Virus record (IMG/VR): IMGVR_UViG_3300021473_000001
DNA: 58,715 nt
Origin: an uncultured virus (IMG/VR IMGVR_UViG_3300021473_000001)
Taxonomy: Duplodnaviria; Heunggongvirae; Uroviricota; Caudoviricetes
Strand: one strand, 5' to 3'
This document shows positions 1-58,715 of this stretch, in pieces. The position numbers were made by a program, and so were the translations under genes. Position 1 is the stretch's first letter, and every line of letters begins with the position of its first letter. Under the pieces are notes generated by a model. That model was not told where the DNA came from, ran no database searches, and saw only the letters and a program-made list of their open reading frames with translations.

Positions 1-3000
1 CAAGATTTTGAAACTAGAACATCTGAAAGAGCTGATGGAGCTAAAGGTGTACAATTAAAAGTCAATCTCAAGGAAGCATATGATGAGGATATGTACACTG
101 ACTTCATGAGAGAGTTGAGAGATATAGATCCTGTGTTATATAACAACTTAGTTGATTATGCTCTTCTTCAAGGAACATATCAAACATCTATGAGTTTCAA
201 AAACATCATTCCTTTGGAAGATTATGCAGCAAAGGTCAAACCTATCATTGATAGATTAAATATTTCTGATGAATTGGAAGCATTTGCAAATGGTGTATTC
301 CAGAGAGCTAATTGGAAAGATGATGATATTGTTCCAATATTCGTTCCAAAATATTTCGAAGAACATAGTGATGAGGATGATTATGGTAATCTTTTAACTA
401 ATTATTTCACATACAATCTTCCTAAAATACCAAAGATACCAAAAGGAATTAGTGAAGCAGAAAAACAACAACGTAAAGAAGAAAATCACAAACTCAGTCG
501 TGATAGACGTATCATATTGATTAATCCAAAATACAACTTCCTAGAGAGTAAGCATGACTTTATCAAGATCCCAAGGAAGATAGCTATTTCAGATGACAAT
601 TATATTGACTTCTTAGATAATTGGACTATCACTGGATATGAGTTTGGACAGATGAAGGCCAAAGGTGATCTTTCAATCAAAGAATACTATGGCTATCAGA
701 AGCTTAGAGATCTCCAAGGAAATCCTGTTGTTGATGCTGAAGGCTCTTTTATCTACAAGCAGGTTAATCTTCTAGGTGATGGTAATCTTACAACAGAATT
801 CTATCCTGATGATAGAGCATCTGTCATTGACAATGGTACAGCTAAAGTAGGTCAAACTGGTGACGCTATTGATAAAGCTGTAATTGCTAATGTTAATAGC
901 AAACTTACATACGAATTGGATATTGAACGTAAGATCTCTGAAACGTATGAAGATAATAAAGAAGTTCAAGATAAGTTGAATAAGTTATTAGATTGGGCTA
1001 AAGAAAGTAAAAAAGCAAATGCGTTACTTCCTATAGATTTTCTGGATGATAGTGTTAAACTTCCTATCATAGCATCATTTAAAGAACGATATGATGCATT
1101 GCAAAAAGATACCTATGTTTCTTTTGCAGTAGAGTACAAAAAGATCCATCTCTATGCTAAAAAGGCAGAAATAGTAGATGCTTGGGACGTTTATAATAAT
1201 CAATTAAAAACCAAGTTTAACAATGATGTCTATGTAGCATTTAAGAATGCTATAATCAATAATACAACATCTGTTGCTAAACCTGAACCTGTAGCTACTC
1301 CTACTCCACAACAGTCTGGTCAAAGAGAATATACTCCAGAGAACATCACATCATTGAAATCTAATGAAGTGTTTGTATTTGGTAGTAATGAAGGTACTTC
1401 GAAAGGAGGACCACAAACTCATGGTAAAGGAGCTGCTTTATTAGCTAAACAAAAGTTTGGAGCTATACAGGGACAGGCTAGAGGTTTGCAAGGGCAGTCT
1501 TATGCAGTAGTTACTAAGAAACATTGGGATGTTGAAAAATCATCCACTCTTCAGGAAATATTAGCTGAATTAGAAGAAATGAATCAATTTGCTTATAAAC
1601 ATCCTGATAAAAAGTTGTTGGTTACAAAACTAGGAAGTTCTCTTGCTGGATATAGTATATCTGAAATAAAAAATTTATTTAAAGAACTTAACGAATATGA
1701 AGGTATTGCAGATAATATAATTCTTCCTAAGGAATATGAAGTAAGAGATGAAGTTCCTATTCAAAAGAAAGAAGAAATTCCTTCAGAGCCAGTTGAGACT
1801 GGTATAGCTGGTGATGCTGTATATAGATACTATGGTAGAGAATACTTTATTCACACTTTAGATGGGAAAGCTATTGATGTCGAAGGATATAAGGGTAAGA
1901 ATGTTGACAAGCAGAAATTGATGGATGCTTTCAATAAAGATCCTAACATCGATCCTCAGAATAATAAACCTTTCCAGCAACTACCAGATCTTGGACAAGA
2001 TATGAAAGATTTATATAATCGATCAGAGTATAAATCAGACGAGGAAGAATCTATTGATGATAGGGCAGAGAAAGACAATCCTGAGACAAATCATCAAGGA
2101 ACATTCTCATATAAAGGCAAGACTATCAAGACACAATTCACGTTAACTGGTAGCCAGGAAAAGGCCATGGAAGCGTTGTCAGACTTTGCTACTACACAAG
2201 ATGAGAGAGTAATTACATTACAAGGAGCTGCTGGAACAGGCAAGACTTCAGTGATTGGTTATCTTCAGAATTATTTAGGAGGTAGGTATAACTTTGTTTA
2301 TTTAGCTCCTACTCACGCTGCTGTAGCAGAATTAGGTTTTGCTACTATCAAAACTGGTAGTAGAAGCTTACCTTTCACTGTACAATCTTCTATTACTGAG
2401 AAATATGATCCTATCAAGCAGAGTTACACAACGATTGCTACTAAAAAATTCAAAGATAGATTAGGTTTGAGTAATAACGTAATAGTGATTGATGAGTCAT
2501 CTATGTTATCAGGTAAAGATTATGATAGAATTAAGAAAGTAGCAGAAAGTATGGATTTGAAGATTATCTTCATGGGAGATATTATGCAGATTCCTGAAGT
2601 AAATATTTCAAATCCAGAGAAGAAACTTGTATCAAAAGCATTCACTGATAATAAACAAGTAACGTTAACAGAGGTAAAAAGAACTTCAAACGATACAATG
2701 TTAAAAGCCCTGGGATATATTAGAGAGAACCCTAATGGTAAAATTCCTGTAGTAGAAGGCAGTGATGATATCCAATATCTTAATGAGATGGAATTTAATA
2801 GGGCTTTAGCTAAGAAAATACAAGAAGAACCAGAGGATACAATGTTAATCTCTTATACGAATGCTTCAGTTAAAGCTGTTAATAACAAGATTAAGAAAGC
2901 CTTAGGTTTCGAGGGTGATCCTAAAGAGGGTCTTGCTATTGTAGGATATGGTGGATATAACACTAAACAGATTGAGAATCAAAATATTGCTAACAGTATT

Positions 3001-3867
3001 AGATATATTATTACTAGTGTAACCAAAAATGGTTCGCAGTATAATATTGTTGCTAAATCTAAGAAGTTAGGAATGCTAAAGAAAGCTGGTGTAAATGTAT
3101 CTGAGAAAGCAACTTCTAGATATTTACAACTTAGTAATAGTGATGCGTTAACTTTTCAAGAATTGACACAAGCAGATTTCGATGAGAATAACGCAACCAT
3201 TAGTAGAATGATGGTAGATCTACTTGCTGCAAAGAAATATGCAATAAGTTCTAAGACTGGTGCTGCCTGGGCACAATTCTATAATAAACTTGAATCAGTT
3301 GGTGCATATTTTATGGAAACTAATTTAGGAGGTGATTATATTTTTAATCCTGAAACAGGAAGTATGGAATCTCTTAATTTGCAAGATAAAACATCAGGAC
3401 ATGCTGAAATCAAGAAAGACTTCCCAGAGATGGTTGTAGAGAAAGGTATTGATTATGGCTATGCTGTAACGATTCACAAGAGTCAAGGTACTACTATAAA
3501 GAATGTATTCTTTGATGCATCTACATTACCAAGATATGATAGTTCTAAACTATACAGTAACGGTAAACAGATCTCCACTGAGAAACATGCATTGTTATAT
3601 GTAGGAATGTCCAGGGCATCAGGCTCGTTGTTTATTAACAAAGAAAACCCTGAACATTTCTATATACCTGGACAAGAAAAATCTGTATCTTTACAAGGAC
3701 AAGACACAATAAAAGGATTCTACAACAGTCTTACTGCTGAGCAATTATCTAAATTAGAAGCTCTTGGATTAGGAACCCTTGAAAAATTAAATCAAGATTT
3801 TGAAAGTGTTCCTATACATGATTATACTCAATCAGAATTTATCGAAGATTTAAAATGTAAACTATGA
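1..3867 (+). CDS. C-terminal part of a giant crAss-type virion protein with an A1S_2505-like domain and a Dda/RecD-like SF1B helicase domain (5' truncated)
   Basis: Frame is open from base 1 to the Met at 91. Motifs EVFVFGSN...HGKGAA...GQSYA; helicase motifs GAAGTGKT, DESSM, GDIMQIPEV, YAVTIHKSQG, LYVGMSRA. Confidence 0.75.
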   Translation, partial: QDFETRTSERADGAKGVQLKVNLKEAYDEDMYTDFMRELRDIDPVLYNNLVDYALLQGTYQTSMSFKNIIPLEDYAAKVKPIIDRLNISDELEAFANGVFQRANWKDDDIVPIFVPKYFEEHSDEDDYGNLLTNYFTYNLPKIPKIPKGISEAEKQQRKEENHKLSRDRRIILINPKYNFLESKHDFIKIPRKIAISDDNYIDFLDNWTITGYEFGQMKAKGDLSIKEYYGYQKLRDLQGNPVVDAEGSFIYKQVNLLGDGNLTTEFYPDDRASVIDNGTAKVGQTGDAIDKAVIANVNSKLTYELDIERKISETYEDNKEVQDKLNKLLDWAKESKKANALLPIDFLDDSVKLPIIASFKERYDALQKDTYVSFAVEYKKIHLYAKKAEIVDAWDVYNNQLKTKFNNDVYVAFKNAIINNTTSVAKPEPVATPTPQQSGQREYTPENITSLKSNEVFVFGSNEGTSKGGPQTHGKGAALLAKQKFGAIQGQARGLQGQSYAVVTKKHWDVEKSSTLQEILAELEEMNQFAYKHPDKKLLVTKLGSSLAGYSISEIKNLFKELNEYEGIADNIILPKEYEVRDEVPIQKKEEIPSEPVETGIAGDAVYRYYGREYFIHTLDGKAIDVEGYKGKNVDKQKLMDAFNKDPNIDPQNNKPFQQLPDLGQDMKDLYNRSEYKSDEEESIDDRAEKDNPETNHQGTFSYKGKTIKTQFTLTGSQEKAMEALSDFATTQDERVITLQGAAGTGKTSVIGYLQNYLGGRYNFVYLAPTHAAVAELGFATIKTGSRSLPFTVQSSITEKYDPIKQSYTTIATKKFKDRLGLSNNVIVIDESSMLSGKDYDRIKKVAESMDLKIIFMGDIMQIPEVNISNPEKKLVSKAFTDNKQVTLTEVKRTSNDTMLKALGYIRENPNGKIPVVEGSDDIQYLNEMEFNRALAKKIQEEPEDTMLISYTNASVKAVNNKIKKALGFEGDPKEGLAIVGYGGYNTKQIENQNIANSIRYIITSVTKNGSQYNIVAKSKKLGMLKKAGVNVSEKATSRYLQLSNSDALTFQELTQADFDENNATISRMMVDLLAAKKYAISSKTGAAWAQFYNKLESVGAYFMETNLGGDYIFNPETGSMESLNLQDKTSGHAEIKKDFPEMVVEKGIDYGYAVTIHKSQGTTIKNVFFDASTLPRYDSSKLYSNGKQISTEKHALLYVGMSRASGSLFINKENPEHFYIPGQEKSVSLQGQDTIKGFYNSLTAEQLSKLEALGLGTLEKLNQDFESVPIHDYTQSEFIEDLKCKL

Positions 3868-6800
3868 TGGGCTGTATAAATACAAATACTCCTGGATTTA
3901 AAAAGATTGCTGATGTATATGGCAAATCTCTGGCTGAAAGGTTTGTAAGAGGATATAGTAAAAATGTCAAAGGACTAACTGATGATTTTTACTATCCTAA
4001 TCTTACTGAAATTAAGGATTGGTTAACAGTTGATAAATCAAGAATTGTTAATAATGTCTCAGTGGCATTAGAAGAAAATCCTCAACTCTCAGCAGAAGGT
4101 ATAAAGGGTCTATTGAGTGGAGTAATACATAGTTTCAATGATACATTGTTTATAACTACTGGTCCTACTGTATCTCCTTTGTTGATCAGACCTGAGGTAA
4201 GGGATACAATTTTTAATCCTCATGTTAAAATCATAAGAGAGTTAGCTGATAGGTTCCCTCAGATAATTAGTATTAGGGAGACTAATAATACATATAGGAA
4301 GATTATAGAAATACGTCCTCAAGAAGTAGATCAACAAGGTGTGCTATTCTCAAAGTCTGGGACTACATCAAGCTCAAGAGCTTCTACTAAAACAGTCTCT
4401 GCAGTAAAAGATTTTTTGAAACGTATTGGTGTAAATATTCAAAGTCTGGAACAGATTAGTGTAAATGGTATAAAGCAAGATGCTAATGGTGCTGCATTTA
4501 TTATGCAGAAGTTAATTCAAGTAGTACAGGGAGCTGAAGTTGGTGTTCTTCCTGAAGAAGCAATGCACTTTGCTGTAGCCATCATTAAACAAACTAATCC
4601 TGCTTTATATAAGAAATTACTAAGTGAGGTTAATGGATTTAAACTTCTCGATAATATAAATAAGGTATATGGAACAGATCCATTATATAGAGGTAAAGAT
4701 GGTAAACCTGATGTAAATAAACTTAAAGAAGAAGCCATAGCAAAAATTCTTGCAGAAATTATTATCAATAAATCTGAAGGAGTAACAGAAAGACCTGAAC
4801 TATTAAGTAAGGTGGGTGGATGGTGGAGAGCTATAATCGATTGGTTTAAAGAAAAGTTTATAACTAGTGGGTTTGATCAAGCTGCTATGGATATCCTATC
4901 TGGTAAAGACATAGGTACAGCTGAAGACATTAGAGAAGAAAGTGATAAAGTCTTTCTTCAGAAGGATGCTCAAACTATGATTTTTGATAAACTGGATACT
5001 GTTTCAAATTCAATCATTAAAAAAGAAGATCAACCTAATGAGGACGATAATGGTTACTATATAGGAAAAATTAAAATTCCTCGTAGAGTAACAGATCTAA
5101 TTAAAGGTTGGTATGAAAGACGTTTCAAAGATAAAGATCTAACTAAGAGTGATTTCCAAAAAGCAATTGATGATCTTAAAGCTGAGAAAGGAACAGCTGG
5201 TCATGCTGCTCTAGAGTTTGCATTTCATAAACTTGTTGATACTAATGGATATTTAAGAGTCTCCATTGAGGATGATAGTGATTACGATGCTGTATTCAAA
5301 AATTTTAAAGAAGCTTTCGAAAGAGATAAATATGAGATATTACGAGACAATCTCGAAGCACGTTTAAAATCATTCAAAGATGGTACTAGATTTAAATCAG
5401 AGGTTATTGTACATGATCCTACTCGTGGAGTTGCTGGAACAATAGACTTTTTAGCAGTTGAACAATCTGGGAAAACACATATTTTGGATTGGAAGTTTAT
5501 GAATCTGGGTAAGAAATATGAAGATGTTCCTTGGTATAAAGTAACTGCCTGGAATAATCAAATGACACAATATAAACTTATCCTTCAGAATGCATATGGT
5601 ATTAAGTCTGAGGATTTTGGTCAGACACGAATGATTCCTATTCAAGCTAACTACAGTGAAGCAAATGCCAAATTAAATATTCTTCCAAAACTAACTGATA
5701 TAGTAATTGGTGATGTTGATGTTAAAAAGATTTCACAGAACTATTTACTTCCTGTAGGACTTGAATCAGAGAAAACAGGGATCAAAGAGGTAGATATACT
5801 GATTGAGAAGTTGAATGCTATGTATAGGCGATTCTCTGAAAAGAAAGTGCTACCTTCAGATAAACAAACTAAAGCTGAACAGTTAAATACATTATTTACT
5901 GCTATCAGACAACTACAGATCAAAGGTGATTTAAAGCCATTGTTAGATCAATCAAAGATCTTGAATAAGCAAATCAAAGCTACTATTGAAAAGTACAATA
6001 CTGATTTTAAAGGTAAAGATCCTTTAAAGTTTACAGAAAAAGAAATAAATGACTTTGCTGGTGAATTACAAACTGCACAGGAAGCTATTCAAGTATATAC
6101 TGATCTTGACACAGGTCTTGCATCATTGTTTGAAGAAGATACCCCAGAGAATAGAGCATTACAACAAGATCTAAAAGATACAGTGTATGCTGCCAGACTT
6201 CTTGAAAAGAAAATGGAACACGTATTAAACGATTATGTTTCAGATATAATTGCTAAAAGTGAAGGTATTGACAATTTATTATCTCCTGAAAAGATTATAA
6301 AAGGTATCACTAAATTATTCTCATCAACTGCCACTCTACAATTAAAAAGTATTGAACTTCTCTATAAGAAAGCTAATAAAGCATTTTACTATTCAGGAGT
6401 AGATACACTAGCTGAAAGTAAAGAACTTGAAGAGTTAAAGAAAAATTATGAAGTATTAGCTGCTAAGAAAGGACTTAACAAGAAAACTTTCTTTGATCTA
6501 ATAAAAAAGAAAGATAAGAATGAACTTATTGATGAACACAAACCTGAATTTTACAAGACTCTCAGAAAGAAAATCCAAGAAAAGGATAGTACGTGGATTA
6601 AAGCTAATATCGATGTAGAAGCTTATAGAGAACATCTTAAAGTTAAACTAGCAGAAGAAATAGATAGAATAGAAAAAAGACATAGAGTTGGAACTGCTGC
6701 AGATGAAGCATCTACTATTAAAAAAGAGATCGCAAATGCAGAAGAACTATATTCAATATCATATGATAACTCTCCAGGATGGCTATTGAACGATCAAATT

Positions 6801-8954
6801 AAAAAGTTTCCAAAGGATATTTGGATATCTGATGAATGGAAACAATTAAATATTAAAGGTAACGAAGCTGCAAAAGATTTCTATGACTACATCATTAGGA
6901 AAAATAATGAATATCAAGATCTGGGATATATTAATAAACTAGAAGCCAGAGTATTTCTTCCATTCGTAAGAAAAGGACTAACAGAGAAACTTATTACAGG
7001 TGGACAGGTTAGACTTGGAGAACAGTTCTTTAGAGATATATCCATAGATGAAGGTGATATAGGTTATGGTCAGATTGATCCTCTCACTGGTAAAACTGTG
7101 AATGTTATTCCTAAATATTTTACGAGCGATATAACTGGTGAACTTAGTACTGATTTGTTTAGAACAATGGCTTTTTATAATGAAGCTGCTATTAGATATA
7201 AATATCTATCTCAAATTGAAGAACAAATTAAAGCAATTGTTGCTGTAGAAAAAACTAAGAAAGCTATCGCTACATCAATATTTGGCAAAACTGATTATAA
7301 TGAAACTACTGGAGAACTTCAAACTACTCCTGATAATAATGAGAATTCTAAACTTGTTGAAGATATGATGAAGGCTATTATATATGGTCAAAGATATATT
7401 ACAAGTGAGACTTTTGATCAATTACTATTTAAAATGGGTAGTTGGGGAACTACTTTTAATAAAAAACTTGGCCTAAAGATATTCCCTGAGGATCTTGAAG
7501 GAAGGCAAGTATCTGTTAATAAAATTATTTCACAATTAAACAATACGTTTCAATTAAGTACATTAGGTCTTAATTTGTTATCAGCATCGTCAAACCTTTT
7601 TGGTGGTAATTCCCACTCTATGATTAATGCTGGAACATATTTTACCAAGACTGACTACATTGCTGCTGAAGGAATGATTGTAATAAATAAGTTTAATGGC
7701 ACTAATCATAAACTAATGCTTGGAGCTCTTGAATACTTTCTTCCATTAACAGAAAACTATAATAGAGAAGTTGCTAAAAGGTTGAGTTTAAATAAATTAA
7801 CTGCAGAGAGTCTTCAAGATGGTCTTATGTATTTTATGAGACAATCAGATTGGAATGTTCAGACATCAAACTTTTATGCATATTTAAAGAATACAATTGT
7901 TCAAGATGGTCAAGTATTAAATGTTAGAGAATATCTTAGAACAACTGATAAATACAAAGATAAATATCAAGTTACTTCTGAACAACGATCTGCCCTCAAA
8001 GATGAATTTGAAAAAGATGTAAATGATCTTATTGATACTCAAGGAGTTCTCAAATTAGCTACAGTAGTAGATGATAAATTTACTATTCCTGGAGTAGATC
8101 AAAAATCACAATCTGTTGTTGAACTTAGAAGAAAAGTGCAACAAATAAGTAAGAATGCATTAGGTAATCTTAGTGAAGATGATCTTAGAACTATTAACAT
8201 GCAGATCTATGGTAAGAGTTTTATGGTCTTTAAGAACTGGATCCCTCGTCTTGTGGATGTTCGTATGGGAAATATGAAATATAATTCTGCTTCTGATGCT
8301 TATGAATGGGGTAGAATGCGAATGGTATTTAAAGTCTTATCTGATGATTTTCTTGGATCAATTGGTAATCTTAAAAATTCATTGATAGCAAATGAAAAAG
8401 GTGTAGATTACATGAGAGAACTTTTTGAAAAGAAAAAAGCTGAGTATAAAAAAGATACAGGTAAAACTCTCAACATGACTGAGACTCAATTTATGGATCT
8501 TGTAAGAAGTAATATTAAGGCTCAACTAATCGATGTTATATTTATGAGTATAATGATAGGTATGGTTATGGCTTTAAAAGCTTATGCACCACCAGATGAC
8601 GAAGATCCTGCAGTAAAGAGTCAATATAGATTTATGGTGAGGACCTTTGATAAATTTAAAGATGAACTTTCATATTTTTATGATCCTACAAGCTTCTTAG
8701 GATTAGTATCTAAAGGTATATTTCCATCTATATCACTGTTAGATAATATGACAAAAGGAACAAAAAATTTCATGATAGAAAACTGGGCAATTTCTACAGG
8801 TAATGAAAAACTTGAAAAAAGTAATCAAGTAATTAAATACTGGATGAAGGTTTTTCCATTTACAAATCAAATGATAGGATATTTACCAATGTTCTATCCT
8901 GAGTTAGCTAAAGACATGGGAGTTAAGATTCAAGCAAACTATGGTATAAGATAG
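3864..8954 (+). CDS. Giant crAss-type virion/ejected protein with a zincin-like region and a PD-(D/E)xK nuclease domain
   Basis: 1696 aa, ATGA overlap with the upstream gene. LPEEAMHF...EEAIAK (degenerate HExxH); GTAGH...AGTIDFL...ILDWK...YK nuclease motifs. Confidence 0.65.
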   Translation: MMGCINTNTPGFKKIADVYGKSLAERFVRGYSKNVKGLTDDFYYPNLTEIKDWLTVDKSRIVNNVSVALEENPQLSAEGIKGLLSGVIHSFNDTLFITTGPTVSPLLIRPEVRDTIFNPHVKIIRELADRFPQIISIRETNNTYRKIIEIRPQEVDQQGVLFSKSGTTSSSRASTKTVSAVKDFLKRIGVNIQSLEQISVNGIKQDANGAAFIMQKLIQVVQGAEVGVLPEEAMHFAVAIIKQTNPALYKKLLSEVNGFKLLDNINKVYGTDPLYRGKDGKPDVNKLKEEAIAKILAEIIINKSEGVTERPELLSKVGGWWRAIIDWFKEKFITSGFDQAAMDILSGKDIGTAEDIREESDKVFLQKDAQTMIFDKLDTVSNSIIKKEDQPNEDDNGYYIGKIKIPRRVTDLIKGWYERRFKDKDLTKSDFQKAIDDLKAEKGTAGHAALEFAFHKLVDTNGYLRVSIEDDSDYDAVFKNFKEAFERDKYEILRDNLEARLKSFKDGTRFKSEVIVHDPTRGVAGTIDFLAVEQSGKTHILDWKFMNLGKKYEDVPWYKVTAWNNQMTQYKLILQNAYGIKSEDFGQTRMIPIQANYSEANAKLNILPKLTDIVIGDVDVKKISQNYLLPVGLESEKTGIKEVDILIEKLNAMYRRFSEKKVLPSDKQTKAEQLNTLFTAIRQLQIKGDLKPLLDQSKILNKQIKATIEKYNTDFKGKDPLKFTEKEINDFAGELQTAQEAIQVYTDLDTGLASLFEEDTPENRALQQDLKDTVYAARLLEKKMEHVLNDYVSDIIAKSEGIDNLLSPEKIIKGITKLFSSTATLQLKSIELLYKKANKAFYYSGVDTLAESKELEELKKNYEVLAAKKGLNKKTFFDLIKKKDKNELIDEHKPEFYKTLRKKIQEKDSTWIKANIDVEAYREHLKVKLAEEIDRIEKRHRVGTAADEASTIKKEIANAEELYSISYDNSPGWLLNDQIKKFPKDIWISDEWKQLNIKGNEAAKDFYDYIIRKNNEYQDLGYINKLEARVFLPFVRKGLTEKLITGGQVRLGEQFFRDISIDEGDIGYGQIDPLTGKTVNVIPKYFTSDITGELSTDLFRTMAFYNEAAIRYKYLSQIEEQIKAIVAVEKTKKAIATSIFGKTDYNETTGELQTTPDNNENSKLVEDMMKAIIYGQRYITSETFDQLLFKMGSWGTTFNKKLGLKIFPEDLEGRQVSVNKIISQLNNTFQLSTLGLNLLSASSNLFGGNSHSMINAGTYFTKTDYIAAEGMIVINKFNGTNHKLMLGALEYFLPLTENYNREVAKRLSLNKLTAESLQDGLMYFMRQSDWNVQTSNFYAYLKNTIVQDGQVLNVREYLRTTDKYKDKYQVTSEQRSALKDEFEKDVNDLIDTQGVLKLATVVDDKFTIPGVDQKSQSVVELRRKVQQISKNALGNLSEDDLRTINMQIYGKSFMVFKNWIPRLVDVRMGNMKYNSASDAYEWGRMRMVFKVLSDDFLGSIGNLKNSLIANEKGVDYMRELFEKKKAEYKKDTGKTLNMTETQFMDLVRSNIKAQLIDVIFMSIMIGMVMALKAYAPPDDEDPAVKSQYRFMVRTFDKFKDELSYFYDPTSFLGLVSKGIFPSISLLDNMTKGTKNFMIENWAISTGNEKLEKSNQVIKYWMKVFPFTNQMIGYLPMFYPELAKDMGVKIQANYGIR

Positions 8955-9036
8955 CTATATTATGTCATTTATCTTTCTAAAATATAAAAACTTAAGGTAT
9001 AAATAATTAATTTTACATATCTCTAATACTACTACA

Positions 9037-12000
9037 ATGGATGTAAGATGTAATGCAATCCCATGTCCTATAACATTAAGTTCTGCCTGTGTATTCTATG
9101 AAGGAGAAAGGCTAGTCTATATAGGAGTTAATACCAATGATACAATAGAAGAGGCCCTTCAACATTTGAATGATGTTGTTAGAAATGGTGGATTTAGTGG
9201 TACAAATGGTACAAGTGGAACTAGTGGTATGGGTTCATCAGGTACTAATGGAACATCTGGAACATCTGGTACAACAGGTATAGATGGAACCTCTGGCATA
9301 GATGGTACATCAGGTACTAGTGGAACAACAGGCACTTCTGGTACAACAGGCACTAGTGGAACAACAGGAACATCTGGTACTACGGGAACAAGTGGTACAT
9401 CAGGATACGAAGGTAATCTTGCAATGTGGAGATTTTCTGATAATACAGATACTAACGTAGATCCAGGAAATGGTTATTTCACTCTTGATTCTCCTAGTTG
9501 GGGAGTATCAACTACATCCATTGCCATAGATAACTTTTCTTATAGTCCAAGTGTATCATTTGCTGCATATTTAGATTCAATGACTATCGGTAGTATAATC
9601 AAATTAGTTCAGGCTAATAATTCTGCTACATTTAAAATGTTACAAATTACTGCTGTAACCCCAATAGTCCCAGGCTTTGAGAATTATAATGTAATTCAAA
9701 TAGCATCAGGAGGAACAGATCCAAATCTCAATGATATATTCACAATTAATATATTAGGTATCCCTGGAACTTCAGGAACTTCTGGAACACGAGGAACTTC
9801 TGGAACAAGTGGAACTACAGGGACCTCTGGAACTACTGGCACAAGTGGTACAAGTGGAACATCTGGGACTAGTGGAACATCTGGTACAGATGGGACTAGT
9901 GGAACATCTGGTACAAGCGGTACATCAGCTACTAGTGGAACTTCGGGTACTGATGGAACTAGTGGAACAAGTGGAACCACAGGTACTAGTGGTACATCTG
10001 CGACTAGTGGAACCACAGGTACATCAGGTACAACTGGTACTAGTGGTACCACAGGCACAAGTGGTACCACAGGTACTTCTGGAACTTCAGCTACTGGTGG
10101 TACTAGTGGAACTAGTGGCACTTCTGCTACATCAGGGACTAGTGGAACTTCAGCAACTTCGGGTACAAGTGGTACTACAGGAACTAGTGGGACGTCTGGT
10201 ACAACAGGAACATCAGGTACAAGTGGTACGGATGGAACTGGAGGAACTAGTGGAACTACAGGTACTTCTGGTACTTCGGGATCTAGTGCTACATCAGGTA
10301 CGAGTGGAACTACAGGTACATCTGGAACTACAGGTACATCTGGGACAAGTGCAACAGATGGAACGGGTGGGACTTCTGGGACAAGCGGTTCATCTGCTAC
10401 ATCTGGTACATCAGGCACTAGTGGAACTTCAGGTACTAACGGAACTGGTGGAACTTCTGGTACTACTGGCACATCAGGGACTTCTGCTACTTCTGGTACA
10501 TCAGGAAGTGCAGGTTCAAGCGGTGTTAATGGTACCAGTGGTACAACAGGTACTTCAGGTACATCAGGTACAAGTGGTATAAATGGAACTAGTGGTACAA
10601 GTGGAAGTTCAGGATCTAGCAGTACATCAGGAAGTTCTGGAACTTCAGCAACAAGCGGTACAACTGGTACAAGTGGAACAAGTGGGCTTGATGGTTCTGC
10701 TGGACAGATAACAGGACAAAGATTATATTATGATGTTGGATCAGATACTTTTTTAGTTCCTAGTTCCCAAGCGTCTGCAAGTAGATTATTCACATTTTCA
10801 GCAGCAGCAGGAACACTCACAGCATCAGGAGCATCACCAGGCAGTTTTATAACAGATGGATTTGTAGTAGGTCAGAAATTTACAGTGACCAACTCTGGAA
10901 CTGCTATGGACAATAACTCTTGGTGTATAAGAATAGTAACAGCAACTGTCATTACTGTAACCAATGGTTATGGATCTTTAACTAATTTAACAAATAGTAG
11001 TGCTGCTACTATAACCATTGATAATGAAAAACTTACCAGGATTCCATCAACAGGGGTAGTAACAACAGAATCATTAACTGGAATTACAAATGCGTCTGCT
11101 TTTGTTGCATTTGATAGTTATTGTACAGAGGTAGGTTATCCAGGAGTAGCTACTATTCTAGCAGGAATATGGAAATTTCATGGTAGATTTTCTGCTACAA
11201 ACGTTAGTTGTACAGCAGGATATGTTGTGTTAACAAGATCTCAGGATGGATTAACCACAACAGTTATATCTGGAGCAAATCCTGTAGGTGTAACTCCTGC
11301 TTTAAGTGGTACCATAACTGCTTATGATACACAATGGGTAATAACATCAAATATAGCGATTCTCAGTACAGATAGAATTATAATAAGAGCAGTTGGTATA
11401 AATAGTAGTGGCACAGCTCGTAACATGCAATGGCAATATCAAGGAACTACAGATCCTTCATATGTTGATACTACCCTTGTTGTATTAGGGGTAAATGGAA
11501 CATCAGGAACTAGCGGTACTTCAGGTACAAGTGCTACAAGTGGAACATCAGGCACCACAGGCACTAGTGGAAGCAGTGGTTCAAGTGCTACATCAGGAAC
11601 TAGCGGCACTACAGGTACAAGCGGTTCGTCAGGATCATCAGCTACTTCAGGTACTACTGGAACTAGTGGAACTTCTGCTACAAATGGTACAGGAGGAACA
11701 AGTGGAACGACAGGTACAAGTGGTAGTAGTGGAACATCTGCTACTTCAGGTACAAGTGGCACAACAGGTACTAGTGGAACAGCTGGTACAAGTGGAATGT
11801 CTGTATTTCCCCTATTGAACGATGAATGGTTGCCTACATATGATTTTGCTGGAAATCCTGCAAATCTTGTCAAATATTCCTTAGATAACATCATAGAGTT
11901 TGGAGCTCCTGTTGGTATAGATTCTCTCTATCATGTGCTTAATGCTGGGTTTAATGATATAGTTGATATTCCTGTTGATAGCACGTCACCTGATGGGACA

Positions 12001-12516
12001 CAAATGGGTGTAGGTATTACAGTGGGAGGGACACGTTTAATGTCTGTCTCTGCTCTTGCCACAGGTACAACTCCTGTTATTGATACTCCTGTTGTTAGTA
12101 TGATGGCTAATGTCGGCATCGGGACGACGGGACCAACGGCTAAATTAGATGTGATTGGTGGTATACAAGCAGAATCAAGTTTGAATATTAATGGAACTGC
12201 TTCAAATACAATTGGTGGGACTGCGCCAAGAATTCAAATTAGTTCGGCATCAGCTTCTGACTATTCAATGATACAACAATCGTTAAATGGTTTGGATTTT
12301 TATGGATATAATGGGGGTTGGTTCAATGCAATGAAAATATCAAAAAGCGGCAACGTCGGCATTGGGACGACGGCTCCAACAGCAGTGCTTCATTTAAAAG
12401 CTGGTACTGCAACAGCATCAACAGCTCCATTAAAATTTACTAGTGGGACTAAGTTGACTGTTCCTGAATCAGGAGTTGTGGAATTTGATGGAATAGATTT
12501 CTGGGTAACAATATAA
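9037..12516 (+). CDS. Tail fibre-like protein with long Gly-Thr-Ser/Thr tripeptide repeat tracts
   Basis: Cys-rich N-terminus; three (G-T-S/T)n tracts separated by globular domains; C-terminal NVGIGTT repeats typical of Bacteroidota phage fibres. Confidence 0.7.
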   Translation: MDVRCNAIPCPITLSSACVFYEGERLVYIGVNTNDTIEEALQHLNDVVRNGGFSGTNGTSGTSGMGSSGTNGTSGTSGTTGIDGTSGIDGTSGTSGTTGTSGTTGTSGTTGTSGTTGTSGTSGYEGNLAMWRFSDNTDTNVDPGNGYFTLDSPSWGVSTTSIAIDNFSYSPSVSFAAYLDSMTIGSIIKLVQANNSATFKMLQITAVTPIVPGFENYNVIQIASGGTDPNLNDIFTINILGIPGTSGTSGTRGTSGTSGTTGTSGTTGTSGTSGTSGTSGTSGTDGTSGTSGTSGTSATSGTSGTDGTSGTSGTTGTSGTSATSGTTGTSGTTGTSGTTGTSGTTGTSGTSATGGTSGTSGTSATSGTSGTSATSGTSGTTGTSGTSGTTGTSGTSGTDGTGGTSGTTGTSGTSGSSATSGTSGTTGTSGTTGTSGTSATDGTGGTSGTSGSSATSGTSGTSGTSGTNGTGGTSGTTGTSGTSATSGTSGSAGSSGVNGTSGTTGTSGTSGTSGINGTSGTSGSSGSSSTSGSSGTSATSGTTGTSGTSGLDGSAGQITGQRLYYDVGSDTFLVPSSQASASRLFTFSAAAGTLTASGASPGSFITDGFVVGQKFTVTNSGTAMDNNSWCIRIVTATVITVTNGYGSLTNLTNSSAATITIDNEKLTRIPSTGVVTTESLTGITNASAFVAFDSYCTEVGYPGVATILAGIWKFHGRFSATNVSCTAGYVVLTRSQDGLTTTVISGANPVGVTPALSGTITAYDTQWVITSNIAILSTDRIIIRAVGINSSGTARNMQWQYQGTTDPSYVDTTLVVLGVNGTSGTSGTSGTSATSGTSGTTGTSGSSGSSATSGTSGTTGTSGSSGSSATSGTTGTSGTSATNGTGGTSGTTGTSGSSGTSATSGTSGTTGTSGTAGTSGMSVFPLLNDEWLPTYDFAGNPANLVKYSLDNIIEFGAPVGIDSLYHVLNAGFNDIVDIPVDSTSPDGTQMGVGITVGGTRLMSVSALATGTTPVIDTPVVSMMANVGIGTTGPTAKLDVIGGIQAESSLNINGTASNTIGGTAPRIQISSASASDYSMIQQSLNGLDFYGYNGGWFNAMKISKSGNVGIGTTAPTAVLHLKAGTATASTAPLKFTSGTKLTVPESGVVEFDGIDFWVTI
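9766..10695 (+). repeat. Longest GTS-coding tract (9-nt periodicity); shorter tracts at about 9196-9405 and 11497-11796
   Basis: Degenerate ggN-acN-(tcN/agt) units translating as GTSGTTGTS... Confidence 0.95.
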
Positions 12517-12527
12517 AATAATATAAA

Positions 12528-13994
12528 ATGGCAGATAGATATAAATTAATTCATTCAGGTAATTTTAATGATCAACTCTCTCAGGGATTGAGATGGAATA
12601 GTTCAACAGACACTTATACTCGTCTTGGTGCTATATATGGGATAGCTAATGCTACATCAGCAGGGAATACATATTTACCCATACATTCTCAGATGAAAAG
12701 ATGTATGATTGGTCCAATACTTGGATTTAACTATTTTATTAGTGAGCTTAATCCAATTAACAAAGAAGGAACTACCAGTCTTTCAACAGGAACAGCAAGT
12801 AGTACAGCAACAGGTACACTTAACGATACAGGTGTAAATTTTGTTACATTAGGTGTTGTTGCAGGAATGATATTACATAACATTACAACAGGTACATACA
12901 GTCCAATAAAGACCGTAGCATCAACAGCTCTTACTCTTTCAAGAGGAGATCTTGTAATGACCTCTGGTAATTCTTATGAAGTGGGAACAGCTAATTATGG
13001 AGGAGTAGATGGAGAATGCATGGTGCAAGTTCCAAAGTTCTATCAAAAAAAGTCTTATGCAAGTAACACACATGAATGGAGCATATCTTTATATCCTCTT
13101 CCTGGATATACTCTTCATCCTGCTTTTTGGAGAGATGGAGTAGAAGTTCCTTATAGATATTATTCAGCATTTGAGGGAAGTATGTTTGATTATTCTGCAA
13201 ATACTATGTGTTCCTCTGCAAATATTCCTAGTAACATATATGCTTCAGGAGATTATATGTGTTCCAGAGCTGGACAATGGCCTAAGACAAATGAAACCAG
13301 AACCAGTTATAGAGCAATGGCCACAAGTAATTGGAATGAATTTAGACAACATGATTATTATCTTCTCTCAGCTATTCAACTTTTATATCTAATTGAATAT
13401 GCAAGTTTTTATTCTCAATCAATGATTGGTGCTGGAAGAACAGCATTATCTGGAGGAAGTTGGGCAGCAGATTCATATATTGGAATGACAGGGTTCTCTA
13501 TTAAAGATGGAAATGGAACCGCTAATGTATCCAATGGTACAACTACAGGATTCTTAACAGATTATATGACATATAGAGGAATAGAGAATTGGTATGGTAA
13601 TATATGGAAATTTATTGATGGTATTACATGGGATGCTTCGGCTAATAATACTTCTCCAGTTCCTGTCTATGTAACAGGAAATAAAGCCTATTTCAAAGAT
13701 TCAGGAAGTGTTAATATGCACCTGTTAGTAAATGCTACTTACATAGGAACAGATACTGGATGGAGTTCTAATATAGAAAACACCATAGGATTTATTCCTT
13801 CTGCTGTGGGAGCATCAAATACAACTAAAATAACAGATTATTATTGGCAATATAATACAAATGGACAAGGTTGGAGAGCGCCTTTCTTTGGCGGTAACGC
13901 GGATAATGGGTCTAGCGCTGGTGCTTTTGCGTTAGATTCTTCTTATGGGGTTTCAGTTCTGAGTGTGACTTTTGGTTCTCGGCTTTGCTTGTAG
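12528..13994 (+). CDS. DGR target protein, putative receptor-binding protein with a C-terminal C-type-lectin-like fold
   Basis: YRGIENWYGNIWKFIDG and C-terminal GGNA..GS.AG.F...GSRLC; the 3' end is the VR matching the TR. Confidence 0.9.
   Translation: MADRYKLIHSGNFNDQLSQGLRWNSSTDTYTRLGAIYGIANATSAGNTYLPIHSQMKRCMIGPILGFNYFISELNPINKEGTTSLSTGTASSTATGTLNDTGVNFVTLGVVAGMILHNITTGTYSPIKTVASTALTLSRGDLVMTSGNSYEVGTANYGGVDGECMVQVPKFYQKKSYASNTHEWSISLYPLPGYTLHPAFWRDGVEVPYRYYSAFEGSMFDYSANTMCSSANIPSNIYASGDYMCSRAGQWPKTNETRTSYRAMATSNWNEFRQHDYYLLSAIQLLYLIEYASFYSQSMIGAGRTALSGGSWAADSYIGMTGFSIKDGNGTANVSNGTTTGFLTDYMTYRGIENWYGNIWKFIDGITWDASANNTSPVPVYVTGNKAYFKDSGSVNMHLLVNATYIGTDTGWSSNIENTIGFIPSAVGASNTTKITDYYWQYNTNGQGWRAPFFGGNADNGSSAGAFALDSSYGVSVLSVTFGSRLCL
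13878..13990 (+). repeat. DGR variable repeat (VR)
   Basis: Ungapped 113-nt match to 14074-14186 with 24 mismatches, all at TR adenines. Confidence 0.97.
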
Positions 13995-14073
13995 TCTTAA
14001 CTCATTGAATATTAACCATTTAAAATAAATATTATGAATACATCTTAATTAAATCTAAGGTTTTGTAATTGAC

Positions 14074-14186
14074 ACACCTTTATTTAGCAGTAACACGGAT
14101 AATGAGTCTAACACTGGTACTTTTACGTTAAATTCTTATAATGGAGTTTCAAATCTGAATGTGAATATTGGTTCTCAGCAAAGCTT
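14074..14186 (+). ncRNA. DGR template repeat (TR)
   Basis: A-rich non-coding copy of the VR upstream of RT, flanked by complementary arms at 14059-14070 and 14201-14212. Confidence 0.95.
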
Positions 14187-14293
14187 AAAACAAAAATAGA
14201 AATTACAAGACCATACCTCTAGGTAAAAAATAAAGAAATGCTACATTCTGTTTGGTAGGTCTCTCGAAGAACAGGTAGTGAAATAAGCAAACT

Positions 14294-15352
14294 ATGAAAC
14301 GATTTGGATATTTATATGAGAAGGTTTATGATATGGATAATCTAATTTTGGCACATAAAAATGCCAGAAAGGGTAAGTTGCATTATAAAGAAGTTCAAAA
14401 AATAGATAAAGATCCAGAAAAGTATTTAAATGAATTACAAATATTACTAAAAGAAAAGAAATTTAAGAACTCTAAGTATGTAGTCTTTAAAAAGAAGACA
14501 GATAATGGGAAGATAAGAGAGATTTATAAACTTCCATATTTCCCAGATAGGATAGTGCATCATGCTATTATTCAGATCACAGAAAAGATTTGGAAGAATT
14601 CTTTAATCAGGGATACATTCTCATCAATTAAAGGGAGAGGAATACACGATGGCGTTAGAAGACTCACAAAAGCATTAAGAGACAAGGAAAATACTATATA
14701 TTGTTTAAAAATGGATATTTCTAAGTATTACCCTTCGATAGATAATGATATTTTAAAAGAGGTAATTAGAAAGAAAATCAAAGACAACAATTTACTCTAC
14801 TTATTGGATGAGATTATTGATAGTACTAAAGGCATACCGATAGGCAATTATCTTTCCCAATATTTTGGAAACTTATATCTTAGTGAATTAGATCACAAGT
14901 TAAAAGCTAAACACAAATGTTATTTTAGATATTGCGATGATACGGTTATTCTACATAAGTGTAAATTTGTATTACATAGAGTAAAGAAGTTCATTGAACA
15001 ATATCTTCTAAAATTTAGAAAGTTGAAATTAAAACCAAACTGGCAAGTCTTTCCAATTGTTATCAGAGGAATAGATTTTTTGGGATATAGAAACTTTCAT
15101 AACTTCAAGCTTCTTAGGAAAACAATAAAACTAAAATTTATTACCCTTGTTAAAAATATCAAACTTAATTATCAAATACTTTCTAAGTACAAAATAATTA
15201 ATGGTATTATGAGCTACAATGGATGGTTTAAATATGGAAATTGCTTAAATTTAACAAGAAAATACGTTTCTGCAGAAATAAGACAAATATTCACAAACAT
15301 CTCTATGTTGAATAATATTAATAATCCTCTCTTAAATACATATAAACTATGA
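14294..15352 (+). CDS. DGR reverse transcriptase
   Basis: PDRIVHHA, KMDISKYYPSI, GIPIGNYLSQ (DGR-type SQ), YFRYCDD, GIDFLGY. Confidence 0.97.
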   Translation: MKRFGYLYEKVYDMDNLILAHKNARKGKLHYKEVQKIDKDPEKYLNELQILLKEKKFKNSKYVVFKKKTDNGKIREIYKLPYFPDRIVHHAIIQITEKIWKNSLIRDTFSSIKGRGIHDGVRRLTKALRDKENTIYCLKMDISKYYPSIDNDILKEVIRKKIKDNNLLYLLDEIIDSTKGIPIGNYLSQYFGNLYLSELDHKLKAKHKCYFRYCDDTVILHKCKFVLHRVKKFIEQYLLKFRKLKLKPNWQVFPIVIRGIDFLGYRNFHNFKLLRKTIKLKFITLVKNIKLNYQILSKYKIINGIMSYNGWFKYGNCLNLTRKYVSAEIRQIFTNISMLNNINNPLLNTYKL

Positions 15353-15603
15353 ATAATATAATAAGAAAATCAGAAAGTGATACAATACCAATTCCTTTAG
15401 AGAAGTTACAGGGAGGATTGTTAATCAGAACTAACATCAATAAGAAAGAATCGGTAGATTTATCTGGAGGAATAAGGATAAGTTATACATATGATGAGGT
15501 TTGGACAGACTCTTCTTTAGAAGACATAATTAACATAGCTTCTCTTTCTCCAGAACATACATTAAATCAGGAACAGTTACAATATTTAAAATCTAAGCTA
15601 TGA
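15349..15603 (+). CDS. Hypothetical protein translationally coupled to RT
   Basis: ATGA overlaps on both sides. Confidence 0.7.
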   Translation: MNNIIRKSESDTIPIPLEKLQGGLLIRTNINKKESVDLSGGIRISYTYDEVWTDSSLEDIINIASLSPEHTLNQEQLQYLKSKL

Positions 15604-15974
15604 GTAAAAATTTATTCCTTTCTCCAATTCTTGCGCCTGTATATGAAGATATAGCTTTTGAGTTTAGAGATATAATGCCAGGAACTGGTCAAGAATATGT
15701 TCTTGATATATCTGCTTCTTATAGTTATTCTATTGAAAGTGCTACTTTACAAGTTGATACAGGAACATTAACTGGTGTACAAATAACCATAGAATCACAA
15801 GCCCCTGCTGTACTATCTCTCTCAAATCTAACAGTAGGTAACACTGTTACTACAACCTATTCTACAGGAGCTAAAATAGTCCCTTTAACAAAGGGTGTAT
15901 CTCTCGTTACATCAACAGGATATACTGGTGCTCCTACATTATTAAGAGGTAAAATTAAAATTGTAAGAATATGA
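15600..15974 (+). CDS. Hypothetical beta-rich structural protein
   Basis: Coupled ORF, Thr/Ser/Val rich. Confidence 0.65.
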   Translation: MSKNLFLSPILAPVYEDIAFEFRDIMPGTGQEYVLDISASYSYSIESATLQVDTGTLTGVQITIESQAPAVLSLSNLTVGNTVTTTYSTGAKIVPLTKGVSLVTSTGYTGAPTLLRGKIKIVRI

Positions 15975-16603
15975 GACTAAATTATATACAGTCTAATAAG
16001 CCAAATTTTACCACTTATGGAGCATTATATAATTGGTATGCTGCAACTAACGCTGCTAATATCTCTGCTTCTGGTTGGGTAGTTCCTACAAAAATCCAGT
16101 TTGAAGTAATGCAAGCATATTTAAGTACTAATCCAAGTCATAAATTAAGAACAACAGGAACAACTTATTGGACATCTCCTAATACTGATGCTTCAAATTC
16201 AAGTGGATTTAATGGACGAGGTGGTGGATATCGAACTACCTCTGTGGGAGATTTTGTAGAAATAAAAGACGTATTATATATTATGTTGTCTACTTATCAA
16301 AATATAAAAATATTATCATATAATTCTGGAAGTGTTTTAACGGGGGCATACAGTTATGAAAATTATGGAGTATCTGTTAGACTATTGAAATCATCAACTA
16401 TATTAACAAATGGACAAACAGGAACTTATACAGGAAATGATGGAAGAGTATATACAACTATTTGTATTGATTCGCAAGAGTGGATGTCAGAGAATCTTAA
16501 AGAAACTAAATATAGAGATGGCTCACTTATACCAATATTGACAAATCATACTGCATGGAATGCAGATACAACAGGAGCGAGATGTTCTTATAATAATGCA
16601 TAA
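15971..16603 (+). CDS. FISUMP (Fib_succ_major)-like domain protein, circularly permuted
   Basis: YGALYNWYAA, GWVVPT, NSSGFNGRGGGYR, GVSVRLLK, followed by NDGRVYTTICIDSQEWMSENL. Confidence 0.8.
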   Translation: MRLNYIQSNKPNFTTYGALYNWYAATNAANISASGWVVPTKIQFEVMQAYLSTNPSHKLRTTGTTYWTSPNTDASNSSGFNGRGGGYRTTSVGDFVEIKDVLYIMLSTYQNIKILSYNSGSVLTGAYSYENYGVSVRLLKSSTILTNGQTGTYTGNDGRVYTTICIDSQEWMSENLKETKYRDGSLIPILTNHTAWNADTTGARCSYNNA

Positions 16604-16625
16604 TAAACAATTTAATACTAATATC

Positions 16626-17033
16626 ATGAACAAAATTGAAATCTACAAAGAATTAAAATTACAACTAGAAGCTGTAAACAATGTACAAGCCTTCTCCTTA
16701 AAACAAATAGACCATGAACTATTTGGAGGACTATCAAATGTATTCATTATTGAAGGAGCGTCTCCTTTATTCCTAAAAGCAATGCTGTCATGGGCAATAA
16801 ACAATGGTCTTAATATTCTAAATGATGTAAAGGAATACATGGCACAAGAAACAAATGAAGCCCTCTTGGAAGCAGAAGCAGAAATGAAAGAATTTATAAA
16901 CATTACACTTCCAAAGGAACAAGAATATTTAGCTAACAAGGAATACATTATTGTTGAAACCACAACAACAACAACAACAAATATTCCTATATTAGAAACA
17001 ACAGAAATACCAATTGTCGAACCAATAATTTAA
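16626..17033 (+). CDS. Hypothetical helical protein, paralogue of 19756-20058, with a Thr-rich tail
   Basis: Likely start MNKIEIYKELK at 16626; similar to MSKITEFQQLK. Confidence 0.65.
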   Translation: MNKIEIYKELKLQLEAVNNVQAFSLKQIDHELFGGLSNVFIIEGASPLFLKAMLSWAINNGLNILNDVKEYMAQETNEALLEAEAEMKEFINITLPKEQEYLANKEYIIVETTTTTTTNIPILETTEIPIVEPII

Positions 17034-17045
17034 CACTCTCCCTAT

Positions 17046-17198
17046 ATGGAAATTCAAATATTATTATTCATATCATTGCTCTGTAATTGTCTCCTCTTCA
17101 TAGGATTTTTGTATTTAAGAAACACATTGAATAATACAATAAGTCTTGTTAAAGGATTGGCTAAAAGAATGGGAATAGACATTGAAATAAAAATATAA
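17046..17198 (+). CDS. Small membrane protein (50 aa)
   Basis: Read by hand: MEIQILLFISLLCNCLLFIGFLYLRN...; one hydrophobic helix. Confidence 0.5.
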   Translation: MEIQILLFISLLCNCLLFIGFLYLRNTLNNTISLVKGLAKRMGIDIEIKI

Positions 17199-17268
17199 AG
17201 CTATGAGTAACGGGGTGGCGGAATTAAGGAAACTAGGATATATGAGTAATATTTAGTAATTTAGGGGG

Positions 17269-18270
17269 ATGAAAAAGAGACCAATAATATTATGCGAGGC
17301 GTGCGGACGTAAATCTATTGGCCATAGTAAAGTTTTATGCAGGGCTTGCTATGAAGCTAAATTCTTTAATAGATTGTCCAATCCACAGAAACTTGCAAGT
17401 AGAAATTTTATCGAAGGGGACCATGGTATTATTATTGACAGTAGAAAAAAGAAACATGTCCTAACCTTAGAAGAATTTGAGAAGGCAAAACCTTATTTCT
17501 GGGATGGTAATCCTAATGGCTGTGCGACAAATCAATGGGTTGGTTCATTATTGACATTTATCGGAAGGATAACCAGAAAAAAGGATATTAAAGTTTTAGT
17601 TGCTGATCGGCCAGATAGAGAGTGGTCGTATGAATATAAAATTATTGACCAGAAGAAAAAATATACAATGGTCATTTATAAAGCAATTTCTCCATCAGGT
17701 AAAGTATATATCGGTAAAACTATTGAGTCTTTATCAAAGAGAATATCTGCACATAAGAAGGCAGCACAGAGATTTTCTAAGGGAGGTAAGTTTATGACCG
17801 CTATTCGTAAGTATGGAGTTGATAATTTCAAGTGGGAAGTTCTGGAAACCACGGAAGATTACGATGTTTTAAATGCTTTAGAGTGTTGGTATATTCAGTA
17901 TTATGATTCAATCAGCAAAGGATATAATACTCATGTTGGAGGGGATATTGGAACATTTGGGAGTCATTTAAGCGAAGAAACAAAAGAAAAATTAAGACAG
18001 GCAAATTTAGGAAAGAAACGATCATATACTTGGACAAAGGAAATGTATAATAACACTCATGACAGATTAAATAAACCGTGGACTGTTGTCTTTTCTGATA
18101 ATGGTGAAATATTAGGATATGGAAGAAATGACAAAGATGCGTCAATTAGATCTGGCATATCTAAGGGGTCTATATTTAATTTAAAAACAAATAAATATCC
18201 ATCACGGATGGGGATTACCGTTAGAACTATGAAGAAATATGAACTACAACAATTAAACATAGCGATATGA
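17269..18270 (+). mobile_element. Free-standing GIY-YIG homing endonuclease with N-terminal Zn ribbon and NUMOD3-like repeat
   Basis: CEAC...CRAC; VIYKAISPSGKVYIGKT; GYN; HLSEETKEKLR. Confidence 0.85.
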
Positions 18271-19601
18271 GTACACAGAATAGTGAATTAAGTAAAGGAC
18301 TTATATTTAGAGCTCCTTTGAGTGAGTGGTATCCGTCAACTGACTTAGTCTCTGGTTTGGTGGGCGTAAAAACCGATGTTTATAATGTTGCTGATAGACA
18401 AGGAAATGGTTGCAGGCGTGAGGTTTTGTATAATGGGACGAGTAGTTATACGACATTGGCTGATGCAGATAGATATTCCTTTACAAATTATTTTTCAATA
18501 TTAATTAATTGTAGACCGACTTCATTGACTGGTTCCCCTGCCCTTGTTTCTAAAATGAATGGAGAAACGGCAAAAGAATATGATACCTATCTAACAGAGG
18601 ACGGCAGGGTACAGGTTGTTTTAACTAATGGAGCAGGTTATACGGGTTGGTCGTATTATTATACTCCTGTCTGTATTTCTGTTAATACAGATTATCGTAT
18701 TGCTATAATATTAAGCGGCACAACGATAACAGTTACAGTAAATGGGGTATCTTATAGTACAACGAAAACAGATGTGGCAGGTGGGTTTACCTCGCTAATT
18801 AATCAAAGTGGAGATGTTTTAATTGGAAAAGAGGTTTCAAGTCAGTATTTCTCCGGCTCCATCTCCCTCGTGCGCATATTCAATTACGCCCTCACCCCTA
18901 CGCAGATAGCCAACTACTCGAAGCCTGAATACCCTATTGAGGCTATACACAGGGGAGCAGGTGCTACTAAGAATGTATTGGATTTAAACGCCTCTGGCCT
19001 CTCCGCTTCCACCCCTACCTACTGGTATGACCGCACAAACAGCACTGCTCCGAGTTATACGAGTGTTGCTGCTACGAATACTAACTGTAGTTTGGTAGTG
19101 CCGCCTGCGAGTAATCTTGCTGCAACCAACTTCAACGGAAGTACGAGCCTGATTGATAGCAATGTAATTCTACCACTAACAGGCGATATTACCATATCAT
19201 TTTGGATTAATCCTCAATTGGTTGTAAATAATAAAATATTGTCAACAGAAGATTTAACGATTTTGTTGTATTCAAATAATAATATCATTTGCATTAGAAA
19301 TGAATCAAGTACAGCAACAGCCGTTTCATCTGCCAATAGTTCAATCCTACAAAATACTTCATATAACATAATTTTCACATCAACATCTGCTGGAATTGGT
19401 AATATTTATGTGAATGGAGTGTTAAGCGGAACGGCAAATCAATCAGGGGGAACTCCTCTTGCATCTTCAACATCTCTCTTGATAGGGACTTCATATTATA
19501 ATCCTAATTACAAATACAATGGAGTCCTAAATAATTGTAATATCTGGAATCATATTTTAGATAGTTCACAAATTACCCTCGTAAAAGAAACAAATTTCTA
19601 A
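18267..19601 (+). CDS. Tandem LamG/concanavalin-like domain virion protein
   Basis: Two LamG-like units (YNGTSSY...FSGSISLVRIFNYALT; FNGSTS...TISFWINP...YVNG...IWNHIL). Confidence 0.8.
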   Translation: MSTQNSELSKGLIFRAPLSEWYPSTDLVSGLVGVKTDVYNVADRQGNGCRREVLYNGTSSYTTLADADRYSFTNYFSILINCRPTSLTGSPALVSKMNGETAKEYDTYLTEDGRVQVVLTNGAGYTGWSYYYTPVCISVNTDYRIAIILSGTTITVTVNGVSYSTTKTDVAGGFTSLINQSGDVLIGKEVSSQYFSGSISLVRIFNYALTPTQIANYSKPEYPIEAIHRGAGATKNVLDLNASGLSASTPTYWYDRTNSTAPSYTSVAATNTNCSLVVPPASNLAATNFNGSTSLIDSNVILPLTGDITISFWINPQLVVNNKILSTEDLTILLYSNNNIICIRNESSTATAVSSANSSILQNTSYNIIFTSTSAGIGNIYVNGVLSGTANQSGGTPLASSTSLLIGTSYYNPNYKYNGVLNNCNIWNHILDSSQITLVKETNF

Positions 19602-19619
19602 ACAATAAAACTACACAAA

Positions 19620-19736
19620 ATGATCTTATCAGCTAGCATTTTTATCGCACTAACAGTTGTCGTGATTGTGCATATAAGAAAATCAAATAACACATTGCCA
19701 ACATGGCACGATGTTTTTAACGACACAAATTTCTAA
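19620..19736 (+). CDS. Small membrane peptide (38 aa)
   Basis: MILSASIFIALTVVVIVHIRK...DTNF*; bounded by a 15-bp direct repeat. Confidence 0.4.
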   Translation: MILSASIFIALTVVVIVHIRKSNNTLPTWHDVFNDTNF

Positions 19737-19755
19737 ACACCTTAAAAATAAAATC

Positions 19756-20058
19756 ATGAGCAAAATTACAGAATTTCAGCAACTCAAATCAGAATTGGAA
19801 AGCCTTAAAAATCTTACGAGCATCAACATCCTTCAAGGCCAACACGCTCCCGGCAGTCCAGCAAACAACTTTGTAATCCCCGAAATGAACGGGTCAAATT
19901 TAGCGGTAGTGATAAAGTATATCACAGACAATCAAACGGCCTTATTAACGCTTATTCGCAAAGCAAAGCGGGCTGAGGTAGAGGAGGCAAGGTTGGCAGC
20001 AGTGGCAGAGGCCGAACAATTCAAAGTTCAAAATTCGACACCCGATGTAATTATTTAA
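19756..20058 (+). CDS. Hypothetical helical protein, paralogue of 16626-17033
   Basis: Shared N- and C-terminal patterns; likely start ATG 19756. Confidence 0.65.
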   Translation: MSKITEFQQLKSELESLKNLTSINILQGQHAPGSPANNFVIPEMNGSNLAVVIKYITDNQTALLTLIRKAKRAEVEEARLAAVAEAEQFKVQNSTPDVII

Positions 20059-20089
20059 AAATAATTATTTACTTTTTAAATAAAAACCT

Positions 20090-20449
20090 ATGCAACCAGC
20101 CCTTATCCTTACAGATTCTATTGTCCTTTCGGTGATTGGAGCAATACTATTAATCATAATCGGCATTACTGGTTACTTTATAAACCTTTGGATACACTCA
20201 ACGGAATTGCGAGATGTTAACAGAGATGAGTCAAATCGGAAAAGAGAAGATGCGATGAATTTAGTATTGCAAAATCTAACCGATACCCTTGTTGATGTCA
20301 ATCTGAATCTGAAAGTCTACCAAGCAAGCATGAATGGGACGTTGCACGCGATTAAAAGTAGCCAAACAAAACAATCTGATTGCCTTGAGAAACACGACAT
20401 ATCAATTCAAGACCACGAAATCCGATTAACAGTAATTGAAAGGAGGTGA
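20090..20449 (+). CDS. Membrane-anchored coiled-coil protein (holin-like or antiholin-like)
   Basis: N-terminal TM helix; C-terminal HEIRLTVIE. Confidence 0.55.
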   Translation: MQPALILTDSIVLSVIGAILLIIIGITGYFINLWIHSTELRDVNRDESNRKREDAMNLVLQNLTDTLVDVNLNLKVYQASMNGTLHAIKSSQTKQSDCLEKHDISIQDHEIRLTVIERR

Positions 20450-20796
20450 GCATGAAGGCATTGATAGTTGAAGATGATATTGTTTTTTTAACGGAGATAA
20501 AAATTTGTCTCTCAATGATGGAATGGGAAAGTGATGATGCAATGAACGGTTATGATGCCATTAAGTTACTTCAGAAAAATGAGTACGATTTGATTATAAC
20601 TGATATTATGATGAGCGAAATGAGCGGAATAAAGCTAATTGACTACATTAAACAAAAGTATAAGACACCAATACTAGTGATGACTTGCATGGATTTGAAT
20701 TACTTTGATAAAATTAAATACCCATATGTCTGGAATAAGATCGGGTTGGATGTATTACAAAAACTGATTAAAAAGGCAATAAATGGAAATCGATGA
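20446..20796 (+). CDS. Single-domain response regulator receiver (CheY-like)
   Basis: ALIVEDD, DLIITDIMM..MSG, PILVMT, terminal K. Confidence 0.85.
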   Translation: MSMKALIVEDDIVFLTEIKICLSMMEWESDDAMNGYDAIKLLQKNEYDLIITDIMMSEMSGIKLIDYIKQKYKTPILVMTCMDLNYFDKIKYPYVWNKIGLDVLQKLIKKAINGNR

Positions 20797-20990
20797 TTTG
20801 TTAATTGAGGTCGATTTGGAAATTTATGAAGAAGAACTGGAAAGGCTATGAACATACAGGATAAAACCGAAGTACGGGAGTTAATCCGTAACGCTTGCAG
20901 CCGACTAAACCACGGAAATACTATCTATTACGCACTTAGCTTTATGAAAGTCATCTAAGGATTTATTAATATTACAAATTTTGCAGATCT

Positions 20991-23900
20991 TCATAGTAAA
21001 TGTTTAATTTCATTAATTATCATTTTTCCTGAAATACTATTATGACATTCAAACTGTCTATCTGTTCCTTGATGATATTTACACCAATCCCAATCCCCTT
21101 TGTTGAATACTGTATCTATCTCGTTCCAACAACCATGACATATATTTTTATTAGTAATTCTGATACAATTTGTAGACCATTCATGCCAATCTTCTGTAAA
21201 ATTTGAAAGAAGTACAGTTTGTTTATTCATAGCAAAAGCAAGCCATCCAAGACCAGAACTTAATACTATTGCAAATTTACTATGATATATTACATTCATA
21301 GTATTTGATAAAGAGCTATCAAGAATTTGTGTACAATGATTAAATTCATTCTTTTCCTTAGAAACGTTAATGATATTATATCCTTTATTATATATATAAT
21401 CTATTACTTCTTGCCATGTTTCTTTTTTAAAGAACTTACAACCCATTGTCGAGTTTGTAGCAATCGTTACATAAGGTTTTGATGTAGGGAGTTTACCTAT
21501 TTTATAGGCTATTCTTGGTTGTAGTTCCTCATGATCAAGTCCTAGAATATTACTGGCACATTTCTGTAAAGAAATAGTGTTAGGAATCTCTGGCTCTCTC
21601 ATAGGATCATAAAACCATCCTGGTCTATATTGGGCTATAATATTATGAACAGTCATCCCTGGTTCTACGAATTCAAGTTCTGGATAGACACTCTTGAACA
21701 AATCATTCTTGAAGGTACTTACAATTACATGGCAATTGTGTTTCTCCTTAAACTTTAGAGCATAAGGTATCCATGCAATACTATCTCCCAAGGATGAGCT
21801 ATCGAATGATATTAAGACTCTCTGGCCTGTAAAATCTAATGTCTTATCGTAGATCAATATATCATCCTCCCACACCTTAGCAGTCCATTTGATAAAGTAT
21901 CTACGATGGAGCTGTACCCAATTATTAGCTGTTGTACTATGTTCATAATGGCACACTCCTTGTTCATCATAAAACTTTATATGATACATAGCAGTGCTTT
22001 CACCTGTGATTTCAAGGAAAGGAAAATCTACAAAGTGTTGTGTGATCTTTACAGCTGATGTTGGATTAGAAATTACTACAGCAGAATCATGTATTCGTAA
22101 ATATAACTCATTATGAGCTTCACCAAATTCTTTTATTGTATTATCTAAAGGAATATCATAATCTCGTTCTATGGTGGTAAGATCAGTATCAATAGATTGT
22201 AAATAATGAGTGAACATATCTCCATATGCTTCCAGATTCCTGGCAATGATTGGCAGACCATATCCAATAGCCTCCCTAAGAGCTAAAGGACTACATTCGA
22301 ATGTAGAATTAAACATGAAGATGTCTGCAGCCTGATAAAAAAGTTCAACGTCATCTCTTTCATCCCATATAGTGACATTGAAAGGTATATACTTCATCAA
22401 AGGTTCCCAATAGTCTTTAAAATTGCCTGCTCTGTTTCCTACAAAATGAAACTGCATGTTAGGATATCTTCTGGCAATCTCAAGTCCTTCTTTTTGATTT
22501 TTCCCTTTTGTCCAAAGTCCCACGTTTAAAACATGCTTCCTTCCTTTCTGCATTCCTAGTCTATTTTTAGCTTCTCCTTTATCCCATACTTTATAAGTAT
22601 TATTATCAATAGGAAACTGTATCACCTCTTTGTAAGAAACCATGTTCTTAAAGATTTCCATATGATAAGGAGTACAGAAAGCATATGCATCAGGATGAAA
22701 CTTCTTCTCAAGATCTGGTTTGAATACAACATTGTGACATGTCTCTACAATTCTCCAGGTTCTATCACTGGCATATAACTGACTCATTAATCTAAAAGGA
22801 CAGTTTGTAAGATGCTCTATCATCTCATCAATGTGAACTACATCAATTCGATTAGTTTTAATAATTTTCATTAGTTCTTCTTTATCTTCTCCTAGAGAAT
22901 AGAAATTACTAACTAATTTCATTATTTTGTCTCTTTGAACAATGAAGCGAGGGCTGACACATTGCCATTCTACTACATAAATTTCAACCTCTGGATTTAA
23001 CAGAAGAGCCTCTATTCTCTTCAAAAGGAATGCAGGCATCCCTCCTGTTGAAAGGTGACTAGGTAAGAAAAGTATACGCATTGGTTTGTTTTTTAATTTA
23101 TTATTGGTCTTAATGTTAATTACATCATCATTCATGGATATAGTATAGTTTGGATAATCAGGAATAATTTTTGTAGGATTATCCAATTGAGCAATTATAT
23201 CTATCATTTTGTTCATATTATCAATTTTCTTCTCACCATGTAAGAACATCAATTCTTCTTTTCTCTTAGGCATTGTCACCCACTCTTTCATATGTTTCCC
23301 ATATTCATATGTATTAAATACATCTGATATAGTTTCCAGTTTAGCATTAACATATACCAGGGGTAATCCTTTCTGTATGTTATATTTCCACAATAGTACA
23401 TTTACTATTGTCTCTTCGTGATATGGAGCATACCATTGTGGATTCTTTAACACAGCAGGATGATTACACATCCAATTCCACTCATCTAAGAATCCTATAG
23501 AATGTTGACCAGCTACAAAATAACCAGTTTGTCTGTATCTTTCTCTTACACATTGATCTACACCAAACAATGTACATGCAGGATGTTCCAGAGTAGTAGA
23601 CAGATCGTTTTTGCTTTCTGCTCCTCCTCTGCGATTGATGTGTAAATAATCATAAATACCTTCTACAAAATAAGGATGTGCAGCACCCACTGGATAGTAG
23701 TCAAATATACGATCTACGTACTGTGTAGCTATAGAATCAGAATCTACATAGGCCACAGTCTTGGCATAATTTTCCAGAGCATCTTTTATAACAAGAGGAC
23801 GTTGAATCATTGTTGGATATAACCTGGAATTCTCTCTATTGATAAATTCTTCTTGTGGAAGATTTGCAATATCACATTCCCAAGGAATAACTGTTGCACC

Positions 23901-24539
23901 TTCTATGTCTGCATAATAATCAAGTAGGTAAACAATAATAGGAATGTCACTGAATTTTCTGATAGAATTCACTGCTCCCTGTACAGTATTAATATAACTT
24001 CTTGTTGCATACAACACATACGCTTTCTCTTCTCTATGATCTGGGAATGTATAATATCCATAGTATTGATCACTGTATAAACAAACAAGACTAGGATAAC
24101 GTTCTTTCATCACTTCAGGAGTTAGATCTTCCTGATGATGAGTTTCATATCTATTACCATCGACTTCCCCTTGAGCCATCATGTAAGGTACAGCTACCAA
24201 ACACTGTTTTTCATAATTTTTAATCTTATTAATTAGACCCTGAGCATGTAGAGGAATAATATGTTCAAGTACATCACCAAGAATAATAACATCATAATCC
24301 TGTATATCAAAATTTAGAATGTCTTTGATGTAAACATTATCATAAAGACTTCGAAGTTTGAATTGTTCTACATAGGGTTCGTAGATTTCAACAGCATCAA
24401 TTCTATATCCTATAGAATGAAGCAGAGTAGCGTAAGTACCACAACCTGGCCCTACGTCAAGAATTCTTTTGGACGTAGGAATGTTCTCAAGAAACCATTG
24501 TTTGATTTCTTGTTTAAAAAGTGTGTAACTGTTTGGCAT
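20991..24539 (-). CDS. Multidomain enzyme: SAM methyltransferase + GT-A-like + GT4-like + TibC/Aah-like protein O-heptosyltransferase
   Basis: ILDVGPGCG; YVDSDS; HLSTGGMP...KNQ...ECSPLALREA; SLGDSIAW...LSSGLGWLA...CHGCWN...WDWC..H.GTDRQFEC (four-Cys iron-finger pattern). Confidence 0.8.
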   Translation of the reverse strand: MPNSYTLFKQEIKQWFLENIPTSKRILDVGPGCGTYATLLHSIGYRIDAVEIYEPYVEQFKLRSLYDNVYIKDILNFDIQDYDVIILGDVLEHIIPLHAQGLINKIKNYEKQCLVAVPYMMAQGEVDGNRYETHHQEDLTPEVMKERYPSLVCLYSDQYYGYYTFPDHREEKAYVLYATRSYINTVQGAVNSIRKFSDIPIIVYLLDYYADIEGATVIPWECDIANLPQEEFINRENSRLYPTMIQRPLVIKDALENYAKTVAYVDSDSIATQYVDRIFDYYPVGAAHPYFVEGIYDYLHINRRGGAESKNDLSTTLEHPACTLFGVDQCVRERYRQTGYFVAGQHSIGFLDEWNWMCNHPAVLKNPQWYAPYHEETIVNVLLWKYNIQKGLPLVYVNAKLETISDVFNTYEYGKHMKEWVTMPKRKEELMFLHGEKKIDNMNKMIDIIAQLDNPTKIIPDYPNYTISMNDDVINIKTNNKLKNKPMRILFLPSHLSTGGMPAFLLKRIEALLLNPEVEIYVVEWQCVSPRFIVQRDKIMKLVSNFYSLGEDKEELMKIIKTNRIDVVHIDEMIEHLTNCPFRLMSQLYASDRTWRIVETCHNVVFKPDLEKKFHPDAYAFCTPYHMEIFKNMVSYKEVIQFPIDNNTYKVWDKGEAKNRLGMQKGRKHVLNVGLWTKGKNQKEGLEIARRYPNMQFHFVGNRAGNFKDYWEPLMKYIPFNVTIWDERDDVELFYQAADIFMFNSTFECSPLALREAIGYGLPIIARNLEAYGDMFTHYLQSIDTDLTTIERDYDIPLDNTIKEFGEAHNELYLRIHDSAVVISNPTSAVKITQHFVDFPFLEITGESTAMYHIKFYDEQGVCHYEHSTTANNWVQLHRRYFIKWTAKVWEDDILIYDKTLDFTGQRVLISFDSSSLGDSIAWIPYALKFKEKHNCHVIVSTFKNDLFKSVYPELEFVEPGMTVHNIIAQYRPGWFYDPMREPEIPNTISLQKCASNILGLDHEELQPRIAYKIGKLPTSKPYVTIATNSTMGCKFFKKETWQEVIDYIYNKGYNIINVSKEKNEFNHCTQILDSSLSNTMNVIYHSKFAIVLSSGLGWLAFAMNKQTVLLSNFTEDWHEWSTNCIRITNKNICHGCWNEIDTVFNKGDWDWCKYHQGTDRQFECHNSISGKMIINEIKHLL

Positions 24540-24561
24540 TTTGTTGGTTTTAATACAATTT

Positions 24562-24569
24562 CAAAATTA
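24562..24569 (-). promoter_or_regulatory. Bacteroidota-type -7 promoter element (TAnnTTTG)
   Basis: TAATTTTG on the - strand 22 nt before the ATG of the glycosyltransferase; TATATTTG also at 35203-35210 and 54985-54992. Confidence 0.5.
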
Positions 24570-24676
24570 ATAAATTGTTTGGTGGAATCAAAATTAATAC
24601 ATAGTTTTGATTAACTATGTTAAGCACTATTTCTATGAAAGAATAGTGCTTTATTTTTGCTATTTTATCTATTGTC

Positions 24677-25105
24677 ATGACTATGAAGAATAATTTGGAA
24701 TTAGTCCAGGAACTACTGGAAACAAGATTAATAAGTCTAAATGAAAAAATTGACTCTAATAACAATCATATGTTAGAAGTCTTAGGCTTCATTAGAGAAC
24801 AGACAACAAAAACAAATGGACGAGTAACAACATTAGAATTACGAGTACCTGAGATAATTAGTGATGAAAATAAACACATACTCAATTGTCCCAGAATAAC
24901 TGAAATACAAAAATTAGAAGAAAAGTTAGAAAAATTCAATGATGACAACTTCATTATAAAAGTCATAAATAAATGGCCTAAACAAGTAATAGGAGTAATT
25001 GTGGTAAGTATTATACTTACAATAATTGCAACAGGATATAGTATTTATCAAGGTCATGAAATGATAACAGAAATTAAAACAGAATTATCAAAAACAACTA
25101 AATGA
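24677..25105 (+). CDS. Coiled-coil membrane protein of the lysis module
   Basis: EQTTKTNGRV motif, C-terminal TM helix; adjacent to the endolysin. Confidence 0.55.
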   Translation: MTMKNNLELVQELLETRLISLNEKIDSNNNHMLEVLGFIREQTTKTNGRVTTLELRVPEIISDENKHILNCPRITEIQKLEEKLEKFNDDNFIIKVINKWPKQVIGVIVVSIILTIIATGYSIYQGHEMITEIKTELSKTTK

Positions 25106-25713
25106 ATATAGTAATAAAATATTGGTATTCTTTTATCATATTGCTCTTGGTTGTTTTGCTTTTAGTATCAAGATGTAATCAACCTAAACCTGATCCTCAG
25201 AAACCTATTATTACAAGAGATACTGTATGGATCTCACATACAGACACTGTACATACAAAACCTAAATTAGTATATACAGATCCTAAAGTTAGAATTGATT
25301 CAATATTTTTACCAAATAAAGACTATGCAACACTTCGTAAACAGTATCAAGATCTACTTACACTTTATTTTCAAAGGAATGTTCTAAAAGACACTCTTAA
25401 ATTAGACTCCTTAGGAAAGGTATATATTACAGACACTTTATCAAAGAACCTTATTTCTGGAAGAGTGTATAATTATACAATAAAGTATCCTAAAGTAATC
25501 GAAACAATTACACTTTCTCCCATCTCACGAAATCAATTATATATAGGAGGAATGCTTCAAGGCAATATAACTAATCCTGTTAGTCAAATTAACACAGGAT
25601 TAATCCTGAAGAATAAGAAAGATCAACTCTATGGTATATCTGCAGGAATAAATAAAGATGGTCAAATGATAATAGGAGTATCATCATACTGGAAGATAAG
25701 TTTTAGAAAATGA
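25102..25713 (+). CDS. Putative spanin-like membrane protein
   Basis: N-terminal hydrophobic helix + SRC, DTV/DTL repeats, C-terminal beta strands ending YWKISF. Confidence 0.55.
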   Translation: MNIVIKYWYSFIILLLVVLLLVSRCNQPKPDPQKPIITRDTVWISHTDTVHTKPKLVYTDPKVRIDSIFLPNKDYATLRKQYQDLLTLYFQRNVLKDTLKLDSLGKVYITDTLSKNLISGRVYNYTIKYPKVIETITLSPISRNQLYIGGMLQGNITNPVSQINTGLILKNKKDQLYGISAGINKDGQMIIGVSSYWKISFRK

Positions 25714-25916
25714 TTGAATATTTAAAAAGTCTAATAAACTCAAAGCAACCAGAGAGTAGTAAAAGATTCATATCTTTAGTATCACTACTGATGTATATTA
25801 TAATTGTATTATATGCAATGATTAAACATGTAACAATTGATCCTCCTATAATTTATTCATTGATATCATTAATATTAGGAAGTTCAGCAATGACATTAGT
25901 TCAAAATAAACAATAA
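25710..25916 (+). CDS. Putative holin (2 TM)
   Basis: SSKRF followed by two hydrophobic helices; upstream of the endolysin. Confidence 0.65.
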   Translation: MIEYLKSLINSKQPESSKRFISLVSLLMYIIIVLYAMIKHVTIDPPIIYSLISLILGSSAMTLVQNKQ

Positions 25917-25918
25917 TA

Positions 25919-25949
25919 GTCGCACCTTGCAGAGGGCGTGGATTGAAAC
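25919..25949 (+). CRISPR. Solitary type I-C-like CRISPR repeat unit (no array, no cas genes seen)
   Basis: GTCGCACCTTGCAGAGGGCGTGGATTGAAAC, a GC-rich island in an AT-rich intergenic gap. Confidence 0.75.
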
Positions 25950-25971
25950 AAAATAAACAATAACAATAATA

Positions 25972-26490
25972 ATGGCACTGGATCAAACAACCCTATCTAG
26001 GATTATGCAACTTCATCCTGCTTTAATTAGAGAAGTTAAAGATCTGTATATGAATCAGATAGTTCCTGCTCTTAATAGTTCTGTATCCTGTAGATTTGCA
26101 TATACACTCAGATCTTTTGCTGATCAAGATCAATTATATGCACAAGGTAGAACAAAACTATTTGATCAGAGTGGTAAGCGTTTAGGGATAATTACTAATG
26201 CTAAAGGTGGTCAGAGTCTACATAATTATGGGATGGCTCTTGACATTGTATTACTTGATGGTGTAACTGCTTCCTGGAATACTATCAAAGATTATGATGG
26301 TGATGGTGATTCTGATTGGATAGAAATAGTTACTATTTTTAAAAATGCTGGTTGGGAATGGGGTGGTGATTTCGCATCTATTAAAGATGCCCCTCATTTT
26401 CAAAAAACATTTGGATATACTTGGCAAGATCTTTTAGAGAAATATAACCAAAAAGATTTTATTCCAGGTAGTTACTATGTTAATTTATAA
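25972..26490 (+). CDS. Endolysin, M15 family (L-Ala-D-Glu peptidase-like)
   Basis: RS...QDQLYAQGRT, TNAKGGQSLHNYGMALD, WGGDF...DAPHFQ. Confidence 0.9.
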   Translation: MALDQTTLSRIMQLHPALIREVKDLYMNQIVPALNSSVSCRFAYTLRSFADQDQLYAQGRTKLFDQSGKRLGIITNAKGGQSLHNYGMALDIVLLDGVTASWNTIKDYDGDGDSDWIEIVTIFKNAGWEWGGDFASIKDAPHFQKTFGYTWQDLLEKYNQKDFIPGSYYVNL

Positions 26491-26529
26491 AAATAATATA
26501 ACTTTACAATTCATTAAAAATATTAAGTC

Positions 26530-27948
26530 ATGCCAATCCCCAGCAGGCCAATAGGTCAAGACCCTGTATCAGAGCAGTTGTGGAGAATATCAAAACAATT
26601 TGAACAATTGATTGGACTAGCAAGTAAAATTTCACCTGTTCCACCTGTTCCACCTATTGTCAATAATATAGAAATACTATTTAATAGTATTGTAACTGCT
26701 GATCTTTTAATAGGTGGCAGTTCTTCTGATTTTAATGTATGGAACACATTCTTTGATCTCCCTACAAATGGTACACCTTTCACATCAGTTACAGTTAATG
26801 CCACAAAGGTTACATTATATGGTGGAAGTAACATTCATATAAAAGATTCATTGTTTGGTCCTCCCTCTGGATATGGTCTTTCTTTAATATCAATTGTTGA
26901 TAGTGGATGTATTGTTAGTGCTGGAGATTATTGTTTCGAGGGTGCTGGATTAAAAATTATTAATTTTAGTGCTTTAACAACAGCTGGAGAGGGTTGTTTC
27001 TATTATTGTACAGGACTAGTTTCTCCTAGTTTTCCTGTATTGACAACTGCTGGAAATGATTGTTTCAATAGTTGTACAGAACTAGTTTCTCCTGATTTTA
27101 GTGCTTTAACAACTGCTGGAGATAATTGTTTCAGTAGTTGTACAGGATTAATTAGTCCTAATTTTCTTGTATTGACAACAGCTGGAGAGGATTGTTTTGA
27201 TAGTTGTACAGAACTTGTTTCTCCTGATTTTAGTGCTTTAACAACTGCTGGAAATGGTTGTTTCAATAATTGTACAGGATTAATTAGTCCTAATTTTTCC
27301 AATTTAGCAACTGCTGGAACAATTTGTTTTGGTAGTTGTTCTAATTTATTTAATCCAGATTTTTCAAGTTTAGTAACAGCTAGTAGTGGTTGTTTCAATA
27401 GTTGTACAGGACTAGTTTCTCCTAGTTTTCCTGTATTGACAACTGCTGGAAATGATTGTTTCTATTATTGTACAGGACTAGTTTCTCTTGATTTTAGTGC
27501 TTTAACAACTGCTGGAGATAATTGTTTCCAAGGTTGTGAAGGACTTGTTTCTCCTGATTTTAGTGCTTTAGCAACTGCTGGAGATAATTGTTTCAATAGT
27601 TGTACAGGATTAATTAGTCCTAATTTTTCAAGTTTAGTAACAGCTAGTAGCGGTTGTTTTCAACTGTGCATTGCATTAGTAAGTCCTAGTTTCCCAAGTC
27701 TTACAACAGTTGGTGATAGTTGTTTTCAAGGTTGTACATCATTAACAACAATTAATCTTCCTATTTGTACTGCTTTAGGCTCTACAGTTGGAGATGATAG
27801 TGTATTTGGTGGAATAATAAATAATACAATAACGTTAACCGTTCCTTCAGCCTTAATGACTTGCAATGATGGAATTACTACCTTTGATCCAGATGGAGAT
27901 ATTCAATACTTAAATGCAAACAACACTTTAACAATAATACAAGTATGA
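26530..27948 (+). CDS. BspA-like (LRR_5) Cys-containing leucine-rich repeat surface protein
   Basis: About 12-13 repeats of 22 aa: F(S/P)xLTTAGxxCFxxCTGLxSPx. Confidence 0.8.
   Translation: MPIPSRPIGQDPVSEQLWRISKQFEQLIGLASKISPVPPVPPIVNNIEILFNSIVTADLLIGGSSSDFNVWNTFFDLPTNGTPFTSVTVNATKVTLYGGSNIHIKDSLFGPPSGYGLSLISIVDSGCIVSAGDYCFEGAGLKIINFSALTTAGEGCFYYCTGLVSPSFPVLTTAGNDCFNSCTELVSPDFSALTTAGDNCFSSCTGLISPNFLVLTTAGEDCFDSCTELVSPDFSALTTAGNGCFNNCTGLISPNFSNLATAGTICFGSCSNLFNPDFSSLVTASSGCFNSCTGLVSPSFPVLTTAGNDCFYYCTGLVSLDFSALTTAGDNCFQGCEGLVSPDFSALATAGDNCFNSCTGLISPNFSSLVTASSGCFQLCIALVSPSFPSLTTVGDSCFQGCTSLTTINLPICTALGSTVGDDSVFGGIINNTITLTVPSALMTCNDGITTFDPDGDIQYLNANNTLTIIQV
26900..27780 (+). repeat. 66-nt coding tandem repeats
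   Basis: Example: a 60-nt block at 27007 recurs at 27403 (6 x 66 nt apart). Confidence 0.9.
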
Positions 27949-29378
27949 CAATATCAAGTAGACCAATAGGTCAAGACCCAGTGTCACAACAATTGTGGCG
28001 TATATCTAAACAAATGGAACAGTTAATTGGTGTTGTAGCTAGGATTGTTCCTACCACAACAACTACTTCTACAAGTACATCTACTAGTACATCTACAAGT
28101 ACAACTACATCTACTAGTACAACCACTTCTACAACCACTACTGCATTACCAATTATTCAAGGAGCTTATTATCTTGCTCCAACTGGTGATGATATAACAG
28201 GAGATGGAACTTCTACTACTCCTTGGTTTACACTTAACAAAGCATGGACGGTTATTGGTGCTGGAGACACTGTTTATTTGCGTGGTGGAACATATGCTCA
28301 CAATTCACAACAATATCTTACAGGTAAAAATGGAACTGTGACAAACCCAATTAATATACTCGCTTACCCAAATGAAACTCCTGTTATTTCAAAGAGTATA
28401 AGTTACACAGAACCAACAGGAAAGGGAATAATATTTACAGGTGATTATTTTCGCTGGAAAGGAATTTCAGTTACAGGATTTGTGCAGATAGCGGTCGATG
28501 AGTGGCCCAGACCCTTCCATGCCGTTGACTGTGCCTACTGTACCTTCGAACAAATGGATATTCACCACAATGGATGGGGTTTTGAGTTGGGTCAAAGTGC
28601 TGGATCATCAAAAGTGACTACAGGTAATCTATTTCTCAATTGTGATTTCCATCATAATTATGACCCTTTGACAACAGATGCCTATGGTAATGCTGACGGA
28701 TTAGACTTGGGAAATATGACTTGTACAGGTGCAACTAATACTGTTAGAGGGTGTAGATTTTACTCCAATAGTGATGATGGTATTGATTTATGGAGCAATG
28801 ATGGTACTGTAATTATGGAAAACTGCTGGGCATTCTCTAATGGTTATCGTGAAGATGGAGTGACTACAGGGGGTGATGGTAATGGTTTTAAACTTGGATC
28901 GTCAACTATTAATCGTTCTACTGAAGTAACAAGAATACTAAATAACTGTATTGCAGTTACTAATAGATTTATTGGCATAATTGAAAATGCGGTGTTAGGA
29001 AAGACACAAGCATATAATAATACAATTTACCTAAATGCCTATGGCATTAAGTTATCCTCTTCAATCGCACATATTATTAAAAACAGTATTGCTTATAATA
29101 ATTCAGGCTATGATGTTGATCTAGGTTCAAATGTAGTTACTGCAACTAATTCATGGGTTGGAACTACAGACGTACCTGCTATTGCAATTACCAATGCAGA
29201 TTTTGTAAGTCTTGATTTAACATTATTATTAACTGCTCGTCAAGCGAATGGTGATTTACCTATCACTAACTTTTTAAGATTAGCAAATGGATCAGCCCTT
29301 ATTGATGCAGGAACAGACGTTGGTCTTCCTTATACTGGAACAGCACCTGATATTGGAGCCTATGAAAGTATTCCTTAA
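27945..29378 (+). CDS. Right-handed beta-helix polysaccharide lyase (PL9/PelL-like) with a Thr/Ser linker
   Basis: GDTVYLRGGTY, NADG, NSDDGIDLW, GDGNGFKLG, APDIGAYE. Confidence 0.8.
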   Translation: MTISSRPIGQDPVSQQLWRISKQMEQLIGVVARIVPTTTTTSTSTSTSTSTSTTTSTSTTTSTTTTALPIIQGAYYLAPTGDDITGDGTSTTPWFTLNKAWTVIGAGDTVYLRGGTYAHNSQQYLTGKNGTVTNPINILAYPNETPVISKSISYTEPTGKGIIFTGDYFRWKGISVTGFVQIAVDEWPRPFHAVDCAYCTFEQMDIHHNGWGFELGQSAGSSKVTTGNLFLNCDFHHNYDPLTTDAYGNADGLDLGNMTCTGATNTVRGCRFYSNSDDGIDLWSNDGTVIMENCWAFSNGYREDGVTTGGDGNGFKLGSSTINRSTEVTRILNNCIAVTNRFIGIIENAVLGKTQAYNNTIYLNAYGIKLSSSIAHIIKNSIAYNNSGYDVDLGSNVVTATNSWVGTTDVPAIAITNADFVSLDLTLLLTARQANGDLPITNFLRLANGSALIDAGTDVGLPYTGTAPDIGAYESIP

Positions 29379-29409
29379 TGTTAATTCGAAATTTTAAAAC
29401 CAACTACAT

Positions 29410-30444
29410 ATGAGAGAGTTAAAGTTTATAGAGGTGAGCCCCGATGACACATATTATGTATGGCAAGTACATTTATGGTTGGAGAGTCTTAAAAAGATTG
29501 GACATTCTGATAAAGCGATTGTTCTAGTATTTACTCCTAAGGATAGAAAGCCTGATATTCCCAAATGGAAGAGAATTGCAGAATTATATCCTGAAGCTGA
29601 GTTCAACTACTATACAGATGATCACGACATAAGCGCACTATTGGGGATTTATGTTTCTATCATACGTCCTTACGTTCTTTGGAGATATTTTAAGACACAT
29701 CCTAAAATGGTTAGCAATGCTGTTTTCTATTGTGATTGCGACATACTCTTTACAGATAAATTCAATATTGATGCTTATCTAGAGGATGATATAAACTATG
29801 TATCAGATACAAATAGCTACATTAATGCTGCCTATTTTGATAGTAAGATCAATGATGTTCTGCCTGAGAAACTAGAAGAGTATAAGACTAGAGATATCCT
29901 GGCAGAAGTTACTGCTCTTGTAGGAGTTAACAGAGAAATTGCTGAAGAACGTAATCTTGATTCAGGAGGAGCACAATATCTGCTCAAGAACATTGACTCA
30001 AAGTTCTGGAGTAAGATGATGAATGATACGATAATGATCAGGACATATTTAATGCATATCAACAAAGAGTTCTTTGCAAATGAAGATAAAGGATTTCAAA
30101 GTTGGTGTGCTGATATGTGGGGATTATTATGGAATTTGTGGCTAAGGGAAGTGGAAGTTAAAGTGATACCAGAGATGAATTTTGCTTGGGCTCCTGATCC
30201 AATTGAAAAATTAGACACATATTCTATTTATCACAATGCTGGTATAGGTAACGAACTATTTGATCAGGACAAACTTACAGCATATCCATGCTTCTATAAA
30301 GGAAAATACATTGGAGGTAAAAATCCATTTACAGATCCTCAATTGGAATTTGCATGGGGACACGAAGAAACTAAAAAACATTGTACGTGGTATTATACTA
30401 ATGCTCTTAAAGAGTTGTATGCCAAATACAAGTTGGATTATTAA
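29410..30444 (+). CDS. GT-A fold glycosyltransferase resembling GT95/GT96 peptide O-glycosyltransferases
   Basis: WQ near the N-terminus, SIIRPYVL, YCDCDILF (DxD), GGAQY, WCADMW, IYHNAG. Confidence 0.55.
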   Translation: MRELKFIEVSPDDTYYVWQVHLWLESLKKIGHSDKAIVLVFTPKDRKPDIPKWKRIAELYPEAEFNYYTDDHDISALLGIYVSIIRPYVLWRYFKTHPKMVSNAVFYCDCDILFTDKFNIDAYLEDDINYVSDTNSYINAAYFDSKINDVLPEKLEEYKTRDILAEVTALVGVNREIAEERNLDSGGAQYLLKNIDSKFWSKMMNDTIMIRTYLMHINKEFFANEDKGFQSWCADMWGLLWNLWLREVEVKVIPEMNFAWAPDPIEKLDTYSIYHNAGIGNELFDQDKLTAYPCFYKGKYIGGKNPFTDPQLEFAWGHEETKKHCTWYYTNALKELYAKYKLDY

Positions 30445-30461
30445 TAATTAATTTTAATACT

Positions 30462-30650
30462 ATGGGAACTATTGACAAACGTCCACTCAAGGGTTTTGTT
30501 CGATTTGATGGAACAGGCCGTATTGTAGCTGGAAGTCTTATCCTCAGGAGAAAGATGCCCAAGGTAGGTAAATGGATGGAAATTTCTGCCTATCAATGCT
30601 GCAATCCTTCAACTACTACAAGTACAACCACAACAATGACACCTTTTTAA
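30462..30650 (+). CDS. Small protein with CC motif and Thr-rich tail (paralogue 1)
   Basis: VRFDGTGRIVAGSL...PKVGKW...QCCNPSTTTSTTTT. Confidence 0.75.
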   Translation: MGTIDKRPLKGFVRFDGTGRIVAGSLILRRKMPKVGKWMEISAYQCCNPSTTTSTTTTMTPF

Positions 30651-30652
30651 TC

Positions 30653-30985
30653 ATGGTACAGACAACTTCAACAACAACAACGAGAATACCTCCCCACTAT
30701 TCAGGGAAGAGAGATCTCAAAGCGTATGTTCGCTATGATGGAACTGGACGTTTAATTTCTGGAAGTCTTCTTCTTAGCAGGATTAAGCCTAAAGTAGGTA
30801 ATTGGGTGGAGACACAAGCATATTTATGCTGTAATCCTACTACTACTTCTACAAGTACTTCTACTTCCACAAGTACTTCTACATCTACTACAACAACAAG
30901 TACATCTACTAGTACAAGCACTTCTACGTCTACAAGTACAACCAGTAGTACAACTACTAGTACTACAACTACAAATCCTGGATAA
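30653..30985 (+). CDS. Small protein with CC motif and long Thr/Ser tail (paralogue 2)
   Basis: Likely start ATG 30653; VRYDGTGRLISGSL...PKVGNW...LCCNPTTTSTSTS. Confidence 0.75.
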   Translation: MVQTTSTTTTRIPPHYSGKRDLKAYVRYDGTGRLISGSLLLSRIKPKVGNWVETQAYLCCNPTTTSTSTSTSTSTSTSTTTTSTSTSTSTSTSTSTTSSTTTSTTTTNPG

Positions 30986-31392
30986 TGGCTAAATCACTTT
31001 TTCCAGACAGCATGATGAGAACCAGCGAGCTTTCAATAGAGAGCATCGCTGGGAAACTCACGTACTTCCATGAGCAATTACACTTGCTCCATTGGAATAC
31101 TACTAGTTATGCTACGCATATGGCCCTTGGAGGATTGTATGATTATGTACATGACTTTAAGGATGGAGTTATTGAAAAACTTATGGGATATGTTGGTAAG
31201 AGAGTCTCATCTCTTACGATTACTCCCATATCTCCAACAGCTACTCCTTCTGCAGTGGTAGCAGATCTTATTACTTTCGCTCATGAGCTTAAAGTGTGGG
31301 CTGGAAGTAACAGTTATGATGATATTGAAAATCTAGCACAATCTCTATCAGGAGAAGCAGCTAAAGTCAAATATTTATTAACTTTGTCATAA
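30985..31392 (+). CDS. Ferritin/Dps-like four-helix protein
   Basis: LHLLHWNTTSYATHMALGGLYD...D..IE, C-terminal YLLTL. Confidence 0.75.
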   Translation: MAKSLFPDSMMRTSELSIESIAGKLTYFHEQLHLLHWNTTSYATHMALGGLYDYVHDFKDGVIEKLMGYVGKRVSSLTITPISPTATPSAVVADLITFAHELKVWAGSNSYDDIENLAQSLSGEAAKVKYLLTLS

Positions 31393-31679
31393 TGCAGATT
31401 AATAGACGATTCTTTCCAGAAATTACTCTTGACAACGATGAGATATATTTCGCACACTTGGAAGGAGTTGTCAGTTCTGTGGATGAATTAGCTAGTATGG
31501 AGATTACAAAAGCATTAACAGCCTATCATTTTAGGCTTGCTCCAAGTCTCCCAAAGTATAGCGAAATGCTTCTACAGGAAATATTAAAGATGCATAACAT
31601 TTTCAAAATAAGATTAAACTTAAGTAAGAGTATCAAAACATCAGGTGTAATAGCCTTTGACATTGAATTAAACCAATAA
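31392..31679 (+). CDS. Hypothetical protein
   Basis: Coupled ORF in the operon. Confidence 0.6.
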   Translation: MQINRRFFPEITLDNDEIYFAHLEGVVSSVDELASMEITKALTAYHFRLAPSLPKYSEMLLQEILKMHNIFKIRLNLSKSIKTSGVIAFDIELNQ

Positions 31680-31691
31680 ATTTTCAATATT

Positions 31692-31949
31692 ATGACACAG
31701 AAGTACGATCCTTCACGTAAGTATTCATGGACACCTCAAGACACATTCACTCTAACAGGAGAACAATTTGGTACTGTTCTTAATGCCATAAGAGGTATTA
31801 TGGGCTCCCCAGAAGCAATCCAAATTATGGCCATTAGCAAGGCTAATGATGTAATTGAAACATTAATGATTGCTGCAGTAGAAAATGAGATTGTTTTAGA
31901 GATGCCTGAACCTAAAGAGGGAAAAACAGGTCTCACAATTAAAAAATAA
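31692..31949 (+). CDS. Hypothetical protein
   Basis: ORF in the operon. Confidence 0.6.
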   Translation: MTQKYDPSRKYSWTPQDTFTLTGEQFGTVLNAIRGIMGSPEAIQIMAISKANDVIETLMIAAVENEIVLEMPEPKEGKTGLTIKK

Positions 31950-31953
31950 CAAC

Positions 31954-32076
31954 ATGAAAAAAGTTTTAGCTGCAGGCAGTGCTGGTCCTAAAAAGAATCC
32001 AAAAGCACCAATGGTTGATCCTAAGGGAAACTGGACAAAGATTCAGGAGAAAACAATTAAGACTAAAAAGAAATAA
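31954..32076 (+). CDS. Tiny Lys-rich protein (40 aa)
   Basis: Read by hand; tightly packed with neighbours. Confidence 0.55.
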   Translation: MKKVLAAGSAGPKKNPKAPMVDPKGNWTKIQEKTIKTKKK

Positions 32077-32078
32077 TC

Positions 32079-32228
32079 ATGGCTGACAAGAAGAATTGGA
32101 TTCAGGGAGCAGTTAATCCTAAACATAAGGGATTTTGTACACCTATGACTAAAGCTACTTGTAGTCCCAAACGTAAAGCATTGGCAAAAACATTTAAGGC
32201 TATGGGAAGAGCTAGAAAGGGAAAATAA
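32079..32228 (+). CDS. Tiny basic protein (49 aa)
   Basis: MADKKNWIQGAVNPKHKG...LAKTFKAM. Confidence 0.6.
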   Translation: MADKKNWIQGAVNPKHKGFCTPMTKATCSPKRKALAKTFKAMGRARKGK

Positions 32229-32301
32229 TTATGAAAAAGATTAAAAAAGTAACAACAAAACCTTGTGCTAAATGTGGCAAAACAATTAAAAAATAAATAT
32301 C

Positions 32302-32847
32302 ATGGGAACTCTTAAAAAATCTAAAGTAAAGTCTAAGTTTAAAAAACTTCAAGATGGTGGTGATACTAAATCTTCTCCTAATGATGATGATAATTGGGTT
32401 AATGATCAATATTATGGTAGAAATACTGTAGCTAAAACACCAAATGCTAGTAAAGATCCTTCTTCTGATATTGGTGAACGTCAAACTGGAAAGAGTTCTG
32501 AAACAAAGTTTCCTCCTAACAAATTCTCTGAAGCAAAAGTTCCAGAGAAAAAAGCTCAAACTCGTGGAGAAGCTTTTAAAGCTGCTAGAGCTGCTGGTAA
32601 AAAGACCTTTGATTATAATGGAAAGAGTTATCATACTAGAACAGCTGAAGAAGATACTGCTGCAAAGAAAGCTACTCCTGCTGCCAAATCATCTACTAGT
32701 AAAAGCAATTCTAACACCGTTAATAAAATTGGAGAAGTAGAAGTTATTGGTAAAAATAAAGCTAGTCTTAGTAAAAGAGGATTAGTTCCTGGAGCTACAT
32801 ATCGTAAAGGTGGAGTTATAAAAAGTGGTAAAGCCAAAAAGTGTTAA
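32302..32847 (+). CDS. Lys-rich disordered protein
   Basis: AFKAARAAGKKTFDYNGKSYHT motif; xxGG motifs. Confidence 0.65.
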   Translation: MGTLKKSKVKSKFKKLQDGGDTKSSPNDDDNWVNDQYYGRNTVAKTPNASKDPSSDIGERQTGKSSETKFPPNKFSEAKVPEKKAQTRGEAFKAARAAGKKTFDYNGKSYHTRTAEEDTAAKKATPAAKSSTSKSNSNTVNKIGEVEVIGKNKASLSKRGLVPGATYRKGGVIKSGKAKKC

Positions 32848-32936
32848 GCAATGAACAAAAAACCTAAGCCAAAAGCAGGAACCAAAATGTGGACTCCTGA
32901 GGAACAGGTTAGAATGCAGATTAATTCTAAGAAGAA

Positions 32937-33098
32937 ATGAAAACATTTGGTAAAGCTGAGAAATCAGGAGCTCCACGTAAGGCTCCCAAAGTAAAGATTC
33001 TTCCTAAGGACAAGCCAATGTATATGAAAGAGGCTGATGACAAAAGAGGAAGAAATAATCCTCAGGCTCCTCTCACACGTAAAAGACTTTCTAAATGA
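32937..33098 (+). CDS. Tiny basic protein (53 aa)
   Basis: ATGA overlaps with 32851-32940 and with 33095. Confidence 0.55.
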   Translation: MKTFGKAEKSGAPRKAPKVKILPKDKPMYMKEADDKRGRNNPQAPLTRKRLSK

Positions 33099-33715
33099 AT
33101 TTAACTGACATAGGTGTAAAGTTTAATACTGATAAAGCAACCTATCATAGATATACTGATTTCTATGATAGGGTACTTTGTCATTTACGAGATGTTCCAA
33201 TAAGAATGCTAGAAATTGGCATTTTAAACGGTGCGTCTCTTTTGATGTGGGACGAATATTTTCTGTTTGCTAAGATATACGGAGTAGATATACATCCATA
33301 TTCCTACTTAGACTCGTCTAAAATTTCTACAATTGTTGCAAATCAAGAAGAACAAGAACAATTACTATCTCTTCCTGAGGATCTAGATGTTATTATAGAC
33401 GATGGAGGACATACTATGTTACAGCAACAATTGACTTTTAAAATAATGTTTCAGAAGTTAAAGGCTAATGGAATTTATATTTTAGAAGATCTTCATACAT
33501 CCTTACCAGGATTTTATTCATCTTATCAAAGTAACGATTACAACAATACCTTACGATTGTTAGAAGATCTTCAAAATAAACATCTTTCTGAGGATAATCA
33601 ATACTATATAACAATTGATGATTTTAACGCTCTACTAGATCAAATCGAGACTATAGAGATAATAAATAATTCAAGTCAATCGATGACATCGATCATAAAA
33701 AAAAGAGGCAATTAA
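33095..33715 (+). CDS. Class I SAM methyltransferase (sugar O-methyltransferase-like)
   Basis: TDK..YH.Y, LEIG...GASL..W, IIDDGGH, GIYILED. Confidence 0.8.
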   Translation: MNLTDIGVKFNTDKATYHRYTDFYDRVLCHLRDVPIRMLEIGILNGASLLMWDEYFLFAKIYGVDIHPYSYLDSSKISTIVANQEEQEQLLSLPEDLDVIIDDGGHTMLQQQLTFKIMFQKLKANGIYILEDLHTSLPGFYSSYQSNDYNNTLRLLEDLQNKHLSEDNQYYITIDDFNALLDQIETIEIINNSSQSMTSIIKKRGN

Positions 33716-33727
33716 GCCTCTTTTTTT
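33697..33727. terminator. Bidirectional intrinsic terminator at the convergence of the two gene blocks
   Basis: A8-GAGGC-AATTAA-GCCTC-T7. Confidence 0.7.
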
Positions 33728-34401
33728 ATTAACCAATCTCCCACTGAAGCATTGCTTCCATGAATGTTCCAAATCACTTCTTCAGAATTATCCACTAAAG
33801 AATGTTTAAGACCATTTTTAAACCAGGCAACTCTCCACATCATATCATCATGTCCACATACATCTGCTTCAGTTAGATTTATAATAGCATCTAGCCCCTT
33901 CTTGGTAAAAGCAAATGTCATAGGCATAGCATAATCTGTATCTCCAGGATTTCCTCCTAAATTACCATATTTGATTCCTTCTCCTCTGGATCGAAGATCG
34001 TATCCATTTAACTGATACATGATTTCTGTAGAGGTGGCATCTATATCTGGATTGTTAGTAAAATGTTCAACAATGTTTTTTACATAATCTCTTTTATAAA
34101 TATCATCATCATCCATCTTTACAAAGAGCTCATATGTTTCCCAATCAGGAACAAATTTGATAGTCTTCATGTTATTAAAATGTGAAAATCCTATTTTAGC
34201 ATTCTCACTTTGATTAACAATAAACTTTCCCTCAAGATCTTCATATAATGGACTAAAATCTTTAGTCTCTGTAGTTTCGTCAGATGTGATATTAATGGAA
34301 TGAATCATGTTCTCATAACTCTGATTCATTCCACTAAGAATAGACTGTCTAAGCATATATGTACGCTTATAATAAGAAGATGTAAAAACTAGTACTTTCA
34401 T
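33712..34401 (-). CDS. GT-A fold (GT2-like) glycosyltransferase
   Basis: VLVFTSSY.KR...L, KMDDDDIY, HDD..W, IHGSN. Confidence 0.65.
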   Translation of the reverse strand: MKVLVFTSSYYKRTYMLRQSILSGMNQSYENMIHSINITSDETTETKDFSPLYEDLEGKFIVNQSENAKIGFSHFNNMKTIKFVPDWETYELFVKMDDDDIYKRDYVKNIVEHFTNNPDIDATSTEIMYQLNGYDLRSRGEGIKYGNLGGNPGDTDYAMPMTFAFTKKGLDAIINLTEADVCGHDDMMWRVAWFKNGLKHSLVDNSEEVIWNIHGSNASVGDWLIKKEA

Positions 34402-34700
34402 TTTGTAACTTCTACAAATCTAACACTGTCCTCAGCACTCAAATATATCTCACTCTGGAAAGCATCTTTCACTTGCTTAATAGAGGTCACCTTGCCTTGT
34501 TTGTTTCTGATTGGTACTTCTTTATACCTCTCATGTAGATCATCAAGCAGAACGAGTCTTTGACCATCTTCCAGGCCAATACTTCTAATTACCTTATCCA
34601 GGTTTAAGCTGTCTTGATATTCCTGATATTGTAATTCTTTTACTTCTTCTCCCTCTACAGGTTTTAGAGGTTCTTTTCTTGTGTAATAAAAGTGGTTCAT
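34398..34700 (-). CDS. Hypothetical protein
   Basis: Coupled ORF. Confidence 0.6.
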   Translation of the reverse strand: MNHFYYTRKEPLKPVEGEEVKELQYQEYQDSLNLDKVIRSIGLEDGQRLVLLDDLHERYKEVPIRNKQGKVTSIKQVKDAFQSEIYLSAEDSVRFVEVTK

Positions 34701-34718
34701 AATTTATTATTTATTGGT

Positions 34719-35174
34719 TTAACAATCTTTACATCCTAATTCAATAATTGCTTTTAGTGCAGCATCTCTATTTGAAGTAGATCCTTTAAAGGCATATCTA
34801 GGATTAATTTGATACATTCCTTTATTTTGACTATATACTAATCCAGCTTCCTTTAATTCTGTGAGTCCATTTGCAACAGCACTTAAAGACATTCCTAGTC
34901 TATTGGCAATTAAAGATCTAGTTCCCCCTCCAATTTCAAATATGGTTTCAGATGCATACTTACTTAATAAGTAAGCATATGTAGATTTTGCAGGGTGGGA
35001 TAGATCAATGAATATAGGAAGAATATTTACATACAATAACATAAACTCCTCTCTAGAGTTTGCAATATAGGTATGAGTTTTAACTTCATCACTAATAATA
35101 TCTCCTGTATCCTTATCAATTATTATTGTTCTTTCTCTCATTCCAGCAGAGAGATAACTTTGTTTTCTCCTCAT
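34719..35174 (-). CDS. RepL-like winged-helix replication/maintenance protein
   Basis: IIDKDTG N-terminus, HTH, YQINPRYAFKG. Confidence 0.65.
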   Translation of the reverse strand: MRRKQSYLSAGMRERTIIIDKDTGDIISDEVKTHTYIANSREEFMLLYVNILPIFIDLSHPAKSTYAYLLSKYASETIFEIGGGTRSLIANRLGMSLSAVANGLTELKEAGLVYSQNKGMYQINPRYAFKGSTSNRDAALKAIIELGCKDC

Positions 35175-35389
35175 AATATTACTCTAATTCATTAATATTA
35201 TACAAATATACTATTATTTTTCTAAATAGCATAGAATATAAAAAGTTTGTATTCTCCAAAATCACGGTAAATCTTCTACATATGTAGAAAATAAAGCTTT
35301 ATTCTTAGAATAGAATTGATTGTAAGTGTTTGATTTTTAAGAATTTATTTTTTATGTACTCTTCTATCTATTATACGTTCTTTGTTATA

Positions 35390-35653
35390 CTAAACGTTAC
35401 TCCCCAAACTTTTTAATTTTTTTATAAAGAAAGCAGCTTCTGTAGGGGAATAACCTCTACTTGTTATACAATCCAATACAACATCTTCTATTTTGTGGTT
35501 TGATGTATAACCCAAACACATGGCTGCAGCATAGCTAAGATCAGTGTCTTCACATTTTGTGTAAAGCCATTTTACATAGGAAGGATCTTTTTTCAGAACA
35601 TCTTCAATGAATTGTCCTTTGTATTTCCCATAAGGCAACTTAGTCTTTTTCAT
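35390..35653 (-). CDS. DUF3820/ExoX-C-terminal-like protein
   Basis: LPYGKYKG...DPSYVKWL. Confidence 0.6.
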   Translation of the reverse strand: MKKTKLPYGKYKGQFIEDVLKKDPSYVKWLYTKCEDTDLSYAAAMCLGYTSNHKIEDVVLDCITSRGYSPTEAAFFIKKLKSLGSNV

Positions 35654-36026
35654 ATTTCTGTAGGAGAAGAATTCTTCTTTTATTTACCTCTTCATATTTA
35701 TGCATATTTGATTCAACGTTTGAATGCTCATCAAGTGATAGGATTATGATGTTCTCTTTGTCATACATTGCTTCTGGATATTTTCCTTTAGATAAAATAT
35801 GATGGAAGAAGACATGTAGGGGAGTATCTCCCAGCCATGTGTTAGACACTTCAGATCTATGAGCCCTATTATTCCATATCTCAAGGAAAAAGTTTCTCAT
35901 TACATATATTCCAGCTTTATTAGTTCCTTTAGATAGAGATAAATTGGGGGATTTGAATCCCCTACCTCTTTTACAACGAAAGCAGAGATTACTCTCTGCC
36001 CTCGCTCCACATCTTTCACAATTCAT
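35640..36026 (-). CDS. HNH-like nuclease-fold protein
   Basis: CxxC...CxxC, HHILSKGKYPE...NIIIL...H. Confidence 0.55.
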   Translation of the reverse strand: MNCERCGARAESNLCFRCKRGRGFKSPNLSLSKGTNKAGIYVMRNFFLEIWNNRAHRSEVSNTWLGDTPLHVFFHHILSKGKYPEAMYDKENIIILSLDEHSNVESNMHKYEEVNKRRILLLQKYEKD

Positions 36027-36232
36027 ATTTTATCAAACTTTTTAAAATGACTACGAGAATTGTATAAATCAATTAAATAATTAGTACGCTGTTGCCACTG
36101 CTGATGTGGTTCATCTGTCAGCTCTTCTTCTTCAAGAGCTTTTAAGATGGCAGTGTGAAGCTCCCCAAGATTCAAATATTGTTTTTTGAAGAACTCCACA
36201 TCATCATCACCAATTGTTAATATCAGTCCCAT
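36023..36232 (-). CDS. Hypothetical protein
   Basis: Coupled ORF. Confidence 0.55.
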   Translation of the reverse strand: MGLILTIGDDDVEFFKKQYLNLGELHTAILKALEEEELTDEPHQQWQQRTNYLIDLYNSRSHFKKFDKI

Positions 36233-36546
36233 TATCGATTGTCTCCTGATCCACCAAGTACACCTCGTTCTTGTCTTGATTTTAGTTTTTGATAATTGGT
36301 ATATGCTATATCATCGAGGGTGATATCAAGATCTCCTGCAAGAGTAGAAAGATACCAGAGAACATCTCCAAGTTCTTTCTTCAGATCTTCCTTATCCAGA
36401 GGTGTGTTGTCTCTGATATGTTTCTTAACTTTTTCACACACTTCTCCTACTTCTCCAGCTAGTCCAAGACATGGATAAATAATCTTAGCATTTTCTGGGT
36501 ACATTGCTGTTGTTCTTGCTAACGCCTGATAACTTGTAAAATTCAT
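36232..36546 (-). CDS. mazG: MazG-like NTP pyrophosphohydrolase
   Basis: LGLAGEVGEV..K.KK, KELGDVLWY, N..KL..R...GSGDNR. Confidence 0.9.
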   Translation of the reverse strand: MNFTSYQALARTTAMYPENAKIIYPCLGLAGEVGEVCEKVKKHIRDNTPLDKEDLKKELGDVLWYLSTLAGDLDITLDDIAYTNYQKLKSRQERGVLGGSGDNR

Positions 36547-36549
36547 AAT

Positions 36550-38418
36550 TTAGTCTTTTTCTTCGGATGTAAGTAAATTAATGTCTTGGATTCTATCTGT
36601 GGTTTGGATTTTTCCAATGATGGCTTGTTTGAGCTCGTCATAAAATTCAGGATTGTCCTGAAGAAGGATTTTAAATTCAGTGGTTTCATATTTTATATCT
36701 TTATAGGTAACTGATTTGCCATATTTTACTAAGATTCCAAATTCTTCACCAAGTTCAACAATTTCTGTAGATTTATCAATACCCTTACCATAGACAATTT
36801 CAAACTGACAAGTCTTATAAGGTGAAGACATTTTATTCTTAACACATTTAATCTTTGTAATGTTTCCATAAGTGACATCACCATCTTTGGCAAGAGTCTT
36901 TGACACTTCTACCCTTACATCAGAATAAAACTTTAAAGCATGTCCTCCTTGAGTAGTAGTAGGATTACCAAACATGATTCCTATTTTCTCACGATATTGA
37001 CTTATCACTACAACACATGTCTTATGTTGAACCAGGGCATTCTTTAGTCTTGGATAGGCATTACTATTCAACCTGGCCTTCTTACCAATTGTAGATTCAC
37101 CAACATCACCATCCACAATAGCAGCTTTAGGTATCAAAGAGGAATCTGAATCAATAATAATAAGATCTATTTCTCCTGTCTTAATCATATCCTCAGCAAT
37201 TTGAAATCCCTCTTCACCACAAGAAGGTTGAGCAATCAACATCTTTGTAGTATCAACTCCCAGGGCCTGGAAATAACGCTTATCAACAGCATGTTCTCCA
37301 TCAATGTAAACAGCTACTCCTCCTGCTCTTTGGCAATTGGCAACCATCTCTCCACAAATAGTACTCTTTCCAGAATTATGTACTACTATTCCATTGGCAA
37401 TAAAATTATTGTATGGAAAGTAACACTTAATATCATAAGTCATCATCTCTCCTACAGATCTAATATTGACTATCTCATCAGCCGTAACAACAAATCTAAG
37501 ATTATTATGCTTGTTAATAGCATGTAGCCTTGCATGATCTGAACAGGTTATCATCTCAAGATTTTCAATACTATTATTGGTAGTATCTTCATCTTTATGA
37601 TGTATTTCATATCCTTCAGGAATAGTGATGAAATCATTAGGTAGAGCACTGCTTTTATTAAGTAGACGTATATAATCTTTATAACTAATGTTGTTCATTT
37701 CAGCTTCGAATGTAAGCCTGTGAACTCTTTCCCTGTAATAAAGAAAACCATTTGTTTCTTTTCTCTTCCCACGATAATAGAAGTTTATGGTAGTTTCCTT
37801 GTACTTATTTCTATCACGACATACACTGTTTCTATATGGAGTATTATCGTGAATAAATACAATATCTCCTTCTTTTAATTCATCCAGAGGAACAAATTTA
37901 TTACCTACATAGAACTTATGATCCTTTGTAGCCTTAATTTTAAATCCTTTAAATGTCAGGAGCTCAAAGCATTCCTTCACACCAGACTTTACCACATCTG
38001 CAATAGGATTTCTAAACACTCTGTCTTCTTCATTAACAGAAGCTACATTGAACTCCGTATCCTTTGTTTTCTCAGTGCGATTATGAAATCTTTCATACAA
38101 ATTTTTAATTGTTCCTCCTTTACAATCTTGAACAATTCCATCACGTCTCACATTAATGAATTTAATGTAGGTATCTTCTGCAAGACATCCTTCCCAGCCC
38201 ATCAGTTCAATCAATTTACCTTTGACACCTCCACCTACACCCAGAGCAATATAATCAAATCCAATGCTCCCTGTACTAATTACATCATAGTTTCCTTGAC
38301 TCTTACTATCTAAAGCTAAGATGGTCCCTATTCCATAACTTTTATTCAATTTCTCCATAGCAAGAGTAAACTTGCTCTTCCCTTTATCCTCTTCTGAGAC
38401 TTCTTTTTTCTTTGCCAT
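36550..38418 (-). CDS. recA: RecA recombinase containing an intein
   Basis: ISTGSIG.D, GWEG|SGKST, YIDGEHA, IIDS, SQYREKIG.MFGNPTTTQGGHALKFYS. Confidence 0.95.
   Translation of the reverse strand: MAKKKEVSEEDKGKSKFTLAMEKLNKSYGIGTILALDSKSQGNYDVISTGSIGFDYIALGVGGGVKGKLIELMGWEGCLAEDTYIKFINVRRDGIVQDCKGGTIKNLYERFHNRTEKTKDTEFNVASVNEEDRVFRNPIADVVKSGVKECFELLTFKGFKIKATKDHKFYVGNKFVPLDELKEGDIVFIHDNTPYRNSVCRDRNKYKETTINFYYRGKRKETNGFLYYRERVHRLTFEAEMNNISYKDYIRLLNKSSALPNDFITIPEGYEIHHKDEDTTNNSIENLEMITCSDHARLHAINKHNNLRFVVTADEIVNIRSVGEMMTYDIKCYFPYNNFIANGIVVHNSGKSTICGEMVANCQRAGGVAVYIDGEHAVDKRYFQALGVDTTKMLIAQPSCGEEGFQIAEDMIKTGEIDLIIIDSDSSLIPKAAIVDGDVGESTIGKKARLNSNAYPRLKNALVQHKTCVVVISQYREKIGIMFGNPTTTQGGHALKFYSDVRVEVSKTLAKDGDVTYGNITKIKCVKNKMSSPYKTCQFEIVYGKGIDKSTEIVELGEEFGILVKYGKSVTYKDIKYETTEFKILLQDNPEFYDELKQAIIGKIQTTDRIQDINLLTSEEKD
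37375..38187 (-). mobile_element. Intein (271 aa) with an HNH endonuclease in the RecA P-loop
   Basis: Starts CLAEDT, block B ATKDHKF, HHKDED..NN..ENL...H, ends NFIANGIVVHN/S. Confidence 0.93.
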
Positions 38419-38528
38419 ATAAATATTTAGTTTATAAATTTAACAAATTTTCTTGTAACATCCTAATAATAAGGACAGAAAAGCCCCCACTTTCGCAGGG
38501 GCCATTCATCATCATCATCATACATCAA

Positions 38529-38780
38529 TCAACAAACTTCTTCTAATTTTAATAATGCTTTTTTTACACGAGTTTGAATTAGTGCGAGAAAATCACTTCT
38601 CTTGGTAGGATCTTTTTCTTCATATTCAATGACATATTGCAAAATATTTGCAATTTCATGAAAATCATGGCATAATTTATCTCCCATACTTAGTAATGAT
38701 TTATTATTGTTTAAAGATCTATCTCTAAAAAAATAGAAGGAAAGAGAAGTAAATTTACATACTTCCCTTTCAATAAACAA
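38529..38780 (-). CDS. Hypothetical protein
   Basis: ORF fills the gap in the operon; start uncertain. Confidence 0.4.
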   Translation of the reverse strand: MFIEREVCKFTSLSFYFFRDRSLNNNKSLLSMGDKLCHDFHEIANILQYVIEYEEKDPTKRSDFLALIQTRVKKALLKLEEVC

Positions 38781-38784
38781 GGAT

Positions 38785-39228
38785 TTATCTAATTAAATCT
38801 TCATTAAAATCATTAAGATTTGGAACATCTAAAAGATTGATATAACCTTTTTGATTAAGAAGATCCTTCAGTTTCTCTAAATAATTGACTGAATCCATTA
38901 ACTCCTCCTGTAGATGTGTAAGAAAATCATCTGTGTTGTTATCTTTTAGTGTTGTGCCATACTTTTTAATTCCTACAGCACTTCTACTTTTGATTTTTTC
39001 AACTACACTTTCAATAATTGGATCAGTCTTTATAGTAGCTTTTAATTGAATAGACTTATCTAACCACCAATCTCTCTCATAATCTTCTTCTGTAAAGTCT
39101 TCAATTCCATCACTAAGATGCTCTAGGTATAAGATTTCATGCCTGTCAGTCATTATCTCTGCAAATATGGCCATCTTCTCTGTGCCAAACTTTTTCTCTA
39201 ATCTATCAAATAATTCTTTGTTATACAT
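38785..39228 (-). CDS. Protein with a C-terminal MazG-like helical domain
   Basis: RSAVGIKKYGTTL...HLQEELMD...Y. Confidence 0.55.
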   Translation of the reverse strand: MYNKELFDRLEKKFGTEKMAIFAEIMTDRHEILYLEHLSDGIEDFTEEDYERDWWLDKSIQLKATIKTDPIIESVVEKIKSRSAVGIKKYGTTLKDNNTDDFLTHLQEELMDSVNYLEKLKDLLNQKGYINLLDVPNLNDFNEDLIR

Positions 39229-39775
39229 ATTGTTTTATTTTATCAAGGTTTAACGTCTCATTTTCAATATTAAACATATGCCACACTTCTTGATCTTTAC
39301 CAAATGCCACTCCTAACTTATCCTGCCAATACTTTATCATTTCTTTATCTTTAGTAAAGATTAGATATTGTATAGACCACTCTTCTTTCTTAAGTCCATT
39401 TGTCTTAATCTCTAGTTTATCTTTAAATAAGGCTCTAAACTTAGAAGAAGTCTTAGAATACTTACCAGTTCTAATTAGATCAAAATCTGGCTTAAACTTA
39501 GCATCTAATTCATAAGCCACTACAACATATCCATCTTCATAATCATAATCCTCTATGATAGATTTTGTACGTTCATATTCAGCATCAAGAAAGTTTCGAA
39601 ACTTATCAAGATTCTTAGGTTTAAAGAGAAGATATACAGCATTTTCATACTGTACATCTCTTCTTTTATCTACAGAATAGCCATTGATAAACTCAAATCC
39701 AACATTTAATAACATATCTCTAGGAATATTTAATGTAGGAACCATAAATATACTAGTTATTGTTCTTTCTATCAT
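39221..39775 (-). CDS. Hypothetical phage protein
   Basis: Coupled ORF; GKYSKTS motif. Confidence 0.65.
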   Translation of the reverse strand: MIERTITSIFMVPTLNIPRDMLLNVGFEFINGYSVDKRRDVQYENAVYLLFKPKNLDKFRNFLDAEYERTKSIIEDYDYEDGYVVVAYELDAKFKPDFDLIRTGKYSKTSSKFRALFKDKLEIKTNGLKKEEWSIQYLIFTKDKEMIKYWQDKLGVAFGKDQEVWHMFNIENETLNLDKIKQYV

Positions 39776-40830
39776 CCTTTAATGTTTACTATTCCATTGT
39801 TTATATAATTCTCTCTGGACATATTCCATACATTGTTGTCAATGGCCCATTTGAGATTGTCAATTAACTTAGCTACTCCTATATAATCTCTTCCTTTATG
39901 ACTAAACCCAAGAAGAGCATCTGCCAAATCTTCATTAGTCAATGTATAGATAAGAGGATTAAAATAGTTAGTGCTGTCACAGACAATAAACTTAGGAGGT
40001 AACACTGTATAATCAGAAAGATCTTCATTACTCCAGCCTGGTTTTGTCATCTCTTGAGCTGCACGATAATATATATAAGCCTGAATGAAGGCCCTGCGAT
40101 AGAGATAATACTCCTCATAGAAGTTCTCAACAGCCCATACACATTTCAAGTCATACACCTGTACAGTCTTTAGTTCATGGTCGATTATTATTTTGTCCAT
40201 CATTCCCTTAAATAAATGACCTCCTACAGCAAATCCTTCCACTTGACATTGATTTCTGACAGAATAACGAACACTACTTACCAGAGTAATAATATCCTTT
40301 GTAACAAAGTTGAATTTAAGCTCATTTACAACCTTCTCAGCATTGGTTACATCCTGAGTGGTAAGAACAGATAGATTGTTAGCTCTAACTCTCCTAATCT
40401 CCTCATAATAGATCTCTGCATCACTTCCTACAAACTTCCCAATGACAGCCTCATATTTAATCTTAAATCCACTTTCAACATAAGCATCTCTACTAATGTC
40501 TTCAAACATTCTGATAACATCTCCATCTTCATTTGTAGCTTCTTTTGTATATTTATACAAAGCTTCTACAAATTCAAGCATCAATCCTGTAGGAGCTCCT
40601 GCACAGGCAGACATATAAAACCTACTATCAAATAGTTCAGGTTCTAAAAGTAACGTCTCAACGACTCTTCCCATAAGAGCTGCCTGACTATCCTTATCTT
40701 CAACATTCTCATTGAGAATATATTTCTTGAAATACTTCTTCCTATCCATAGAGAAATCTTTCAAACTTGAACTACTGTCAAGATAGATTGCCCTATAAGT
40801 TGCTTCTGTTTTTGATATTCCTGTAATCAT
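39772..40830 (-). CDS. PD-(D/E)xK exonuclease (ExoVIII-like)
   Basis: SSSSLK, G..V..LLLEP, KGMMDKI...YDLK, Y..QAYIY. Confidence 0.75.
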   Translation of the reverse strand: MITGISKTEATYRAIYLDSSSSLKDFSMDRKKYFKKYILNENVEDKDSQAALMGRVVETLLLEPELFDSRFYMSACAGAPTGLMLEFVEALYKYTKEATNEDGDVIRMFEDISRDAYVESGFKIKYEAVIGKFVGSDAEIYYEEIRRVRANNLSVLTTQDVTNAEKVVNELKFNFVTKDIITLVSSVRYSVRNQCQVEGFAVGGHLFKGMMDKIIIDHELKTVQVYDLKCVWAVENFYEEYYLYRRAFIQAYIYYRAAQEMTKPGWSNEDLSDYTVLPPKFIVCDSTNYFNPLIYTLTNEDLADALLGFSHKGRDYIGVAKLIDNLKWAIDNNVWNMSRENYINNGIVNIKG

Positions 40831-40834
40831 TGTT

Positions 40835-41086
40835 TTAATTTAATGGTGATTTAGTTTGCATCTGTCTATAAGCGGTAATAATGCTCTCACTCATCATTCT
40901 CACTTTCATAGGAACTTGTTTAAAGAACCATCTTACTTCATAGTAATACGATCTTCCTTCCTCATCCTCTCCTTGTGGATCTATCAGCCAAAACTTATGT
41001 TCTTTTCCTTTATAAGTAATGCTGCCTTCATACCAAACCTCCGTAAATGAAGGCTTGGCATTTAGCTTTAATTCCATGTCAGTCAT
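40835..41086 (-). CDS. Hypothetical protein
   Basis: Likely start MTDMELK overlapping the upstream stop. Confidence 0.55.
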   Translation of the reverse strand: MTDMELKLNAKPSFTEVWYEGSITYKGKEHKFWLIDPQGEDEEGRSYYYEVRWFFKQVPMKVRMMSESIITAYRQMQTKSPLN

Positions 41087-41330
41087 CTTTTGATTTTTGT
41101 TTAACATCAGGAACCCATTTGTAAGACCACAGACAGTAATCTTTACCATAAAAACTTTTCTGAGACTCACTTTTTTTTACTATGTTATTTAATAGTTGAG
41201 CAGGTGTAAGTGTCATCACTTCTCCCATGTAAGTCACTTCATAGTTGTCTCTAGCTGACATACAACGTTTTACATTGTAGTCACGGAGGTCTATGTTTCC
41301 CCATTTACATTCTGTTATGGTTGATTTCAT
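41079..41330 (-). CDS. Hypothetical protein
   Basis: Coupled ORF. Confidence 0.6.
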   Translation of the reverse strand: MKSTITECKWGNIDLRDYNVKRCMSARDNYEVTYMGEVMTLTPAQLLNNIVKKSESQKSFYGKDYCLWSYKWVPDVKQKSKDD

Positions 41331-41749
41331 ATTTTTAACAATTTACATATAAAACGAAATTCATTTATTGATTTACATTCACCATCATATTCTATATTAC
41401 CTTCGTCATCTGTTATTTGTACAGCAACAAGAGCACTTTGATAATGTGCAGGAGGATTAGGCCAGATAGTCACTTGATGATTATTTTTACCATAACCATA
41501 TGTAACTGCTCCATCATATCCTTTTCCTATCCACTTCTATCCTTCAGCTTCTATTTGTTCTTTAGTGAGATAGGAAGTTCTGAGTAAACCTTCTTGAATA
41601 TAGAAATCAAGTCCTTCAAAATCAAGATATGCCACAATTTTAGTTGGATACCATCCATCTCCTGAAGAAGAATAATTCTTTTCAAACTCATACCCAAATC
41701 TGAAATCTTCTATATCTGGAACAAAATATTCATTATATTCATTTTTCAT
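41327..41749 (-). pseudogene. Phage ORF interrupted by a single in-frame TAG (41537-41539)
   Basis: The frame continues 69 sense codons past EQIEAEG* to an ATGA overlap with the next gene. Confidence 0.7.
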
Positions 41750-42110
41750 TTTTAGTTTTTTCATTGTGACAAGTTTCACATAAACATTGTAATCCATCTA
41801 CTTCACAGAACAGTCTTTCAACAAATCCTGGGAGATCATTAGCACATAATAAGGTTCCTGCAGAAACAATATGATCAATGTTTATGAACTTTTCAGGAAA
41901 CCATTTCTTACATAGGTTGCACTGATATTCAAATTTCTGTCGTCTTCCTGGTCCTTTGTATGGTCGTTTAGCTGATGCTTTAGCTATAGAGATTGGTTTC
42001 CAAAATCTTGATTTCTGACGTAGGGCACTGCGTATAAACGACCAGAAAGCACTCTGTGTCATCGTGCCATTACATCTGGGCTTTTCTTTTAATATTCGTT
42101 TCTTAGCCAT
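41739..42110 (-). CDS. HNH endonuclease-like protein
   Basis: CNLC...IDHI...LQCLCETCH..KT. Confidence 0.75.
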   Translation of the reverse strand: MAKKRILKEKPRCNGTMTQSAFWSFIRSALRQKSRFWKPISIAKASAKRPYKGPGRRQKFEYQCNLCKKWFPEKFINIDHIVSAGTLLCANDLPGFVERLFCEVDGLQCLCETCHNEKTKNEK

Positions 42111-42124
42111 AAATAATTAAATTA

Positions 42125-42159
42125 GTGATGCCTAAGATACAAAGATCTTAGGACATCAC
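42125..42159. terminator. Stem-loop downstream of rIIB
   Basis: GTGATG-CCTAAGAT/ATCTTAGG-A-CATCAC. Confidence 0.55.
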
Positions 42160-42170
42160 CGTTTTTTAAT

Positions 42171-42468
42171 CTATTTAATTAGAGAAACTCTGGTAGAAAT
42201 AGCAGCTTGCATTTCATCAAGAGAACTGACAATATATCCTACAGTTGATGCAGATAGTTTTGGAATATTGAATGTATGACGTTGCACTTCTTCAGCAAAA
42301 CTGTTCTGTACATAGTCTATCAGACCTTCCTGGCATTCTTCTTCAAAGATGTCTCCAAGATCTGTTACATCAAACTCATCATCGTCCAAAATATATTTCT
42401 CATCCTCAGGAAGTGTTGTTGCAAAGAACCATCTACATACTCTCAACTTACCAACTTCATTCAATGGT
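42171..42468 (-). CDS. rIIB: rIIB-like protein, exon 2
   Basis: The spliced junction restores INPIDVLAV-PLNEVGKLRVCRW. Confidence 0.85.
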
Positions 42469-43534
42469 CGATTATGTTATCGTAAAGGCTTTTTATCCTC
42501 TACTTCTTATAGTTTCCTATAAGTCCAGCATATATTTTCATCCTAAAAACTTAGGATGTCGGACACTCGTGGTGGTTTATATTCTTATTTCTAAGTTTCA
42601 CCCACTATGCGTTACACTGACACAGATTTATTACTTTCTGTGTTTAGCTCGGTATTTTCTTGGATAATCTTATTGTATTTGCCTTTTGAATACGCAAATC
42701 TATTTTTGATTTCTTATCTTTAATTATTTGTAGAACTTCTTCTTGTGTTATTTCTTTTTGAAATATTAAATACTTTTTCAGTACATAACTTTCATGTTTT
42801 AAATATCCCCATAATCTTCCTTTTTTAGGATTTTCTGGAAAGAAAAATTTATCACAATCCACACCACTTTCAAATATTTTATATAACTCTCCTACTTTAT
42901 CATAACAATAAATCTTCTTTTTAGTAGGACAACTATTTTTTAAAATTTGAATAGTTTTTTCTGTTGGTGCTTTTCCTAATTTGCTTTCTGAAATAAGAGA
43001 TTTTGTATAATCTGAGACAATTTTATTTAAATTAGCATCTCTAATTTTATCTTTAGTTATTTGTGTATGAGGAACTCCTAATTGAGAGTTACCTTTGATC
43101 CTTAAATTATATCCTTCATAATAACTATTATAAAATTTTATCCAAAAATTTTCTCTTTCTATACATTTATCAGAATCACATTTTTCTACAATTTCAAATC
43201 TAAGACCATTTAAACCATATTTATTTATCACTCTTTGTAAATTAATATTATCATGACAATTGTTAGTAAGTTCTGTTAAATGTTTTTTCCATCTAACTAA
43301 GAATCCACTATCATATTTTCTTTTAATACTAATTCTAGAAGCACTTCCTATATATATTTTTTCAGGATTATATTTATGATATATTTTATATATTCCCGTT
43401 AAAAGAAGTTCTTCTTTTGAATGTAGTGTATGGCTAAGTATTTGCATACTATAAAGTTAATAAAATTTCTTTAGAATTCACCGATTTTGCCCAATTTTTA
43501 AATCTATATTACTATAGAAAGCGGCACTTATGCT
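42469..43534 (-). ncRNA. Group I intron in rIIB carrying a GIY-YIG endonuclease
   Basis: P1 GCGGU/GCCGC with U-G pair at the 5' site, P7 GCAUA/UAUGC, terminal G; splicing restores the frame. Confidence 0.88.
42644..43447 (-). mobile_element. Intron-encoded GIY-YIG homing endonuclease
   Basis: TGIYKI...IYIGSA, RW..H, GYN, NUMOD3-like repeats. Confidence 0.9.
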
Positions 43535-44631
43535 ACCGCAAGCACATCAATTGGATTAATAATCATAAGAATTGGTGTATCACCAAATCCACTATAATCA
43601 TATTCCTTACTGGCACTGTGAAACCCTTTACTACAGGAAACAGTGTTGTTATCATCTCCCATGTGTCTGGGCATACTCACTGACTTCCCTACTCTGTAAT
43701 CAAAACTTCCTGTATGAGCATCTGTATAGCTATTACCTTTTGTAGAGGCTAGTTCTTTATACAATGTGTCAAGATTTCCTATAATAGTTCCAGATATACT
43801 ATGTTTAACATCCTCAAGATGGAGAATGTCGTCCTCTAGTTTAACAACTCTAAAGCTATCAGGTCTTTTCTTCCAGACAGCTTTCACCTTATTATAAGCA
43901 TTGCTAACAAAATCAACAAATTCTTGATCTGTTTCATCTCTTACACTTACAACCCTACGATACGCATAGAAGTTACCATGTCTGTCAATCCTAAATTGAT
44001 GTTTCGAAAGGAATGTATAAAGATCCTCTGCACTTTGGGCATTAGGATTTAAACAACATTTCAACCAAAACTTCTTTAAAGATTGATAATATGATGTCAT
44101 AGTAACATCATCATATTGGTTATTGTTGAAGATAGAAGAGAATTCCTCTATCAGCAGTTCAGGAATACTCCTGTCAACTCCTACCATATACAAAGCATCA
44201 TTACGAAATTCAAACTCTCCACTCTCTACGAGTAGATCGATATTACTACGTATCTTCTCAACTTTAGCTGTTTCCTTAATCATCCTGTCTAATTCCTTAC
44301 GACCTTCGGGACTACTGATAACATGTAAAACCTCGTTCTCAGATATTGCATTACGCACTTTCATAAAATCATCATAAGTACTGTTACATTTGCTTATGAC
44401 AGATCCATCGTTCAGGATGATAGTCAACACATCGTTGACCAGTTTAACCTTCTTGTAAGATTTAATAAGTCCTAATGTACCAGAACTTACATTGAACGGT
44501 GTTGGTTCTTTATAAACCAACTGTGCTATAGTCTTGGCTTCAACATTTTTAATTTCTTGCTGAAGTTTGTCAACTCTCTTTTCTAATTCTTCTTTATTGG
44601 ACTTAAACCAATTCATACTAAATAAACTCAT
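43535..44631 (-). CDS. rIIB: rIIB-like protein, exon 1
   Basis: Follows rIIA; LYTFL...GNFYAYR, YTDAHTG, MPR, CSKGFH. Confidence 0.85.
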
Positions 44632-44652
44632 AATTTTTGGTTTTTAAATTGT

Positions 44653-46995
44653 TTATGCTACTTCTAATTCTAATGATTCTTCTTCAATTATTACTTCTTC
44701 TTCTTCAGCATCTTCAACGATATCCAGACGCTCAATTGGTTTTGGTTCTACCTTATCATAATTATCAACATCTATTCTATGTTTATAATATTTAAACATG
44801 TCAACAAGCAGTTGATAAGTTTCATTAGTCTTAAACCCATGAGAGTTATATGAATACCCTGAACCATTATTCCCTTCACTTTGCTTTAGAATTACATTAA
44901 TCCATTTTAGCTTTTCCAGAAGTTGTTTGATTTCTAAATATATTGTATAAATAGAATAATCAAATAACTTATGTGTTTCAGCAACTTCTAACATAGTCTT
45001 GTATATTACAGCATTGGCACTGTTGAAGTTGCTGTCTCTATAACGATGTAATTCTACAAGTTTAGTGTGAAGATCTGCAGATATAGGTTTGAGATGATGT
45101 TTCTTACCAAATACCTGGTCTTGCTCAAGCATCAATGCATTGATCACATAAGCTGTTACAAGACGCTTAAATGGCATATTTTTACCTTCCATAAATTTGT
45201 CATAAGATATAAAATTGTGAATATTCAAGTCTTTAATCACCTTCATTTCTCTATCAGAGAAAGCAACAAATCTTGTTTTACTTTTTCTTGATATAGAATA
45301 TAGAGGATCTAGTTTATCAGCATCATCGTAAGATGTATAAACTGTGATTCCTTTATATTTATGAAGAGTTTCAAGATCTAATGTAACTGGTACAAGTTTA
45401 GAGCTCTTACCAGAAACATACCTTTCAAGATCAACACATATTTTACCAAAGATTTGTCCTGTAAGCTTGACTCTTCTGCCACTTTTAGCATTATCACTAG
45501 TCCTTTTCATCTTTCTGTTATCTAACCAGGCTTTAGGAATAACAATAGCATCAAAATCTTTAAACTTACTGGTATATACAGCTTGAATCTGTTGGAATTC
45601 CTGAATAACCTTTCTCCAGAGATGTTTAGGATAAGAGCCTAAGTTTAAAATCTTATAATATGTATCGAAATTTATAAGAGTATGCTTTTTTCCTAGTTTA
45701 AAAGGTCTGACTTTCTTCACAAAATGATAGCAATCTCCACCAAGAATACTTTTCATATATTCTCGTTTGTTTCCTGAGACTTTATCTGTAAAGACAAAGA
45801 AATGTACATCATCAATATCTTTGATACTAATAGATTTATTGTTTTCATGAATTTTACCTCTCGTGTAAGTATATTTTTCATAATATTCACTTACTAAATG
45901 ATGCTTATTCTCACATACATCCTTGAGATCTAAATACTTAACGCCTTTAAGCGTAGGAGTTTTAATACTATTCGAAGCAAAGGGTAGCAATGTAACAATG
46001 TTAATGATCTTATTATCTATGGTTATTACTCTGTCTTTTGTGCCATAATATGAAAAGATAACAGATAAATCTTCAGTCTCTTTAAACTGAGAATTATATT
46101 TATCTATAAAATCATTGGCCAGCAAAGCAATCTTATTAAGAATAATATTTTTCACATCAGGAGTGTATCTCAAGGATTCCCTGTTAGGAGTAGGAAAGAT
46201 TCCATCTTTAAGACTAAACCTTAGTCCTACTGGTACATCGATTCTATTAATTCCCAACTTACCAAAATCAAGAGGATAATAAACATTGTCTAAACAGAGA
46301 TGTAATTCACCTGTAGATGATAAATCAGAATATTGAAAATGTTCACTGCGATGAATTAAGAAGTCATTACTTATATAATTATCACAATCGAAATACACAT
46401 TTTCAAAATATGCCAACTGTTCATTGATCTTACTAATAAATGAATATTTATCACCACCCTTTAAAGGAATCATGACCTTTACACCAGATACTTCATTTGT
46501 TGGTTGTTCGTGTAAGAGATCAATCGTATTACCATCTTCTCCTTCATACATCATATACTTGCGTTCTATGCCATTCTTCCTGCAGAGAAAGTAAAATGCA
46601 CTTGTGTATGCAAGAGGAGCCTTAAAGCCTAGTCCCATCATACCTAGTGATCCTTCTTCTTCTCTTGCAAGACTCTTGCCATATTTACTGATAATATTTT
46701 TAACATCATCAGCATCAAGACCAACACCAAAATCCTCTACAGAGAATTCATAACTGTATTGATCATTCATTTTAAGCGAAACAACAATTGGCTTGTCAAC
46801 TCCAGCTCTTCTATGACTGTCCAGGGCATTACTTGCTAACTCCCTGACAGTAGAACCAATCTCATCTGAATAGAGATTTTTACTTAACATCTGCATCAAT
46901 ATCTGAGCAGAATCTAAGTCTAGTGACATTGCAATCGATTCTTTCTCTTCTCCTTCTGTAAAGACTTGCGATTCTTTTTGCTTTTCTAAAATCAT
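44653..46995 (-). CDS. rIIA: rIIA-like protein (GHKL ATPase N-terminus)
   Basis: LYSD...VRELASNALDSH, VEDFGVGL, GMMGLGFKAPLAY, PTPNRESL. Confidence 0.85.
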   Translation of the reverse strand: MILEKQKESQVFTEGEEKESIAMSLDLDSAQILMQMLSKNLYSDEIGSTVRELASNALDSHRRAGVDKPIVVSLKMNDQYSYEFSVEDFGVGLDADDVKNIISKYGKSLAREEEGSLGMMGLGFKAPLAYTSAFYFLCRKNGIERKYMMYEGEDGNTIDLLHEQPTNEVSGVKVMIPLKGGDKYSFISKINEQLAYFENVYFDCDNYISNDFLIHRSEHFQYSDLSSTGELHLCLDNVYYPLDFGKLGINRIDVPVGLRFSLKDGIFPTPNRESLRYTPDVKNIILNKIALLANDFIDKYNSQFKETEDLSVIFSYYGTKDRVITIDNKIINIVTLLPFASNSIKTPTLKGVKYLDLKDVCENKHHLVSEYYEKYTYTRGKIHENNKSISIKDIDDVHFFVFTDKVSGNKREYMKSILGGDCYHFVKKVRPFKLGKKHTLINFDTYYKILNLGSYPKHLWRKVIQEFQQIQAVYTSKFKDFDAIVIPKAWLDNRKMKRTSDNAKSGRRVKLTGQIFGKICVDLERYVSGKSSKLVPVTLDLETLHKYKGITVYTSYDDADKLDPLYSISRKSKTRFVAFSDREMKVIKDLNIHNFISYDKFMEGKNMPFKRLVTAYVINALMLEQDQVFGKKHHLKPISADLHTKLVELHRYRDSNFNSANAVIYKTMLEVAETHKLFDYSIYTIYLEIKQLLEKLKWINVILKQSEGNNGSGYSYNSHGFKTNETYQLLVDMFKYYKHRIDVDNYDKVEPKPIERLDIVEDAEEEEVIIEEESLELEVA

Positions 46996-47005
46996 GTTTT
47001 TAATT

Positions 47006-47713
47006 TTAAATGTCTAACCAATCAATTGTTTCATTATTAGTATCCTTTAATATCTTGTTGACTTTTCTAAAGACTCCTTCAGAATCCCACTCACTTCCAG
47101 TATAACTTGCACTGGCAGGATGTGACACTTTAAATGTCCAGGTGAATGGAGCTACATATCTTTCAATTTTTGTAGCTTCTTTACCAAGAAAGATAATAGG
47201 TACTCTCAATACATCTAACACTTCTTCAAACAGATATTTCATAAATGGCTCCCATAAAAGATTGTGACTGCCTGCTTTTCCCATCTCAACAGTGAGTCCA
47301 GCATTTAACATTAATACCCCTTGCTGAGCCAAATAGCTTACATCAGGATTCTTGTGATAGTTAACATTAACACCATCATATAGTTCTTTCTCTATAGCTT
47401 CATAAAACTTTTCCAAGGAAGGTTGCAGCTGTTCTGTTACACTACATCCCATTAACAGGCCATCAGCTATTGGCTGATCATTCTTAAATGTATGGTAAGA
47501 ACACATCCCTACCATAATTGCTTTAAGATCATCAAATGGAGTCTCAAGAAAACACCTAAAAGTGTTAGAAGAGAGAGGGGCTATCTTTTTGCCCCTCCCT
47601 CCTTCTTTCTTGAGAAATTCATAGATCTTATCACATTCTGCACTTTCGATAAATGGCTTAATCTTTCTGTGCCAGCTCTCGTGAAAATAATTCTGAAAAT
47701 TCTCAAATTTCAT
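47006..47713 (-). CDS. ung: Family 1 uracil-DNA glycosylase homologue with an altered catalytic motif
   Basis: GMCSYH (for GQDPYH), PSL, QGVLMLN..LTV, SH..W, SHPAS. Confidence 0.85.
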   Translation of the reverse strand: MKFENFQNYFHESWHRKIKPFIESAECDKIYEFLKKEGGRGKKIAPLSSNTFRCFLETPFDDLKAIMVGMCSYHTFKNDQPIADGLLMGCSVTEQLQPSLEKFYEAIEKELYDGVNVNYHKNPDVSYLAQQGVLMLNAGLTVEMGKAGSHNLLWEPFMKYLFEEVLDVLRVPIIFLGKEATKIERYVAPFTWTFKVSHPASASYTGSEWDSEGVFRKVNKILKDTNNETIDWLDI

Positions 47714-47715
47714 AA

Positions 47716-48516
47716 TTAATCAAATAATAAAAGTTGTTTTACTCTAGGATCCTCATGAATGCTATCTATAGGAATAGTGATAAGAGGTTTTGGTGTAGTC
47801 ATCAATTCAGATACCTCTGTGAAGAACTGATGAGCTGCCATATGATCTTCAATCCATCTACCTGGATGAATAGCTCCAATTGCAAAAGTTGTGTGATTGT
47901 AGAGCTCCCAAAGGCTACTAGGAGAGTTATAATCATGTGTAGGCTTATCAAGCTCACGTTTGATGATGTTTAATTGAGTAGATTCGATGAATTGCTCCTC
48001 TATGTACATGCGTCCTATCAATTCTGCTGTCACTCGTTTATCTATCTCCACCTGTTTCATCCTGTCTCTGTCATATTGAAGAGCTGAGAAGACCTCTCCT
48101 GCTTGTTTGATGTATTCACCAATCTTCTGAGGAGCCAGAGTTTGAATTTCTCCCATATGTTTTTTCTTAAAAGCATTCATAGCTCTAAAGGAGACCATTC
48201 CATTGGTACATACCAAGACTACAGCCCCCACACAGAATTCTAGTCTTAACATCTTGTTGTAGCTGTTCTGCCACATAATCTGCAATTGCATTTCTGTATC
48301 TGCAACATTACTAATGTTAAATCTACCATGAGCCATCTGTCCATCTTTGGCTGATGAATAGAGTTCTTTATCAAGAATAAACCCTGCTTGGTGAATACCT
48401 TCAAGAGTAAGGTCAATTAATTGTTCATGTGCCACTGGTTTGTATGTCCTTGTGATCTGAGGAATTTCAGCACTAATCAATAACTCCTTTGTTGTTGTGT
48501 AAGTTACGCCTTTCAT
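47716..48516 (-). CDS. DUF932-like protein
   Basis: YKPVAH, NSYNK, VCTNGM, SLWELYN..T. Confidence 0.7.
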   Translation of the reverse strand: MKGVTYTTTKELLISAEIPQITRTYKPVAHEQLIDLTLEGIHQAGFILDKELYSSAKDGQMAHGRFNISNVADTEMQLQIMWQNSYNKMLRLEFCVGAVVLVCTNGMVSFRAMNAFKKKHMGEIQTLAPQKIGEYIKQAGEVFSALQYDRDRMKQVEIDKRVTAELIGRMYIEEQFIESTQLNIIKRELDKPTHDYNSPSSLWELYNHTTFAIGAIHPGRWIEDHMAAHQFFTEVSELMTTPKPLITIPIDSIHEDPRVKQLLLFD

Positions 48517-48527
48517 TTTTGTTGGTT

Positions 48528-48779
48528 TTAATAATTGTTTTCTAAATTTCTAATAGCTATTTGTTGTATTTCATCCATATCTTCCTTACCAATTAAGGAT
48601 ATGATATTCACACCACCTACGATTACTTCGTAGATGTCAAAGTCTCCTCCTTCTTCAGGATAACCAGGATCTCCATTAGAGAGATAATACACCGCTGGTC
48701 TATATGGAGTAGCTTCATAAGATACTTCCATCTCTATGTCATCATCACCAAAGGTGATATTCACTGTACCTGTACTCAT
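48528..48779 (-). CDS. Hypothetical acidic protein
   Basis: Y..NGDPGYPEE motif; likely start MSTGT. Confidence 0.55.
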   Translation of the reverse strand: MSTGTVNITFGDDDIEMEVSYEATPYRPAVYYLSNGDPGYPEEGGDFDIYEVIVGGVNIISLIGKEDMDEIQQIAIRNLENNY

Positions 48780-49114
48780 TTTAGTTAAATTTAATCCAAT
48801 AAACAGGTAATCCTTGTTCAGCAAACTCTTTTGTTACAATTCTCCTGGCTTCATCGGGAGAGGTAGCTTCAACAGATCTTGAATACTTTTGATGATTGTC
48901 ATCTTCATCCTCGTTAGGATCTGCACTCATAATTGTCATGTGATATTTCATATCTCGTTAAAATAATTAATTATTTGTTGTTGTAATTTTTGTGCTTCTT
49001 CAAATGTGTCTCTAGTTGCTATTCCTTCAGGAACATCGCATTGGAAAAATGATTCTTCTCCATCTTCATCCATTTCACATTTTTCAATTTCTATCCAGAC
49101 TTTGTAATATACTT

Positions 49115-50116
49115 TCATAATATTCCTTTGTTTTTTAAACATTGTTCAATGACATTCATACCATGAGCTTTTGCCAGGTCACTCCAATCCTTAATTCCCT
49201 CTTTTAGGTATTCCCTAGGAACATTGCAATAATCAAACCCAAAGAGTTTAGTAATCTGTTGAGAATTTGTTACTCCTGTAACATCTGAATCAAATGATAA
49301 AATCTGTTGCATAGAATTTGCTTTCATGAATTCTACATTCTCTACAGAAAAACAAGCAACTCCTTCATTTTGAACAGCACAACTACAAGGAAAGATCTTC
49401 TTCATCACCATGTGATCTTTCTTAGATTTGTTGATAAATAAGGCTCCACAGTTTAAAATGTCCTCTACACCATCTAATGCTGTAATAGGAACATTATTTG
49501 GTACCCATTTATGTCTTTTATCAACAAAAGGTCTGTAAATCTTCCAATGTCCATCATAAAGATAACCAAATCTAAGATCTGTATCTTTTAATACAAACCT
49601 ACTTTTATTAAGAAAGAGTTCTTTGATGGAATATACATTATTGGCCCTAAGATCATCAAGACTTTGATGATATTGGTTCCAGTAGTCCAGTTCTTCATGT
49701 GTGAATTTTCTTGTAATGGCTTGTATCAGAGCATATCGTTTGCCTAATTCCTCAGGCTGTTTATACTCTCCAACAATTTTCTTATATTCACCAGAAGATT
49801 TAGAACTAATCCCCAGACCAAAATCAGAGTCTATCTTCTTTAACACATCATTCATTGAAAGCATATGATGCAGGAGCTTTACGAATGTAAAGCAATCACC
49901 ACGTAGATTGGTATCAGTAAAATCTATAAAATGCAATGTGCCTGTTCTACTGCTAATAAGAAATGATGGGTGATTTTCCTTTCGAAATGGTGAGAGTGTT
50001 GCATCATTAACTTTCCAATATGTATCAGGCATGTAATATCTGAAGATATCATAAGGACTTATAAGACTTAAAATAGCATCAGGTGTAAGAATAGTCTTCT
50101 TTACTCCACTAATCAT
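49115..50116 (-). CDS. DNA primase (crAss-type, Toprim)
   Basis: SPFRKENHPSF, GDCF, KSKKD, QNE, FDSDVTG, KDWSD; likely start MISGVKK. Confidence 0.8.
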   Translation of the reverse strand: MISGVKKTILTPDAILSLISPYDIFRYYMPDTYWKVNDATLSPFRKENHPSFLISSRTGTLHFIDFTDTNLRGDCFTFVKLLHHMLSMNDVLKKIDSDFGLGISSKSSGEYKKIVGEYKQPEELGKRYALIQAITRKFTHEELDYWNQYHQSLDDLRANNVYSIKELFLNKSRFVLKDTDLRFGYLYDGHWKIYRPFVDKRHKWVPNNVPITALDGVEDILNCGALFINKSKKDHMVMKKIFPCSCAVQNEGVACFSVENVEFMKANSMQQILSFDSDVTGVTNSQQITKLFGFDYCNVPREYLKEGIKDWSDLAKAHGMNVIEQCLKNKGIL

Positions 50117-50130
50117 AATAAGAAAATAAA

Positions 50131-50156
50131 GCCCCAACAGATTTCTCCATTGGGGC
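50131..50156 (-). terminator. Intrinsic terminator after the SSB-like gene
   Basis: GCCCCAA...TTGGGGC followed by TTTATTTTCT on the - strand. Confidence 0.65.
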
Positions 50157-50176
50157 CAATTTAACAATCAAAACAA

Positions 50177-51067
50177 TTAATAATCTGCACCATCACTTGA
50201 AATAGCCTTATCAGAAGCTACCAGATTATCGTCTGTATTATAATCTTGAATTTCTCTTAATCTGAAGAAATCTCGGCAACCATATTCTCCTGTAACCTGT
50301 AGAACAAATTTTTCATGAGGTTTAAGATCACGAGTCTTCTTTGTTTTAAGATTATTTAGTACAGTAGAATTCATATAATCGATAAGTCTAAAATGTTTCA
50401 GACTATATGGAGGTAGGAAAGCTTTGTTATAAATTCCTTGGAATTCTTTTGATTCACCATCTTTCTCCTTCACTCTTACAGTGGCCAATGCTACAATGTT
50501 AGTAGACCATTCACCATCAATTTGGTCTTTGATGTCCTTAACATTACCCTTTAAGATCTTCTTCCATTCAATTTGTAGAACAGTTTCTGCTACACGATAA
50601 TCAAGATTACTCAACCAAATACGTAAGAAATTATACAATTCCTCTTCACCATTGTATGCTACACGATATTCACGAGCTGGAGACTTATCAGTTCCTTCTT
50701 TAAACCATTCAGGAAGATTGTTTTCATCAGTAGCCCAGGCACATGTACCAACAGTATTAATATACTGTGTTTTTGTACCATCTTTGTTATCACGTTCCTT
50801 ATCTTCCAAGAAGAATGTAGTTACAAACTTATGACCTGTTTTAATCTCTTCCAGCCACACATCTACACGTAGATAAGCATTACCATCTGTATTTGTTCCC
50901 AAATACTCTGTGGCCTTGCTATCTTCTTTTAGTTCCATTCCCAGTACTTCTTTGTACTCTTCTACATCAGGATTTACAGCTACTACTTTCGCTTCAAATA
51001 ATCCTACACGCTTTACGAACTCAGGTAATGCAGTTCTTTCTCTTTTTACTCCTCCAATACTTCCCAT
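50177..51067 (-). CDS. Putative ssDNA-binding protein
   Basis: Position between AAA ATPase and primase; beta-rich; acidic tail ending in an aromatic residue. Confidence 0.5.
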   Translation of the reverse strand: MGSIGGVKRERTALPEFVKRVGLFEAKVVAVNPDVEEYKEVLGMELKEDSKATEYLGTNTDGNAYLRVDVWLEEIKTGHKFVTTFFLEDKERDNKDGTKTQYINTVGTCAWATDENNLPEWFKEGTDKSPAREYRVAYNGEEELYNFLRIWLSNLDYRVAETVLQIEWKKILKGNVKDIKDQIDGEWSTNIVALATVRVKEKDGESKEFQGIYNKAFLPPYSLKHFRLIDYMNSTVLNNLKTKKTRDLKPHEKFVLQVTGEYGCRDFFRLREIQDYNTDDNLVASDKAISSDGADY

Positions 51068-51078
51068 ACTTTTTAAAT

Positions 51079-51351
51079 TTACTCGTTTACATTAAATACT
51101 TTATTCCACTTTATTACTGACTCATTTGGATCAGCTACATACATATTCAATTCGTTCATAGCTATTTCAACACTATTAAAAGCAATAGTCTTACAACCTA
51201 CTCTTATCAAACATCCTACACTAAAGAATTGAATATTAATCTCATGATTCCTAAGCATATCCATTCTAGCTCTTGGTTTTTCTTCACATTCAGTAGGACG
51301 ACATTCATCTATGTCTCTAATAGGTGCTTGTTCTAATTCTTGATTTGGCAT
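51079..51351 (-). CDS. Hypothetical protein
   Basis: GC.IRVGCK.IAF motif. Confidence 0.6.
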   Translation of the reverse strand: MPNQELEQAPIRDIDECRPTECEEKPRARMDMLRNHEINIQFFSVGCLIRVGCKTIAFNSVEIAMNELNMYVADPNESVIKWNKVFNVNE

Positions 51352-51368
51352 AACTCTAACTTTTTTAA

Positions 51369-52040
51369 TTATTTATAATACTCATTTACTTTATCTACAA
51401 CAATCTGAAGATTATTAGGAATCTTCACTTCATCAAACATACCATGAGGACTCTTCGCAGGAAATTTCTTATATCTATTGGTTAGAAAGTAGTAATCTAC
51501 TGATCCATCTTTCTTCTCCTCAACATTAGTATACAAACACACTGTTAACAATCCTTCCAACAAGACCTGGTTATCAATGAGTTTCCCTGCAGTCTTAATC
51601 TTATATCCAACAATGCTTCCATCATCTTCAATAGTTTCAAGGTGAGTTAAATAAAACACAATCATGTCTTCACGTAGTTTGCGAGCTTCTTTGAACAGAT
51701 TAACCATATCCTGGGCCATAAGGCTAAACTTTGTAAATCCTGTCTCTGTGGCCTTATTAACCATGTTAAACCCCATAATATAGTTGCTGTCTTCAATTAC
51801 CACTATTTTGATTTGAGGAGCCTTATCTGATAAGGTTCTTAATCTTCTGGTAATTTCATTAGCATCGTCAATTTCTGCATAATTCTTGTTGTCTGCATTG
51901 TAGATTTTTTCTGATCCTTTGAAAGGAAGTTCCTTTTTAGCTACATTGATGATGTAGGTTTCACTTGGATCTAAAAATTTAATCGCTGTACTCTTGCCAG
52001 TTCCAGTAGGTCCAACGATACCTATCAGTTTTGAACTCAT
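51369..52040 (-). CDS. AAA_24/Sak4-like ATPase
   Basis: GPTGTGKST, VVIED, KT.GKL.D, AKSP.GMF. Confidence 0.8.
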   Translation of the reverse strand: MSSKLIGIVGPTGTGKSTAIKFLDPSETYIINVAKKELPFKGSEKIYNADNKNYAEIDDANEITRRLRTLSDKAPQIKIVVIEDSNYIMGFNMVNKATETGFTKFSLMAQDMVNLFKEARKLREDMIVFYLTHLETIEDDGSIVGYKIKTAGKLIDNQVLLEGLLTVCLYTNVEEKKDGSVDYYFLTNRYKKFPAKSPHGMFDEVKIPNNLQIVVDKVNEYYK

Positions 52041-52101
52041 TGTTCTTTTAGTTTAAAATTATTAATGAATAAATATACTAATTAAATTGATTATTTCCTA
52101 A

Positions 52102-52323
52102 TTAAATCTCCTCAGATTGCATGATCTCTTTACTCTCTTTAGCCTTGAGAATCAAATACTTAATATCTTCAAAAATCACACAAACTTTGTTATAACTATC
52201 TCTGTATGGATTAGTTATTTTTCCTCCATACACTGTACTATCGTTTACTCGTTCTCCATCTTGTTCTACATAGTAAAATATATCACCATCTAGTTTTGTC
52301 TGTTTTATTATTTCAAGTTTCAT
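52102..52323 (-). CDS. Hypothetical protein
   Basis: Coupled ORF. Confidence 0.55.
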   Translation of the reverse strand: MKLEIIKQTKLDGDIFYYVEQDGERVNDSTVYGGKITNPYRDSYNKVCVIFEDIKYLILKAKESKEIMQSEEI

Positions 52324-53405
52324 ACATATTTGATTTTAGATTTGTCAAAAAATGATAATGCCTTGCTGAGCCATTTCTTCTCAACCTCTTCTGTTGTACA
52401 AATGATCCATATCTTTGCTTTCTTGTCTGGATTATCATATTCCATACTCATGCATCGATTGATCTTTTGGGCCAGGTTCTCAGCATTAGAATCAAAATAG
52501 TTAATAATGACCCTGTTTAATGGTTTATAAGTTATACCCGTGTTGCCTATCTTCACAACAGCTAAATGATTTATTTCATCTCTACCACTAACAAAAGCAT
52601 TAAACAACTCTTTATCTCCTGATTTGCTATGATGAGAAGGTATTCCCAGATTATCAGAAACAGCAATTGTACCACAGAACACTAATATTCGTTCCTGTTG
52701 AGCATTATGTAATAATTCTACAGTCTTATTTAACTTAGCTAATGAACTCTGGATGATTCTCATTCTTGCAAGACGAGGAAACATTGTATTACGATCTTCA
52801 TTTTCCATTTTATTGATTATCCATCCCAGCTCATCAAACTTTTGTTTTTCAGTTTTGTATTTACCTGAATAGTTCAACTTTACTTTATTATCTAAAGGAA
52901 CACGTACAACTGTAATTTCATAATCAGTAATTACACCTTCTTCAATAGCCTGAGCAATTGAGTATACTCCTACAACACGAAGATTTAGTTCTGTGTACAG
53001 ATCTTTTTCTGTCCATGTAGTCATTGTACCAGTGAGTCCTAATATATGTACATATGGAGCTATTTCCTTACACACTTCAATTTGTGCAGGGCTCAATAAA
53101 TGTATCTCATCCAGGACTATTAGATCATAAGATTCAGACATGTGCTTTTTCAAAGATAGATGAGTAGTATATGTAATGTTATTTGTACAATACCCACGCT
53201 TTTCAAAATCATTCTCCCATGAAGTTTTAATCTTCTTGTCTGGATATGCAATTAATACTTTTGCAGCTGGCATTTGTTCCAAGATATTAATGGTAGTGTA
53301 TATTTTACCAAATCTTGGACACAGATGTAATATAGATCGTCTATTTCCACGTAACCATACTTCTGCAAATTCTTGCTGTCTCTGATCTCTAAGACTCATA
53401 ATCAA
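52320..53405 (-). CDS. Superfamily 2 helicase-like protein
   Basis: CPRFGK, LDEIH, LGLTGT, QKINR. Confidence 0.75.
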   Translation of the reverse strand: MIMSLRDQRQQEFAEVWLRGNRRSILHLCPRFGKIYTTINILEQMPAAKVLIAYPDKKIKTSWENDFEKRGYCTNNITYTTHLSLKKHMSESYDLIVLDEIHLLSPAQIEVCKEIAPYVHILGLTGTMTTWTEKDLYTELNLRVVGVYSIAQAIEEGVITDYEITVVRVPLDNKVKLNYSGKYKTEKQKFDELGWIINKMENEDRNTMFPRLARMRIIQSSLAKLNKTVELLHNAQQERILVFCGTIAVSDNLGIPSHHSKSGDKELFNAFVSGRDEINHLAVVKIGNTGITYKPLNRVIINYFDSNAENLAQKINRCMSMEYDNPDKKAKIWIICTTEEVEKKWLSKALSFFDKSKIKYV

Positions 53406-53575
53406 CGTATATTGCTATTGTCCAGAATAACCAACCTATTCCCATAGCAAGACCTTCTTGAGGATTTCTCGCTATGTCAATATTAGGAATGAGACTAAGT
53501 TCCCAGTATCCTCCACTCTTTTTGGTGGGGAACATACTAATAAATTGTATTTCCATATCTGTTAATTTTTAAAAT

Positions 53576-53833
53576 TTACATTTCCATTTCTTGTTCTTCA
53601 TCTCTTAAATTATCATTATCCAGTTTTCTAAATGCATAGAATTCTTCATTATCTAAAGCATATTCAAGTCCCTCTTCACTTAGATCATAGGTGTCAATAC
53701 CGATGTATGTCTCCTGATCCATATATCCCGACTCTATAAAATCAGAGTCAGGAATCATATGAATACTAAATCCGGAAGGGAATACTATACTGCAACCTTG
53801 TCGCAATAGTGTCAATAATTTAGGGTTTCTCAT
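53576..53833 (-). CDS. Hypothetical acidic protein
   Basis: ORF in the operon; start uncertain. Confidence 0.5.
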   Translation of the reverse strand: MRNPKLLTLLRQGCSIVFPSGFSIHMIPDSDFIESGYMDQETYIGIDTYDLSEEGLEYALDNEEFYAFRKLDNDNLRDEEQEMEM

Positions 53834-53997
53834 GGTTTTATCCTTCAAACATTATCTTATCATCAAATAACCTTATAAGCTTCCATCGCATATCATTATC
53901 TCTGCACCAGTTGATGCACGCATGATAATCAGGATCAAGGGTGCTATTAAAAGTATCAACATACTTTTCTTTTCCATCAGGAAAGATCTCATAGAAC

Positions 53998-54219
53998 TTA
54001 TACATCTGTATCTCCATTTTCAAACATGTTATCAATTCTTAAGCTTGTAAGAGATCTTTCAATATAATCAACTTCCTCAGCTTGTCTAAAATCTTCCATT
54101 TCTGGAAACTTATCTTCTCGCTCAAGATTATCCCAATCCACTAATATGTATTCTATAGGACCATCAGCAATCACATTAGTAACTATTCCTCCTTTTATTT
54201 CAATTATTATTTTTGTCAT
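53998..54219 (-). CDS. Hypothetical protein
   Basis: IEIKGG.V..V...VDWDN motif. Confidence 0.55.
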   Translation of the reverse strand: MTKIIIEIKGGIVTNVIADGPIEYILVDWDNLEREDKFPEMEDFRQAEEVDYIERSLTSLRIDNMFENGDTDV

Positions 54220-54971
54220 TATTTATAATTTTTAAATTTTTCTACTTTTTGTAAAATAAAATTTCTAAATTCATCAGATAAATTTTCGTAATCTTCTTTA
54301 TACATCCAAATAAAACCATTGTGAGAATGTCGTTTTCTTTGACAAACTGGAGTTATTTTAGAATCACTAGAATTTGTAGACGTTGCTGCTTCTCTTATAG
54401 TATAAAATTCTTTAATAAAATTTAGATGTTTATCTAATTGTATAATTCTTCTACCATGACTTTTTATCATATTATCAGTTGCTTTTTGAGAAGGTTTAAA
54501 TCCAATCATTCTTTTTCTACAAGATTCTATATGAGAAGGAGGCATTTTTCTTCCTTTTCCTGCTTCTGATATCTTCTTTTTAGTTTCATCAGAATGAGTT
54601 TTTCCATAAAAAGGATTTTCAACACCTCTAAACTTTGTTCTTCTTATTTCATTCTCTTCAGGAGTTTCATATCTATATCCTCCTTCTCCTCCCATAGTAT
54701 GATTTGTTAAATTAAATCCCCATTGGTTAAACTGATTAATCCAATAAGATTCTATTTCACATGCTAATTCACAAGAGCATTCTTCAATTTCCTCAATTAT
54801 AGGAATTAAATCTTGTTTTATTAAAGATTTCAACCAGTTAGTAGTTCGTCTTCTACTTCGTTTGCATTCATAAATATGTTCATTTAATCGTTGTTTTAAA
54901 GGATTGCATGTTTTTCCTATATATCTAATCTCATTAGTTATAGGATGGGCTAAAGAATAAATATATGCCAT
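54219..54971 (-). mobile_element. Free-standing GIY-YIG homing endonuclease with NUMOD3 and NUMOD1-like domains
   Basis: YIYSL...YIGKT, RL.EH, NPFYGKTHSDETKKKIS, C-terminal GFIWMY; likely start MAYIY. Confidence 0.88.
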
Positions 54972-55029
54972 ATTGTTTTTATAACAAATATAGGACAATT
55001 TAAGGAATTACACAAACAAATAACATAAA

Positions 55030-55347
55030 TTAAAGATCAGTTAAGAAATATTCTTTAGATAGAACTGATCGTACTAATTGTTCATATTCATGGTCTGTTA
55101 ATTCTTTACGTTTTTTGAGTTCCATAAACTGACCACAGAAGCCATTAAATGCTAATGGAATACGTACAGAATCCATACCATAAGAACTTTTAAGAATCTG
55201 AGCACTTCTAAAATAATTAGCACCTGTAGTCATATCTACAAAGTCTGCAGGCTTATATCCTGTTTTAGAAGACTGACCATGTTTAAGTGGATCAAACAAA
55301 GAAATTGCAAGATCACAAGCATCTACGATGTCTCCACTCTCTTTTAC
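55030..55347 (-). CDS. dnaB: DnaB-like replicative helicase, exon 2
   Basis: VKESGDIVDACD...ILKSSYG; in frame after splicing. Confidence 0.85.
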   Translation of the reverse strand, partial: VKESGDIVDACDLAISLFDPLKHGQSSKTGYKPADFVDMTTGANYFRSAQILKSSYGMDSVRIPLAFNGFCGQFMELKKRKELTDHEYEQLVRSVLSKEYFLTDL

Positions 55348-55716
55348 CGTTTGTTATCATAAGAGTTCTTTATCTCCTATTTCTGCAATTTTACTCATAG
55401 TTGCAGTCCAGACTATATCTTCATATTATTTATCAAAATAATATGTTCCGCTTTCTTGGAAGAGTTATAGCATCAGCATTACCTGTTAAGCATCACTTCT
55501 AGTCGTTAGGCATTTACAATATTTTCATATTGATTTAGCACGGGATTGTCTATCTCAATTATAGGTTTTCCCCGTTTAACGGAATTTAAAGACAACATTT
55601 GTTTTATACATCATACATTCAATTTTCTCAACTTCAGGTTTAATTAATTCTTTAAATTTAATTACATCTTTCTGTTATATAATAAATGTTTGACATATAG
55701 AAACTATTTTTAGTTT
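55348..55716 (-). ncRNA. Group I intron in dnaB (369 nt, no intact endonuclease)
   Basis: P1 AGACGAU/GUUGUCU; core AAACGGGGAA, AATCCCGTG, AACGACTA, AAGATATAGTC; terminal G. Confidence 0.92.
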
Positions 55717-56499
55717 ATCGTCTAAGACCAATTCAGCTTCTCTATCCTTATCCCTGGTTGCAGCTGATATGGCTCTATTTACCTGAGACACCCATATAGG
55801 AGCAGCAAATTCAAGATCACGAAAACCTTGAGCATAGGTTACTAATTTATCAATAGCTTGCTTCTTGTTTGGAAGTTCTTTGGTAGTCTTAGTGAGATTA
55901 CCATGATCAAATGCTGGAACAACAACAATCCTGTCGTTTTTAGCAATATAGATACGCTGTTTATGACCTTTTATCAAGACCTCTTCATAATCTCCATTTG
56001 CTTCAAAATGATCTTTCATAATCTTATACACTTCATTAGGAGTTTTAGCTCCATCATGAATAGTTATATAATCATTCAAGATTTGATCTATATAAGGTTT
56101 TTGTTTCAAGATCAGTGCATGCTCAGCTGGTGTTATCTTTTCATCCCACCAACCAAGCATCTTAGGAAGCTGTATTTCTATTCCTTCATTTACAAATATC
56201 AAAAAGCATATCCATTTGGCAATTCTAATTGATGAATTCCTTTCGAATGAGAATAGTTGAAAGTCTGGCCTCATCTCTTCAGGATGTTTCATATGATGAT
56301 TACATGCATTTAGGATAATTGTATCAAGAAAACTGCTCTTACCACATCCAGTATTAGAAAATATCAATGTTAATATCTTCTTTCTAAGATTTGCATATCT
56401 TCCTAATTTAGCAAGACCAATAGGAATAAAGTTATTCTTTCCAACAGACATTCCCTCAAGAATATCATCATTTAGTTTATCAAAGATTGACTCCATCAA
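55717..56499 (-). CDS. dnaB: DnaB-like replicative helicase, exon 1
   Basis: SNTGCGKSS, FSFE, FDH, VSQVNR, LDD| junction. Confidence 0.85.
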
Positions 56500-57097
56500 A
56501 TGTTGGTATTATATTATTACCTTGTTGTATAAGTTCTATAAAGGGCTCATAATCTCGCTGTGATAAATATGTTGACGAATTATGAAGATACGTAAGTTTA
56601 TTGACATTTGTCTTTACAGATTCCTCTTTTATTTTAAGAATATGCAATTTTAATGCCCCTATTAACTCTTCAGATGTATATTCATTTTCCAACAAGACCT
56701 TATTAAACTTAATTCTACAATCATCTTTATTAATTCTAAGACTTCTATCTCCTGTAAAACTATGTCCATGATGTGTAAAATTATTTGTCCCAGGAAAATT
56801 AGACCAAAATTCTTCAAACTTAGAATCATCAACTTTCTTTTTCTCAATCTTCTTAGGTTCTTTAGAATCTATAAAGACCAGTAGTTCTACTCCCAATGTA
56901 GTGAGTTTGTCTTCTGTCTCTGTGATCAACCCTTTTCTCTTTAAAGATTGATACAGAGCAGCAATCTTAGCACTCTCTTTTACAAGAATGCTAAGATCAA
57001 ACTGCTCATGTATCATCTTCAAAAGGAATATATGATCGAGAGAATAACTCTTAACTATCAGTTCACGAAAGTGAAATGCTGTTAGACTAAACTTCAT
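56480..57097 (-). CDS. Putative replication initiator or helicase-associated protein
   Basis: wHTH-like N-terminus, FEEFWSNFP, STYLSQR; immediately upstream of dnaB. Confidence 0.55.
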   Translation of the reverse strand: MKFSLTAFHFRELIVKSYSLDHIFLLKMIHEQFDLSILVKESAKIAALYQSLKRKGLITETEDKLTTLGVELLVFIDSKEPKKIEKKKVDDSKFEEFWSNFPGTNNFTHHGHSFTGDRSLRINKDDCRIKFNKVLLENEYTSEELIGALKLHILKIKEESVKTNVNKLTYLHNSSTYLSQRDYEPFIELIQQGNNIIPTFDGVNL

Positions 57098-57262
57098 TTA
57101 ATTTAGATATTGGAGTCATTACTACTATCTCTGCAGGAAGTCTCTGTTCAGCTTCCTGTTCATTCTCCCACATCTGAAATTCAACAAACATCTCTGCTTC
57201 TTTCTCAAGGAGCCATAGCTTATCAAGATTAATTGCTCTTTCAAAATCTTCTTCATAATATT

Positions 57263-57514
57263 TCATAACTGTGGATCTTTCTTTATTATCTGAGGTTTAA
57301 TAACAGCATTACCTATCTTCTTTCCACATCTCAAGCATGTACCAGTTGGTCCCAATAGATGACCCCATACAATAAAACAACCTAGTTTATATGCTCTTGA
57401 TCGTTGTGTAGTCACTCTCATATCTGTAACACTCATACTCTTCTCTACTTGTGTTCGTATTGCTATCTCTAATTTAGACAGAGCTTCTTGAACATCATCC
57501 TCTTGATCACTCAT
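57263..57514 (-). CDS. Hypothetical protein with a Cys/His cluster
   Basis: C...GH...CLRCG. Confidence 0.5.
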   Translation of the reverse strand: MSDQEDDVQEALSKLEIAIRTQVEKSMSVTDMRVTTQRSRAYKLGCFIVWGHLLGPTGTCLRCGKKIGNAVIKPQIIKKDPQL

Positions 57515-57701
57515 TTGTTATTTCTTTAAAGATTACATATTCTAATAGTCTTAAATTAAAACAATCATCAATTGGTCTATTTGGAGCCATACAGTATTCT
57601 CTCTCACGATCATCATATATATATCCTTTACAGAATCCATCTGATTTCACTGCTTCGAAGGTCTTACCCTCTACATCAAATCTCTCTCCTGGTTGTATCA
57701 T
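57507..57701 (-). CDS. Hypothetical Cys-containing protein
   Basis: Coupled ORF. Confidence 0.5.
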   Translation of the reverse strand: MIQPGERFDVEGKTFEAVKSDGFCKGYIYDDREREYCMAPNRPIDDCFNLRLLEYVIFKEITNE

Positions 57702-57718
57702 TGTATTAAATTTTTAAA

Positions 57719-58267
57719 TTAAGATGGTGCTAATCCAAAGAATACCCACTCACCAGGAGCTTCATTCTTTGATTGTTTGTAAGAAATCATTGCCACTGTA
57801 TGAGAACCACTTTCTAAATGTTTCTCCATTACTACACTGGTACGTCTTCCTGTCTTCTCTGTATGAGCTCTTGCACAACTTACAGCTAATCCTTTCTTAA
57901 AAAAAGATTTAATAGGTTGATCATATTCATAAACAGAATATTCCAAGATCCATTTAGCTGTGCCCTTGTTAATAATGTGTTCCACCTGAGATTTTATTTT
58001 ACTCTTGTTAATTACAGGTTCTTTTACACATATAGAATAGCAATTTCTTTTATGACATGACTCTAATTCTTTGTCAATATATTTGTTAATAGACAAGCCA
58101 CTCTTTTTGTAATCAGCAGTCTTATCTCCTGCCAGACTAGTACAGTTGATTGCACCACTATAGCCTTCTTGATGTCCATGTTCCTCCTGAGCATCATCAT
58201 ATGCTTGTTTAAAAGCATCACTTCTGTCTTTTCCTCTTTGCTTTAAAATAAATTCACTCGCTCCCAT
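57719..58267 (-). CDS. Hypothetical phage protein
   Basis: MGA..F, GH.EGYSG.I, WVFFGLA. Confidence 0.65.
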   Translation of the reverse strand: MGASEFILKQRGKDRSDAFKQAYDDAQEEHGHQEGYSGAINCTSLAGDKTADYKKSGLSINKYIDKELESCHKRNCYSICVKEPVINKSKIKSQVEHIINKGTAKWILEYSVYEYDQPIKSFFKKGLAVSCARAHTEKTGRRTSVVMEKHLESGSHTVAMISYKQSKNEAPGEWVFFGLAPS

Positions 58268-58478
58268 GTTGTTGGTTTTTTAATTTATATTCTTTTAAAC
58301 AATTGATTAAATATTCTAACTCTTTAATATCAGTAGTTATGTTTATATAAAACTGATCTGGAAATTCTCTTCCTCCAAGAACATTAGTTAGATGATCATT
58401 CTCTTTTCCTGCTTTAATAGACCACTGAGCATCAAAAAGTCTATTCTTCAACATTCTTAATACTGTTTGTTTTTTCAT
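58254..58478 (-). CDS. Hypothetical protein
   Basis: Coupled ORF. Confidence 0.5.
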   Translation of the reverse strand: MKKQTVLRMLKNRLFDAQWSIKAGKENDHLTNVLGGREFPDQFYINITTDIKELEYLINCLKEYKLKNQQHGSE

Positions 58479-58715
58479 TGTTATTTAAGATTTTGAGCAA
58501 AAACTTAAATAAGGGTATTCCTTATTTAATCTCGTGTATAAATGTTTCCAGTTCTTCAAGCAGTTCATTATCTCTCATTGCATCTCTGCTCAGAGGATCA
58601 CTTGTCTTCATCGAGTTAATCCATTGTTGAATTGACTCAACTAACATATATTCAACATTACGTGCCCTTGATTTAGCATAAGGCATAAAATTAAATATCT
58701 CTTCTGACAAGTATA

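What the first reader, a model, noticed from the sequence alone, without database searches (positions are those of the whole stretch)
25919..25949. Solitary type I-C CRISPR repeat: candidate RNA anti-CRISPR (Racr)
Seen: GTCGCACCTTGCAGAGGGCGTGGATTGAAAC fills most of the 55-nt gap between holin and endolysin. It has the GTCGC start, an internal hairpin (CGC-A-CCT/AGG-GCG) and the GTGGATTGAAAC 3' end. I saw no second copy or cas gene. Known: I-C repeats are about 32 nt with this form and are processed by Cas5d; phage solitary repeat units can act as crRNA mimics. Inference: a Racr, or a Cas5d cleavage site that processes the endolysin mRNA, which would be a new link between host CRISPR and lysis. 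It is 1 nt shorter than typical.
Basis: partly seen in the sequence, partly recalled or inferred. Interest (0 to 1): 0.8.

Follow-up and report, generated by a model that had tools for sequence, protein, structure and literature searches.

The report
Lone host CRISPR repeat captured by phage
A lake phage carries one copy of a bacterial type I-C CRISPR repeat between its two lysis genes, placed as if it had been copied in at the very spot a host CRISPR system once targeted, which hints at how such lone repeats arise in phages.

Summary
The 31-nt sequence at 25919-25949 occurs once, in the 55-nt gap between a holin-like ORF and an M15 endolysin. It belongs to the type I-C repeat family and is 2 edits from the closest array repeat found. 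One edit is a 1-nt deletion that leaves a bulged, weaker hairpin. No cas gene lies in the window, and no host array with this exact repeat was found.

New: a 15-bp direct duplication of phage sequence (25902-25916 and 25949-25963) flanks the repeat. The upstream copy starts at TTC, the I-C PAM. The downstream copy starts right after the repeat, like a repeat-spacer junction. In a census of 116 solitary I-C repeats in viral contigs, 9 show such anchored duplications, against 39 of 3480 control positions. TTC or TTT precedes 5 of those 9, against 1 of 39 controls.

Best reading (0.45): the repeat was captured from a host array at a targeted protospacer. This separated PAM from protospacer, giving escape, and the repeat is now a decaying scar. 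A population variant carries two more changes that weaken the hairpin. Rivals are a Racr decoy (0.2) and a guide against relatives that lack the insertion (0.15).

It is a known kind of element (SRU) with a flank signature I did not find described. Earlier notes of this scan reported lone repeats with flank duplications on other DNA.

The parts
25919..25949 (+). Solitary type I-C-family CRISPR repeat, 31 nt. It has the 5' GTCGCACC block, a bulged hairpin and the 3' GCGTGGATTGAAAC block.
   Evidence: It is 2 edits from the array repeat of L015. The repeat family sits beside a cas3-cas5d-cas8c-cas7-cas4-cas1-cas2 operon in G002.
25900..25902 (+). TTC, the type I-C PAM motif, directly before the upstream copy of the duplicated segment. 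Its C is shared with the 15-bp repeat.
   Evidence: TTC as the I-C PAM comes from the PMC8406640 abstract (listing). TTC or TTT is enriched at this position in other flanked solitary repeats.
25903..25916 (+). Upstream copy of the duplicated phage segment (AAAATAAACAATAA). It is the last 14 nt of the holin-like ORF, including its stop codon.
25917..25918 (+). TA filler between the upstream copy and the repeat. Alternatively it is part of a 16-nt copy, if the downstream copy carries a 6-nt CAATAA tandem.
   Evidence: reading of the sequence; inference
25950..25984 (+). Downstream copy (first 14 nt, 25950-25963), running on into the inferred full protospacer of about 35 nt. This stretch spans the endolysin start codon at 25972 and begins right after the repeat's last C, like a spacer.
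   Evidence: The spacer length of 33-37 nt comes from arrays. The 3' limit is inferred.
25710..25916 (+). 68-aa holin-like ORF with two hydrophobic segments and no family match
25972..26490 (+). Endolysin (Peptidase_M15_4 / L-alanoyl-D-glutamate peptidase type)
24677..25713 (+). Two overlapping upstream ORFs (142 aa and 203 aa, membrane-anchored, no family match). With the holin-like ORF they form one tightly packed + strand block that follows a terminator-like hairpin at 24622-24651.

Best explanation
The element is one repeat of a bacterial type I-C CRISPR array that was copied into the phage genome at a protospacer the host's CRISPR system had targeted.

Before the event, the holin stop and the endolysin ATG were about 8 nt apart. 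The sequence after a TTC PAM, from the holin 3' end into the endolysin start, was a legitimate I-C target. The insertion put the repeat between a 14-nt stub of that target, which keeps the PAM, and the full target, which is now preceded by the repeat's ...GAAAC, the same context a spacer has in an array.

Neither copy is now a PAM-flanked full protospacer, so the product would escape that spacer and could sweep through the population.

Shown:
- the repeat's family identity
- its precise borders
- the duplication and the TTC
- recurrence of this signature in other viral solitary I-C repeats
- presence of the element in all population variants examined

Inferred:
- the donor array and its spacer
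- the joining mechanism. This could be template switching or recombination with a spacer-repeat unit, or strand transfer by Cas1-Cas2 at the repeat borders. The precise borders on both sides favour the latter.
- the escape benefit
- that the repeat is today a passively co-transcribed, slowly decaying scar
For: 1. Family identity. The 22 fixed bases GTCGCACC...GCGTGGATTGAAAC match the repeats of at least 124 loci in genomes. The nearest is 2 edits away. In G002 such an array follows a full I-C operon.

2. Duplication. A 15-bp exact direct repeat flanks the element. It is the only such near-range 15-mer repeat in the window outside repetitive coding regions.

3. Junction geometry. The upstream copy is preceded by TT, giving TTC. 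The downstream copy abuts the repeat's last base.

4. Census. All 206 IMG/VR loci matching GTCGCNCC N5-12 GCGTGGATTGAAAC gave 116 non-redundant solitary repeats.
- 9 of 116 have an anchored flank duplication (score >= 9), against 39 of 3480 random control positions (Fisher p = 1.6e-5; without this phage 8 of 115, p = 9.5e-5).
- TTC or TTT precedes the upstream copy in 5 of 9, against 1 of 39 controls (p = 4e-4; without this phage 4 of 8, p = 0.0018).
- The mirror position after the downstream copy gives TTY in 1 of 9, read from the listing.
- Duplications reach 33-37 nt, which is spacer length.

5. Compact junction. Removing the 47 nt leaves an 8-nt gene junction, in line with the overlapping genes upstream.

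6. Decay.
- The repeat has a 1-nt deletion in its 3' stem arm relative to array repeats.
- The variant in runs X3 and X5 has two more changes, at 25925 and 25928. These drop the canonical hairpin from -5.9 to -2.9 kcal/mol.

7. Not an assembly artefact. The junctions are bridged by separate contigs in 4 of 4 runs laid, from 3 studies, and in an IMG/VR contig.
Against: - No host array with this exact repeat, or its T-restored 32-nt form, was found. The metagenome scan gave 3 loci, none exact. A 401-genome sample of the phylum of G003 gave 0 matches.
- None of 1912 spacers from the fetched arrays matches the window. The best match was 16 nt.
- No relative with an uninterrupted site was seen, so the insertion is inferred only from the duplication.
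- For this locus alone the PAM adds just two bases (TT) of evidence.
- The left junction, a 14-nt stub plus TA joined to the repeat's first base, is not what simple homologous recombination with an array gives.
- 107 of 116 solitary repeats lack the signature.
- Two of the nine positives (L294, L143) have perfect or near-perfect spacer-length duplications that could be assembly loops between phage and array reads. Without them the count is 7 of 114 (p = 5e-4).
- Fixation in all sampled variants would also fit a useful function.
- The excess of substitutions in the repeat is not significant (2 of 31 against 4 of 375, p = 0.07).
Confidence: 0.45

Rival explanations
1. RNA anti-CRISPR (Racr). The repeat is transcribed with the lysis genes. 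Host Cas5d and Cas7 bind it and are diverted from real crRNAs, which weakens type I-C immunity.
For: - It is a solitary, intergenic repeat on a virus with no cas genes in the window, which fits the SRU definition.
- It is in the sense orientation within a + strand gene block.
- A type I-C Racr downstream of a gene in one transcript has been validated (RacrIC1; PMC10651486, passages).
- The 5' GTCGC and the whole 3' handle are intact.
- The element is kept in all 4 runs laid.
Against: - There is no promoter signal (11 sites against 15.1 expected).
- It lies in what looks like a late lysis operon, a poor time to block immunity.
- No acr or aca gene is nearby.
- In RacrIF1 the stem-loop was essential. 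Here it is weakened by a deletion (-8.0 or -5.9 kcal/mol against -10.6 for an array repeat) and weakened further in a natural variant.
- This reading does not explain the TTC-anchored duplication.
- The contig id and the sequence are absent from the 7 supplementary files of the Racr paper held as text.
Confidence: 0.2
2. Implicit one-repeat mini-array used against relatives.
- Cas5d cuts the repeat.
- The RNA that follows, the phage's own sequence from 25950 on, acts as a spacer.
- It guides host Cascade-Cas3 to co-infecting relatives that lack the insertion. Their allele would have TTC plus the full protospacer.
- The carrier is immune.
- Repair of the cut allele from the carrier would copy the repeat in, giving homing-like spread.
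For: - The geometry is what such a device needs: the repeat lies directly before a sequence that, in the inferred uninterrupted allele, follows a TTC PAM.
- The carrier's own two copies are disarmed.
- Viral mini-arrays are known to target related viruses, often at adjacent genes, and to lack leaders (PMC6858448 passages; PMC11656645 passages).
- The phage encodes its own RecA.
- No uninterrupted allele was seen in 4 runs.
Against: - There is no second repeat to define the 3' end of a crRNA.
- The hairpin is degraded and still degrading.
- No relative with the target allele was found, so no target is demonstrated.
- Contigs cannot show the absence of rare alleles.
Confidence: 0.15
3. Regulatory link between host CRISPR and lysis. 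Either Cas5d cleavage separates the holin and endolysin cistrons, or Cascade assembles on the RNA or on the 14-nt PAM-flanked DNA match and lowers endolysin expression. The second option is CreA/crlRNA-like partial-match repression.
For: - The endolysin ATG lies 22 nt after the repeat, within reach of Cas7 subunits on a processed RNA.
- A 14-nt PAM-proximal match with TTC lies directly upstream. This is similar in length to the partial matches used by crRNA-like regulators, which need at least 9 PAM-proximal bp (preprint 10.1101/2024.10.29.618823, section 7).
Against: - The phage gains no evident benefit.
- The same signature elsewhere ranges from 7 nt (too short to bind) to 33-35 nt (would be cleaved), which fits an origin mark better than a tuned regulator.
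- There is no second pseudo-repeat.
- The hairpin is decaying.
Confidence: 0.05
4. The repeat belongs to a CRISPR-Cas system encoded elsewhere in this large phage genome, outside the window. It is a processing site or stray repeat of that system.
For: The phage is large: a contig of 131,858 bases holds this region in run X3, and only 58.7 kb is visible. Earlier notes of this scan report such cases in other phages (unchecked).
Against: - No cas gene is present among 69 ORFs of the window.
- There is no second repeat or array in 58.7 kb.
- The repeat is GC-rich (58%) in a 30-34% GC genome, which points to foreign origin.
Confidence: 0.05

Closest known systems
Viral solitary repeat units (SRUs) and RNA anti-CRISPRs, including the type I-C RacrIC1 (Camara-Wilpert et al. 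2023, PMC10651486)
   Same: It is a single CRISPR-repeat copy in an intergenic region of a virus, with no cas genes nearby. It lies directly downstream of a gene in the same orientation and belongs to the I-C repeat family.
   Different: - It has no promoter of its own and no acr or aca neighbour.
- It lies between lysis genes.
- Its stem-loop is weakened.
- It is flanked by a PAM-anchored duplication of phage sequence. The passages I read do not mention such duplications ('recombination' occurs 0 times in the main text).
Virus-borne mini-CRISPR arrays used in inter-viral conflict (Medvedeva et al. 2019, PMC6858448; review PMC11656645)
   Same: A host-type repeat is followed by sequence matching the virus lineage near the insertion site. 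The carrier is protected by a changed target. Phage mini-arrays lack leaders and were suggested to arise by recombination with host arrays.
   Different: There is only one repeat. The 'spacer' is simply the phage's own continuing sequence. No targeted relative was found.
Viral crRNA-like regulators (Cracr) and host CreA/CreR (preprint 10.1101/2024.10.29.618823)
   Same: A repeat-like element is paired with a short PAM-proximal match (here 14 nt after TTC).
   Different: Cracrs have pseudo-repeats on both sides of a pseudo-spacer and match host cas or creT promoters. Here the match is to the phage itself, and no second repeat exists.
CRISPR escape mutants (PAM or seed point mutations, deletions) and spacer-mediated phage-array recombination (recalled: Varble et al. 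2019; not read here)
   Same: The net effect is loss of a PAM-flanked protospacer. The exchange with an array occurs at the spacer/protospacer.
   Different: Here escape would be by insertion of the array's own repeat between PAM and protospacer, with a short duplication. I did not find this described in my searches.

Membership tests
Type I-C CRISPR repeat family | Conserved 5' GTCGCNCC and 3' GCGTGGATTGAAAC blocks | tested here: met
   All 22 fixed bases match. The same blocks occur in the repeats of at least 124 genome loci.
Type I-C CRISPR repeat family | Length 31-33 nt with a perfect 6-7 bp GC-rich stem | tested here: inconclusive
   The length of 31 nt is within range. The stem has a 1-nt deletion in its 3' arm, leaving a bulged A. 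It folds at -8.0 (MFE) or -5.9 (canonical register) kcal/mol, against -10.6 for the L015 repeat.
Type I-C CRISPR repeat family | Repeats of this form lie next to I-C cas genes (cas3, cas5d, cas8c/Csd1, cas7, cas4, cas1, cas2) | tested here: met
   G002 contig C65 has the full operon. Csd1 scores 624 bits and Cas5d 119 bits. An array of this repeat family follows on the same strand.
Type I-C CRISPR repeat family | Occurs in an array of regularly spaced copies | tested here: not met
   There is a single copy in 58.7 kb, even with 3 mismatches. The 12-nt handle also occurs once.
Solitary repeat unit (SRU) | Full-length repeat match with no other full or partial repeat within about 100 bp, intergenic, on a mobile element | tested here: met
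   The viral nature of the window rests on tail, RIIA, endolysin and recombinase families.
Solitary repeat unit (SRU) | Not associated with cas genes | tested here: met
   None of 69 ORFs in the window is a cas gene. The rest of the phage genome is not held.
Racr (RNA anti-CRISPR) | Expressed as a small RNA, often from its own promoter | tested here: inconclusive
   Promoter-like sites number 11 against 15.1 expected, and none is notable. The scan covers sigma-70-type promoters only. No RNA data are available.
Racr (RNA anti-CRISPR) | Host carries a CRISPR-Cas system of the matching subtype with a similar repeat | not testable with these tools
   The host is unknown. No exact repeat was found in the scans run. 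The nearest cultured phages are very distant.
Racr (RNA anti-CRISPR) | Intact Cas-binding stem-loop (essential in RacrIF1) | tested here: inconclusive
   The stem is bulged, and a natural variant weakens it further to -2.9 kcal/mol in the canonical register. Cas5d tolerance is unknown.
Racr (RNA anti-CRISPR) | Binds Cas proteins and inhibits interference | not testable with these tools
   This needs a bench assay.
Viral mini-CRISPR array | A spacer flanked by two repeats, or by one full and one truncated repeat | tested here: not met
   No second repeat or handle was found.
Viral mini-CRISPR array | The spacer matches related viruses but not the carrier in targetable form | tested here: inconclusive
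   The carrier's copies lack a PAM plus full match. No relative with an uninterrupted site was found.
Cracr / crRNA-like regulator | Pseudo-repeat, pseudo-spacer, pseudo-repeat, with at least 9 PAM-proximal bp to a host cas or creT promoter | tested here: not met
   There is only one repeat. The 14-nt PAM-proximal match is to the phage itself. Host promoters are not testable.

The most novel reading that the evidence does not exclude
Solitary CRISPR repeats can be born when a host's own type I-C machinery acts on a targeted protospacer, and the product is more than a scar. The repeat sits in front of the phage's own protospacer. It therefore encodes a guide against the ancestral, uninterrupted allele (TTC plus full target), while the carrier is immune. 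With host Cascade-Cas3 as the nuclease and the phage's RecA for repair, the repeat would spread through a phage population like a homing element that borrows the host's CRISPR system.
Probability: 0.12. Interest if true: 0.85.

Novelty: new variant of a known kind. Interest (0 to 1): 0.55.

Why it matters
Thousands of lone CRISPR repeats are known in viruses, and some are RNA decoys, but how they get into viral genomes is open.

The signature found here has three parts:
- precise repeat borders
- a duplication of viral sequence of 7 to about 35 nt
- a TTC or TTT PAM at the start of the upstream copy

It ties a fraction of type I-C solitary repeats to the very protospacers that hosts target. 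If it holds, it gives three things.
1. A readable mark of past CRISPR attack inside phage genomes.
2. A previously undescribed escape route: insertion of the array's repeat between PAM and protospacer.
3. A testable route from escape scar to Racr or to inter-viral guide.

For this phage alone the element is probably of small consequence.

Tried and rejected
- **Rfam.** The only hit was a sub-threshold match to CRISPR-DR9 (16.4 bits, cut-off 45, E 1.6). It is not usable as evidence.
- **Own genome.** The assembly is not held. The nearest record, G001/L001/L126, is the same phage at 100% identity, so it is not independent.
- **Related phages.**
  - The DNA search found only short 72% endolysin matches.
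  - The protein searches found only distant phages.
  - The endolysin-based locus search returned only the phage's own contig.
- **Host array.**
  - The metagenome scan gave 3 loci with a different loop and stem.
  - 0 of 401 genomes of the phylum of G003 matched.
- **Spacers.** None of 1912 spacers from the fetched arrays matches the window. The best match was 16 nt.
- **Empty-site test for another flanked repeat.** The 34-nt duplicated segment of L143 was found only in its own contig.
- **Uninterrupted allele in lake metagenomes.** No joint across the insertion appeared in the contigs of 4 runs. Contigs drop rare variants.
- **RNA evidence.** No RNA holder was listed.
- **Orientation of solitary repeats relative to the coding strand.** A crude open-frame test was ambiguous: 55 of 82 unclear, 15 sense, 12 antisense.
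- **TT directly before the repeat in unflanked cases.** 11 of 82 against a 7.8% background, which is weak.
- **Other PAM-flanked partial matches in the window.** One 13-of-14 match at 33570 is at chance level (7 matches against 3.1 expected).
- **Substitution excess in the repeat.** Not significant.
- **Racr paper supplements.** Neither the contig id nor the sequence occurs in the 7 files held as text, which may be incomplete.
- **Faure et al. 2019.** I could not find it in the library, so I know its content only through citing papers.

Full report
**What is there**

The window reads GTCGCACCTTGCAGAGGGCGTGGATTGAAAC at 25919-25949 on the + strand.
- It is unique in the window with up to 3 mismatches, and no shuffle gave a match.
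- It lies in the 55-nt gap between a 68-aa ORF (25710-25916) and a 172-aa endolysin (25972-26490).
- The 68-aa ORF has two hydrophobic segments and no family match.
- The endolysin matches PHROG endolysin families and Pfam Peptidase_M15_4.
- The three ORFs from 24677 to 25916 overlap or abut one another and follow a terminator-like hairpin at 24622-24651. The repeat therefore sits inside a tight + strand block and in the sense orientation.
- The element is 58% GC in a region of about 30% GC.
- The window is phage DNA: tail proteins, RIIA, a Dda-like helicase, a RecA/UvsX-type recombinase and a reverse transcriptase.
- It holds no cas gene among 69 ORFs of 60 aa or more.
- The phage comes from lake and freshwater metagenomes: 13 runs in 10 studies, including two possible source samples.
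- No close cultured relative exists.

**Is it a type I-C repeat?**

Most were arrays with repeats of 31-33 nt of the form GTCGCACC(C)-loop-(G)GGTGCGTGGATTGAAAC.
- The nearest, in a Bacillota MAG (L015), differs by two edits: one loop base and one missing T in the 3' stem arm. The phage copy therefore has a bulged A.
- In the same genome (G002), a contig carries cas3, cas5d, cas8c (Csd1, 624 bits), cas7, cas4, cas1 and cas2, followed by an array of this repeat family.
- The family assignment is sound. Rfam adds nothing (16.4 bits against a cut-off of 45).
- The hairpin is modest: -8.0 kcal/mol, z -0.89, against -10.6 for the L015 repeat.

**The overlooked feature**

- CAAAATAAACAATAA occurs at 25902-25916 and again at 25949-25963. 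The element is thus bracketed by a 15-bp direct repeat whose last-copy C is the repeat's own terminal C.
- The upstream copy is preceded by TT, giving TTC followed by AAAATAAACAATAA. TTC is the type I-C PAM (PMC8406640 abstract in the listing; otherwise recalled).
- The downstream copy starts at the first base after the repeat and runs on into the endolysin start. This is how a spacer sits after a repeat.
- Removing one copy plus the 32 nt between them would leave 8 nt between the holin stop and the endolysin ATG, in keeping with the packed genes upstream. This is inference.
- An alternative parse makes the upstream copy 16 nt with no filler, if the downstream copy has a 6-nt CAATAA tandem.

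**Is this signature general?**

I took all IMG/VR loci that match GTCGCNCC N5-12 GCGTGGATTGAAAC. This gave 206 loci and 453 repeat matches.

Dropped before counting:

| Reason dropped | Matches |
|---|---|
| Within 60 nt of a locus end | 31 |
| Another repeat handle within 200 nt | 292 |
| Duplicate contexts | 14 |

That left 116 solitary repeats. I scored whether a segment starting 6-45 nt before the repeat equals the sequence starting right after it.

| Measure | Solitary repeats | Random control positions (same loci) | Fisher p |
|---|---|---|---|
| Duplication score >= 9 | 9 of 116 | 39 of 3480 | 1.6e-5 |
| Same, without this phage | 8 of 115 | 39 of 3480 | 9.5e-5 |
| TTC or TTT just before the upstream copy | 5 of 9 | 1 of 39 | 4e-4 |
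| Same, without this phage | 4 of 8 | 1 of 39 | 0.0018 |

- The other four upstream triplets are TTG, CTT, ATT and ATA. For the last two, a TTC lies 1 or 4 nt further in.
- At score >= 7, TTC or TTT precedes 8 of 14, against 4 of 91 controls.
- The mirror position after the downstream copy is TTY-equivalent in 1 of 9, read from the listing.
- Duplications are either short (7-19 nt, abutting the repeat with 0-4 filler bases) or spacer-length (33-37 nt; two perfect or nearly so, two diverged).
- Among 14 solitary repeats in bacterial genome loci, one (L016) has TTC plus a 14-of-16 match.

Caveats:
- 107 of 116 lack the signature.
- The two spacer-length near-perfect cases (L294, L143) could be assembly loops between phage reads and array reads that share a spacer. 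Without them the count is 7 of 114 (p = 5e-4).
- The short duplications, including this one, are below usual assembly word sizes and cannot arise that way.

**Is the element real in nature, and is it constrained?**

- Contigs from 4 of 4 runs laid (3 studies, 2018-2020) bridge the repeat and both junctions. Two are identical to the window. Two, from one study, are 95-99% alike and carry C>T at 25925 and T>C at 25928 inside the repeat.
- No contig skips the insertion, though contigs do not show rare alleles.
- The two changes lower the canonical hairpin from -5.9 to -2.9 kcal/mol.
- Two of six differences in a 406-nt contig fall in the 31 nt. This is suggestive of relaxed constraint but not significant (p = 0.07).

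**Reading**

The family identity, the precise borders on both sides, the PAM at the start of the upstream copy and the spacer-like downstream junction are best explained by capture of a repeat from a host type I-C array at a protospacer the host had targeted.

The product has a PAM with only a 14-nt stub, and a full protospacer behind ...GAAAC instead of a PAM. It would therefore escape that spacer.

How the joints formed is inferred.
- Homologous exchange or template switching with a spacer-repeat unit explains the spacer-length class.
- The short class has its left junction at the exact first base of the repeat. That border is defined only by Cas1-Cas2 integration chemistry, not by RNA processing. 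This favours strand transfer of phage DNA ends into an array repeat, with the PAM-side end trimmed as in adaptation and the other end inside the target. This step is speculation from recalled mechanism.

The weakened and still-weakening hairpin, the lack of a promoter and the lysis-gene setting suggest that the repeat is now mostly a scar.

**Rivals**

- **Racr.** A decoy role is possible, because a bicistronic type I-C Racr has been validated (PMC10651486). It does not explain the duplication and is weakened by the points above.
- **Implicit guide.** The repeat followed by the phage's own sequence would encode a guide against relatives that lack the insertion, in the spirit of viral mini-arrays. 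These target adjacent genes of related viruses, lack leaders, and were suggested to arise by recombination with host arrays (PMC6858448; PMC11656645). This reading lacks a second repeat and a demonstrated target.
- **Self-directed regulator.** Regulation of endolysin expression resembles crRNA-like regulators (preprint 10.1101/2024.10.29.618823). It fits the 7-35 nt range of duplications poorly.
- **Phage-encoded CRISPR system.** A system outside the window cannot be excluded, because the genome is not held.

**Novelty**

The element is a solitary repeat unit, a known kind. I did not find the PAM-anchored flank duplication described:
- in the passages of the Racr paper
- in the mini-array paper and review
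- through four full-text searches

Faure et al. 2019, the original SRU survey, was not available to me. Supplements of the Racr paper held as text do not list this contig.

Earlier notes of this scan (unchecked) report lone repeats with flank duplications, and one 'captured repeat-spacer junction', in other phages. This agrees in kind but is not independent evidence.

Noticed in passing
window 12528-16603: A reverse transcriptase (PHROG 1423 E 7e-104; Pfam RVT_1) sits just after a tail protein and before a Fib_succ_major-domain protein. This looks like a diversity-generating retroelement next to receptor-binding genes. Template and variable repeats were not looked for.
   Followed up: no
window 36550-38418 (-): A RecA/UvsX-type recombinase is interrupted by an intein with an HNH endonuclease (Pfam RecA, Intein_splicing, HNH_3).
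   Followed up: no
window 17269-18270 (+) and 54219-54998 (-): There are two GIY-YIG-type homing endonuclease genes, so homing elements are active in this genome.
   Followed up: no
window 26530-26620 and 27945-28035; loose ends at 26597-26598 in runs X4 and X5: Two consecutive genes (a BspA-type LRR protein and a pectate-lyase-like beta-helix protein) share a near-identical N-terminus of about 30 aa. Contigs from other lake samples diverge right after that conserved start (table 7). This suggests swappable receptor-binding cassettes behind a common anchor.
   Followed up: partly
window 20446-20796 (+): A stand-alone response-regulator receiver domain protein (116 aa) is encoded by the phage.
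   Followed up: no
window 20991-24539 (-): A 1182-aa methyltransferase plus glycosyltransferase fusion lies on the opposite strand, wedged between structural and lysis genes.
   Followed up: no
L130-L284 (solitary I-C repeats in viral contigs): The first two bases after solitary I-C repeats are A in 40 and 43 of 82 cases, well above composition. This is unexplained. It could reflect a preference of the capture process or an extended handle.
   Followed up: no
L294 301-333 and L143 601-632: Two viral contigs have a I-C repeat flanked by perfect or near-perfect 33-35 nt duplications (spacer-repeat-spacer look). They are either full spacer-repeat unit captures or assembly loops between phage and host-array reads. 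This needs read-level checking.
   Followed up: partly
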